In this document: positions 1-64,000 of the stretch, one piece after another
Layout: each line of letters begins with the position of its first letter
How positions within the stretch are numbered: position 1 is the stretch's first letter
Assembly: GCF_963676685.1 (NCBI RefSeq)
Contig: NC_092355.1
Span: 63,922,001-63,986,000, forward strand
Source: Mytilus edulis
Lineage: Eukaryota
Direction of reading: 5' to 3'
DNA length: 64,000 nucleotides
Notes under the pieces: model-generated
Database searches by the model: none
What the model was told of the DNA's origin: nothing
The model's input: the letters and a program-made list of their open reading frames with translations, nothing else
Translations under genes and position numbers: made by a program

Positions 1-1002
1 TGTTATTAATTGTTATTTGGATGGAGAGTTGTCTCATTAGCACTCACACCACATCTACCTATATCTATTAAATATGAAAAATCTATCAAATATGCCACAA
101 AACGTCAATTTTTAGATTTTTGCTTTCTGATATGAAAGTGGCGACATTCGTGTTCAATCTCAACCTTTATATATGTATCATCATCCTCAAAAACAACATC
201 TATTTAAATATTTAGACTGCACACAAGTACGGCCACTTCCAATTAAGACAAAAACCGTCTAAAAAATAAATCAAATTCTGATATTGTGAAAATTACAGTA
301 ATTTTGCATGCATTTAGGATGCTAGTACCTGTTGAATGTGCAGTGTAATGTCAAAAACAGCCCATATTTTTTTAATGAAAGTATTCTACTTTCTGATAAA
401 CGCCTAAAAGTTTCGATTTTAAACAATCTTTTAAATGCTATTTTTTAGAGCAAAAAGGGATCTGACTACTCCTTTACGATGTTGTATTTAATTCAGAATT
501 ATATCACGTAGAAAGGAGTGGAAAAATACCACAGGAATATTAAAATTCATAAATTGAAAACAAACTGAGATCGTCTGGACAAAAACAAGTGGAAATTCAC
601 TTGAGACGTATAATCAGAGAACACCCAAAGTTTTTGTTAAACTCGATCTAAATTTTTCTGTAGACTTTTGTTTGTCTTCTTACCTTATTGTTATTTCTCA
701 AAATACTATCTGTTGCCTTTTGAATTTTCTATAATTTTGGTAAATATTGTTCACAATCTTATACGTTTCGAAGCGTTGCTTTCATTGTTACCTGGGTGTG
801 TTATGGCTTCAAACCTAAAGTATACTACGATAAACGTTATTTGAAATATGAACGAAAGTATCCGATTATTTTTCACTTTAAGGAACGGCGAGATATCTCT
901 GTGTTTTCAAATGGCAGCTATAGGTAGTTTGTTAACCAAATCTTAATTATTTTTTTTGTGTACAGAAATTTAAGATCTTGAAAGCATGCATAACATGCGT
1001 TA

Positions 1003-1266
1003 AAAGAGGGACGAAAGATACCACAGGGAGAGTCAAACTCATAAATCGAAAATAAACTGATAACCCCTGGCTAAAAATGAAAAAGACAAATAGACAGACA
1101 ATAGATCACATGACACAACATCGAAAAATAAAAATAAGCAACACGATCCCCCGCCAAAATCTAGGGGTGATCTCAGGTTCTCCGGAAGAATAAGCAGATC
1201 CTGCTCCACATTTGGCACCCGTCTTGTTGCTTATGTTATAATAAACCGGTAAATAGTCTAATTCGT
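1003..1266 (-). repeat. 3' fragment of the Penelope-like family seen at 4788-5783
   Basis: AAGAGGGACGAAAGATACC...GGTGATCTCAGGT.CTCCGGAAG...GGCACCCGTC matches 4790-5055. Other fragments at about 16780-16870, 18740-18825 plus 19428-19535, 21590-21790, 47690-47773 and 49967-50112. Confidence 0.8.
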
Positions 1267-2803
1267 TTTTAAAAAAAATTAAAAATAGAAAGAAACATTT
1301 TTTTTCATGTATTTTTCCTAGAAATAATTCATATTTTAGATTTATCGATTCATAACATATATTCATTTATATCTTTACGCATTTTACTAAAGATGAGTAT
1401 GGATTTTACATCATAAGTTCAACAATTAAATTAAATAACTTTTTTTCCTGGAATAATAGACATGATACATATAAAAAAGTCTGTTCAGATATTTGATTAC
1501 TTAATATCTATGTCGGATGTTTGTCGAATGTCAATTTCCTCGTTACATGTATTTACCATATACATGTTCAAATTCCTTGTGCTTTAGGATTTACATCATA
1601 CATGATTTTGATATGACAAGATAATTATATTTCTTGTAGATAAAGCAATACACACTTTAACTTTTGTCATTATGATACACTTTATCACCGATTTAAGCTG
1701 GCTATAACGAGGCATGACATATTGTATTATTACTTATATGTTTGTTTTCATGCATACCTTTGAGCTATATTTTGAACCAAGGATAATTGTTTAGTACAAA
1801 ATACATTGTCACTATGACTTTGAGATGAAAAACGATAATACATTCGATGTTTTTTTGCTTTTTTGTGTTTTTGCTATGCATGTACTAATTTTGTGTTTTG
1901 TAGACAGTGTAGATACCCCTTCTCTTTCTTTTTCTATCATTGTCAGTTTTTGGTCGATTTTTGAGTTGCAATAACCCTGTGTTGTTTTTCGCCTTTCTCA
2001 TACAAAATTATATTTATATTAATCTAAAGCATACTGTAAAATTTAAAGTATTTAGCATGACGAAAAATATAATTTATCCTTATAAAAAAGCATATTCGAT
2101 ATACGTTAAAATGTGGTAAAATAGACAGATTGTACTTAATATCTTCATAGATGTGCGTGCTAGTGCGAACGTCTCTTTGACCACACAAATATATAGATCA
2201 CCAGCTATATTAAAATCAATCAGACCATAGCTATGGTTCACATTTATACAGCAGAAGGATTTATCTGTGAAAATGACATTAAAACAAGTGTCATTAAAAA
2301 TTAATAAAAATGACAGAATAGTTTGGAATTTTCTTCTTTAAAATCAAAATGGCCATATCTGACTACTGTAAAATCAGAAATTGTTAATAGTTTTCTGTTA
2401 ATAACAAAATGCGATTAATGCAACTTGGTGAAATCGTAATTATAGAGTTTGACAATTTAGTTTTTTATGAAAGCGCGGAAAAACAAAGATACTACCTTTT
2501 TCGTTCCTTAAAGGACGTAAGGTACTATTGTGACGATATGAGTTGAAAAGATTTGAGTTTTTATGATTCATAAGAACTTGACATTTGTTAACTGACTATT
2601 TTTATATACAGGTACTTTGGTTTTATTTCTGAAAACAAAACAATAAATAAATCTCAGTTCAAGTTAATTGCGTATGTTCTAAAATTAATTGTACATGTAC
2701 TAAGTAAACTCATGTGTTGAAACGTTTGTCATCTGAAAAAGTGAAACTAAGTTGAAACAGGTAGTGAAACATAAAGATTGATTTTTGTTAATTTATATGT
2801 ATA

Positions 2804-4443
2804 CACTACAAACCAATAAAAGTCTGAAATGGCCTATATCTGTACTCGACTGTACTGATTTTTACTCGACCAGTCTGAATTCGTCTGAGATTTACTTGTT
2901 AATACTCGACTGTAGTCTGAATCATACTTAACAGTCTGAACGTGTACTTGACCATTATTTAACCGTTTTATACGAGTCTGAACCGTACTCGACCTAGTCT
3001 GAACCGTACTCGACCTAGTCTGAACCATACTCGACCTAGTCTGAACCATACTCGACCAAGTCTTAACCAAACTAGACCTATTCTTTGTATCTATCAACTG
3101 AATTTTATCAATTTAGGATTTTGTTTAATAAAAATGAAATTTGAACAACAACTTGAAATTAAAAATGTATTCAATACAGTATTGAAATTAAAATTTTACA
3201 ATAATCAATAATAATATAACTTCAACTCAATATTAATCAACACTTACATAATAATATCAACTTTTAAAATATTAATAAAACAAGCTGATCAAATAATATA
3301 AAAAAATGAATTGGGACTAATATTTTCAATATTATTCAAAATTTTATGAATATTTCGGAAGTATTTTATGGTAACTGGACTATTTTCACCATTTACTTAA
3401 GCCTAGTATAGATTTATGGTGTCAGTTGAGTTCAGGTAATAATGCAGTGAATGTTTTTTTTTATTAAGATATATATAAAATAGTATATAAAACAACTTAA
3501 TAAATTTTAAAAAAATGAGAGCTTAATAGTTTTGTTTTATGAAACCAAGAATTTTATATAATCATTATAATGGAATTTCCATAGCAATCCTTGATAACCT
3601 TTTCAAAAAAGGAAATGTATTCCAAAGTAACAGTACAAAACAATTTCAATTAATTTAAGTATTTTTTTGTCAAATTAACATGGCGTACATACAGCAATTT
3701 AATATGCTCTAATTACCTCAGTACATGTCTGTTTTACAGGTAAAAAGTAAGCCCTATTTTCTTAAATTCGTATATTACTTATCTAGTACATACATGTTTA
3801 TTCGAAAGGCCTTGTTATTTAATTTAAACAGGATGTTGCAATTTTGAATCAATGTTATTTAGAATTTAATACCTCTGACCAGGTGTGATCTTATTTATGC
3901 CCCCAAGCAGAGGTTATACTTTATATTTCAACACTAATCAGAAAAACAATTTTATTTATTTATTTAATTTTATTCCTTTTTGATATAAGTTATAAATAAT
4001 ATATATATTTTTTTTATTCTAAATATAATCAAAGATATATTTCTTTTATAAGGTTAATTTTTTTTATAAATTTTGTTGGCTGTTGTTGTATATGTCAGTT
4101 AAAAAAGAAATTTATTTTAACAGTTAAAAAAGTAGAGGTTTTTGGTCTAGTATGGTTCAGACTGGTCGAGTATTGTTCAGACCTTTGGTTAAGTATGGTT
4201 TAGACTGGAAAAATAGGTCGAGTACATGTCGAGAATGGGTTAAGACTGTTTCAGACTGGTCGAGTAATAGTTCAGACTATTTTCAACGGCAACGATAAGG
4301 GTCAAGTACGATTCAGTACAGTCAAGTATGGTTCAGACTGGGGTCGAGCAATGTCAAGTAAAAGTCAGACCAATTCAGACGAGTACAAATCAGTACAGTC
4401 GAGTACAGATATAGGCCATTTCAGACTTTAATGGTTTGTAGTG
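2804..4443. mobile_element. Non-autonomous CACTA (EnSpm/CMC) DNA transposon
   Basis: Starts CACTACAAACCA and ends TGGTTTGTAGTG, with about 55 bp of near-perfect TIR; 3-bp TSD ATA (2801-2803, 4444-4446); subterminal 21-bp repeats AGTCTGAACCRTACTCGACCT at about 2975-3080 and inverted at about 4140-4350; AT-rich non-coding interior. Confidence 0.88.
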
Positions 4444-4787
4444 ATATCGACACGTCAAAAAGTTTTTTTTCTAATTTTTAAATAGCGTTTCATTATGTTA
4501 TGGATTAGTTTGACAGGCCACCTTTTAATCTTTTCTGGCTAACTCTGTTCAAATTCTCTGGCATTTTCCTATTAACACGAATTTTCGTAATTTAAATCGT
4601 CATCATAGAACGATAAATTAATATTAGGACCATGTCAGAACATATCATTTTTTTTGTATGAGGATGAGAAACCTTGGTAAAAAGTAAAATCACAAAAATA
4701 CTGAACTCCGAGGAAATTCAAAACGGAAAGTCCCTAATCAAATGGCAAAATCGAAAAAAAAACCCACACCAAACGAATGGAAAACAA

Positions 4788-5783
4788 AAGAAGGATGAAA
4801 GATACCAAAGGGACAGTCAGACTCATAAATCTTAAATAAACTGACAACGCAATGGCTAAAAACGAAAAAGACAAACAGACAAACAATAGTACACATGACA
4901 CAACATGGAAAACTAAAGAATAAACAACACAAACCCCACCAAAAACTAGGGTTGATCTCAGGTGCTCCGGAAGGGTAAGTAGATCCTGCTCCACATGTGG
5001 CACCCGTCGTGTTGCTTATGTGATAACAAATCCGGTAAATAGTCAAATACGGTAGGTCACATTCATGAAAGGGAAGGGGATTGTAGTAACGACGTAAGAA
5101 ACACATCCGATATCATTTGTGAAACGGTTATTCCATAACAGTCAACCAACTCGTGATGGCGTCCGTAAAATTTACGAAGGGATGCCATTTGGAACTCTTG
5201 GTTTAATAGCTTACTTGTGAGAAGCAACCCTCTATCAAGAAAATCATGAAATGAAATGCAATCACGGGAATATCGTATCAATTGGGAGATATATACCCCG
5301 TATGAAGGTGCTGCTGGAATGTTGCCACTTAGAAATGGAAAGTTCACAATAGGAAAGCTGAAATCATCTCTTTTATCGTAAAGTTTTGTTTTCAACCGAC
5401 CCTCATTGTCAATTTCTAGATGTAAGTCAAGATATGAAGCAGATTTAACTGTATCTGTAGTATCCTTTATCTCTAGTTCGATGGGATAGATGCATTCCAC
5501 ATAGTCACCAAATTTTGAATTATTTAGTGAAAGAACATCATCTTAATAGCAGAAAGTAGAGTTAAAGGATATTGCTAACTTCTTGTCTTTCTTCCTAAGA
5601 AGTTCGTGAATGAAGTAGGCCTCATATTAATAAAGAAACAAGTCGGCAAGTAGAAGGGCACAGTTTGTTCCCATTGGAATACCGACAGTCTGTTGAAAAA
5701 TACGTCCTCCGAACGTAACAAATATGTTGTCAATCAAGAAATCAAGCATCTTGATAATATCAGTTTCAGAGAATTTTTGTTTG
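4788..5783 (-). mobile_element. 5'-truncated Penelope-like retroelement (RT/thumb pseudogene plus 3' region)
   Basis: Minus-strand translation across stops: FLIDNIFVTFGGRIFQQTVGIPMGTNCALLLADLFLY*YE...FCY*DDVLSLNN...YLDLHLEI...LYDKRDDFSFPIVNFPFLSGNIP..YGVYISQLIRYSR. The YxDD motif carries a stop. Inserted into a dispersed repeat whose halves lie at 4681-4787 and 5784-5850. Confidence 0.85.
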
Positions 5784-7425
5784 ACAACTGTCATATTCCT
5801 GACTTGGTACATGCATATTCAAATGTAGAAAATGGTGGATTGAACCTGGTGGAAGGGCGAGGTAACCGATGAATAATAACAGCAACTGAAAGGGGTGCAT
5901 CATAATAGTTATGAAAACAATAAAGCTATTTTTTACCCCTTAACATACCTCCAGTTGTGAAAAAAGTGTCGTGCCTGAAATCGACAGTACACAAAATATC
6001 AATTTGTGACTGTTTTTGGCAGATAAAAAACATCAGAAAGTATACTACCTGAAGTATAAACATTTTCACCCCAGGCATAGCAACACTACACTAATATGAT
6101 AGCTATTTTTTTTACTGTATGTTGTGAATTTTATGTTTATAGTAAAACAACAAAAAATACCAAACCTTCAAGGAAAATCCATATCTGAAAGTACTATACC
6201 TTAACAAATGCAAAATCAAAGTCAAATATATCACACAAATACAAAATGTAGAAAACTACTGTCATTTTTTTGACTTGGTACAGGCAATGTTTTAGATAGA
6301 AAGTGGTGGATTATATAGTGGTGTTTTTATATCTATCTGAACCTATCCAGGCCAGAGCGAAAAACAAAACTTCAATATAAAGGTGCTTAAACAATATATG
6401 TAGTCCTGTAAAAAAAAAGAAAAAAAAAAAGAAAAAAATAGGCGAAAAACAATCAAACATCTGCCATTATTTTCCGATTTTCAGTATAATGAAATACATA
6501 AAGATATGCCATACTATAATAGGTTTGGATTAGGCTAGCAAAATCAATTTTGAATTTCAGTGCTTCCCTTTTATATTACTTTTATGCAAGTGTCATCTTA
6601 TCTTGACACTCACGTCACTATATACATGATATAATACTCCAAATTATCTACATAGTCACAATGATCATCTAACGAGTTACATAATATCTTGATCATGAGT
6701 TGTTTTTTGATGTTTGTCTTTGAAATAGGAATAACGAAATTTTGTATAATTGCTTTTCAGACAACTATACACCAGGGATCACAGGTGTTTTTTTTTCGAA
6801 GGGTTAAAATTTTGGCGGTTAATGTGATTACCTTTAATGTGCTTGTTATTCCTTTTATGTATCATAACACCTTTGTTATCATACGTTTGTTGTGACAAAG
6901 GCATACTTGATGAATAGTTTTCTTGAATATTTTTTCAAGTCAGGGTTGTGACAGTTGTTGTCCATTCGTGTGATGTGTTTTATCATTTGATCTTGCCATT
7001 TAACAAATGATTTGATTAGGGACTTCTGTTTTGAATTTTCCTCAGAGTTCAGCGTCCGTGTACATTTACGCCAAACATTTTTCATTTTAAAATGAAAAAT
7101 AAATTTTCAAATTGCTCTGAAAATTTTAAATGTAGTTGGTTAGAAAAATGTAACAAAAATCTATTCAAATCACTTTCGAAAAACCAATTTCTCTATAAGA
7201 TTTGAAATTTGTTATTCTCATGAAATTACATTTTTGATTTTACGAAGATATTAAAACAAATAACAATGAGTTTGTGTTAAAAATGATTTTATTTTGTCAA
7301 AAGTTTTCATATATTCAAACATTTGCATTTGCTTGCTTTAGCTAACAAAACATATTTCAATCTCATTCTTAAAAGCAAATTTTGAAAATAATGACCTTTA
7401 GTATTTTACAATTTAGTTTACAATA

Positions 7426-7600
7426 TTGAAAAATGAAAAATGCTCTAGCGTGGAGCATTTTTCAATTTGACTTACAATATTGAAAAATGAAAAATGCTCT
7501 GGCGTGGAGCATTTTTCAATTTGACTTCAAATATTGAAAAATGAAAAATGCTCCAACGCGGAGCATTTTTCAATTTGACGTTTGAAAATGAAAAATGAAA
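7426..7600. repeat. Three 54-bp subterminal tandem units, each with the palindrome AAAAATGCTC..N..GAGCATTTTT (mirror copies at about 15110-15285)
   Basis: TGCTC starts at 7441, 7495 and 7549 (period 54); an inverted set lies inside the right TIR. Confidence 0.85.
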
Positions 7601-8146
7601 AATGATTCAATTTCTCATTTTTCATTTTACTGTGCAATATTCAAATTTGAAAAATGTTCATTATTTAAATGTTTAATAATGAGAACGAAATGTAATTTGT
7701 TTCAATATAGGCGTTTCGAATGTTTCAATTGTTGACACTTTTTATTAAATGTTTTACTATTTCCGTTCTCTTCTTTCTTGTTTTAAGTCAATATATCTTA
7801 AACTTAAAGATCTTTTTAAGGTGTGTATCACTGTGTGTGTGTGTGAACTATGTGTGGTATCAACAAATTCCAAACAAGAATGGTACACTGACAAGTACGA
7901 TAATGACCACACAAAAAAATCATTCTTTCTTTTATATTTATATACCTAGTCGTCTTTGTAGATACATTTTCATATATATCTTTCGATCTAGCAATCTGTC
8001 ATTCATTGTATATATTTATCTGTCTATCTATCTGAATTTTGTTTTTCTTTGTCTTTTTTTGTTTGAATTGTCGGGGTCGAAATCTTTAATTCAGTTCTCT
8101 CGAAGTGAAAAAGTCTCTTACTCACATACATGTACATGTTGTAAGA

Positions 8147-11100
8147 ATGGTAGAACTTTTAGACCATTGATGTTTATTTCAACAAATGATACTTGACGGA
8201 AGAACACACAAAGACATTTCTCAACACTTGACTTCTATAGGAATCAAGCATGCATCAGCGCGAACAATAAGTCGGTTTTTTTTTCTGAAAATGGAATAAC
8301 TAGCCGATGAGGAGTAGACGAAGGAGTTTTAAACCATATCGTGGCTGAATGTGTCAAACATGTTAGGAAAGAAGGGAAAATATTAGAATATTAGATAGTG
8401 TCCATGTCAGTTTCTGTACATGCTGAAGGAGCAGGGTTCGCGGATGGGGATGGATGGGTGTAGATGTTATATTATTCTGATCACTTCGCTAGTATTTGTC
8501 TTCAAATTTGTATTTTTCTGCATTGTATATCATTTCCTAATTTTGAATCTGTTTAATACAAACTTGTTTTTCCAAAGTTTATAATCTTCACAATTCTCGC
8601 AGAATATCAAATAAGCACTATCTTATAAAAGAAAATATGAACTTAGCTTGCATGCATGTAGGTGTGGTAAATGTATATTTCGAAGGATGAATGACTTTTT
8701 ATATTTGCTTTTACCGAAACAAAATGTAGCAAAGACTATATCATAATTATGTGAATAGTATTTCAACAAACATAAAACAGTTCCTATGAGGTTCTGTTTT
8801 ATGTACATTCCATTACCTTTTATTCAATATGATTTTACATCTTTAATATGTGAAAGCAAAACGAGTATTATAGGACAAATATGTCGACACAAAAAATGGG
8901 TCTCAGTCAGTAACAATATTCTTTTGAAATAAAAGAAAGTAAAAAAAACAACCAGATCGACACTGATCGACACACACGTATTCAAAACCATATGCATCAT
9001 GTACATGGAACATATTCTAGTACATTGTAGTTACATTTAAAACATGGTGTGCGCACAGTGTGTGTTATTTTCAGGCTGGACCCACAAACGGTTGGAAAAT
9101 GATGACAGGCCATTTATCAAGCAGAGGAATCAACGTGTCTGAGGCTAGAGTTGGTAAAGCATTAGCGACAGCAAAAAGCAGTGGCGGGTCACGAACTTTT
9201 CATAAGGGGGAGAGGGGGGCTGACTAACATACAGGGGGGAGGACTCCAGTCATGCTTTAGTGATTCCCTATATGATTAACCAAATTTTCCCCACAAAAAG
9301 GGGCACCAACGGAAATACATAGTGTTTCAACTTCTGCAATGATGACAGCGTATAATGCACATGGTTGACGCTTCCACAAAGTAAAGAAGTAAGGGACGAT
9401 ATCAAAAGTTCAATGTAGGATAAAAAAACATAGTTTTTTAACTGACACCCCCCTTTTTTCTAAACTTTATTTGAGAAAAATTGATTGTAAAATATGGAAA
9501 TATGTAAAATCGATTTTTGATAAACCAAACTCGCAGCAATTTTACAACCCCTCCTCCTCTCCCACCCCAAACTATTTGATTGAAGTTTTTCATCCTACAT
9601 TCCTTCTGCTTTCGTGACTGTTACCATGATCGGTCATGGATTTTGCGTTTTATTCGGGACATAACACATCTCTTTTGAATAACCTTAATTTTTTGTTTGC
9701 TAGTCAAAAGAAAGGTAAATAAAAAGTTAATATTTAATAGATAAATCTTTTGTCAATGTACAAGTTTTGTGTGTGTGTGTAAAAATCGTCTTCTATCGAG
9801 TCATGTCGCTTTTTTCTTATATATCATTATTTTGGTAGCGTTCTTTACTACTCCCAAATAGCATGACAGAGACTTGAACCCTACTAATATTCTAAAACAG
9901 TAACTTTCTTTTTCTGTACCTGCCTACTAGTATCCCAAGCTATTGATTTGTATATTTGTATGAATGTATTACAGTTGTGGTCTTTTGTCCAATTTGTTGT
10001 CATCTATAACTTATTTTTACATCGTTTTATTAAAATCTTTTTTTTTCGTTTCTTTTATTGTTTCGATTTTTGGGTTTGTTCGTGCTAATTTCCTATAATA
10101 ATGATGATAACAAACTAAAAGTTATAATTAGTTTATTTCGCTTCGTCTACCTATTTTTTGTTTAGCAACCAACAGTCAATTAATCCAGCACTTAATTATT
10201 TGTTACAAATGTACATAATGGTCCTTTCATATTTTTTTATAATTATCATTTTTCTGCAGGGAACTATGTTTTGGAATATTGTTTCATATCATGTTGTGAT
10301 ACGCTTACGGAAACATGATTATGCAAGGTTTAACTTAATGTAAATGGCAGAAAGTTGATAAACTTGGTAGCATAGCTTTCATGTCTCTCCTTTTTATGTA
10401 ACAATATATAAAAGCTATGGAACTTTAACCACTGTAGGGTAAAATAAACTGTTTCATACTTTTTACTTTCCCCTGAATTATAAATAAAATAAAACCCTTT
10501 CCTTTCTGTTGTCAGAATAGGAACGAGAATTTGACAAAGAGACAGCAACCCGACCAAAAAGCAAAAGCAACCCAAGGCCATTAGTGGGTCTTCAATACAG
10601 CGAGAAAATCGGGAACATGGTGGACCCTTTACACAAATGTGTACTAGTTCATCGAAAATGGACGTCACATTAAATTCCGAAACATATTAATAAAAGTAAA
10701 TAAAAAAAAATTACAAACAAAACGAACTTATAAGGCTACCAGTTTCTTCTTTTTTTATTTATTATAGTACTTAACCTTGTTTATATGTAGTTTGTGCAAG
10801 CGAATGCACCTCCAGTGTGACTTTCAAAAATAACTTGATAGTTTTCCAGTGTGACTGGATAGTTGCTTAAGGTATATCAGACTTTTCAAACGATTCGGAA
10901 GTTGACATTATATATGTATAGAGACACTTGTCTTCTCTTGAATACAATTAAAGTGTTTCCAAGGGACTTTTGGTTGTGTGTTTAGTTGGGTTGTTATTTC
11001 GATGCTGTGTAAGCGACATCTTTTTCTGTTTATATCAGTATATATCAAATCGTCGTGTTGCGATGTAATAGAAGAAAAGGTATGAAGAGAATTATAAAGC

Positions 11101-12217
11101 CATAGTTTTCATAGAGATTCTGCTGAGAATACTAACTTACAAACTAACAAATTAACTGTCGATATATTTGATACATAATTGATTCATAATCTTAACGTAA
11201 TCCTAGGTATCGGTATTAAAATTACAGTATTTTTTTTTTTTATTATTATTAAAATCGATTGCAATTGTACTGACTGATTTTGTAGGCTCAGACACATGAT
11301 GGGTTATAGGTTGTTATTCGCTCTGAATTTGGTTGTGCACCTAAAACATTCTAATCCCTAAGAGTTCTATATATGCGCCGTAAAGATATTTTTTCTCGAA
11401 TGGATTGTATTGTTTTAAATTTTTCATTTGTGAATCTTTTATAGCTTCCTGTGCGGTATTGGTTTTCATCAACGTTGAAGACTGTACTATGAATTATACT
11501 TGCTTACTTCATCATCTGGTGCAAGAAAATTGATACCGTTAACTTTATTAATGTCTTATGGAAAAAAGTGTGTCAGTGGCAATCATACCACATCTTTTTT
11601 TATGAAATTATGAATAAAACAAACACTAGTATTTGTCAGTTCAGTTACAAAGCACGCTATTCACGAATCGAGTAAATGAATAAACGGAGAGCGCGCGGCA
11701 GCTTTATATATTTTCATGTGCCATACATGCTATATATATCTGAATTTTTATAAATGTACATGTATCAATTGGTGATGTTTTCTGTACTTGCTATTGCTAT
11801 TGGGGAAACTCAGAAAAAATAAGATTGCAACGTTTCTTCGGTATTATGTTCATAGGTTTTTTTTTAAATTTGGGACCTTGGGATTTCATGTTTTTTAAGC
11901 CCGGGATTTCGGAATCAGGAACCCTCCGACCCCCCTCAACATGTTATCAATGGTTGATAAAGAAGGCGAGAGACTTCAGCGTGTGCAGTCTTGTCATAAT
12001 TTGAAAATTTTTAAATAATTTGATTAAAACATTTACCGATATTGCCTCTTTGGTGATACTATAATTTTTTGTGTAGCTCGTCCGCTCCCATTTTATATTC
12101 GTTATGTAAACAGAAAGTCACAACTGTTTTGTTTTTTTACAGGGATCACGCAACTTTAATCCTGTTCCATACCATGCTGACAATTTTGGGCATAAAATCC
12201 ATCTTGATCAAAATGAA
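8147..12217 (+). pseudogene. Intron-containing DDE (integrase-core) transposase relic
   Basis: Exon 8147-8361 MVELLDH*CLFQQMILDGRTHKDISQHLTSIGIKHASARTISRF(fs)SENGITSR*GVDEGVLNHIVAECVKH|gt; exon 9075-~9173 ag|AGPTNGWKMMTGHLSSRGINVSEARVGKALATA; exon 12143-~12217 ag|GSRNFNPVPYHADNFGHKIHLDQNE. These recall the HTH, GPxYGRKMMxG and NPxPYxAxYFGHKLHxDQNEKL motifs of animal integrase-core transposases. The rest of the core was not found. Confidence 0.75.
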
Positions 12218-12577
12218 TCTTGCAAGTAGCCCTCGGAATATATAGAGGGGTGGTGTTGAGGTTACAAAAAGGGGATGTTGGATACAGGATTATAAAAATT
12301 GGGGTAGTGAAATCAAGGGGACATAAAAGGTGGGATCTGGAGAACAACAAAAAAAAGGAATTTAGGAAAAGGCGCACACCGAGTCAATAAGATTGTTGTG
12401 TTGTTTACTGTTTTTTGGAGGGGAGGAGGGGCGGGCATTATGGGAAGATCTCCCGTCTCTGACTCAAAATATGGATAATTTAATGTTAAGGGTTTTATAA
12501 TTCTCCCTGACAGCTTCAGACCAGACAAAATAAATTTTGTATCCCTATCTTTTTAAATAGACAATACCCTTTTCTAA

Positions 12578-13330
12578 AATTGAGAATGGAAATGGGGAAT
12601 GTGTCAAAGAGACAACAACCCGACAATAGAACAGACAACATCAGAAGTTCACCAATAGGTGTTCAATGCAGCGAGAAACTTCCGCATCCGAAGGCGTCCT
12701 TCAGCTTGCCCCTAAACAAATATATATACTAGTTTAGTGATAATGGACTTCATACTAAACAAATTAAAAAAAAAAAAAAAAAATTAAAAATAATCCAAGA
12801 CTAACAAAGGCCAGAGGCTCCTGACTTGGTACAGGCGAAAAAATACGGTGGGGTTAAACATGTTTTTGAGATCTCAACCCTCCCCCTATACCTCTGACCA
12901 ATGTAGAAAAGTAAACGCATAACCATATGCACAGTAAAATTCAGTTCAAGAGAAGTCCGAGTCCGATGTCAGAAGAGGTAACAAAAGAAAATAAACAAAA
13001 TGACAATAATACATAAGTAACTACAGACTACTAGCAGTTACTGACATGCCAGCTAAAGACCTCAATTAAACTGATTGAAAGAGTATGTCTTCATCATGGG
13101 AATACCAGGCAACTTCCGTTAGGGGTTCAGTATTATACACATAAAATATTTAAGAGAAAAACATAACCCGTGTCATGCCAACAAATGGTTTTGTAATAAA
13201 TGTGTTTAATTTCGATGTAAAGACCCTATAAGTGAATCAATATTAAAGCCAAAATATGAAAACTTGAATGACCTGACAACCGTATCGTAACTATTATCCC
13301 TTCTTAATAAGTCTGTTTAAAGGTCTTGTT
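12578..13330. repeat. Dispersed repeat nested in the long-TIR element (partial second copy about 10515-10720)
   Basis: AATGG..GGGGAATGTGTCAAAGAGACAACAACCCGAC..CAAT.CAGCGAGAAA is shared with 10515-10610. Confidence 0.6.
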
Positions 13331-16300
13331 ATCTTTTAATGTTCCTTGTTGTCGTTTGTTGATGTGATTCATTAGTGTTTCTCGTTCTGTATATATATTA
13401 GACCGTTGTTTTTCCCGTTTGAATAGTTTTACACTAGTCATTTTGGGGACACTTTATAGCTTGTTGTTTGGTGTGAACCAAGACTCTGTGTTGAAAACCG
13501 TACTTTGACCTATAATGGTTTTTATTTTAAAAATTGTGACTTAGAAGGCGAGCTGTGTCATTGGCACTCATACCACATCCTCTTATATCTAGAGAAACGT
13601 AAACAAGCTTCACATTTGAAGTTCATTTTTAACTGAAATGCCACATTACGTTCATTCCAAATAATAGAGAAATCTGTCTCAAAATGAACAAAGTGATCAG
13701 CAATATCAGTCTCAAACCTATTTTGACTATACATTTACCAAATAAACCATACAATAAAAATAAAAGACCACAGGATCAATTAAACACTTAAATTTTCAAA
13801 ACTTGTCTCCTAGAGACAGTCGTATCTAATTCCACCAAGCACTGACTCAAATGTCTGCTTCTGTTTTTCCAAAATAATGTATTTCAGTTAAAAACAGAAA
13901 AATTTCTGTAAAATTCAACATCAACCTCGCGGGACCAAAATTTAGCATGGGTTATTCTGATTGAGATGCGGAGATGTGGACCACAGCTTGTTCTAGTTGT
14001 AAACAGAGACGATGGATGCCAAATGTTAAAGCAATTGGTATCTAAATAGCTAAGTAAATACCAACCAAAAAAAAACATAACAAAATATAAAATTAATTTT
14101 TATCTAGTTAAGAAATGGAGCATTCAATGACTTCCAAAATAAGCAGTATTTAGAAGGAATATGGCATATTCATCAACCTTATACAGGGAGACTGGGAAAA
14201 GAACAGCTTTCCTAGGTGTTGTTTTTATATTTACACCTTTTCTAGGTTGTCAACGAGGGTATCACCAAACCCGTAGCCAGTGCATGAAAGTACGAAATTT
14301 TATGTTAATAAAATTAAGATTTATGTTAATAAAATTTCCTGTTACAATATCTTTTATTTACTTTTCATTCAGGAATAACTCTCTCGGCTTCGGTTACACT
14401 ATTCTGTCGTTGAGTGCTTTATAGTGAATATTGTAATTGCTTTCAGCTATGCATAATCCTTTGTAAGGCCACAACTAATACGTGTTATGAAGAACGGGCA
14501 TGATTATGCTTTGATCAATATAGAAGCATGTTGCTCGGATCTTATATAATTAATGTACATTAACTGTTTAAAGAAGTTTACAAATGTTTTGCAACGATGC
14601 AAATACTAATCTTGGGAGTAAAAATAAATATCTCTATCAATGAATTCAACATACCAATATCTATTTCATTTAACAAATATGTAGAAAATACTTAGTTAAC
14701 CTGAATGTAAATAACAAAATAAGGAAATATAAAATTCATGGTTTTTAACAAGGAAAATAACAATTGCATAATAATCCTGCGCCACATCACAAAATTTTGC
14801 TGGTGCGTTGTTGTTCTCCTATCTTTTCGGGGTTAGGTAATAAATGTCAATTTACGGGTTCACACATACACACATGTGTATTATATTTAAAGCATAAAAA
14901 CAAAATTTCTAAAGTGTAAACAATGAATGAAAAAATGATTTGATTATCTATTTTCCAATATCTTTTATATCAATTTCTTAATCCTTTTTAGAGCATTTTT
15001 CATTTTGTCACACGATTACTAAAATTGAAAAATGCTACACACAAAAACATTTTCATTTTTGAGAAAATTTTCTAAAAATGAAAATTCAACCCATATGGGG
15101 CATTTTCCATTTTTCAATATTTCAAGGCAAATTGAAAAATGCTCCACGTTGGAGCATTTTTCATTTTTCAAATTTGAAAGACAAATTGAAAAATGCTCCA
15201 CGATGGAGCATTTTTCATTTTTCAATTTTTAAGTTAAATTGAAAAATGCTCCACGTTAGAGCATTTTTCATTTTTCAATTTTTTAAAGCAAATTAAAAAA
15301 TGCTTAAGTTAGCAATTTCAATATTGTGATTTTAAGAAGGAGATTGAAATTTGTTTTTTTTTCTAAAACTATCAAATTCAAATGTTTTAATTTATTCAAA
15401 ATGTTGATCAGATGAAGTTTTTTTTTAACGCAAACTTATCATTACTGTTTATATTATCCTCTTGGAATCAAATAATGTAATCTCATGAAAATAACAAATT
15501 TCAAATTTCATAACGAAAGTGAATTTTAAGAAGTGACTTTATCAAATTTTTGTTACATTTATCAAACAAATTAACTTTAAAATTTGTAGAGTATTTTGCA
15601 AAATTTATATTTCAGTTTAAAATGAAAAATGTTTGGCGTAAATATACACGGTCTGTTCAGTATGCGCTTTTTTGTGATTTTACTTTTTTCAATTTCTAAG
15701 TCGATTAAAAACATTTAAAAACTGATATGACTCTACGTATACTAATTTGATTTGTTATAAACAAGTGCATGAAGTTATCTATATTTTGCTGTCAGAATGT
15801 CAAAAAGCATAACAAATCAGTTATCAGACCAATTGAACTATGCACAACAAGTACATTATACCACTCAATCCCATTTTGATGTACCTGTATCCTAAAACTA
15901 TCATAGGCGTTACGAATTCAATTGCTAAAATATACAACAACCTAAAAATTTATAAATAAATGTAATTTAAGGGTAATCACATTTCAAAATGAATTATGTG
16001 TGTACCTTTATTTTTTATGCGATACTAGTATTTGCTCATTTTCATTTAAAGTCGTATGTCGCATAATTAACGACATTGACAATTCATCTCTCTTGCATGA
16101 TGCTCGACATCAACATATTTGAAAATCAAAAACCTTGTAAACATTGAGGAGCTAATCAAACAACACTGGAGCGTAAAGCCAAAACATAACAAGGAATCAG
16201 AGTTTTCATCAAGTTAGAAAATTAGAACCTCAATGAACAAACCAAGTCTGAAGGATATTACATGATAAACATGTATGTGACTCATTAAACATTCAAGAAG

Positions 16301-17184
16301 ACTTTGAAGATATTTTATGTACAATGAAAAGTAATGTAAACATCAATCAATAATGACATACGATAAACACATGTAGATTTGATCAACCTGAAGGATTTAC
16401 CTGCTACGATGTTGTTAGAAAAATCGCGTTTTTTTTTGGTGTTTTTATTATATTTGAATTGTGCTCAATGAAATTTGTTCACTAGTGCTGATAAATTTCA
16501 GGAATCCAAGAATGTAGCCTTTCAATTGGTGGAAAAGATTGACCACTTCATTAAACAAGAAGAAATTAAGATTGAAGTATTAAAAAGGTAACCATTAGAT
16601 AACTCGTCAATTTTATGAAACTATCTGACAACATTCGATCATTTATATCTATAATAGTTTATAGACAGGTTTTTGAAATATTTTAGAAGGTCAACTTCAA
16701 CAATGAACTTGTACATCGTCTTTTACTAGCATGTGAAATATTGAAAGAGATATATCATAAAATGTGTACTAACATATGCAGCACGATGAATGTCACATGT
16801 GGAGCAGGATTTGCTAACCAGTCAGGAGCATCTGGGATTCCCCCAGGTAATGGTGTTGTTCGGGTTTGTGTTTTTTAGACTATAATTTGAAGCAAGTTTT
16901 ATAAATTTACAGTAGTACACAGTATTTTATAATTAGATTGATACAAGATCATTTACACAATATTTTGAATATGGATAACACACTGATTTTTTATATCAAA
17001 TGTTTCTAGCACAACGTATTTAATATGTTGTTTTCATCTGAACCGAGTTAGCACAACGCATTTTATATTGTAAGGTATCATTTGAACCATCAACAACATT
17101 ACTTCTAGGAGGTTATCAGATCCCAAAGGTTTAATACTTTAATACATTAATCATTTGATCCATTTGGCAACGTAATATTCACAG

Positions 17185-17388
17185 GGAGGATGGGGATCGG
17201 AGGGGTCCTGATCCCTAAATCCCAGGCTTAAAAACATGAAATCCCGAGGTCCCGAATTTAAAGAAATTTAAATCTCGACATCTCGAAATTCGCAAAAAGA
17301 ATTCCCGGATCCCAAAAGGATCAATCCCTAAATTCCGAGCTAAAAAACACCCGATCCCGGTTTCCCGATAAAGATCCGACCCCCTCTT
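17185..17388. repeat. Short GC-richer dispersed repeat (MITE-like) with ATCCCG sub-repeats; inverted partial copy at about 11860-11937
   Basis: TCGGAGGGGTCCTGATCCC.AAATCCC.GGCTTAAAAACATGAAATCCC is the reverse complement of 11880-11932. Confidence 0.6.
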
Positions 17389-18825
17389 TACAAATAGCTG
17401 TAAATGATCAGTTTACAATCTTCCAATTTAGATAATTCCTCATGCAGTTCATGCAGTTCTTACCGTCTATTTTCAAAGTTTGCAATTTAATTGTCCTGAT
17501 AGCTTTGCAGTGCATGTTTATCTTCTATAACAATTTATATTCAAGGAAGTTTGCTACTCAGTTTCAAAATAGATAGCTGTTCATAAAACTAGTATATATG
17601 GATAGGAGATTATTTAAGCAAAACAGCAAAAAAAATATATATATATAGGTCAATGTGCTTGTTTTCGAGATACAAGTCATTGAAATTTTGTCGGAAAATG
17701 TTCTCTCTTGATTTTTCATACTTTATTAATGACAAGTAAAAGTTCTCAAAAACTATTAAAAAATCAATTAGATTTCTTTAGATTTTTACAAATGGCTAAT
17801 AATACTGTAAAAGATTATAAAAAGAAAATCGGGGGTCCATGGGAATTTTTTTTAAGGCATTCAAATAAATAAAACCAGATGATTTCGAAAATGTGACAAA
17901 AATTCCAAAACATGACAATATGATAGGAATTTGCGAGTTAACATTTGTAAAAAAAATGTAGTTAAACAGATGAACACATATATGTGAAATAGCCAATATT
18001 AATCTATTAAATTAAACGATAAAATTCGCTATTATTACAAAAGTATCTACAATAACACATAAAAAAAAAAAAAAAAACGGGACAAAGAGAATTCAGGGAT
18101 TCGAACGTAAACCGATATATTCCAATCTTTAACTCTTTTATCTTCACCATGTTAAGCTCGCGGCTATCAACTTATACTATACGTTTGCCTATTATGTATA
18201 TATAAAAGTACATGCCCTGTGTGTCCGTTGTACCGATGTATATCATATGTTCATTTATATATATATCTAATAGACATTTAAATCGTAACATATTGGAAGC
18301 CGAGAGGTTCCGTCGATATGTTGATGTCAGTAGCACATAACAGATTTCGAGGACGGGTTCGATTCCCAGTGAAGGCATAAGAAATTACAAAATTTAAAGG
18401 TATGTTTTAATTAGTTCCATTAGTGAACAGAAATCAGTAAAAATTAGACAATTCAAACTGAATGAAATTTGCTTTGTAATGCCTAGCTCTTAATATATAC
18501 TGCTATTTCAGTAGCAAAGCCCTGACCAACAAACCTATAAAACCATCGGTGAAGTGGAGCTTCAAGCTTGAAATGTTGTAATAATTAATTGATTGATTGT
18601 GTGTTATTCAAGGTCAGGTGACACATATGTCATGCATGTTTTGGATGAGAACAATTAAACTATAAATGAAAAAAGATGAAACTGTGACTTGAATCGACTT
18701 TGATAGTGTAAGAGTTAGCAACACGACAGCTTGTAGAGAAGGGTCTGCTTACACTTCCGATGCACCTAAAATCACCCACAGCTTTTGGTGGAAATCGTTT
18801 TGCTCAGTCTTTAGTTTTCGTATAG

Positions 18826-19427
18826 TGTTACGGTCAGAAATCACCTTTAAATTGTAGCCAACAAAAGACACAAATCAATAATAAAATTTAACAAGATTTA
18901 TTATCAAAAGTTTAAAAGAAGTATTACACAAATTTTACTAACAACTTAACAGTCAAAATATGAGTCCAATCTTTTATCTTTATCTGTATCCGGAAATCTT
19001 TCGGAATCCAATTTGAATATTACGTTAACTACTAAGGTCACAATCCAGTATGATGTTGTTTGTAGAATAAAAGTGTCAATCCAAATGCTATTAATACCAA
19101 TGTCTATCGATGTCTAAGTCTGAGAGTTTAACTTTAGTGTCTGTATATAAAGTTGTCACACAAATTTCTAGAACACTCTAGAAATTGAACGTCCTAGAAA
19201 GTTACTACGGAAGTTTCTAGTAAAATGTAGAAGTTTAAAACATGCATTTTTTATAAGGATCATTCTGGAATCATCATGAAAGTCAAATGGAAAGTTCCAA
19301 TCATTCTGTGATTGTTCCAGTGATTTCTAAACTCCGCTGTTATAAGATTATTTGGTTAACAGATATCAGGCCACACAACACAGATCTGGCCAACATAAAT
19401 AAATACAATAATCACAATAGCATAACA
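18826..19427 (-). mobile_element. Solo LTR (602 bp), probably Gypsy-type
   Basis: TGTTA...TAACA termini with flanks ATAG/ATAC (4-bp TSD, one mismatch). It splits a Penelope-family 3' fragment that resumes after it. On the minus strand a TATA-like TATATA lies near 19145 and AATAAA near 18900; CTAGAA-type repeats sit in the U3-like part. Confidence 0.65.
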
Positions 19428-20274
19428 ATACTATTGTTCGTCTGTCGTTCTTGTTCATTTTTAATCATAGCGTTATCAGTTTATTTTCGACTTATAAGTT
19501 TGATTTTTCCTTCGGTATCTGTTGCCCCTCTTTTATCATTTTAGTCGCTATCATGGCAAATAAATCAAATAAAAAGTATACAAGTGTTTTAATATGATAC
19601 TGAAAGACATAAAGGTAACAGTAGTATACCACTGTTCGAAAGTCATAAATAGATTGAGAGAGAACAAATCAAGGTTACAAACAAAAACCGGGGGAAACAC
19701 ATCAACTATAAGAGAAGAACTATAAGATGAAAACAACGGAACAGAAGTGCAACAAAAACAAAAACCAACATACATTGAAATGTCAGTAAGATATTAAGGA
19801 TAACCAGATTTAAAATGTTACAAAAAGATGATTGTAACCTATTTAATTGTTTAAAATCTTATATAATAAGTAAATGTAGAGCATGATGCCAAAGCTCAAC
19901 AAGAAAGGTCTTTAATTGTATAAATTAAGGCAACAGTAGTATACCGCTGTTCAAAATTCATAAATCGATAGAGAAAATACAAATCCGGGTAACAAACTAA
20001 AACTGAGGGAAACGTATCAAATATAAGAGAACTACGACACAACAAAACCAGAACACCAAAATGTAAGCGTGCTCCAAGCTCATGGATATAATTTTAGTGG
20101 AAACCTTTATTTGAATTGTATTGATTGGCCGTTGCTTACTTAACGTCCTGTTGGAATTATCTTAAAATATATAGAACAATCGATAAAAAGATATGTGTTG
20201 CAAAGTTGGTCAACAGACATATAGGGCAGAAATCTAGTCATCCAGTTGTATTGAGTAGATGCGAGAAATTTATT

Positions 20275-20450
20275 CCCGTTTGAATGGTTTTACACTAGTA
20301 ATTTTGGGGCCCTTTATAGCTTGTTGTTCGGTGTAAGCCAAGGCTCCGTGTTGAAGGCCGTACTTTAACCTATAATGGTTTACTTTTTAAATTGTTATTT
20401 GTATGGAGAGTTGTCTCATTGGCACTCATACCACATCTTCCTATATCTAT
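20275..20450. repeat. Abundant dispersed repeat ending GAGAGTTGTCTCATTGGCACTCATACCACATC..TATATCTA
   Basis: Copies at 1-68, about 13350-13590 and 53100-53307, degenerate at about 11440-11600 and 46170-46300. Confidence 0.75.
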
Positions 20451-22890
20451 ACATTGTCGGAAGATATGAAATTTATTTTTTATAGCTTTATAAACATAAC
20501 GAAAAGCGAGTCTAACCGAGCTTTTCTACTATTCGTTGCGAGTACAAATACATTTTATATTTCTTGCAATGTACATATATTGTTTTTATCCTTCAATTAA
20601 TCCCGGAACATGAGCATTCGTTGTTTAAATCCGAATCATTGCCTTTGATTTTTCAAAGAAATCAACATATTTGAAACGCGTACTGCGAAGTGGACCACAA
20701 AATGAACTTTTCCTCAGAAAGAAAAAAAAGTGGGTAACAGGAGACTTTATTTGTACAAATAAAGCAAACATTTATTTGTGAACCTTTTATTTGTACAATA
20801 GTTATCTAATAGCAGGATAAAAGCAGATATTTGATCATAATATTGGCTACCTGCTGACCCTAAAAACTGTTGCAACCATTCGTAAATACAAAGACCTTGA
20901 CACACTCCATACATGAGGCTTCTGTTTTCTAGTCACCCTGCAAGTGCAATAATGCTGTAATTATTGTGTGAATTCATAATTGCAAACTGCGCGATTAATA
21001 CTTACGATTAAAGGAATGTTTGCATACAGTTATACTGTTATATGTATAAATTTTAAGATTGGGAGTTCTTATAATAGTGATACTCAACCCTCAACCAGTC
21101 GTGGTATTAGTATAGATAAAACCCTCGTGAAAATTTCTTAATTGACAGTAATCCTTGTTCTTAGTGTATGTCAATGTAAGCAAATGAGGCCTCTCAAGCG
21201 GGTGTAAGAGTAATCACATAGTCACTATTGTTTTGCCTAGATAATCACATAATCATTAATATCGTTTTTAAACAAGATGATCAAATAATCAAAATTCTAG
21301 ACCTGGATTATCAAATCATCAAATAATCAGGAAATATTTGGTCTGGTTATCAAATAATCACTTTAAAAACGGCAAGTGATCACGTAATCAAAAAACCAAT
21401 GCTAGCAAATGTCTAAAATGATTAATGAAAATAAAAATAAATAATTCAATTTTAGGTTGCACGTGTGAATACAGCTGTTTCCCAAACCACGCTTCTTTTT
21501 GGAGAGATATTCAAAGATATTTTGTTTTGTTTACTTACTGGTTCCCATATACATGTATGATATCTATGTTTCATCTTATAAAGACATAACTTGAGACAAT
21601 AACAATCAAAAACCAAGGAGTAAACAAAGACTCATAAAACCAAAGGACATTTACATCAACAGTTATAAACAAAAAAATAAGAAACAACACGAACTCCACT
21701 TAAAACCGGGAATGAAAGCAGGTGCTCCGGAAGGGTAAGCATTTCCTGCACTGCATACGGCACCCGTCGTGCTATTTCTTTGTTCAGTTCGGTTAATGAT
21801 AGCAGGCAGACTCGCTAAGCCCTACCCATCCTGTCTGATCATTTCCAAAGTCAGGATTGAAAAGCATACCACAACATCTTATTATATATTTACTTTTGGG
21901 ATGTTTGTTATAAATCACCGTTGAACAACAATAGATATTTTAGGTTGCATCAAATGAACATCGATGGTGATGAAGAATGAAATTCTAGAACGTGCAGCAG
22001 ATATTGAGTTAGAACCAATCCGTTACTTTGGAACTTTCAATTCTCTGTTATTTTGATTTTTTATTAATTGTTTCATGAGTTTTTTCAATTGGTTGGAGCA
22101 AAATGAAGATTGAGTACTGAAAAAAAAAACTTTTAAAAGGATGAATAAAATTGTGGGCAAGGTCAAAAATCTTTTCTTCAAATAATTGCCAATTATTTCT
22201 TATTCTGGAAACTCGGTCCATAATCTCTTTTTTGTCTTTAAATATTAAATATATAAAAAAAAAGACGATGTTGTATGATAGCAAATGAGACGACTCTCGA
22301 AAAATCACCAATTATCACAGAAATTAATAGCTATAGGTCACCAATATTAATTAAACCGGATATTTTACAATAAATTTGCAAGATGCCGATCTGTTCTGAT
22401 TAGAAAATGATACCTGACATAGTTTAAAGAAGGTATCGAATGATATTAACTATCAACAAAATATTTATACACTTTTCGTGTGAATCACAGGACTGGTGTA
22501 AATGAAAAATCCTTCCCGAGGTCGCTAGAAACTACATGTTTAGAAGTTCAAAATTACAAAATATTTAAAGGCAAAATAACCAAAAGAAAATACAATTGAC
22601 TATCTTTAACATTACCAATCTCAATTTTATGTTTAAAAAAATATTGCCACAATTTAAAATAAAATACATTTAATCTTTAGCAATTTTTATTTCACTCAGA
22701 TTATTCATTGCATGAGAACTGGACACAATGTAATGATAATACATTGTTGATAAACATTGATATATTAAAGATAAGGCTGTGATAAATGATACGTTCTGAA
22801 CAAGTTCATGCAAACAGTGTTACACTTTTCCACATGTGTTGAAACAAAAATAAGCCTGGTAGATCGCACTACAAAGAAATATATGTCGTA

Positions 22891-23033
22891 CAGCTTTTAG
22901 TTCCTCAATGCTTTTCAACTTTGTACTTGTTTGGTTTTATAACAATTTTGATCTGAGCGTCACTGGTGAGTCTAATGTAGACGACATGCGCGTCTGGCGT
23001 AATAAATTATAATCCTGGTACTTTTAATAACTA
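22891..23033 (+). repeat. Retrozyme-like repeat fragment with degenerate hammerhead (22957-23000)
   Basis: GCGTCA-CTGGTGA-GTCTAATGTAGAC-GACATGCGCGTC-TGGCGT: same scaffold as the intact copy, with core substitutions. Confidence 0.7.
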
Positions 23034-23719
23034 TTTTAGAACATGATATTTTGAATTTGTGAGTGTCCTTTTAAATCTACATAAATGTGAACTCAAAATT
23101 CTGGGGACGACTATGCACATAAATAACAAAGCAACTGTGAGCTGAAAATTAATATATACATGTAGCAACAATTGGCCAATATCCGTTGAAAACATTGTCA
23201 GGTTTTATAATGCTAAAATAGGCTACACTTGACTAGTAAATTAAGAGACATTTAGTTTACTCCTTGTCATGAGAACTTTTTAACTTAATCACCCCTTAAA
23301 AAAGTCGTTTGTCTAAAGGATTTTTCTTGATTTAATTTCACAATAAACCCTTACATCTGAACTTTTAAAACAAGGATTGCACAATAAGGTAGTCATTTTA
23401 CGACCTATACACAGGGCACTTTTATGTTGTGCTAGAAATATGATGCGACCTACATCTCTTTCTTAGTTTTTTTACAACAAATCCTGCACGTGAACAATAC
23501 TTTAGGAAGGACTATATATGCAGGTACTGCTAAAACACGTTTTGCGGTTATAGATAAACCTGGGAATAAGTCATATCACATGGAAGTTTCCGGATAAACA
23601 TATAATTCACGTTGTGAATATATATTATTTTGCTAAGAATTACTAAGGATATTTCAAGGGGAACTAAAGTGAGACGAATTGTAAAAAGAATTTTGAATAT
23701 CTAAAGATTGATTAAAGGC

Positions 23720-23806
23720 TATCGAGTATTCGAGTACTTAAAGTTGCTCGAGTACTCGACCTTCCGAGCGAGTAGTCGAGTACTCGGGTACTCATTGCCA
23801 TCCCTG
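23720..23806. mobile_element. Single end of a hAT-like non-autonomous element
   Basis: Ends TTGCCATCCCTG (reverse complement CAGGGATGGCAA, Ac-like terminus), preceded by clustered TCGAGTA/TACTCG subterminal motifs; partner end not found. Confidence 0.45.
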
Positions 23807-24712
23807 GTATTTACCAAGCATTTTCTTTCCTTTTGTAATTAACGGCCTTTTTAAGAGAACAAATCAATCATTGAATGGTCACACAACGTTTTGTATTCTC
23901 TAATCCATTAATAGTTAATACTTATAAACTATAAACTACTTGACTATATTTGAAAAAGTTACTGAACATAACTTAAGTACACCAGTTATTTAATTAATAA
24001 CTTGTTAAATAGCATAGAAACAATAAAGGTAATGTCACAATTTTAATTTCCAAATGATGATAACAACTAAATCTTTAATTAAAACTGAACATCACAGATA
24101 TAAAGATAGTGGTATCTCCCAGATTCCAAAGTTAATTTACAAAATAAATATGCATTTATTGAAACGAATTATCAAATTGCTTTAAATAACTAGTTTGCTT
24201 ATTTGTAACAAAAAACCAAAAACTCTGGAAACCCCCAAGCTTGCTTATATTACTGATACATTATTTATATGATATATAAACAAACATGAATTTACCGTGA
24301 TTCTATACGGTATTTTTGAAAAGGAGAAATTTCAAATACAGAAGTCCATGGTGATTCGTGAATATAGTTTTGGATTTACGAATAATAAGATATAGGAAGA
24401 TGTGGTTGTTTACATGTAGAAATGAAAACAATGTCAGCTGAAAAATAATCATAACTGATGTTCGCGTCATAATACACTTTAAATGTGGCCGTAAATTTTC
24501 TTGTTTGAAATGTATTCTTATGCCTTTTAAATACTAGTTTTCAGTATAGTTTTTTCCAAATACATAACACATAGAAACGAAGATAATTACTAGTAGTAAG
24601 TTTTCAAATAAAAAATATATAAAATCTAGGCTTTTTCTTTGACATGTTTATATTTGACACACATTGACCACTGGATTAGACTTAACCAATATCAATGTGG
24701 GTAATATTAAAT

Positions 24713-25079
24713 AATAAACTCATCATAGACACCAGGACCACATTTTGATAAATACGCCAGACGCGCGTTTCGTCTTCAAAAGACTCATCAGTGACGCTCG
24801 AATCTAAAAAAATTAAAAAAGAACAAATAAAGTACAAAGTTGAAGAGCATTGAGATCCAAAATTCCTAAAAGTGTTGCCAAATACAGCTAAGGTACATTG
24901 TAATCTATGCCTGAGGTAGAAAAGCCTTATTATTTCAAAAAAATAAAAATTTTGTATACAGTTAATTTATAAATAAAACAATATCAATGATAATTCATGT
25001 CAGCACAAAAAGTTCTGACTACTGAGCTTTTGATACCCACGGGGAAATAAATCTCCATCAGCAGTGGCATCGACCCAGT
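24713..25079 (-). mobile_element. Non-LTR retrozyme-like monomer (~370 bp) carrying a hammerhead ribozyme
   Basis: Homologous to 22891-23033, 26621-26740, 53457-53595 and short pieces at about 28060 and 52720; non-coding; contains an intact type I HHR. Confidence 0.72.
24754..24797 (-). ncRNA. Minimal type I hammerhead ribozyme, intact core
   Basis: Minus strand reads GCGUCA CUGAUGA GUCU-UUUGA-AGAC GAAA C-GCGC-G UC / UGGCGU: 6-bp stem I, complete CUGAUGA and GAAA boxes, short stem III with a palindromic GCGC loop, and GUC cleavage between 24760 and 24759. Confidence 0.85.
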
Positions 25080-25263
25080 ATACATTGTTCCGATTTAAGG
25101 TTATGCTGTCAATTGATGATTAAACAGAAGATGTTTAATTTTTATTTAGTTTATTTAGTGTATAAAAAACATTTCTTACATAGCATATATACACTATGTA
25201 TATCGGAAGATATCATCCATGCCCTTTGTGAAGTTTGTATTTATACTAAGAATGTCAATGAAT

Positions 25264-25330
25264 AATCGAGTATTGGAGTACACTCGGTAGAATCGAGTAT
25301 TGGAGTACACTCGGTAGAACCGAGTATCGA
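25264..25330. repeat. 27-bp tandem repeat (about 2.5 copies)
   Basis: AATCGAGTATTGGAGTACACTCGGTAG twice plus a partial copy. Confidence 0.8.
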
Positions 25331-25390
25331 ATACCAAAAACGATACTGGACACTTTCTTGTTAGAATATTGCTTTCTTCTTTATGTAACA

Positions 25391-26166
25391 CTAGAACACA
25401 CCCGTGATATCGCGGGTCCGTGACTGAATTAAAGTATATAACTATATGCGCAAGCCTTATTTTAATATTAGTATTGTCATCTGATAAAGTCATGCCGATT
25501 ATAAGATACACAGTTTTCTCTGCTTTCAAATCTTTCTGTTTGAACCCGTCGAACTGGAACTTATCAATTATTGGTAATATTAATTATTTGGAAAACAAAA
25601 AGTCCTGGAATGGAGTATTTTCTAATCAACAGCATTGTCCTATATTAGTTTTAAATAAAGTTAAATTCTTTGATTCGACAGTTTACGTCATGCCCGTAAA
25701 ACAGCGTCATGCCCGCTAACAAATTGAAAACTGTACCTATACGCCTTATTTTTAGTCCATATTTTTAGTATTCGTATTGTTATCTTAGAAAGTCTTACTG
25801 ATTAAAATACTACAATAGGTAACAATTTGACAATTTAGTAGTGTCAACCCTGTGATAATGACCCGTGTTTATAGCATATTAATCCTGAATACACCGTTTG
25901 GTGGTGCGCCTGTCAGATGCGGAACGTACAGATAAGGTAATAGGTAACATGTGAATATACTATTGGTATCGGTATCGGACTCGACCCGGAACTTCTTAAT
26001 TATTGGCAATATTAATTACGTGGAAAACAAAAGGGCCTGGAATGGTGTAATTCTTAATCTACACTTTAGTACTATATAAGTTATATATATAAAGTCGAAT
26101 TATTTGATCCATCGTTTTTACGTGATGACGGCTGACAAATTGGACCTCGTTTTTTAGTATTAAAGA
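25391..26166 (-). mobile_element. Non-autonomous Helitron (776 bp)
   Basis: On the minus strand: 5' A|TC at 26166; 3' hairpin ACCCGCGATATCACGGGT followed by GTGTTCTAG|T at 25391. Inserted in an AT dinucleotide with no TSD; internal ~155-bp duplication (about 25545-25700 vs 25980-26140). Confidence 0.8.
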
Positions 26167-26620
26167 TTGATCTTCCTGAGAACCTATTTCGGAAAATTAA
26201 AAAAGGAATCAATGATTAATCATACAAGTTAAACACATACAACTTGTTTCAATATACATAACCCTTTTAGGCTAACACTTTACACTACAAATATGTTAGA
26301 CATTGCGACAAATCAGTACCGTCAGATAAACTATGTTCGGTGGCAAGACAATAATTGACAAAGTTGCAAACCCGATTACCCCTAAATGAAATAAATTTTA
26401 TCGACCCTCAGTGCAAAGTTAAACTTCTAATTCTGACGCCTTTGTAAATCTTTAATCTGTTTTCTTAACGATTACCAAATACATGTGTTTGACATATATT
26501 TTCCTTGTTATAATTTTAGAAAAGGTGTTTATCAAATAAATTTGATAAGATTAATATTTTTTACTTAATTAGTACTAAACATTTAGGTTGACATAGTTAG
26601 TAATTATTGTGTATCGTATA

Positions 26621-26708
26621 CTGATGAGTCTTATGCAGACGAAACGCGCGTTTGGCGTACTAAATATGACTGATGAGTCTTATGTAGACGAAACGCTCGT
26701 CTGGCGTA
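26621..26708 (+). ncRNA. Tandem pair of hammerhead cores (49-bp period) lacking the 5' strand of stem I
   Basis: CTGATGA-GTCTTATGCAGAC-GAAACGCGCGTT-TGGCGTA at 26621 and CTGATGA-GTCTTATGTAGAC-GAAACGCTCGTC-TGGCGTA at 26670, followed by the family 3' tail to about 26740. Confidence 0.7.
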
Positions 26709-27126
26709 CTAAATCATAATCCTGGTACCTTTGATAACTATGTCATTCTTTGCCTAATATACTTTTGTTGATAATGTTTCGTTCGTTTAAAAATACACCA
26801 CATAATGTTTAATACGTTTTTTTTGCGTTTCTGTGTTGTAGATATATTCCCTAACGCGAATTCGAATATAGGCCTAACTCGATAGAATCATTCGATTAGT
26901 AATTGTTCACAAAGTTGAATCCCTTATTTATAATAACAATTATGACAATTTAATGTTATCCTGATTTATAGTAATTTCTCGCAATTTGATTGGCTGATAT
27001 TGTCCAAATAAATTTCAGTACAATTTTTTATTAGGTCAATTGGAATTATTTCCCTTGTACCATTGACTTAATAAAAAAAAAAGAAATTTGGAGTTGCTTC
27101 CCTTTTGTTTTTTTTACGTCTGCAAA

Positions 27127-27517
27127 ATGACGATTGGAAACTTTAAACATTTTAGACAGACGACGGACGAAAGAATGATTGACCAACGGCTTAAGATAAA
27201 TGCAGCAAACACAATAAGGTCAAACAAAAAGGCCGGGAACACCCTCAAGGAATATTTGAGACAATCAGAACTGGATATAAGATTAGAGTAATACGATGAA
27301 GTTCGTCTGAATGAAATATTGGGGCAGTTTTATATCAATGCAAGAAAACCAGACGGTAACCACTACAAGATTTCGTCACTTGATCATTAGATATGGGTTG
27401 AAAAAATAATTGAGGCCATCCCCTTACAACAAAACATTTGGCATCATAAAGGACACTGCATTTATCGATGCAAATGTAAATTTCAAAGCAGCGATTTCAG
27501 AACTGAAAAGAATAGGT
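27127..27517 (+). pseudogene. Crypton-type tyrosine recombinase N-terminal relic (region upstream of DUF3504)
   Basis: NTIRSNKKAGNTLKEYLRQ..LE*YDEVRLNEILGQFYINARKPDGNHYKISSL(fs)IRYGLKK*LRPSPYNKTFGIIKDTAFIDANVNFKAAISELKRIG matches the FYxxxRKxDGxxYKxSSLxxIRxGLxRYL..DIIxDxxFxxAN pattern of CryptonA/ZMYM/KCTD1-related proteins; catalytic core absent. Confidence 0.75.
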
Positions 27518-27774
27518 CATAGATGATCAATATTAAACAAAACCAAAATTAAGATATGTCAGCTATACATGTATTTTGGATTCCAACTTGTCATAAATTT
27601 AACATATTGATATGAAAAACCGATAGATTTTATATATATATATCAGGTTAAATTTGTTACACAGTGTGCTGATAAATTCCTGTATTAGGACAATTGCAAA
27701 CTGTGTAACTAATATTATCATCCTTACCAACGTTAAGTGTCAATAATTTAATTTTGTTTTTTATCAGCCCATAC

Positions 27775-28010
27775 ACATAATTTAGTTATGTGACCGTGAC
27801 GTCATCAACGCTTTTTATGGTTTACTCCGGTTTAAAACGGATTTTAGAATTAAATTATAGGAAATAACTACTATTTTTTCTGTCTATTCCAAATAACATA
27901 AAAATGTGGTGCACACGGTAAAATAACCCACTACGTGGGTTATTCAGTGTGGACCACATTTTTTATGTTATTTCTTCATAGACAGACAAAATATTACAGT
28001 CATTCCATAA
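27775..28010. mobile_element. Hairpin-ended non-autonomous element end next to the Crypton relic
   Basis: TGACGTCATCAACG motif followed by a ~150-bp imperfect palindrome centred on AATAACCCAC-TAC-GTGGGTTATT (about 27933). Confidence 0.6.
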
Positions 28011-31000
28011 AGAAAACTATATCAAATTCACTATAATTATGATCACATCGTCACTACAAATAAACTCATCAAAGATACCAGGACTAAATTTTGTACAAAT
28101 TACTGCAAGACCAGGAACTCTTTCCACGTGACACTTTTCTTTAATATGAAAAATACTAACTGTAATACCTTATTATAATAATATGAGATATGTTTTTCCT
28201 GTTACGGAAGAGTTTGGATCTGGATTACGAATACTGTGTTCATAATGTTGTTGTCGTGTAACTTTTTGGTACACATTCGTACGCCTTAAAACAGCAGTAT
28301 CCGTAAACAGAATAAGGAAAGGGTAATGGACAAGCGCAAATGTGAGAAACACATTTTCAGTTCATTAGAATATTTCCTTTTCTATTGGTATTGTAGACGA
28401 TCACGTGTTGGTATTACTATGGTTACTCGAGCTCAATTTTGTTATTTTCATTTGATTGTTTTTTTGTTAACATTATCATAAATATTTGAAGTTGAGGTTA
28501 TAACATTATTTTGATTATCATCTATTTACTTTCAAGCCGTATGAAAGTACTATGAATTATGTTAACCCTTTCGCAGTTTCAGAGATCATCATGTTTTGTA
28601 GGGTCTGTATTTCAACCCAATTTTATTTGTATGTCTTTTTTAACATTTTAATTTCTGCACTAAAAAACAATACTTATACTTTTCTGAATAAATGAATATG
28701 TTTGATATTCGTCGATGTCAAAAACAAAGTAACGACATAAAAAACAAGAGAAATGGAGAAGCCGATATGTTGTTGTTCCAAAGTAAACAGACGTGTAATT
28801 ATGTCATTATATGAAAAATCCTAATCTCTTAAAGAGGGGATTCGAAGTTACAGACTCTATTAAAGAGCTTGCATCCTGACAGAATTACAATTAAAAAAAA
28901 AACCACGAAGAAGCAAGTATATCTTAATAAGACACAACTAAGGAAACACAAACACTCTCACTGACTACAGAAACACATACACACGTAGATGGTTAATTTT
29001 GTTTTATTAATATAATTCTATTTGCAAATTACACTATATAAGTTAAGCAATAACACAAAATATAAAACAAACCTAACACGAAAGTAAAAAAATAAAAGTT
29101 TAAACATAAAACAATTAAAACATATGCAAGATACATTGTCAAGGACATTGACCTTATGTTCCAAACTCTAAAGATTGCTTTATGAAGTCACCAACTGCTG
29201 ACAACGGTTTAGATTCAAGATTTTAAGTTGTTTTAGACTGTAAAGCGCTTGGACATTTTATTCAGGTTTTATATTATCGGTTTTTTAAAACAAATGCTTC
29301 CTTGAGGTTAAGATCAGTCAACAATCTAGACAAAAATGGAAGTCTTCGTCAAGTTTATTACAATATCAACATAGCTTTTGATTTTTGGGTATATTTCTTT
29401 TCAAATAGACTTAGAAATAAAATGTTGGTGTACGTGTATGGCACATTACTTAGATAAAAACATTTGCAAAGAATGTTGCCGTTAGTTTGTTTACAGTTTA
29501 GATTGCGTGAGTCCAAATGTCTGTTTTTGACAGAACCGTCACCAGGAACGGTCGTTTTATAAGTCTACTTTTAATCTATCATTGACATCAAATAATATGT
29601 TATGGTGAAGTTGTGGGGTACACAGTGCGGAATGAAAAAACAATGTCACTACAATACATAAAATACACTGCTGGGTGGGATTGAATATAAGATACGGGTG
29701 CCTTGTCTTTGTCAAGCTTGCACTTAAAAACAAAAATTGTAGAATTTGTCTTTGTTTCAAATAAAGCAACTTGCATAAGTAGCTGTATATCCTGTCCAGT
29801 ACTTTAGACAAAATGTAACATAACATGTCATTGCATATAGGAAAATAACCATCACATAAGTAGACCAATATAGTGTTCATCCCTTTTCTAGAAACACCAA
29901 ATATAATAATATTGGTGCTTTGAAACACATATTTCGAAGAAAATAAATTTCTAATAGAATATGTCTTTGAAACTCAATCAAATCATAATTCATTTTTGTA
30001 ATACCTCACTGAAATTTTAACAAATGACAGAACACATAGAAGCAAATGTGCATGTGCAGTTTCCCATTATAAGTGTAATACCACCCTTGATTAATCCCTA
30101 TTAGCCTTTGTTAAATTTGCAGTTTAAAAAAACTGTGTTGAATTTATGTTTATTTCAAATACTGGAATACTTGGCATGAGCAAAGTTTTATTCGGTCCAG
30201 TACTATAGAAAAAATTGCACACGACATTTTATTGCATATAAGACAATAGCAATTACTTTAAATTATCCAATCAAACTTTCACCAAACTTTTACCCTGTGT
30301 GCAAGCTGTAGTTATCATGTAGCCGCAAGTTTTCAAAATATTCTATAGAAGCACAAATAAAAAAATGGCGCTTAGAAAAACCAAAGACATATGTTTATGA
30401 CTCACAAAAGTGTATTGCAATGAAATGCAGGATTAATTTCTGACAAATTCAAGGGAATATATATGTTTTCGACCCTTTTACATATGCAACCGAGTGTGAC
30501 GTATTACTATTCCGAAGAATAACACCTACAAATGGTTAAGTGCAAAAGATTACGGTCATGTCTATAATTTTGAAGAAAAAAAAAACCGTGTCAAATTTAG
30601 AAAAAAAGTAAGATCACACAAATACTGAAACTCCGAGGAAAATCTAGTCGGAAAGTCACTACGCACATGGCAAAATCAAATGGCAAAACACTTGACAAAT
30701 GAAAAGGAAGTGAATATCTGCTTCTAATTCCACTAACATTTAGAACAACGAATAAAGTACATTAAACATTTTGCTGCATAAAAAAATATAAGTGATTACT
30801 GACTTATACACAATCCTTTTGAGTTTTAAGTTAAATAATTTGAAATGTTATCGTTCCATATTCTGAACTTACATAGTTAAACTAATTCTAAGAGTTCAAT
30901 TGTCATTGTTGTAGCGCTAAGGGACATTGTTCGAAACAGTAGTGAAATACATATTTTAAGTTGGAGAAAAAAGACTTCAATTATTGTACATTTTTCTACA

Positions 31001-31015
31001 ATGACTGTTGTATCT

Positions 31016-34000
31016 TTATTCACAACAGAAGAATTTAACATCGTTCAGAGCAGTATTGTCTAGTTGTCCTTGGTAAGCTTCAATTTTGGTCTGTAAACCA
31101 CATATGGCACTGTTCACCGCACAAGAGTCGCTCCATTCCCCATAAGTGCCATATCGTCCAATTCCAGGAGGATAGCTAAGGTCAACGACATCAAATTCAT
31201 CTTTGAAATATCGGCATCTGAATCTGAGGTAATTTGCACCAGTACTATCATAACTAGCCTATCAAACAAAAGAGATTTCATACCAGTTAGAATTAATTTA
31301 TTGAAATCGGAGCATCTGTAAATTATTTTCTCCTTAACCGTTGGTCAAAAGGTTGTGTACTGTAATGTTCGCTACCTTCGCGATTGAAAATGAACGCGAA
31401 TATAAATTGACGTTGATATGTAACACTTGGATCTTTCTTGATTAAGCCATTTTCAGTACATTTTCAATCGCCGCGTCATGGTCCAAAACAAAACATGTTA
31501 TCATATCAACCTAAAATGTTCGCGAACATATGTCGATTTACAGAAGTTGACAGTGCCATGACTTTTGATATAGATTTCCAAAACTTTGAAGATTGGAAAC
31601 GATATTAGTGCATTGCATAAGTTTTGGTGTTTCCTTTTTAAGAAGGTACAAGAATTAAGGTTTGGAATCGAAATATATAGAAATTTTAGGATGTTAAAAT
31701 TAAATGAACCTTAATCAAATAGGCAAATGTTTAAGTCTTATTTACGTGGAATCTGAAAACATGTATCTTATATACTATTAATGTGTAAAAAAGTAAACTC
31801 ATACTTAAAAGCAAAACAACAAGAATACAGAAATCATATGAAAATCCAAAACCGGAAGTCTTTCATCACATGGCACATCCAAAACCTCAAACAGATGAAA
31901 CGATTGGAAAACAATTTTTATATTTCCGATTTGCTTTTTGACATGTCTCGGTATGTTGTACAAACAACATTAATATATTTATTTTTGATATTTCTTTAAT
32001 GATTTCGGTTGGATAATCTGTTAAGTCTTACCGTTTGTTGTTCAAATAATTATAAAATTTTACTTCCATAACATCTTTATCAAGAAAATTGTTTGGACGA
32101 GTATTGTGAAAATAATTGTATAACGTTCGATCATGCATGTTAGTTACGTAAGTGCGTCACTGTTTGTGATATCCTTTAGTATCTATCGTTGATGGACTAT
32201 GTTCGATGTTGTTCTGTGCTTTGCATGTTGTGTCGACTATGCTATTATTTGATTAAGCATTTCACTTTGATGATTATTCCTGCGTGTGTTTGTGCTGTAT
32301 TTCCGCCACTAAGAGTTGTCATTTGAGCAATATTTTGAACATTGTCATAACGCGGGAGGTTTGGCTACCCTTTACACCAGGTTTTACCCACCATTGTTGT
32401 CTTGAAATGTCCTGTTGCAAGTCATTTGTCATAAAATAATTCGTGTCCTTGTATGTTACCGTTTGCTTTTTGTTGTACTTCAGTGTTCCTGTCGTTCCCT
32501 TGTTTTCCTTGTATAGTTGATGTGTTTACCTCGGTTTTAGTTTGTTACCCAGATTTTTTTCTCTCGCTCGATTTATGACTTTTGAACTAGTGTTGCCTCT
32601 ATTTGGCATGTTTGGTACAGACATTTCCTTATCGAAAAAGTTCATCTTTGGATACTTTTAAATGTCGGTTGAAAACATTGTATTTCGAAAATTATTTTGA
32701 ACTTTTTTGACTTTTTTCTTGTGTATCACAGTGTATATTTTCAATTTTTGGTATATTACATACATATTGTATTTTTGTATTTTATATGTCATTTATGTAC
32801 AACGCCATACATTATATATTGTATATGTAGAAATAGGCGTTTAATTAAGTTTTCGTGTTTCATGTTTCATCTGTAAGTCCGATACGTTGCAACTTTTAAA
32901 ATAGAACTGCATTAATGTGTTCCCTAAAAAACCAGGTTCAATCCACCATTTTCTACATTTGAAAATGCCTACACCAGGAATATGACAGTTGTTGTTCATG
33001 CGTTTGATGTGTTTAATCATTCTATTTTGCCGTCTGATTAGGGACCTTCTGTTTAAGTTTTCATCGGAGTTCAGTATTTTTGAGGTATTTACATTTTCAT
33101 ACAAATAACTTACATAAACAAAGAGGCAATTCCAAAAACACACTGTTTTAAAAATCGCCTGTATTTATGTTTTGAAATTTAATAATAAATAAATTAGTAA
33201 ACAAAAATAACGGAACAACATAATAACAAAAAAAAAGAATTGCACGTGTGCACATGAGCCAGCCTTGTAAAAAGACCGTCCGGTCAGTTAGACTCAAATG
33301 AAACTATAAAAGAAATGACGATGAGCAAATTTTTGACTACGTAATATAACAATATGCAGCTGTGCTTGCAACTTTCCACCAAAATTCAAATGAATTGGAT
33401 GTAAAATTGTTTAAATTTGTCTGAGTGAAGACGGACACAAAGTACTGATATAAGAACGGCCTTACTATATGGACTTAATGACCACACAAACATAATAATG
33501 TCACACAGTATTGTTCCACTGTCACTATTCCGAAAATCACCCATACAGAAACATCATAAAATATATGTTTATATATACAAGTAAGAAGACAAAAATAAAT
33601 ACATGGAAAACTAATCTGAATGGCTAAACATTGGAAAATTTAAGGACAATGCATATATGTTCTCCAAAATATCTTTTTTTTCTTCAAAATCGATGTCCAT
33701 GCCAACGTTTTGTTGGGGAATATAGATTTTTTAGTGTATTATTCCTAAATAAATACTTTTAATAGCTTTATGCGATAAAATCTGCATCTTAGTTTTAGAT
33801 CTTATTCTGTATGGTCATACTTGTAAGAGTTGTAAGCGATGTAATATTTCTATGAATATCTATATAATTTTAAGATATAACCAGCTTACACTGTATGGAT
33901 GTACTTGTAGAGAATAGGCGGTGAGGAATGTTTTTGGTGGACAAAGTGCTTCCCCTGTCCAGTATCCCCATACCTGCTGACCAGAACTAGCTGTGTCACC

Positions 34001-36590
34001 ACAACGTTCACCCCCTCTATTTCCGCAAATGATTTCTATAGCATTCAGTTCTGACCTATCCTCATGGTATCCTTCGATCTGTCAATGAAATGCACAAATT
34101 ATATGAACAAATACAAACATGCTTTAGACTATATTCTGATTTAACGGATTTTTCTTATATTCAATCATATTTTTGACACCTTGTGATTAAGTATTTTCAA
34201 CAATAGACCTTGTTAGCCTACCAAGTGCCCATTCAAATTGCAAATTTTAAGGTATTTCAAAGAGTAAAACAGATGAGTTATTTAAATGACTAAACACTTG
34301 TATGCAGTGTTTATGTAAGAAATACACGACTAGTAATGCTTTTAATTTAATAGCCCTGCTAAAATTGGTATACGTAAATCGATAATCACTAAAGTACCTT
34401 GCGATACTAAATGCATGCAGCAATCAACACTTGCTTATTGCATGGACGATCATTCATTCTTATCTTTGTCTCATACAATATCCAACCTTAGATGATCTGA
34501 TGTTAATTTGGCTTATATTTTCTGCTTATATAGTTTGATTTATTTCTCTCTTTCATTTGAACGAAAAATATAATAAATATTTGGCTTGATATGAGTATTT
34601 AAACAATCTTTTCTTCCGTTTTAAGAGATTAAACAGTTATAATAGAAATATACACACTTTCATTCTGAAACCAATAGCATAATGACCTATTGTGCAAAAT
34701 TCTGCAGATTTCCAAGCACCAAAAGCTCCACCATTTGTAACAGATAATGTCTGAGTTACTGAAACAACAAACATATAGATAAAGACTACCACACTATAAC
34801 ACTATAGCTGAGTACTATTATCTAGATGGTTAAAAAATTATGTTCTATGTCTTAGTACGTGACAAAGCAATTCATTTTCTTTTATGGCTCATTATCAAAA
34901 GTGCAATTTATGTTTTTATTTATATTTTGTGAGTATTCATTAAAATAGTAATGAGCGAACCGAATTTCTTAACAATTCCGATGTTAGTCGTGCATTGTGG
35001 AAAGTTGTCTCGTTGGCAATTTAACCACATCTTCTTTTTTATATTGTATTTCATATACAATTATTTCGTCTGATTCGGTGACCTGTGTCCGTCCATGAAA
35101 AGATGTACACGTTAACATTTAAACTTCAAGCTAGAAAAGCGTTTAAGTACACTAGGTACACTTTTCACATTAAATTTTTCTCAGGTAATTGTTTCTATTT
35201 TTAATTTTATAATTAGCAAAGAAAGAAAAAAAAAAGGTAAAGCCTTCAATATTAGGTAAAAATCTCATTTCGATGTAATTCAAACCCCCGTGAATATGCA
35301 CGAGAAATTGGTAACATCTAGCTTGTTTGATACTTGTTTAAAACTGAAAAATGGACATACAGCTGAAATCAATACCATTGACGATGCCAAGAACACATTG
35401 AGTTAGTGTCTATTTAAGATAAGTTTTTTTTCAATTACACTGTATTCAGAAAAACGTAAATCAGCGAGCTTTATCTGATTGATTGTGTCACATTTTGTCA
35501 TCTAGTGCCTGTTATAGTTACAAAATTAAAACAACACGTTAAATAATATCATGCTTTTCTGGATTAACCTTTATCAGGAACGCTCAAAGTCAAACATTTA
35601 AAATTAGATGAATGTATAAGTACCAAAACAGTTGAAGAGCTATATGACAAACACACCTAAAGGTAATAGCAAAATGCATCTTAGGTCAACTTGGTAACTA
35701 TGTGGTTAAAGCTTTGCTAATAGATAAAGTCAGTCAGTTGAAGTAGTTATCATCATTGATTTTGAACTGTGGTGATACTGGTTGCTTTTTTTTATTGACA
35801 ATCATATCTTTATTTTTTTATTTACCATATTTTTTTAATTACACCACTACACATAACAGTCCCGTTGACTGATGCATAAAAGATAATGATACACGTGTTT
35901 ACTATCGTTTTGTTTTCTGCTCATGACACGTAATATCGGGTTGTATCAATAATTTGGGAAATACAATTCACAACAATAATATTTTATAGGCAACAACATC
36001 AAAAGTAACTTTATTACAGTTTGTGTAATAGTTTTGTTCTCCTCTTTTAACACAATGTCAAATGGTAACAAGAATCAAAGCATTTTTATGATTAATGAGA
36101 AAGTGTAATGAAAAAATTAACAATGGAAATATTTTGTAATTCTTTGTGCATAGCAGTGGTCATACTAAAATAAAAATAAAATATTCATCAATGAAAAAAA
36201 TTAGAGGATCCTAGAGAGTACGAACATTTTTTCGTTTTACGAAATGACTAATAAGCACAGGTTTGACTTACCGCCATGTGTACTACTGGGATGTATGAGG
36301 TTTGAGCCAAATACAGAGTCAAAACCCGTATGACAGCACCCGGACTGATCGAGTTTACATTTTTGAGTCGAGGTTATATACGTAATCTCACAACATCTGT
36401 CACCTAGTAGTGCACAGAATGCTGTACATTGAGTTTTAGACATTCTGCCTATAGTTGTCAGATCAACTGAAAGAATTTTCTTGTTCTTCTCTACTATGAA
36501 ATCTTCTTTTCTCGAATGAAAAATTCCAACAGCAATATCCGCATTTTGAAAAAAGAAGCCATAGATCAAACCGATAACATATACTTCCAT
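31016..36590 (-). CDS. VMO1: Secreted VMO1-like protein with N-terminal PAN/Apple-like Cys-rich domain, paralog 1 (4 coding exons, 283 aa)
   Basis: Hand-spliced exons 36590-36272, 34758-34658, 34078-33890 and 31258-31016, all GT-AG with phases 1/0/0 and an open frame to TAA. Product: MEVYVIGLIYGFFFQNADIAVG (signal-like)...[23 protein letters not shown].. then [106 protein letters not shown], i.e. the three VMO1 repeats. An AG acceptor 2 nt before the ATG implies an upstream UTR exon. Confidence 0.92.
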
Positions 36591-37934
36591 GTCTGAAACA
36601 ATGAAAAACTCTAAATGAATTAATAAGTTTACAAGTTTACAACCAAATATTTAACATTTTAAGTCATTTGATATCTGCTGTTCTTTTTGCGTCTTTTGTC
36701 CAATTCAATTTGCTTTTAACCACGATACCTGTCATTTCATTAAATATGTATGCAAGCAATTATTTTTATAGTACATTGCTTTCCATGCACTATACAATGC
36801 TATACATGAATGACTTTTTATTGTAGATAAATTATGAAAGTGAGCTCTCCATAACTACACTGATGAGGTTTACAATCCCCAGGGGCATATATTATCTAAT
36901 GAATACAACAATGTAATGGTTTTCTTTTAAAACCCCCGTGTTGTTCCCAATGAGCCAGATCGTATTGACAGACAGATATTGATATGTGCAGATGAGGTTA
37001 GTCTGAAATAAAACATTATAAAAAATGGAGTTGCATGGTTAAAAAACAGTTGATTGGTTGACTTCTGTAATACAAAAACACTTATAGTAATAAAAATATG
37101 TTTGTTGAAATAGTCATGTCAAGAATGTTTGATAATTATAATGAAAAGAAAACCATTGTTATTTTATCTTCTTCCAGACGCGGAAATGGCGTAACAAGTT
37201 GAGAACATATAATATGTTTTAGCAGGGTTATGTTGTTGATAACTACTGCAAACTGTTGATGCCTTTTTGTGAGAGAAGCGCCGTTACAAAATATAAATGT
37301 AGGAATGATCCTTTTGAGCTTGAAACTGGGAGGTATGAACATTTGCCGCTTGAAGAGTGATGTTGTTTTAATTGTTTCAATACTGTTTAAGATGACTATC
37401 ATGTCATTTTACAATGTCCTGTTTATAATGATCTTAGGCAAGTTATTTTTACTGATGAGCATTTTAAAAATTTAACAGAATGTCAGAAAATGTATTTTTT
37501 TTTCGAATTAAGATATTATAAGATTCTTAGTCAAACCTGTAATTTTATTCAACAAAAACGCCTAGAAGTTTTATATTGTCAATATTAATTGAAATTATGT
37601 TGCATTATTTTACCTTCATGTTTTATATTCATCATGTACATACATGATTATCGTCTCTCATTAATCTGTACAGATTGGCTTATTCATACAAAATATATTG
37701 TGTAATTTTAAACATCAGGGGCCGGTTGTTCAACTTGTCGTTAGCACTGACGCTCCGTTAAATTTGGCTAATGTATCGTTAAAATTTAACGTCTCGTTAA
37801 ATTTAACGTCTCGTTAATCATGTTGTTCATCTCATAGTTAGTTTTAACGCTCCGTTATAATGTTTTTAACTTGAGTGAAATTTAACGATGGTAGGTAGCA
37901 GCGTTAAACCATTTAACCAAGGTATAATTAGAAA

Positions 37935-40054
37935 ATGGCTGCTTTGTTAATGCCACCACTAAGACCTAGAAAGGACAGAGTTTTTAGAGGAACCTTTTCA
38001 CATTTAACAAATTTAAATGACGATGAACTTAGAAGGAGGTATAGATTTGGCAAGGACCCGATTGCTTACCTTTGCAATTTTCTACAAGACAGACTCAGAA
38101 GTTCAACTAATAAAGCAACAGCACTGACCGTTGAACAGCAAGTATGTATTGCACTGCGTTTCTACGCATCCGGCTCATTCTTGCAAGTTATCGGAGATAC
38201 ATTGGGGTATGACAAAGGAACAGTTTCTCGTGTTGTAAGTGATGTGACAGATGCATTGATTGACATTAAGGACGATTTTGTGAGTTTGGCCTACAGATGT
38301 GAATCCGATCAACAGGATAAAATGTGGGTTTTACAGGCAAAGTAACTTTCCGAATGTTTTGGGGTGCATTGACTGCACACATATGAGAATACAGGCACCA
38401 ACAGATGATGAACCATCCTATGTAAACAGAAAGGGGTACCACAGCATAAATGTGCAAGCTGTCTGTGATTTTGAAGGCATTTTAATCTGTATTTTGCTAT
38501 TCCCGTCGTTGTTGATCTTTAAAAATGGTTCTCTTCCTTTAAAATTTCCTTGACACTATCAATAGAGACAACTGGGTCCTTCTGTTTCGACCGAAATTTC
38601 GGAGGTTCTATTAATTTTAGTCCGGTCTTTATAACAGTTGAAAAAGATTAAAGGTTTCCATTTTATTCATCTGTCAACACAGAAAGGTAAAAACATAAAC
38701 TACTCTACAATATGTGTGACGTTTGTCACTGTGCAACATTGTATTTTTGCTTTATACGACAAAGAACTTCAAATCACGGTACAAAGCGGCATAACTCTAG
38801 TTAAATAAATATGACTTTTCTATGATACCGTGTGATTTGCATTTATTTCTTTTACTCTTTGTGATTTCAAATTCTCCTTTTTAAACATATAGTAATAGCT
38901 ATCTATGTGTGTTTATATCCGAATTTTCTTGTTTTAAAAAATGTCAGTAATGAAGTTTGTTGAGGAATAACTGTGTAGTACTTTGTATGACTTTCTTTTA
39001 TTAGCAGGTGCGTTAATGTACGTACTTGCATAATTAAAGAATCTGCTATTTTTTTAAATTGTCTTTTTTTTTTTTTTTAAACACTGAATTTATATTTACA
39101 GGCAGATTTACGAATATATTTGCAAACTGGCCAGGCTCCACTCACGACTCCCACATCTTCAACACATCAACTTTGTCTAATTACCTCCAGACAAATCACA
39201 GGGGATTGATAGATGGTGTTATTCTTGGGGACAGTGGATACGCTTGTCGCCCTTACCTGCTTACTCCATATGCCAATCCAACAGAGAGACACCAGCAAAG
39301 GTTCAACAGATGCCATGCCAGTACTAGATCCGTTATAGAGAGGACTTTTGGTATTTTGAAAAGACGGTTTCATGTTCTCCATTCTGAGGTATATTTATAT
39401 TAAATACAGATTTGACATTGCAATTCATACATAAATAAATAACAAAATCCATGAAATGGTCACACCAAAATGGCTGAGAGATGTTTGTTAAACGTCTGTG
39501 AGATTGCAACCCGAATATATAAATTTGGAGAAAAAACCCGCCTTGATCAACAAAAGGCTGCCCTTAAGGATCTTTTTCAAGTGTTGTAAATTTGTCTTCA
39601 ATTTAGAATTTTGAATATGCATTTGGTATCACCGCCATCAATTTTCTAGAAGAGTTATCTAAGTGCAAAAAATTATCTATAATTTCAAAACATTGAATGA
39701 AGGTATTTTAAATGACTATTGCATATTATCTATATATCAAGACATATAAAATATGATATATATTTATGCATGCATGACACTTTTTCATTTACTATGAATT
39801 GCTCTACATAACTTGAAACTTAAATGAGCATATACTTTTTTCATATTTAAGGTAAGAATGAAACCAGAAAAAGTCTGTAGAATTTTTGGTGCCTGTGCAG
39901 TGTTGCATAACATTGGCTTGTCCAGAAATGAAGCGTTAGTAAATGACGACGGTGCTGGTGTTAGACTTGATCAGCCCGTGCAAGTTTCTTTCTGGGAATA
40001 CAGGATGGAAGAAACACGAGAGAAAACGTTGCCAGAGTATTTTTTAACCACTAA
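37935..40054 (+). pseudogene. Harbinger DDE transposase (HARBI1-like nuclease), 3 exons, frameshifted
   Basis: Exons 37935-38476, 39102-39388 and 39852-40054. Motifs [80 protein letters not shown]; the D/D/E triad is intact. +1 frameshift at about 38286, a second shift at about 39985 (restored end [19 protein letters not shown]), and the first donor reads GC. Confidence 0.9.
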
Positions 40055-40851
40055 AATACATATTGTTAACACTTTAATATGCTTTCTTACTTTTTCATAG
40101 ACACATGATCATAACTAATTGAAGACCAGTTTTAATACACTATGGTCTTAATGGAAACACTGTTTTATTTTGTTGATGTTCAAAATAAGGAGACATGGGG
40201 TGCCTGCCAGTAAAACAACTATTCACCAAAGTACAAAATACTTTGATTTAAGCAACTTCTGGTTACCATATACATGTATATGGCCATACACAACGACGGT
40301 TTATTATCTCCGTGATTCGATATTGAAATGATTTAATAAGATTAAAACTTTATTCGATAAGTGTATAATTTTTATAGTAAAAGATTCAATTATTGCTCAT
40401 GAAGTAAAACAATTCACACTAGTGACACAGGAAGACTTTCGATGCTTTTCATGAATCAGATCAATTACAGTTTCTATTATTTTTTGTCAGAACTATTTGG
40501 TTCCCATTTTACACTTCACATCATTTACAAACGTATTCGATATTAACATGATAGACATTGACATAATCCACATCCACAACCATTACAAACTACTCTAAGA
40601 AAAGAAATTGGCAACCGTTTTCCCTACCAAGTTCAACATGATATAAAAACAGGTGCATGATTCTGTTCTGTGTTGTTCAATAATTTCTGGAAGTTTTATT
40701 GATAACTGTTACATGTAGATCATTGAGGTTAATAGTTAAGACCTCCTTTAATTCAATCAAATATATAATTATGTGAAATATATAATCATTTTTTCTTTTA
40801 AAAATAAAATTATATCAATATAACATGAGAACATAACAAATTAAGTTAATA

Positions 40852-43652
40852 TTAGTTAGTAGAACCAAGTTCCTCAAGACACTGAGATAACGACATTGGC
40901 TTGATTCTTTTTAGCAGTTCGATCTGTAAGTCAAGCTTTTTCATTTCCTTTTTCTGCTTTTCAATCTCACCTAAAATACACAACCTGTTCAACAAAACAG
41001 AAATGTTATTGATATGAATTTATCAACAATTGTACATGACTAATTTGTAAAAAAATATTACAAGCTCCTGTACAGCTGAATGAATACAATGCATTTCAAG
41101 AAAATTGATCAGTATAGAAAAATGATATAAATAGATGTAGGATATAGCAACCCAATGAAAATAAATTTCGAAACTTCATTAAGAGAAAAGGGTCAAATAC
41201 TTCAACAATATGTAAAGGAAGGTCGTATTTTGCAATAAAGGTAATCATTGGTAATGGACTTTTTGAATGTTTGCTTGGACGCCATTAAAGAGAACATTAC
41301 TTTGTCTGTGTCGGTTAAAAAGAGTTACAAAAAGGATACTCAGCATTCATGTGTCAACAACAACATCTGACTAATTTGAAAGTTCTCACATGTCATAAAT
41401 GATCTGCTGACCAAATCTGAATTTGTTCGGTTTATTAGGAGGAGCGGACAAACAGGGTGAATGTAAGTTTTCAATCCCAGTGTAACACTCTGTGGGAGTG
41501 CACTAAATTGTATATGTATAGACAGTATATAAATCGGAAAATTGTCCTGAATATGCATGAAACATTTGTTCCTGGATGTTAAGGAAAACATAATTTAACA
41601 ATCAATTTTTAATATTACTACCAGTACATATATTAAAAAAAGAGCTGTACATGTATTGCCAACAAAGTATGGGGGACACATTATACTACCGGACAGAGTT
41701 AACTGTTATAAATTCACCTGAAGCTCATGAACATCTCCTGCTGTTGCTTTTCTCTTCTTTGTGGCTGTAGCAGCTGTAGGGACAGCATTGGAATCATTGT
41801 TGAGCACAGGTCTAGTTGGGTTTACCATAATTGGTACTCCCCGGTTACCAATAAACCCTGAAAGAACTGATGGTGACTGAGGTGAAGGAGGTGTTGGAGG
41901 TTGCAGTGAGGAGGCAGGTTGACATTCAAGAGCTGACTCAAATAAATCATGGGACCCTGTAAAAGCCATTTCAGAATCTTCTGACAATCTAGCCTCAGTT
42001 GCACCAGCTAAAACAAAGACAAAATAGCTCTTAAATGCAATGTCGTAAGCCAATTAATACGCAAAAGTTTTAGTTTCAAAAATTCGATTGGGTTTAAACA
42101 TTTTTAAATTTAGATCACAGATACGTTATTGAGTAGATCCCCATTTTTTTTAGGTGTCGGAAATGTTCTTTCATATTTTCATTTTTTTAAACTTCTTTTT
42201 TTTTATTTATTATATATATTTGATATTTTATCAATTGGTTTGAACAATAGTTATAAGAAGGGACAACACATTTAAAGTGGAATGTAGTTGAGATATTATC
42301 ACGCCATGTCACAGGTTGTATATACATGCTGCAATTTTTTTCGTTAAAACTTTTTATAACCCTCATAATACATAGAGGTAAACATTCATGTTGATTCCCT
42401 TAAAGACATCTTGTAAGAAAGTGTTAATTAGGACAAAGTTAGTATGGTGTTCTTTTTGAAAGTTTAAAATTCTAGCAAGACAGGATATACACTCCTTAGC
42501 TGATCTACGGGCAACACCGCAGTGGCGGATCCAGGGGGTGGTCCCACAGCGCACCGGACCACCCGCATGACAAACCTCAATTTTTTTTTAACGTGTCTAT
42601 TTTTTCAATAACTAGCTAATTAACAAATTAACACTTAAGATTAATCCTTTCATCGCACTAATTGGTTATGGATTACCTGGATACCTGGAGGTGTCACAAT
42701 GATAGAATACGGAACAATGCGTTTCACCTGTATACATGTAATTAAATTGTCAGAACAGCTCGTTAATATGAAGAAGTTGACTTCTTATTTTAAAAGATAA
42801 ATACAAATTACTTTTGTATTTTTAAGTGAAATTTCCATATATGATTGCATTGTCCAACTAACGGAGTCTCGGTTTTCAATTTCATTTATGTACACTTTGA
42901 AAAAACAATCATTATGAATGAATTAAATTAAATTTGTGCATCTATCTCTTAGACCCCCCTTTTTTCCCCTTTTCTCCTTCCTTTTCCTTCCTAAAAACTT
43001 TAAATGTCATGGGCGTAGCTACGTTTACGTCAAAACACCCGGGCGTACACTTGAATTTTGAAAATAAAACAAATAATCGACATAGAATAAGAAAAACTGG
43101 TCTCAAAAGTACATCAGCCTTGTGCTTCTTTTTTCAATGGATTGTAATTTTGAATAAAAAGGGACTAAATTTAATCAAATAGATCATTTAACATATTTGT
43201 TCGAATCTTTTGTAAAAGTCTGAATCTACTATGAATTCTACGTACTTTTCTTACATTTAAAGCAATTCACTATCTGCTCAGGTTCGATATGTTGTTTGTA
43301 TTCGAGCCTGTAATTTATGTCCAAAAAGCGAGACAAAGCGGTGTCAATATTTTAATTAGGTTCCGAATGTGGATATAGTCTTTTGAATGACTCTCCGTGA
43401 AATTTTACGAAAGTTGGACAGAAACTGTTTATGATCAAAAGAGTATTCAGAGCAATATAATAATGCAATTATCTTTAATTTTCCTGCATTTTAAGGACAA
43501 AATGTATTTTTGACAGAAATGACAGCATAATTCTTTTCCACTTCATCTTGGAGTACATTGATTTCCGCTTCCGAGAAATTCGGCTTTCTTTCCTTTGTTT
43601 TTTTTTTTACACTAGACTGGGTACATGCATTATCAGAAGGTAAGTCGGCCAT
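40852..43652 (-). pseudogene. Harbinger Myb/SANT-like DNA-binding protein gene, disrupted
   Basis: From ATG 43652: MADLPSDNACTQSSVKKKTKERKPNFSEAEINVLQDEVEKNYAVI (Myb/SANT-like start), broken at about 43515. Internal exon 42007-41718 is Pro/Ser-rich with KKRK. Terminal exon about 40984-40852 is coiled-coil LGEIEKQKKEMKKLDLQIELLKRIK..*, out of phase with the preceding exon. Confidence 0.75.
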
Positions 43653-44094
43653 ATTTGTTTATGGAGGAAGTTCAGAAAATCTGAATTATGGGTAACTAAA
43701 ATAGCCTCTAAACCATAGTTTTAACGACAGGTTAAGATATGTTAACGGTCACGTTAGCTAACGCTACCGTTAAATCAACTTGAACAACAGCTTTTTTTCC
43801 TTCCGTTAAGTTATAACGCCACGTTAAACTTTTTTAACGAAACGTTAAGGCTAACGCTACCGTTAAGTTAACGACAAGTTGAACAACCAGCCCCAGGTGA
43901 GACGTAAATAACATAATGAACTGAATTGAATTGTCTTTCACTTCAGTGAAAAACTACTTTCTTGTTTTTTGTAAACAATTTGCATTCTTTATCGCATTAC
44001 GTCCTTTGAAAATATTTCCGTTGGAAAACACTTATTGTAAGAAAGTGCTTAAAATATCAAAAAAGGACAATACGTCCAAATGAGTAAAGGTGAA

Positions 44095-44255
44095 CAAAAT
44101 ACATATAGTTCTCGTACCTGAGGGAGATATGACGATTTGTTCTCCCAAGAATATTTATATTTCACGAGAGCTCTGCCCGAGGGAAATATGATTTTTCGAG
44201 AGTGAAAGAATCTTCATATCTCCCGAGGCCAAGTAAAATGAATGTTTTATTCCAC
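44095..44255. repeat. Imperfect ~160-bp palindrome (hairpin-ended element remnant)
   Basis: GGGAGATATGA..TTCTC..ATATTTC.CGA / CGAGGGAAATAT..GAGAGT..TCATATCTCCC arms; GACGTCACGTG nearby at about 44345. Confidence 0.55.
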
Positions 44256-47200
44256 TGCCTAAGCTTTGTGCGTAACGTCGTATGATTTAGTCCTGACATG
44301 TTAGAGGGGAATATGATCATCAGAAGTGAATCTGAAATTTTGGTCGACGTCACGTGTGAAGGTATCATCCAGTCAAATGTTGATTTCACTATCAAAATCA
44401 ACATACCGTAGCATAATATAAAATAACTCTCAAATCCTGAAGAAAGAAAATAACGCTGAGTTTGAATAGAAGATGTAAATCACAGGTGTATTTTTAAGGT
44501 CAGGGATACCAGCAAATATTAGTTTAATAATTGTATACAAGTGTTGAAATGGATCTGTTTTGAAGATTGTTTTAGTCGATTTTTAAGTTGATATAAAAAT
44601 ATCCCTCTTTTTTTTAAATTTTGAACAAAAAACATATCAAACAAAAAACATATTGTAGGATGATTTTTAAATTTCTGAAAAAAACCCAAGATTCAGACAT
44701 CTTATCATGTTAAGGAATTCACTAAAGCATAAGTATAAAACAATGATTACTCCTGTTCTTTATTTTTTACAATTTTATGGTTTTTTAATTGAACTATAAA
44801 AATCTTATTTCTTTTTTTTTTTTACTATTTTTTGGGCTTATACTATTACTTTAAAAATGCTGTTCCTAATGAAATGAAATGAAGAATTAAATCAATCACA
44901 TCCTTAACCTTAACAGAATCATTCCAAAATCTACTTTAAGTATATGTAGTATAAGTAATACATGTATATTCGCGTTTTTTTTCTTAAAATGTCCTGTAAC
45001 AAGTCTTGAAAATGGCCATTGTAGTATTATAGTTCGTTTCTGTGTGCGTAACATTTTAATGTTGTGTTTCTGTTGTGTCGTAGATCTCTTATATTTGAAG
45101 CGTTTCCCTTAGTTTTAGTTTGTAACCCGATTTTTTTTTCTCAATCGATTTATGAATTTCGACCAGCGGTATACTACTGTTGACTTTATTCTTGACCATT
45201 TCAGTGATGATTCTGATATTTAAGCTATCACAGAGAACTTTTATAATAATGCTGTAACATATTTAAACCTATACAATATCTAACAACTGAAAACAACTCG
45301 TTTTAAATGTTCACGCGTTTGATCCGCTTTTCTGAATTAACCTACATATGGAGCGCTCAAAGCCGAATATTTGAAAGTTAAGGATGCATAAAACCGATTC
45401 AGTTGAAGAGCTTTATATCTGAAAAAAACCTACAAAATCCCTGAATATTCATATGACTACCTGGTAAATAAAATTGTCATCCTTTATTACACAGTAACCG
45501 CAATTTATCGAGCTCCATAATATCATGAAGTTGAGTAAAAGTCTATGGAAAATTAAAGTTATCTCTCTTTAAGTTAATGCTGCATTTGCGATTGGAGATA
45601 ACTATGTTTTAAAATGATTAAAACCCCCCCCCCCCCAAAAAAAAACCAGGAAAACAAATGAATTGTATTTACTTTGTGTCGTTCTCCTTAAATACATTTT
45701 CTTCAAAGATTAAACATTGATTTAAATAGTCTAAATAGTTTCAGGTAGTTACTTGATGGCAAAATTTGACACAAGATCTGTGAAATGAGAAAAAAAGATA
45801 TTTCAGGATTGCAATTAAGAAAAATATCAACAAAACACCATATAACTCATCAATTGATAACTATCTATCACCGTAAGGCCTTCAACAATGAATAAGATCC
45901 ATCCATAAGTGCATCGTCAACTGTAAAAGGCCCCGAAAGAACAAATTTAAAACAATTCATCGAGAACACTGGCGGTCTTATGTACATTTGTACAAAATAA
46001 GGAACGAACAGCAACGAACGACAACCACTAAATTACTGCTTCCCGACTTGGAACAGATACGTGGCAGGGTAAAATAAGATCAAAGGCGTAATATCCTCCT
46101 CCATCCTGGAACAGTGATGTAACAGTACAAAATATGAACTAACTATAGAAATTAGTTGAAAAAGGCTTTATGTAGCCGACCATACGAAATGGATTTTTGT
46201 CATTGTTGACGGCCTAATGGTTCATTATAATTGCTTAAATTCACATCATTTTAACTTTGGTGGATAATTGTCTCATGGTCATTCATACCACATCTCTTTT
46301 TTTTTTAAATCTACTAATCAGATGAATGAAAATATAAATGATCCTAAGCAATATTCAATAACATAAGTACTATACTAACTGTTTAAATAAATGTACCAAT
46401 TATCAAGCGAGGTGTTTTGTCTATCGAAAAAAAAGTCATTAGGATCTAACTAAATTGACATTGTTTAATTGCAAGACATATCTTATTATAAACATTTTTA
46501 AATATATTATACAATTATTTGATAAATTGTCATTTAGTTGTAATGAAATCGATACATGGAAATTCAACATATAGAACAAATTGACGTATGCGGGCTTCTG
46601 ACGTGTTAGCTGAAAACACATTATAATCTGCAGAGATATGTTAAGTACTTAAACAAGTACACAAATTTAGAAGCAGAGGCTCAATCGGTACGTTGATCCC
46701 TTGAATTGCACTTTTCACTTTAATATATATAATCATTTGTGATAAAAGTTCAAAAATAAATCAGTAATTTTGAAACCAAACAACCTAAAAGTATACACAG
46801 GCGTTATTGATAAATGGTTTTCAGCTTTTTATAAAAATAATACATTTTTAATTGTGTTTTCTTTATCTTTTATCGTTAATAGACTTCTGGAGTAAAACAA
46901 AGTAATCATGTCGTATTAACTTTCCTTGTAATTCGATAATTCATTGAACAAAGAAAACAAAAAAATTATTAGAATAACTTGAGTAAAAAATTAATGCTAT
47001 AATTTTTTTAAACTTGGGCAGAAATATATATTTTCTCAAACCGACATTTTTTTACACATGATTATAGATTTGTTTATATGAAATTAGGTATTATTTGAAA
47101 CTTAATTGCTTCGAACTACTCCTAACTCTATGTATCCTTTATAATAATAATCTCATTGAAGATGGGGTTATATGTTATTTAACTAGACTTTAATTACAAA

Positions 47201-48299
47201 TAAACATAACAGAAGTCATTCTCCTAAGTAAGAAGTAACAAATATTTTAGATTTGCGTTATTCGTTATGAAATTCCAACTGTCAGACATTCAATAAATTC
47301 TTATAAACTTGAAATAAATTTAATTGTAAATTTACTTTAATGTGAATTAATTTTCAGATCTTAGGAAATCAGTAATTTCTGACAAACTTTAAGTAGAATT
47401 TGCCTTAAATTTCAAGTTTATTTTTCTTAACCTAATTAGAAAGGAATTTATTGAAATTAATAGATAAACTGATCAATTGATAAACGTATGTATTAATGCA
47501 GTGATATGATATATGAAAAAAGTTTCTGAAATAATCAATTCTATGTTAGATATTTGTTCCTACATTATAGGTTGTACTTTGTAAATATAGCTGTTTCACA
47601 CGCCACGCCTCTTTTTGTGGGATGCATACTATTCATATATTTGTTTATTTGCTAACGTACTATTTCACAGATATGATCTCTATTATTTGTCTTTTCTTTT
47701 TTAGCCATGGCGTTGCCAGTTTGTTTTTCGATTTATGAGTTTGACTGTCCCTCTGGTATCTTTCGTCCCTCTTGTATCTCATAATATATACATCGAATGT
47801 GCGCTTGTTACTCTATCTCGTTTTATGCTTTTATGGGTACTGTTTTCTTTTGTATTTGTTGCCAATACATTTTCAGTTTGTTTTCAAATTATGAGTTCAA
47901 ATACCACGTTGGTATCATATTTCTTCATGTCGCTAACGTTATGTATTTTCAATTATTGTTAGTGTACGAAATGTCTAAACATTTCGATGACCACTTGTCA
48001 ACATATCTATTCATTTCAACACAATATCATTAGTTTGTTTTTAAACAGAAAAAAAACCCAAACATTTTGCACTATAAAAGTGTTTCTGATATTTCTACTC
48101 TTATTCAAATACTTCTGATATTTTTATAGACACAAACGGGAATGTTTAAATTATGTCGATGGGAAGAAAAAAAGGCACGATATAAAAAGCCATGTAATGG
48201 CCCATATATGTCAATAATAAACACACCTACAATCGTTATATTAAGATATGAACACATCCTAGTCTTGAAAAGTGGGTATTTTATATATATAACATATCA

Positions 48300-49030
48300 A
48301 AGAAAGGCCGAAGATACCAAAGGGTCATTTATTCTTGTAAGTAAATAATACACTGACAATGATACAGTTAAAAAAGAAAAGACCAACAGACAAACAATAG
48401 TTTCTCATACACCAGATAGAAAACGGAAGACTGTACAACACGGACCATCAAAAGAAATTGGGGTTGATTGCAGGTGCTCTGGAATCTTGAAAATATTGTC
48501 TCCACGAGCGTCATCCTTTGTGTTGTTTATTTTAGTTTTAACAAAAACTTGATCAGATGGTTAGGGAGTCTAAATTAAAATTGATCGAATTTTTTGATAA
48601 CTTTGTCAAAATGAAGTTTTTATCATGCTTTTTTCAAAGATATATTTAAAAGTATGGGTCATCGGACTTTTTTTCGCGCTACAGGTTGTGCAAAATTACA
48701 GCTGCAAATATGATAAAACCTGCAATTTTCTATATTAATATAAAGTTTTTTACATAATTTACAAACAACTCTCAAAATTTTCACATTCATCAAATATCTA
48801 GACCAAAGTTATCTGCTTCTTCAAAATCCAAGATGGAGGAAGACACATGAGCCACCTTAATAAGTTTAATTCGGTAGGTCACATTTGAGGGAATAATGAA
48901 TGAGAGTGTGGTTAAATATAGCTCTTGAAACATATCCACTAACCTCTGTGAAACGGACATTTCATTGCAGTCAATAGGCTCGTGATGGCGTGCGTAAAAA
49001 GTACGAAAGAATGATTTTGAGAGCACCACT
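48300..49030 (-). mobile_element. Degenerate Penelope-like 3' fragment split by an unrelated ~310-bp insertion (about 48545-48855)
   Basis: ORF 48790-49029 begins ...SFFRTFYARHHEPIDCNEMSVSQ, homologous to RKFYGRHHELVDCYGITVSQ of the 5-kb copy; 48300-48530 matches that copy's 3' region. Confidence 0.65.
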
Positions 49031-51874
49031 TGGTATCACAGACCAAACATTTTTATCAAAAAATCAAGAAAAACAAGAAAACATAAGTGTACCATTAAGA
49101 CACAACTAAAGAAAAAAAAGTCACTGTTTCGGACGCAAGAAAACATAGATACACTAATTTTATTCAAATGATTTTATTTGCAAATAACATTTCTATAAAT
49201 CAAGCAGTAACATAAAATATAAAACAAAGTTATTTAAGATAATGTCATTGTTCCTGAACATAGTCTTTTGCAATTCTTAAATCACCATCTTCCGACTAAG
49301 GTTTACATTTAAGGATTTTAACTTTTTTACCTTGAAAGGTGTAGCATATAGGCATTAATTAACTAATCATTGATGTTTTGAAATAACAGATATCTTGAAG
49401 TGAAGGTCAGTTGACAATATGGAAAAAAAGAAGTTGGTAATCATGTTTTTACAAATAAAAAAACCTTTGGTTTGTGTGTGTTTTTTCTGTTCATAGAAAC
49501 TATGAAAAGGACAATGCAGCTCTTTAACATGTGTTTTGAACAAAGAATATGTACGCTTTTCAAAGATATGCCAAAATCTAACATGTCTACCGTTACGGTA
49601 ATTCACAAATATCACCTGAATAAAAAAGTTTTTTTCATATGTTAGTCCAAATCTCAGTTTTTTCATCACCGTCATAAGGAACGCTCAAAATATAAATCTG
49701 ATTTTAATTTGACATTGCAATTATAGAGTACGTTAAGATGAAGTTGTGGTCAATAGAAAATTATCGAACTTCGACGTAAACTCAATGTTGTAAGTCCTAT
49801 ATCAAAACACAAGATCAAAAGTTTAAAAACATCAACAGAATAGATAATAACTGTATAATAATATGTCAAAATTTCAAAAATGTGGTCACAACATTGTGTT
49901 ATAAGCTTAATCACTATAAAAACCCAATAAATATGTTACAAAGTAACATAAATAGACATTTAAAATGGTTCGTGTTGTTTATTCTTTAGTTTTCTATGTT
50001 GTGTAGTGTGTGCTGTTGTTTGTTTGTCTTTTTCATTTTTAGCCATGGCGTTGTCAGTTTGTTTTAGATTTATGAGTTTGACTGTCCTTTTGGTATCTTT
50101 CGTCCCTCTTTTAAAAGAATTCTAATAAAAATGAAAAACAAAAATACAAAAATTTAACATGATAGTGCAATAACACAATAACGGGATGTATAAGCACAGA
50201 TTCACGTCATATATAAATAAGAAACAAAACAAAACAAAAAAGAATATACCCTAAGCAAACATTAAAAGGCTGTGCAGACTCACAAAACGATTTCTTAAAA
50301 AAAAAACATATTACACTGCATGATGGAGTAGAATAAGAAATTCGGGTGCCAAAATGACGTCGGAATTATAATAACTTGTACAATTTGTTTAGTTCAAAAG
50401 ATTACGCTAATTCCTATGGTTTTGAAGAAAAAAATCCATGGCAAATTTAAGAAGGAAACAAACTGTCTTCTTCTAATCTCAGTATAGTGCATAACAAGAT
50501 TTAACATTTTGAGGATAAAGAAATAGGTAGATTGACATATTTTGACTTTATAGACTGACTACCTTTTTTTTAGATTGAATTTAACCATACTTTTATAATT
50601 AACCTGACATATGTTTTTTTGTTAAGGTAATCAACAATTTTTTCCTGTCGTAACCGTGTGTTTAAGTATTTATGCTTCTTTTTTTTCTCGAAAAAATGAA
50701 TTGTTTCATGAAATAAAAAGTCTGTTTGTTAACCGTCTCTTTTTTCTTTAGAATTTGTTTAAAAAAAAATATGTATTCTATATGTGGAAAATATTGTGAA
50801 AATATAAAAGGTGGCAATTGTAACCATTCAAATCTTAATTTCATTGGAATATAATTATATTGTGTCCAGTTTGAAGGTTTTAAAAGTTACTGTACACATG
50901 CATAAACTTACTAACTTAATCTATGTACATACACTAAGAAATTAATCCAATCAAACTGCATAAGATTTAATAGCAATGACCGGTCCACATCATATTAAGT
51001 AAGAGGGGTAAATTCGATAGGGAGAAAATGATAGATATTTTAAATAAAAATAATGCAATAACTGATAAAATATGTCAACCATAAATTTTGCTTTAACTTC
51101 AGAAACTTGCTAATCTGTAATGGTATAGTTTTCGGATCTTTCATTTGCGTTTTTGAATTAATAAAAAGCTAGGGCATCAAAAGTCTAAATAGATCTTCAA
51201 TTTATAAAGATAATTAACCCTTTTAAAACAGTTTCTGTCTCACAAATAACAAGTAATACAAAGTAAACATATTTCTTAGAACACTGCAAAAAACTAAATT
51301 CTGATTTGCTTCTTTTTATTGTCATAAGGTGCGTTTAATTGAACCATGGTATAGCAAACATCGAATATTCTCAATTGTTTTTATCACACACTATAACATT
51401 CAAAACAACAAAAACAAAATATATTTTCCTTCATAAAATACATATGGGCTGCGTCGATTAGGAAACGACATGATGGAAATGAGTATCAAGATATCTATTA
51501 ACCTATCACAAATGTATAACGGGTTGAAAGCATCTCAATAAAAAGTATGTAACTGTTTGAAATAATTGTGAACTATAAAACATACAACACTAATGTGGAG
51601 GGCAACAATTCATCTTTTATTTCGTCTTTTAGATGGTAAAAAATCTTTCAAAGTATTATACATGTCGATGGACACGTGTACTTGTAAAAAATCGATTTCT
51701 TTCCTACGCAGCTCACATGAAATTTATTAAATGTAACATGTGTAAACATTCGTTTTCTGTTTTAATTTAAATAATTTTAAATGTAATTATTTCACATTCG
51801 GCACAACCAGAGTAATATTATCCCCAAAACAACAAAAGAGTTCAATTGATGTACATTTTGCTTTGGTAGCCTCC

Positions 51875-54800
51875 TTATTCACAACAGAAAAAAATAACAT
51901 CATTAAGTGCGGTATCATCTCCATATCCTTGGTGAGCTTCAACTTTGGTCTGTAGACCACATATGGCACTGTGCATTGGACAGGCGTCACTCCATTCACC
52001 ATATGAGCCATATGGTCCATACCCAGGAGGATAGTTAAGGTCAACGGCATCAAATTCATCTTTGAAATATCTGCATCTGAATCTGACGTAATTAGCGCCA
52101 GTGCTATCTTCATTAACCTTTCAAAAAAAAGATATGTCATATCTTCAGATTTCATACCAGTTAGCAAATATCTATTAAACTCGGAGAATCTGCAAATTGT
52201 TTACCAACTAACTGTAAACCAACTAATGTTCGCTCCTTTCAAGTTTTGAAAATAAAGGCGATATCAATCGTCTGATCTTTTCTTGTTAAGCTACATTAAG
52301 TACATTTTGATATCGCAAACATAAATGGCCGCGAAATTGAACTCAAAGGACTAAGCGCAAAATAAGGTATTCGTAAAACTCAGTTCGTTTACAGAAGTTG
52401 GCAATAAAACAGACAGAAAGAATAGTAACTGAACAACATAATAATCAAAAGATAGAAATAACACGTGTACATGTACACATGTCAATAAGCCAACTAAGTT
52501 AAATATCGTCAGGTCATTTACGTTTAAATGAAACTTCATATGAAAAAAATAGGTAAATGTATTGCAAACTCTTATACAAAATGAATTATAAACATTATGT
52601 TACAGATGTAAAAGCAATATTGTTATTCTAACGACAATTTCACAAATTAGTTTCATTTATTCATCGTTCAATCTTGCAAACAATAAAAGCAAGAAATTGT
52701 AATTGATAATTTGCAGCATCTGGCGTAAATGCAAAATTTAATCATGGTATCTATGATGAATTATTATTTACAGCTTTCTGAACAAAGAAACATCAATAAT
52801 TTAGACCCCGTTCTCCATTTCAATATTGAAAATCAATAATGGCTACACAAGAACACGTATTTCTATTTCAAATATGATGCATATTATAATTTTTTATAAA
52901 GGTTTTTCGTAAGGTATTTATAAAAAAAACCAAACAATTTCCATGAAATCGTTTTTGTTTTCAAATCGTAAACTAAAACGCATATGATAATGCTATATCC
53001 AGTAAAGTGAAAATATATGCAATTTTATTTAAAGAATTAAATTTTGTTTAAAATAATAATACAACGGACCGCTTATAAACAAGATAGAAACCTGATGTTT
53101 AGTGGTTGCTGTTCATAAATGTTTCTCGCTTCTTGTTTTTGTTTCTTCCTGTTTGAATAGTTTTACATTAGTCATTATACGGCTTTTATAGCTTGCTGTT
53201 CGGTTTGAGCAAAAGCTCCGTGGTGAAGGATTTCCTTTGAACTTTTACAACTTGTGACTTGAATTGTTAGTCTCATTTTACACTCATTTAACATCTTCTT
53301 ATATCTATTTATAAAATGAGATATGAAAGGAAAACTATCATGCAATCAATCTTCTACAACACCCTTCAAATAATCAAATTAAGAAGCATTTAATTATCAG
53401 CTTAATCTGAAAAAAGACAAATGGCGGGAGAAAAGTACCAACATCAGCACCGTGACAATAAACTCATCATATATACCAGGATTGGAATTATGTATTTGAT
53501 CCAGACAGGCGTTTTGTCTAAAAACAACTCATCAGTGACACTCGAACCCAAAGAAGTTAGAAAGGCCAAATAAAGTACGAAGATGAAGAGAATTTATGAC
53601 AATGATTTGTATCCTTCCTTTTCAAACACTTGCAGAAAGTTGTGTTCTATATATTTTCCGTCATCAGACTAGGTTACATTTTTTCAGGACGTCTAAATAA
53701 GAAATTTAGTAGAAATTAGTAATAGTTAAATATATAAGCAGCTTACACTGTATGGATGTACTTGTAGGGAAAAAGCAACAAGAAATGCGTTTGCTGGACA
53801 AAGTGTTTCCCCTGTCCAATCTCCCCATACCTGCTGACCAGAACTTGCCATATCACCACAACGATCACTTGCTCTACTTCCACAGACTATTGCAATAGCA
53901 TTCAGTTCTGTATTGTCTCCATGTGGAGGTTCAATCTGTAAAAAGAATGCACACATAAAACGAAAGATTACTATTCCAACGTGAGCAACGTCGGAATCGT
54001 TATAAATAAAATTTATAAACGACGAAAAGGTTAATACAATTATTATATAATTAGAGTTAATGTTTAAGTGTGACAACTTCCAGAACATTTGTTTCGGTCA
54101 ATAAGACTGTTAAAAGACACAGATACAAAATAATTCCTTAGTTTAGGAAAAAAACACGGTAAGTATTGATTTAACAAGCTATATGTCACTTAACAAATTC
54201 ACGAAATAGAAAAGGGTACCTTGAAAGGGATGTACCAAATGTTTTCTTAGTAGATTGAAAATTCCTCAATGTACCATGAGCTGCTAAATGCATATGCTGT
54301 GAATTCATTTATTGTAGTTGGTATCATTTTTCGTGGATTGCTGAAATCTTGCATATTCGTGGGTATTTAATTTTGTGGTTTTACCAACCTCTGTTTACAA
54401 AGCTTTAAGCCTATTGAAATTATGATATTTGTTGAACATTTGAATTCGTGGTTCATCTGTAACAACGAAACCCACGAAAATTGGTATCCAACAAATAATA
54501 ATGAATCCAAAGTTACCATCAACTTTTGCATGCAAACTGTTTTATTCGTAACATTGTCTCATACAATACTTAACCTAAGATGATTTGATGTTAATTTGGC
54601 TTTCATTTATCGCTTATTTACTAGTAGTTTAAGAAATTTTGTTTCCTTTAGTTTTGACCAAATTAACTGAATTTAGTCTTCAGGTGTAGTTCTCAAATCA
54701 GTATAGTAGTTTTATAATCTTATTCAAAAGTTTTGATAGATCAAGATTAAACGTATTTCATAAAAATATACATACTTTCATCCTGAAACCAATTGCATAA

Positions 54801-57800
54801 TGACCTCGCGTGCAAAATTCTGCAGATGCCCAAATACCTAAACTTCCGCCATTCGTTACAGATAATGTCTTATTCACTGAAACAGAAAACATCTTTATAA
54901 CATGGACCAGCTTAAGATTGAACATTATGTTGTATGTCTTAAAACGAGACAAAGTTATTTATGATTTATTTTGACATATGATCAAAAGTGCAAATTTATT
55001 TAAAACAAAATTTACGTGTCAATCAGCATAATGAATGTATGGACTTTTTCAAACAAATCATAGGAAAATTATATATGCATTATATTTCAGATAGAATAAA
55101 TTATTTCGGTGACTTCCGTGCATTCAGGCAAAATGTAAACGATACAATGTAGACCGAAAGATATATGGCATCAAACTGTTTTCTTCAATAATGTACTGCT
55201 GGTAAAACTATTTCATATTTATGATTTATGTTCAACGTTTGAAATATTTCTTAAGTATATTAAGTACTTTTCAAATTTAATTTCTTTCAGTTGATTATTT
55301 ATATCAATTTATTGAAATTTAGAATAAGAGGTGAAGGACATGGCGTTGAAACAATGAACCACACAATAATAAACTAAAAAAGGAATAAGGCATATTTTCA
55401 TTCAGTGTCGTTATTTTCATGAACGTAAATTATACTTTATCCGTTGAATTGTTTTATATGTTGACATCTGGTGCCCAGTATACATATTTAAAGGTTACTA
55501 CGCTGTTCTAAGCTGTGCTTATTTATGAAAGCAAGCATTTGACCAGTAGCTTATTATCATTGCTTTTGTTCTTTGGTGAATACTGGTTTTCATTTCATTG
55601 ACAATCATCTCCTTATTTATATTTAGAATCACTGTTTGTTGTTTTGATTTTGCCATTTGATTGGGGACTCTCCATTTTGATTTTCTCGGAGCTCAGTATT
55701 TTTTGAGATTTTATTTTTCACCTTTCATTACCGTTGAGAGATGCATTAAAGATATTGATATATCACTACAACAAATGTGTAACGTTATTTCTTAACTCCA
55801 TTTTTAATAATTTTAATAGTGAACGCTTGAGGCATGCCGAGCAATTTAAATAAATAAAAAAAAATCCATATTGCTGAGAGTGTATAGATATATAAATATT
55901 AGATTTATAGTGATGGAATCTGTTTCTAATTTGATTTTTATTCTTCTCTTTTAGAGAATTACAGAAGTATAAATGTGACGTTGCCAGGCATGATCACATT
56001 TTTTCAAGATGTCACAATATGAAATTTAATAGAAACCAAGACGTCATAATTAAACTTCGATTTATCATTTTTTCACTAGTGAGAAGAAAAACTGTTCACA
56101 TTTGATTCGGAAATGTACCAACAGTGGAAAAATTTGGGAAACAAATATTGCCAACACTTTGAGTGCGCATGACATGTTTTTTTTCAGTTCTTGAGCTACA
56201 GATCAATAATTTGGTAAACACAGTCAATACAAATCTATAATTGTTAATAGTGAACACAGAAGAGAATAAAATAAAAACAATTTGCGTAATAATAGTGTAC
56301 TATTTTTCATAACGATTTGAAATTTTTATATGAGTTAAACATTAATATTATCGTATAGCAATATAATATTTCCCACAGAACGTAACCAAAAGTTAGCGTG
56401 CAATAAATTCTAATATTGCACTAGTGCAATAAATTTTCAAAATTCATGACGTCATCAACGTTTAAATCTTAGTTTAAACCAATTTTTACTGTCAAATATT
56501 ATATTGCTATACAATAAAAGGGTTATTGCATGAATATTGGGGAATATTGTCCCTCGTAGAACATATATTGCACTCGCAAGCTCGTGCAATATAGATTCTA
56601 CTCGGGACAATATTCCCCAATATTCATGCAATAACCCTATATTATTATTAATATTATTAATAGATTATCGTTGGTTATCTCAACGAGATTGATTTTCTTG
56701 CTTGAGCCGGTCACGAAAAACAATCGAGTTGAGATGACCAATGATAATCTGTTTATCGCTATTTTACCTATGACGACGTTGTCAATTTCATGTCAATTTC
56801 GTTAGCAACGCCACGTGGCGCCTTAGTTTCTAGCGATAATTTTCATCTCAAGCGAGTAAAATGATATGAAAAATTATCACAAAAAAGATCAAAGGAAAAA
56901 TGCACAAAATAGCGATAAAAAAGTATCGTCATGAATGGTGACAATGGAAACAATTGCTGATCCTCTTGCAGAGGTTATACTAAAAAAAGACATTTATAAA
57001 TGTACAAATTGATAAACACACATTTAGCAATTTCATACGTCCGAAGCTCTTATATTGATTTACCCTTATCAAAAACGCCTAAAGTCAAATTTTCTATGGC
57101 CGAGGTTGTATGAGAACCGAAAGAGATAAAGATCTTAATGACAATAAAATACATGAAAATTAGTTATATCCATCTAAGGTCAACTTTGACTGAGGGTGTA
57201 ACACCATAGTTTGTTTATGATTTCAAAACTTATAAACAAACAACTTTTAACAGTTTGTTTTAATTCATTATAAAGCATATATTCATTCAGCAGACGTATA
57301 GATTCAGTGCCGTAAAACTTAAAAACATGACGTTAAATAATTGAAAGCGTCCGAAATTATTTTCAAAAATTGTTCAGGAACGTTCAAAGGAAAAAAAAAC
57401 TCCGGAGATTCTATACTTATATGTGCACCAAAAATTCACTATTCTTAGAAGGATTAAAAAGAACAGGTTTTACTCACCGACATGGGTACGATCTCTTTGT
57501 ATGAGGTTTGTACCAGATATATAGTCAAAATCCGAATGACAGCATCCGGACTGATCTAGTTTACACTCTCGAGAAGAGGTTATATACGTTATTTCACAAC
57601 ATCTCTCTCCAAATTTCAAACATAGTGCCGCACATTGAGTTTGAGACATTTTCCCCAGAGATGTGAGAGCCACTGACCGAATTTTCTTATTCTTCTCTAC
57701 TAAGAACAATTCCTGTCTCGTTTGGAAATTCCCAGCAAACATTTCTGCATTTTGAAAATTTTGAAAAACAAAGCTATATATCAAAGCAATAACATATACT

Positions 57801-57805
57801 TGCAT
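51875..57805 (-). CDS. VMO1: Secreted VMO1-like protein with N-terminal PAN/Apple-like Cys-rich domain, paralog 2 (4 coding exons, 286 aa)
   Basis: Exons 57805-57478, 54876-54776, 53935-53747 and 52117-51875; exons 2-4 match paralog 1 in length (101/189/243 nt) and phase. Motifs [81 protein letters not shown]. Same AG acceptor 2 nt before the ATG. Confidence 0.92.
53457..53595 (-). repeat. Retrozyme-like repeat with degenerate hammerhead in intron 3 of VMO1-like paralog 2
   Basis: Minus strand GTGTCA-CTGATGA-GTTGTTTTTAGAC-AAAACGCCTGTC-TGGATC; colinear with 24713-24850. Confidence 0.65.
56353..56919. mobile_element. Two back-to-back hairpin+IR non-autonomous elements in intron 1 of paralog 2
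   Basis: Element A: 19-bp perfect IR (56353-56371 / 56494-56512) around TGACGTCATCAACG, plus hairpin 56519-56638 with 35-bp perfect outer arms. Element B, mirrored: hairpin about 56660-56752 plus a 14-bp IR (56752-56765 / 56906-56919). Confidence 0.7.
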
Positions 57806-58545
57806 TTCTAAAACAACGAAAAACTGTATATAAACTTAAAATCGTTAAAAGTAAATACTAAACAGCATTTATATTTGAATCCATTTGATAACTGTTATTA
57901 ATTTTTCTGACTTTTTTTGTGAAATGCATTTGCTTTTAAACACGACAGTTCAATAAGTTATATAAAACATTTTTTCTTTATTAGTCTGGGGAGTAATAAC
58001 TACCTACGTAACATCGATCAATGGATTACAAAAGTACGACTCATTGTATTCCATACTTCAAAACAGGGGAAACTTCATCCTCGCTTCGCTACATTGACTT
58101 TAATAATTTAGCGTAGCAACATCAGCATTGTTTAGGAGTTTGATTGTAGTTAAACATTTTATATTTTTATCAATTTGATGTAATTAATTACTCTGCTTGT
58201 TTTTGTCAAATTAATTTACTTTTAAATGCGATTGCTGACATTATTAAAGATATATGAAACATGGTTTATCTATATGTCTCCGAAGTAATAATTGCTACCT
58301 CACTTCAACATCAATGGATAACAAAGGTACGACTTATTATATTCCACGCTACAAATACAAAACAGTGGATAACTGTAATTGATATTTCTAATGCATTTTT
58401 TTTCAAATTAATTATTTGCTTTTAAACACTCCAGCTGTAATTTATTTTTCTTTATTGGTCTCCAGAGTAATAATTGTCTACGTTCCCCATCATCAATTGA
58501 TTACAAAGATAAAACTGATTCTATTCCAAAATACAAAACAGTGGA

Positions 58546-61500
58546 AACGCTACGTTGACTTTTATAGTTTAGAGCAACAAACATACCATAGTTTAGCATA
58601 GCAACGTCCCCATTGTTTGGGAGTTTGCACTACGCAAAGTTGACCTTATTAGTGTAGCGTAGCAATGTCCCCATTGATACACAGTTTGTACTACGCTTCG
58701 TTGACTTTATAGGTTTTGCATAGCAAGTGTCAATATTGTTTGGGAGTTTGCACTACGCTTCATTGTCTTTAAAAGTTTAGCGTATCAACGTACCCATTGT
58801 TTTGGGAATTTGCACTACGCTTCCTTGACTTTAATAGTTTTGCATAGCAACGTTAGTATTGTTTGGGAGTTTGCACTTCGCTTAGTTGACTTTAATAGTT
58901 TACCATAGCCACGTCTCCATTGTTAAAGATTTCGTTGACTTTATTAGTTTAGCGTTTCAATGTCCCCATTGCTCAGGAGTTTGCACTACGCTTCGTTTAC
59001 TTTAATAGTTTAGCGTAGCAACCCCCTCATTGTTTTGGAGTTTGCACTACGCTTCGTTGACTTTATTAGTTTATCATATCAACGTCCCAATTATTTGCAC
59101 TACGCTTCGTTGAATTTATGAGTTTATCATAACAACGTCCCAATTGTTTGCACTACGCTACAGTGTCTTTATTAGTTTAGCATAGCAACGTACCCATTGT
59201 TTTGGAGTTTGCACTACGCTTCGTTGACTTTATTAGTTTATCATAACAACGTCCCAATTGTTTGCAATACGCTTCCTTGAGTTTATTAATTTATCATAAC
59301 AACGTCCCAATTGTTTACACTATGCTACGTTGTCTTTAATAGTTTAGCGTTTCAACGTCCCCATTGCTCAGGAGTTTGCACTACGCTTCGTTTACTGTAA
59401 TAGTTTAGCGTAACAACGTACCCATTGTTTTGGAGTTTGCACTACGCTTTGCTGACTTTATTAGTTTATCATAACAACGTCCCAATTGTTTGCACTACGC
59501 TACGTTGTCTTTATTAGTGTAGCATAGCAACGTACCCATTGTTTTGGAGTTTGCACTACGCTTTGTTGACTTTATTAGTTTATCATAACAACGTCTCAAT
59601 TGTTTGCACTACGCTTCGTTGACTTTCATAGTGTAGTATACATAGCAACGTCCTCATTGTTTAGAAGTTTGCAATATGCTTCGTTGACTTTATAAGTTTA
59701 ACATAGCAACGTCCCCATTGCTTCGGAGTTTGCACTACGCTTCGTTGACTTTGATAGTTTAACATAGTAACGTCCCCATTGCTTGTGAGGTTGCACTACG
59801 CTTCGTTAACTTTAATAGTTAAGCATAGATATATCACCATTGTTTAGGAATTTGCACTCTGCTACGTACGCTACCTTTTCTAAGTTTAGCATAGCAACGT
59901 CCCTATTGTTTAGAAGTTTGCACTACGCTTCGTTGACTTTGATATTTTAGCATAGCAACGTCCCCATTGTTTTGGAGTTTGCACTACGCAACGTTGACCT
60001 TATTATTGTAGCAAAGCAACGTCCACATTGTTTCGGAGTGTGCACTACGCTTCGTTGACTTTATAGGTTGATCATAGCAACGTCCCAATTGTTGCACAAT
60101 TTGCTGTACGCTTCGTTGACTCTATTAGTTTAGCGCAGCATCGTCCCCATTGTTTTGGAGTTTGCATTACGCTTCGTTGACTTAATTAGTTTAGCAAAGC
60201 AACGTACCAAATGTTGTGGAGATTGCACTACGCTTAGTTGACTTTAATAGTTTAGCGCAGCAACATCCCGATTGTTTAGGAGATTGCACAACGCTTTGTT
60301 GACTTTATTAGTTTAGCATAGCAACGTCCCCATTGTTTGGGAATTTGCTCTTCGCTTCGTTGACTTTATTAGATTAGCATAGCAGCATCACTATTGTTTA
60401 GGAGTTTGCACTACGCTACGTTGACTTTAATAGTTGAGCAAAGCAACGTCCCCATTGTCTAGGAGTTTGCACTACGCTTCGTTGACTTTAATAGTTTAGC
60501 ATAGCAAAGTCCCCATTGTTTGGGAGATTGCACTACGTTTTGTTGACTTTAATAGTTTAGCATAGCAACGTCCCCATCATTTGGGAGTTTGCACTACGCT
60601 ATGTTGACTTTATTAGCTTAGCATAGCAACGTCCCCATTGTTTGGAAGATTGCACTACGCTTCGTTGACTTTAATAGTGCAGAGTATCAACGTCCCCATT
60701 GTTAGGGAGTTTGCACTACGCTTAGTTGACTTTATAAGTTTATCATAGCAATGTCCCTATTGATACACAGTTTGTACTACGCTTCGTTGACTTTATAAGT
60801 TTTGCATAGCAACGTCACTATTGTTTGGTAGTTTGAAAGTCGCGTCATTGTCTTTAATAGTTTAGCGCATCAACGTTCTCATTGTTTGGGAATTTGCACT
60901 ACGCCTACTTGACTTTAATAGTTTTACATAGCAACGTAAGTATTGTTTGGGAGTTTGCACTTCGCTTAGTTGACTTTAATAGTTTACCATAGCCACGTCT
61001 CCATTGTTAACGATTTTGCATTACGCTTCGTTGACTTTATTAGTTTAGCTTTTCAACGTTCCAATTGTTTTGAAGATTGCACTACGCTTCGTTGACTTTG
61101 ATAGTTCAGAGTAGCAACGTCCCCATTGTTAGGGAGTTTGCACTACGCTTCGTTGACTTTATAAGTTTATCTAACAATGTTTCCATTGAAACACAGTTTG
61201 TACTACGCTTCGTTGACTTTATAAGTTTTGCTTATCAACGTCACTATTGTTTGGGAGTTTGCACTTCGCTTCATTGTTTGTAATAGTTTAGCGTATCAAC
61301 GTACCCATATCATTGTTTGGGAGTTTGCACTTCGCTTAGTTGACTTTAATAGTGTACCATAGCCACGTCTCCATTGTTGACGATTTTGCATTACGCTTCG
61401 TTGACGTTATTAGTTTAGCGTTTCAACGTCCCCATTGCCCAGGAGTTTGCACTACGCTCCGTTTTCTTTAATAGTTTAGCGTAGCAACCCCCTCATTGTT

Positions 61501-62290
61501 TTTGAGTTTGCACTACGCTTCGTTGACTTTATTAGTTTATCATAACAACGTCCCAATTATTTGCACTACGCTTCGTTGATTTTATTAGTTTATCATGACA
61601 ACGTCCCAATTGTTTGCACTACGCTACGTTGTCTTTATTAGTTTATCATAGCAACGTCCCCAGTGTTTGGTAGTTCACACTACACTTCGTTGAATTTATT
61701 AGCTTAGCGTAGCAACGTTCCCATTGTTGAGGAGTTAGCACTACGCTTCGTTGATTTTACTAGTTTAGCGTATCAACGTCCCCATTAATTGGGAGTTTGC
61801 ACTACGCTTCGTTGACTTTATTTGTTTAGCATATCAACGTCCCCATTGTTTAGAAGTTTGCACCTCGCTCTGTTGACTTTATTAGTTTAACGTAGCAACG
61901 TTCCCATTGTTTGGGAGTTTGCACTACGCTTCTTTGACTTCAATAGTTCAGCATAGCAACGTCCCCATTGTTTAGAAGTTTGCACTTCGCTTCGTTGACT
62001 TTATTAGCTTGGCATAGCAGCGTCCCCATTGTTTAGGAATTTGCAATACTCTTTGTTGACTTTATTAGTTTAGCATAGCAACATACCCATTGTTAGTGAG
62101 TTTGCACTACGTTTCGTTGACTTTATTAGTTGAGCATAACAACGTCCCAATTGTTTAGGAGTTTGCACTACGCTTCGTTGACCTTTACAATTGATCATAG
62201 CAACGTCCCCATTGCTTAGGAGTTTGCACTACGCTTCGTTGACTTCATTAGTTTAGCGTAGCAACTGCCCCACTGCTTTGGAGTTTGATC
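58546..62290. repeat. 61-bp minisatellite array, about 60 units, with 53-bp variants
   Basis: Consensus GCACTACGCTTCGTTGACTTTATTAGTTTAGCATAGCAACGTCCCCATTGTTTGGGAGTTT; period 61 (59981, 60042, 60103); 53-bp variants lack about 8 nt (59044 to 59097). Confidence 0.95.
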
Positions 62291-62837
62291 GTAGTTATAA
62301 TAAAAAACATCTTGAGTATGCTGAAGTCTCAATTCATCTTGTGAAAAAAGATAACCAGTGTTATAAAACGATCATCAATATTTGTCATAAAGGGACAGCT
62401 CGTGGTAAAATCACAATATATTCAAGCCTCCATTAATTATTTCTTAAATTATCCTGTTGGAATGATGCAAACAGTGTGTCCAGGCACAACAATATTATCA
62501 AATAAAATGTATAGAATGATGCAATAATGCATTAAAGTTGCAAATTATATTTATAAAGACATTATGGTATATCAAAATTGACAGTGAAAGGGAATTGACC
62601 TGATTCAAATAAATCAAATGTGTTTATCGATGATATATGCATAGGTATTGAAAAAAAAAAAAATTTATGGCAAAAAATTAGTACGAGACTCAGATGAAGT
62701 TTTCGTATCTCTACGTTATTTTACCTTAGTTGTGTTTCTCGAAAAAAAAACAAAATATAATGGTTTTCTATTCATTTCCTCGCTGTTGTACCTGGTGATC
62801 AACAAGTATTCTGATTTACTAGAAATAATCTGTAAGG

Positions 62838-63000
62838 AAAAAGTAAAATCACAATAAATACTGAACTCCGTGCAAAATTCAAAACGGAAAGTCCTTAATC
62901 AAATGTAAAAATCAAAATATGAAATACACCAAACGAATATATTACAACTGTCATATTCATGACTTGGAAGAAAATGGTGGATTGAACCTGGTTTTATAGC
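62838..63000. repeat. Abundant dispersed repeat AAAGTAAAATCACAAAAATACTGAACTCCG..ACAACTGTCATATTC..GGTGGATTGAACCTGG
   Basis: Copies at 4681-4787 plus 5784-5850, about 6140-6310, 6935-7052 plus 15655-15690 (inverted), 30605-30690, 32930-33090 and 55640-55720; it hosts two insertions in this window. Confidence 0.75.
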
Positions 63001-63089
63001 TAGCTTAATATCTCAAACGTATCACAGTTGACAACGATGCGTGAACAAAAAAACTTATATTTCCTAGTTTATATTTAACACAACGCATG

Positions 63090-63525
63090 GATAGAAAATA
63101 AACTGAACACGCCATGGCTAAAAATAAAAAGATAAACACTAAAAAATAGTAAAGAAGACACAACATAGAAAACCAAAGACTAAGCAAAAAGAACGCCACC
63201 AAAATCTTGGGTTGATCTCAGGTGCTCCGGAAGGGTAAGCAGTTTCTACAACCCATCGTGTTGCTTATGTTTTTACAAATCTGGTAAATAGTCTTATTCG
63301 GAAGGTTACATTCGTGAAAAGGGAAAGGGTATGGTAGTTACGACATAAGGAACATATCCGATATCATCTGCGAAACGGTTACTCCACAACGGTCAACCAA
63401 CTCGTGATGGCGTCCCTAAAATTTACGACGGGATGATTTCAACTTCACCAGTTGGAACTCTTGGTTTAATAGCTTTCTCGTGAGAATCAATCCTCTATCA
63501 AGGAAATCATGCTAGGAAATACAAG
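63090..63525 (-). mobile_element. Penelope-like 3' fragment
   Basis: Colinear with 4830-5270; encodes HDFLDRGLILTRKLLNQEFQLVKLKSS..KF*GRHHELVDRCGVTVSQMISDMF. Confidence 0.8.
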
Positions 63526-64000
63526 GATACTATGTCTAATTCGCGGATTATCCAGTCATTTTCAGTCATGAACCTTTGAAAATTTCCTCTGGCGGATATT
63601 TACAAAAAAATGTTGAATAATTCTAAGACAAACGCTTAAACATTTACTTTTTGCAAAACGGGAAGGTTAAAATCATCATGTTTTTAAAACAGTTAGGAAG
63701 AAAGACGGTAAATTAAAACTTATTTAACTATACAATTCAACCTATAAGGTGTTTCCCTTTATGCCGAAAAATCATGAACAAGTGATGTTGTATCTTAATT
63801 TCTATTTTGAATCTTGCTTTTTAGGACTTTATAAGATATTAGTTATTATATATATAGCAATTATACTACGGTTAGGCTTCCGAATTTTAAGCTAAAGAGG
63901 CCTAACATTTTTCAAAGTGGACAATGTTCATTTGTACACGAGAAGAAGCAAAAGAACTTGTACAATTCACTTGTATGCGGACAAATTAGTGATTCGACAT

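Follow-up and report, generated by a model that had tools for sequence, protein, structure and literature searches.

In a 64,000-nt stretch of the Mytilus edulis genome (assembly GCF_963676685.1, contig NC_092355.1, positions 63,922,001 to 63,986,000; hereafter the window), we have found a 5'-truncated, hammerhead-bearing retrozyme copy with a hairpin like that at the start of Naiads, a clade of Penelope-like elements (PLEs). The copy was probably inserted by a Naiad reverse transcriptase (RT). What ties the retrozyme to its probable helper is neither a common hammerhead nor proximity but a hairpin outside the ribozyme, at the insertion end of both. To judge from sequence comparison, the Naiad link is likely to be what is new here, while the window copy itself is likely an ordinary member of a known family.

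The copy is 367 bp long, with its 5' end at the hairpin start and its 3' end at the fixed end of the family (Table 1). It matches the genome at 87-92% identity over exactly these bounds (query 12-378, corresponding to 25079-24713). Retrozyme units of 365-370 bp often stand head to tail, repeating every 365 bp or so and joined by a 7-nt junction, in arrays of up to 8 or more units. An earlier note on this DNA, made from the letters alone, had proposed a non-coding repeat of ~370 bp with at least five relatives in the window; the genome copies and their tandem spacing bear out the repeat, and five relatives plus pieces of family C were confirmed. A 25-nt motif at the 3' end of family A has 4317 exact matches in the genome and a family-B motif has 13431, each against a control of 0. 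The array units of family A are 90-98% alike. A third related family, C, has a 350-bp unit about 69% identical to the window copy and includes an array of 16 or more units that are 97-100% alike. No ORF is common to the retrozyme family, no LTR, PBS or tRNA head was found, and GC content is under 50%. A non-coding unit of 150-450 bp, a type I hammerhead and tandem repetition, the defining traits of non-LTR retrozymes, were all found.

By its description (size, ribozyme and copy number), the repeat is very probably the published Mytilus non-LTR retrozyme. The M. galloprovincialis retrozymes (Cervera and de la Pena 2020, PMC7229834) are alike in their 350-390-bp repeats, type I hammerhead and thousands of copies, and also in their hammerhead families, lack of LTR, PBS and PPT, low GC and expression. 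The available text of that paper gives no helper and no cis signal, and it has two families as against the three (A, B and C) found here. A 2016 supplement on the mussel retrozyme supplies a label only, 'Rtz 375 nt'.

Table 1. Retrozyme and Naiad features of the window (a dash in the strand column is the minus strand)
Feature	Position	Strand	Remarks
Retrozyme copy, family A	24713..25079	-	One unit minus the 7-nt junction; 90-94% identity to array units
Bulged hairpin, ~60 nt (predicted)	25021..25079	-	Common to the Naiad unit start
Type I hammerhead ribozyme	24754..24797	-	Stems I-III, core intact; Rfam RF00163, covariation
C17, predicted cut after this base	24760	-	GUC site; predicted cleavage
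3'-terminal segment of the copy	24713..24734	-	TGGTAYC motif variant and fixed family end
Family-B relative	22895..23036	+	5'-truncated; degenerate hammerhead; ends at fixed end
Family-B relative	26620..26741	+	Hammerhead segment doubled; ends at fixed end
Family-A 3'-end fragment	28058..28095	-	
Family-A 3'-end fragment	52716..52772	+	
Family-A 3' fragment	53457..53600	-	Degenerate
Naiad, 5'-truncated	4786..5809	-	C-terminal part of RT and 3' UTR; putative helper family
Second Naiad 3' fragment	63082..63525	-	5'-truncated
Further Naiad 3'-UTR pieces	about 1001-1265, 19429-19536, 47686-47777, 49967-50113		

Several other features of the window were recorded. Just upstream of the retrozyme, 25270-25335 and 25390-25500 hold a short direct repeat and the terminal part of a further high-copy element. 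A degenerate member of another hammerhead-like repeat family lies at 35556-35578 (minus strand), with copies also at loci L022 and L059; the copies seem to have a common fixed end and are unrelated to families A, B and C by BLAST. A long tandem array that repeats about every 60 bp occupies 58588-62290, and broken frames at 37932-40100 (plus strand) resemble what we take to be a Harbinger-type transposase. Related repeats rich in inverted repeats, with weak chance matches to Rfam, were found at 7056-7660 and 14980-15651, and a segmental duplication with gene-like pieces joins 30969-36725 and 51834-57945 at 70-78% identity. Elsewhere in the genome, nested and chimeric insertions were observed (L010, L037/L171, L071, L162 and L182), including a B-to-A chimera, an A copy inserted in B and another in a hammerhead of its own kind, a Naiad within a B array and B within an old Naiad.

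Read on the minus strand, the hammerhead consists of stem I (24797-24792 with 24759-24754; 6 bp, including two G-U pairs), the core CUGAUGA (24791-24785), stem II (24784-24780/24776-24772), GAAA (24771-24768) and a stem III of one A-U and one C-G pair, whose GCGC loop lies within an 8-nt palindrome (24768-24761). The type I elements (CUGANGA core, GAAA, NUH and stems I-III) are all present. Stem II reaches 5 bp in the window copy through a private change and has 3-4 bp elsewhere in the repeat family. The complete core, 6-bp stem I, short stem III with palindromic GCGC and GUC site described in the earlier note were recovered, as was its predicted cut site, C 24760 on the minus strand. The profile search that it had suggested returned Rfam RF00163 at 32.5 bits (E 3.3e-4), slightly under the gathering score of 34; a loose core pattern by itself performed at chance level (5 matches vs 3.9 expected). 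All 11 pairs are kept across 7 natural copies. Families A/B and C differ by one double change each in stems I, II and III, all of them on one lineage split and not many separate events, so that the covariation which the note had expected in stems I and II is seen there and in stem III as well.

The note's description of the ribozyme as minimal does not hold, since a 2-bp helix III with a tetraloop is present: the motif is an ordinary invertebrate type I hammerhead and not the minimal PLE kind, which is described as being without helix III or loop contacts (PMC7761336). In isolation the hammerhead is predicted to favour a misfold (-13.1 vs -5.5 kcal/mol), and the 8-nt palindrome is predicted to permit an intermolecular helix (-14.7). 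When folded freely, neither the ribozyme region nor the complete unit was significantly stable (z -0.5 and +0.5, respectively). Cleavage as a dimer, as the note had proposed, may thus occur through the palindrome helix, but it is not required, as a cloned mussel retrozyme monomer is reported to self-cleave unaided with a kobs of about 0.1/min (PMC7229834).

Retrozyme reads were present in all four RNA runs bearing the same species label, at 2324-5300 reads of 85% identity or more, much of this being family B. Reads 99% or more alike to the window copy numbered only 1-8 per run and its flanks were essentially uncovered; the four runs thus gave no sign of transcription of the window copy. In three of the four runs first mates fall more often on the plus strand, by about 1.7-4 to 1 at the peak, and the fourth is even; in most stranded libraries, plus-strand first mates mean RNA of the ribozyme strand. 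Reads across the family-A unit junction occurred in all four runs (26-53 per run), although circles and array read-through look alike in such data. No pile-up of read ends was seen at the cut site in this fragmented RNA-seq, which is uninformative for self-cleavage. Carrying a single ribozyme, the window copy is unable to release a circle, and it lacks the 7-nt junction. Because its hairpin is weakened, nothing follows its 3' end and it has only the one hammerhead, the insertion is probably inert and a dead end.

The insertion signature was read from family-A loci, taken as the first sites on contig C1 with the 3' motif (70 minus one duplicate, giving 69, with the L012 site left out). Fifty-nine of the 69 end within 11 nt of the motif; two of the remaining 10 are one unit longer with the same end site, four continue beyond the aligned stretch and four end elsewhere. 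This set was chosen by the 3' motif, and the exact-motif counts serve as an unselected control: genome-wide, the 4317 matches to that motif compare with 1243 to the hairpin motif, which lies about 30 nt further on in arrays. In family B, 24 of 28 loci do not run on into the hairpin. The fixed 3' ends lie a few bases short of the hairpin, about 45 nt downstream of the cut site. The 59 clean family-A copies have a median length of 222 nt, and 12 are longer than one unit. Fifty-five of them extend across the cut site, which precedes the motif end by 44 nt. Their 5' ends are scattered, with two lying no more than 5 nt from the cut site; an apparent pile-up of 5' ends there arose from truncated BLAST pieces and was ruled out by this count in the set selected by 3' end.

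This is the signature left by target-primed reverse transcription when it has a fixed starting point and its template carries an intact or rejoined cut site. A cut linear monomer is excluded as the principal template. The end of the 3'-terminal segment of the window copy, about 46 nt downstream of its cut site, would be the RT start site. The 30 best-hit loci showed no consistent target-site duplication, only short AT-rich overlaps; none was seen at the window copy, and no poly(A) tail was seen at retrozyme ends. Among the joints listed in four contig sets there was no empty insertion site for the window copy, and two contigs bridge its 3' junction, in runs that may include the source sample.

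The Naiad RT fragment at 4786-5809 was used as a lead to full-length elements. It is 88% identical to the intact element in amino acids and 94% in nucleotides; Pfam gave no match to the 159-aa Naiad fragment of the window. Eight full-length Naiads were recovered, each a 3370-bp unit with a frame of 1000 aa; they are 97-99.8% identical to one another, and the family is young and intact. The frame carries a Zn-finger-like motif at residue 89, a GIY-YIG-like motif at 137, CTC at 431, GPKY at 466, DKA at 558 and YIDD at 844; Pfam matched RVT_1 (E 1e-4) and GIY-YIG (E 0.035), in each case short of the curated cut-off. An N-terminal GIY-YIG before the RT, together with the CxC, GxKY and DKA motifs, agrees with a Naiad identity, the motif order being as in the published account of the clade (PMC8557442). 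By eye, this 1000-aa family differs from the published Naiad_Mgal. No hammerhead core pattern was found on either strand of the Naiad unit and no Rfam match in Naiad copy L164, and the clade is described as having no canonical hammerheads (PMC8557442). The earlier note had the retrozyme mobilised in trans by a Penelope-like RT, citing RT fragments in the window: the shared junction hairpin supports trans mobilisation, but those fragments are Naiad and so belong to a hammerhead-less clade. All 28 Naiad ends stop before the hairpin (from 26 of 30 RT-selected loci, the other 4 being without the exact pattern), and in all eight full-length Naiads the hairpin comes right after the upstream junction.

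Two further groups of elements were observed in this genome. A second Naiad family (L265-L274) is abundant, about 38-43% identical to the first, and has an in-frame TGA where the first has Cys, as in selenoprotein Naiads; no common hairpin was found in it. Canonical PLEs (L229-L232) are young and intact, with a C-terminal GIY-YIG, a Cys linker and frames of 929-980 aa. Many of these are flanked by inverted copies, and in one the ORF is followed by a short hammerhead-like core.

The retrozyme unit junction and the Naiad tandem junction are identical at 57 of 69 nt (E 4e-15), with a local score of 92 compared with 29.7 +/- 3.4 (maximum 49) in 300 shuffles; the retrozyme query, taken from L010, begins with family-B sequence, and the match falls within its family-A part. 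The window copy itself matches the Naiad junction over 61 nt at 79%. Retrozyme and Naiad share a short TGGTAYC-type motif, the fixed end and the ~60-nt bulged hairpin, and so have both a terminal cis sequence and an insertion signature in common. The same fold is predicted for the hairpin in families A, B and C and in the Naiad (z -2.8 to -3.6); that of the window copy, with three substitutions relative to its family, is weaker (z -1.7). In an alignment of 8 hairpin sequences, 98.9% of cells are paired and double changes occur in 3 of 23 pairs, although these sequences represent 4 related lineages and one of the 3 double changes depends on gap placement. Covariation across 4-6 related lineages would thus count as support for the structure and not as proof.

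Comparison with other elements bears on which helper is concerned. A junction score of 90 was reached by the helper Naiad and by two metagenome Naiad pieces, and no similarity (score 20-27) was found in 2 copies of the second Naiad family and 4 copies of canonical PLEs with a C-terminal EN. On this ground the canonical PLEs and the second Naiad family were ruled out as junction carriers, within a screen of about 3 canonical PLE and 2 Naiad families from this genome; the copies compared may lack the real 5' start of the second Naiad family. A hairpin pattern that excludes the usual A/B continuation had 217 matches, the first 30 of which comprised 25 copies of the helper Naiad, 3 of family C and 2 rearranged A/B copies. 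Of nine metagenome records that contain the hairpin motif, five are copies of A, B or C and three are Naiad pieces (one resembling the helper family, two from others); the ninth is a 341-bp repeat whose hammerhead-like motif is a different one. Compared by eye, the published Naiad_Mgal and Naiad_Mcor consensus sequences (PMC8557442) begin with a recognisable variant of the hairpin: it has an additional inner hairpin, and its outer stem shows three further double changes. Related Naiad families have hairpins of a similar kind, so that the helper may also be one of these. The hairpin has no match in Rfam and none as a tRNA by ARAGORN, and HDV-like and twister folds, considered by eye, fitted poorly.

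The likely mechanism is as follows. Arrays with two or more hammerheads would be transcribed and cut to monomers, which a host ligase would close to circles; mussel retrozymes are reported to self-cleave, to be ligated in vitro by RtcB and to accumulate as circles (PMC7229834). The Naiad protein would then bind the hairpin and nick AT-rich DNA, and cDNA would start internally, just 5' of the hairpin. A precedent is the Poseidon PLE protein, which starts reverse transcription internally at +111-118 and needs RNA to +172 (PMC11167929). A cut linear monomer would yield about 45 nt of cDNA before its end was reached, whereas copying of a circle (or an uncleaved multimer) could continue past the cut site and round again, giving truncated and tandem copies. 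The hammerhead would supply the circle, permitting whole and repeated copying of the unit, and the window copy would be a product of hairpin-directed internal priming. The 90-98% likeness of array units in family A does not single out a circular template.

A broader and more tentative reading, which we put at somewhat under an even chance, is that the retrozyme is a three-part parasite made up of a Naiad RT-start module, a spacer and an exchangeable, circle-making hammerhead, the ~90-nt module being enough for any small circular RNA. The RT-start module would consist of the short motif, the start site and the downstream ~60-nt hairpin. With an internal start, only circularised unit-length RNA would be copied whole, and the module could make a small circular RNA a template for rolling, target-primed insertion. 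Such parasites might be born directly from Naiad junctions.

Two loci were observed in this connection. At L176:1290-1856 (G000:C1, about 68128850-68129410; L175-L177), a 201-bp tandem of about three units joins a Naiad 3' end to Naiad positions 1-134; it is 5'-truncated, ends at the Naiad 3' end and has no hammerhead. This mini-element possibly illustrates how such parasites are born. At L243:1165-1592 (minus strand), a 341-bp partial tandem in another record has, immediately ahead of a more Naiad-like version of the hairpin, a hammerhead-like motif that is damaged and of a different kind, which suggests that the ribozyme module is exchangeable.

The nature of the template admits another reading, which we consider rather unlikely though worth weighing: a Naiad helper may have copied an uncleaved, linear, multimeric array transcript, with the hammerhead and circles as by-products or stability aids. 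Spanning of the cut site fits either template. Naiads are described as amplifying without hammerheads (PMC8557442), the 201-bp tandem of the Naiad junction exists without one, and in Poseidon, hammerhead mutants left insertion unaffected and unprocessed RNA was the dominant substrate (PMC11167929). However, the hammerhead has been kept with compensatory changes and a different one stands before the same hairpin at L243, which argues that selection keeps it, and mussel retrozyme RNA is reported to be mostly circular (PMC7229834).

The shared stretch could also reflect descent from a Naiad, or a role in promotion or translation, which is conceivable because the hairpin immediately precedes the Naiad ORF. 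The corresponding alternative, that an inherited Naiad 5' promoter or translation signal is all that is shared and that a canonical hammerhead-bearing PLE or a LINE did the copying, gains from the presence of intact canonical PLEs with 929-980-aa frames and from a literature that, as far as consulted here, favours hammerhead-bearing PLEs as helpers. We regard it as improbable, as a promoter-only role leaves unexplained both the common end point relative to the hairpin and the short motif 5' of that end, canonical PLE copies are without junction similarity, covariation points to RNA structure, and neither a poly(A) tail nor a target-site duplication was seen. Satellite-like spread at the DNA level, by unequal crossover or gene conversion and without reverse transcription, would suit long homogeneous arrays such as that of family C, but it has very little to recommend it for thousands of dispersed copies with one fixed 3' end and random 5' truncation. 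For the dispersed copies it is largely refuted, while growth of the long arrays may still fit.

Known systems offer points of comparison. Published Naiad PLEs (Craig et al. 2021, PMC8557442) are alike in their junction hairpin, 3' motif, fixed 3' end and 5' truncation, and also in partial tandems and the lack of a clear target-site duplication; the available text of that paper does not describe the hairpin. The retrozyme differs in having no ORF and a hammerhead, whereas Naiads are without a canonical one. Poseidon PAc (Frangieh et al. 2024, PMC11167929) is alike in an RT start inside the RNA, AT-rich targets and genomic ends that mark the start. Its RT needs about 55-60 nt of downstream RNA, comparable to the ~60-nt hairpin described here. 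Poseidon PAc belongs to a different PLE clade, its start site was determined biochemically whereas ours is deduced from copy ends, and its 30-40-bp tail class is absent from the 59 clean ends here. Vertebrate retrozymes (Li, Clavereau and Pollet 2026, bioRxiv 10.64898/2026.07.22.740005) are alike in a terminal sequence common with PLEs and in a proposed borrowing of PLE machinery; that case rests on Xenopus pLTR homology and co-occurrence, and in the available text it extends to no mollusc, Naiad partner, cis element or start site. Earlier work has proposed that PLEs help retrozymes, both from shared hammerheads and from the Xenopus pLTR homology (bioRxiv 10.64898/2026.07.22.740005), and a 2020 review, in its available text, describes animal retrozyme repeats as being without a conserved motif that points to a helper (PMC7761336). 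Our search, with most subscription journals and the Repbase reports outside it, found no report of a Naiad-retrozyme link.

The Naiad link reverses the usual argument, in that the partner is a PLE clade without hammerheads, and it gives a reason for circularisation. The hairpin is a first candidate cis signal for Naiads, which are dominant in many invertebrate genomes. A defined helper, RNA signal and start site would make the mobilisation of animal retrozymes directly testable in an existing assay format.
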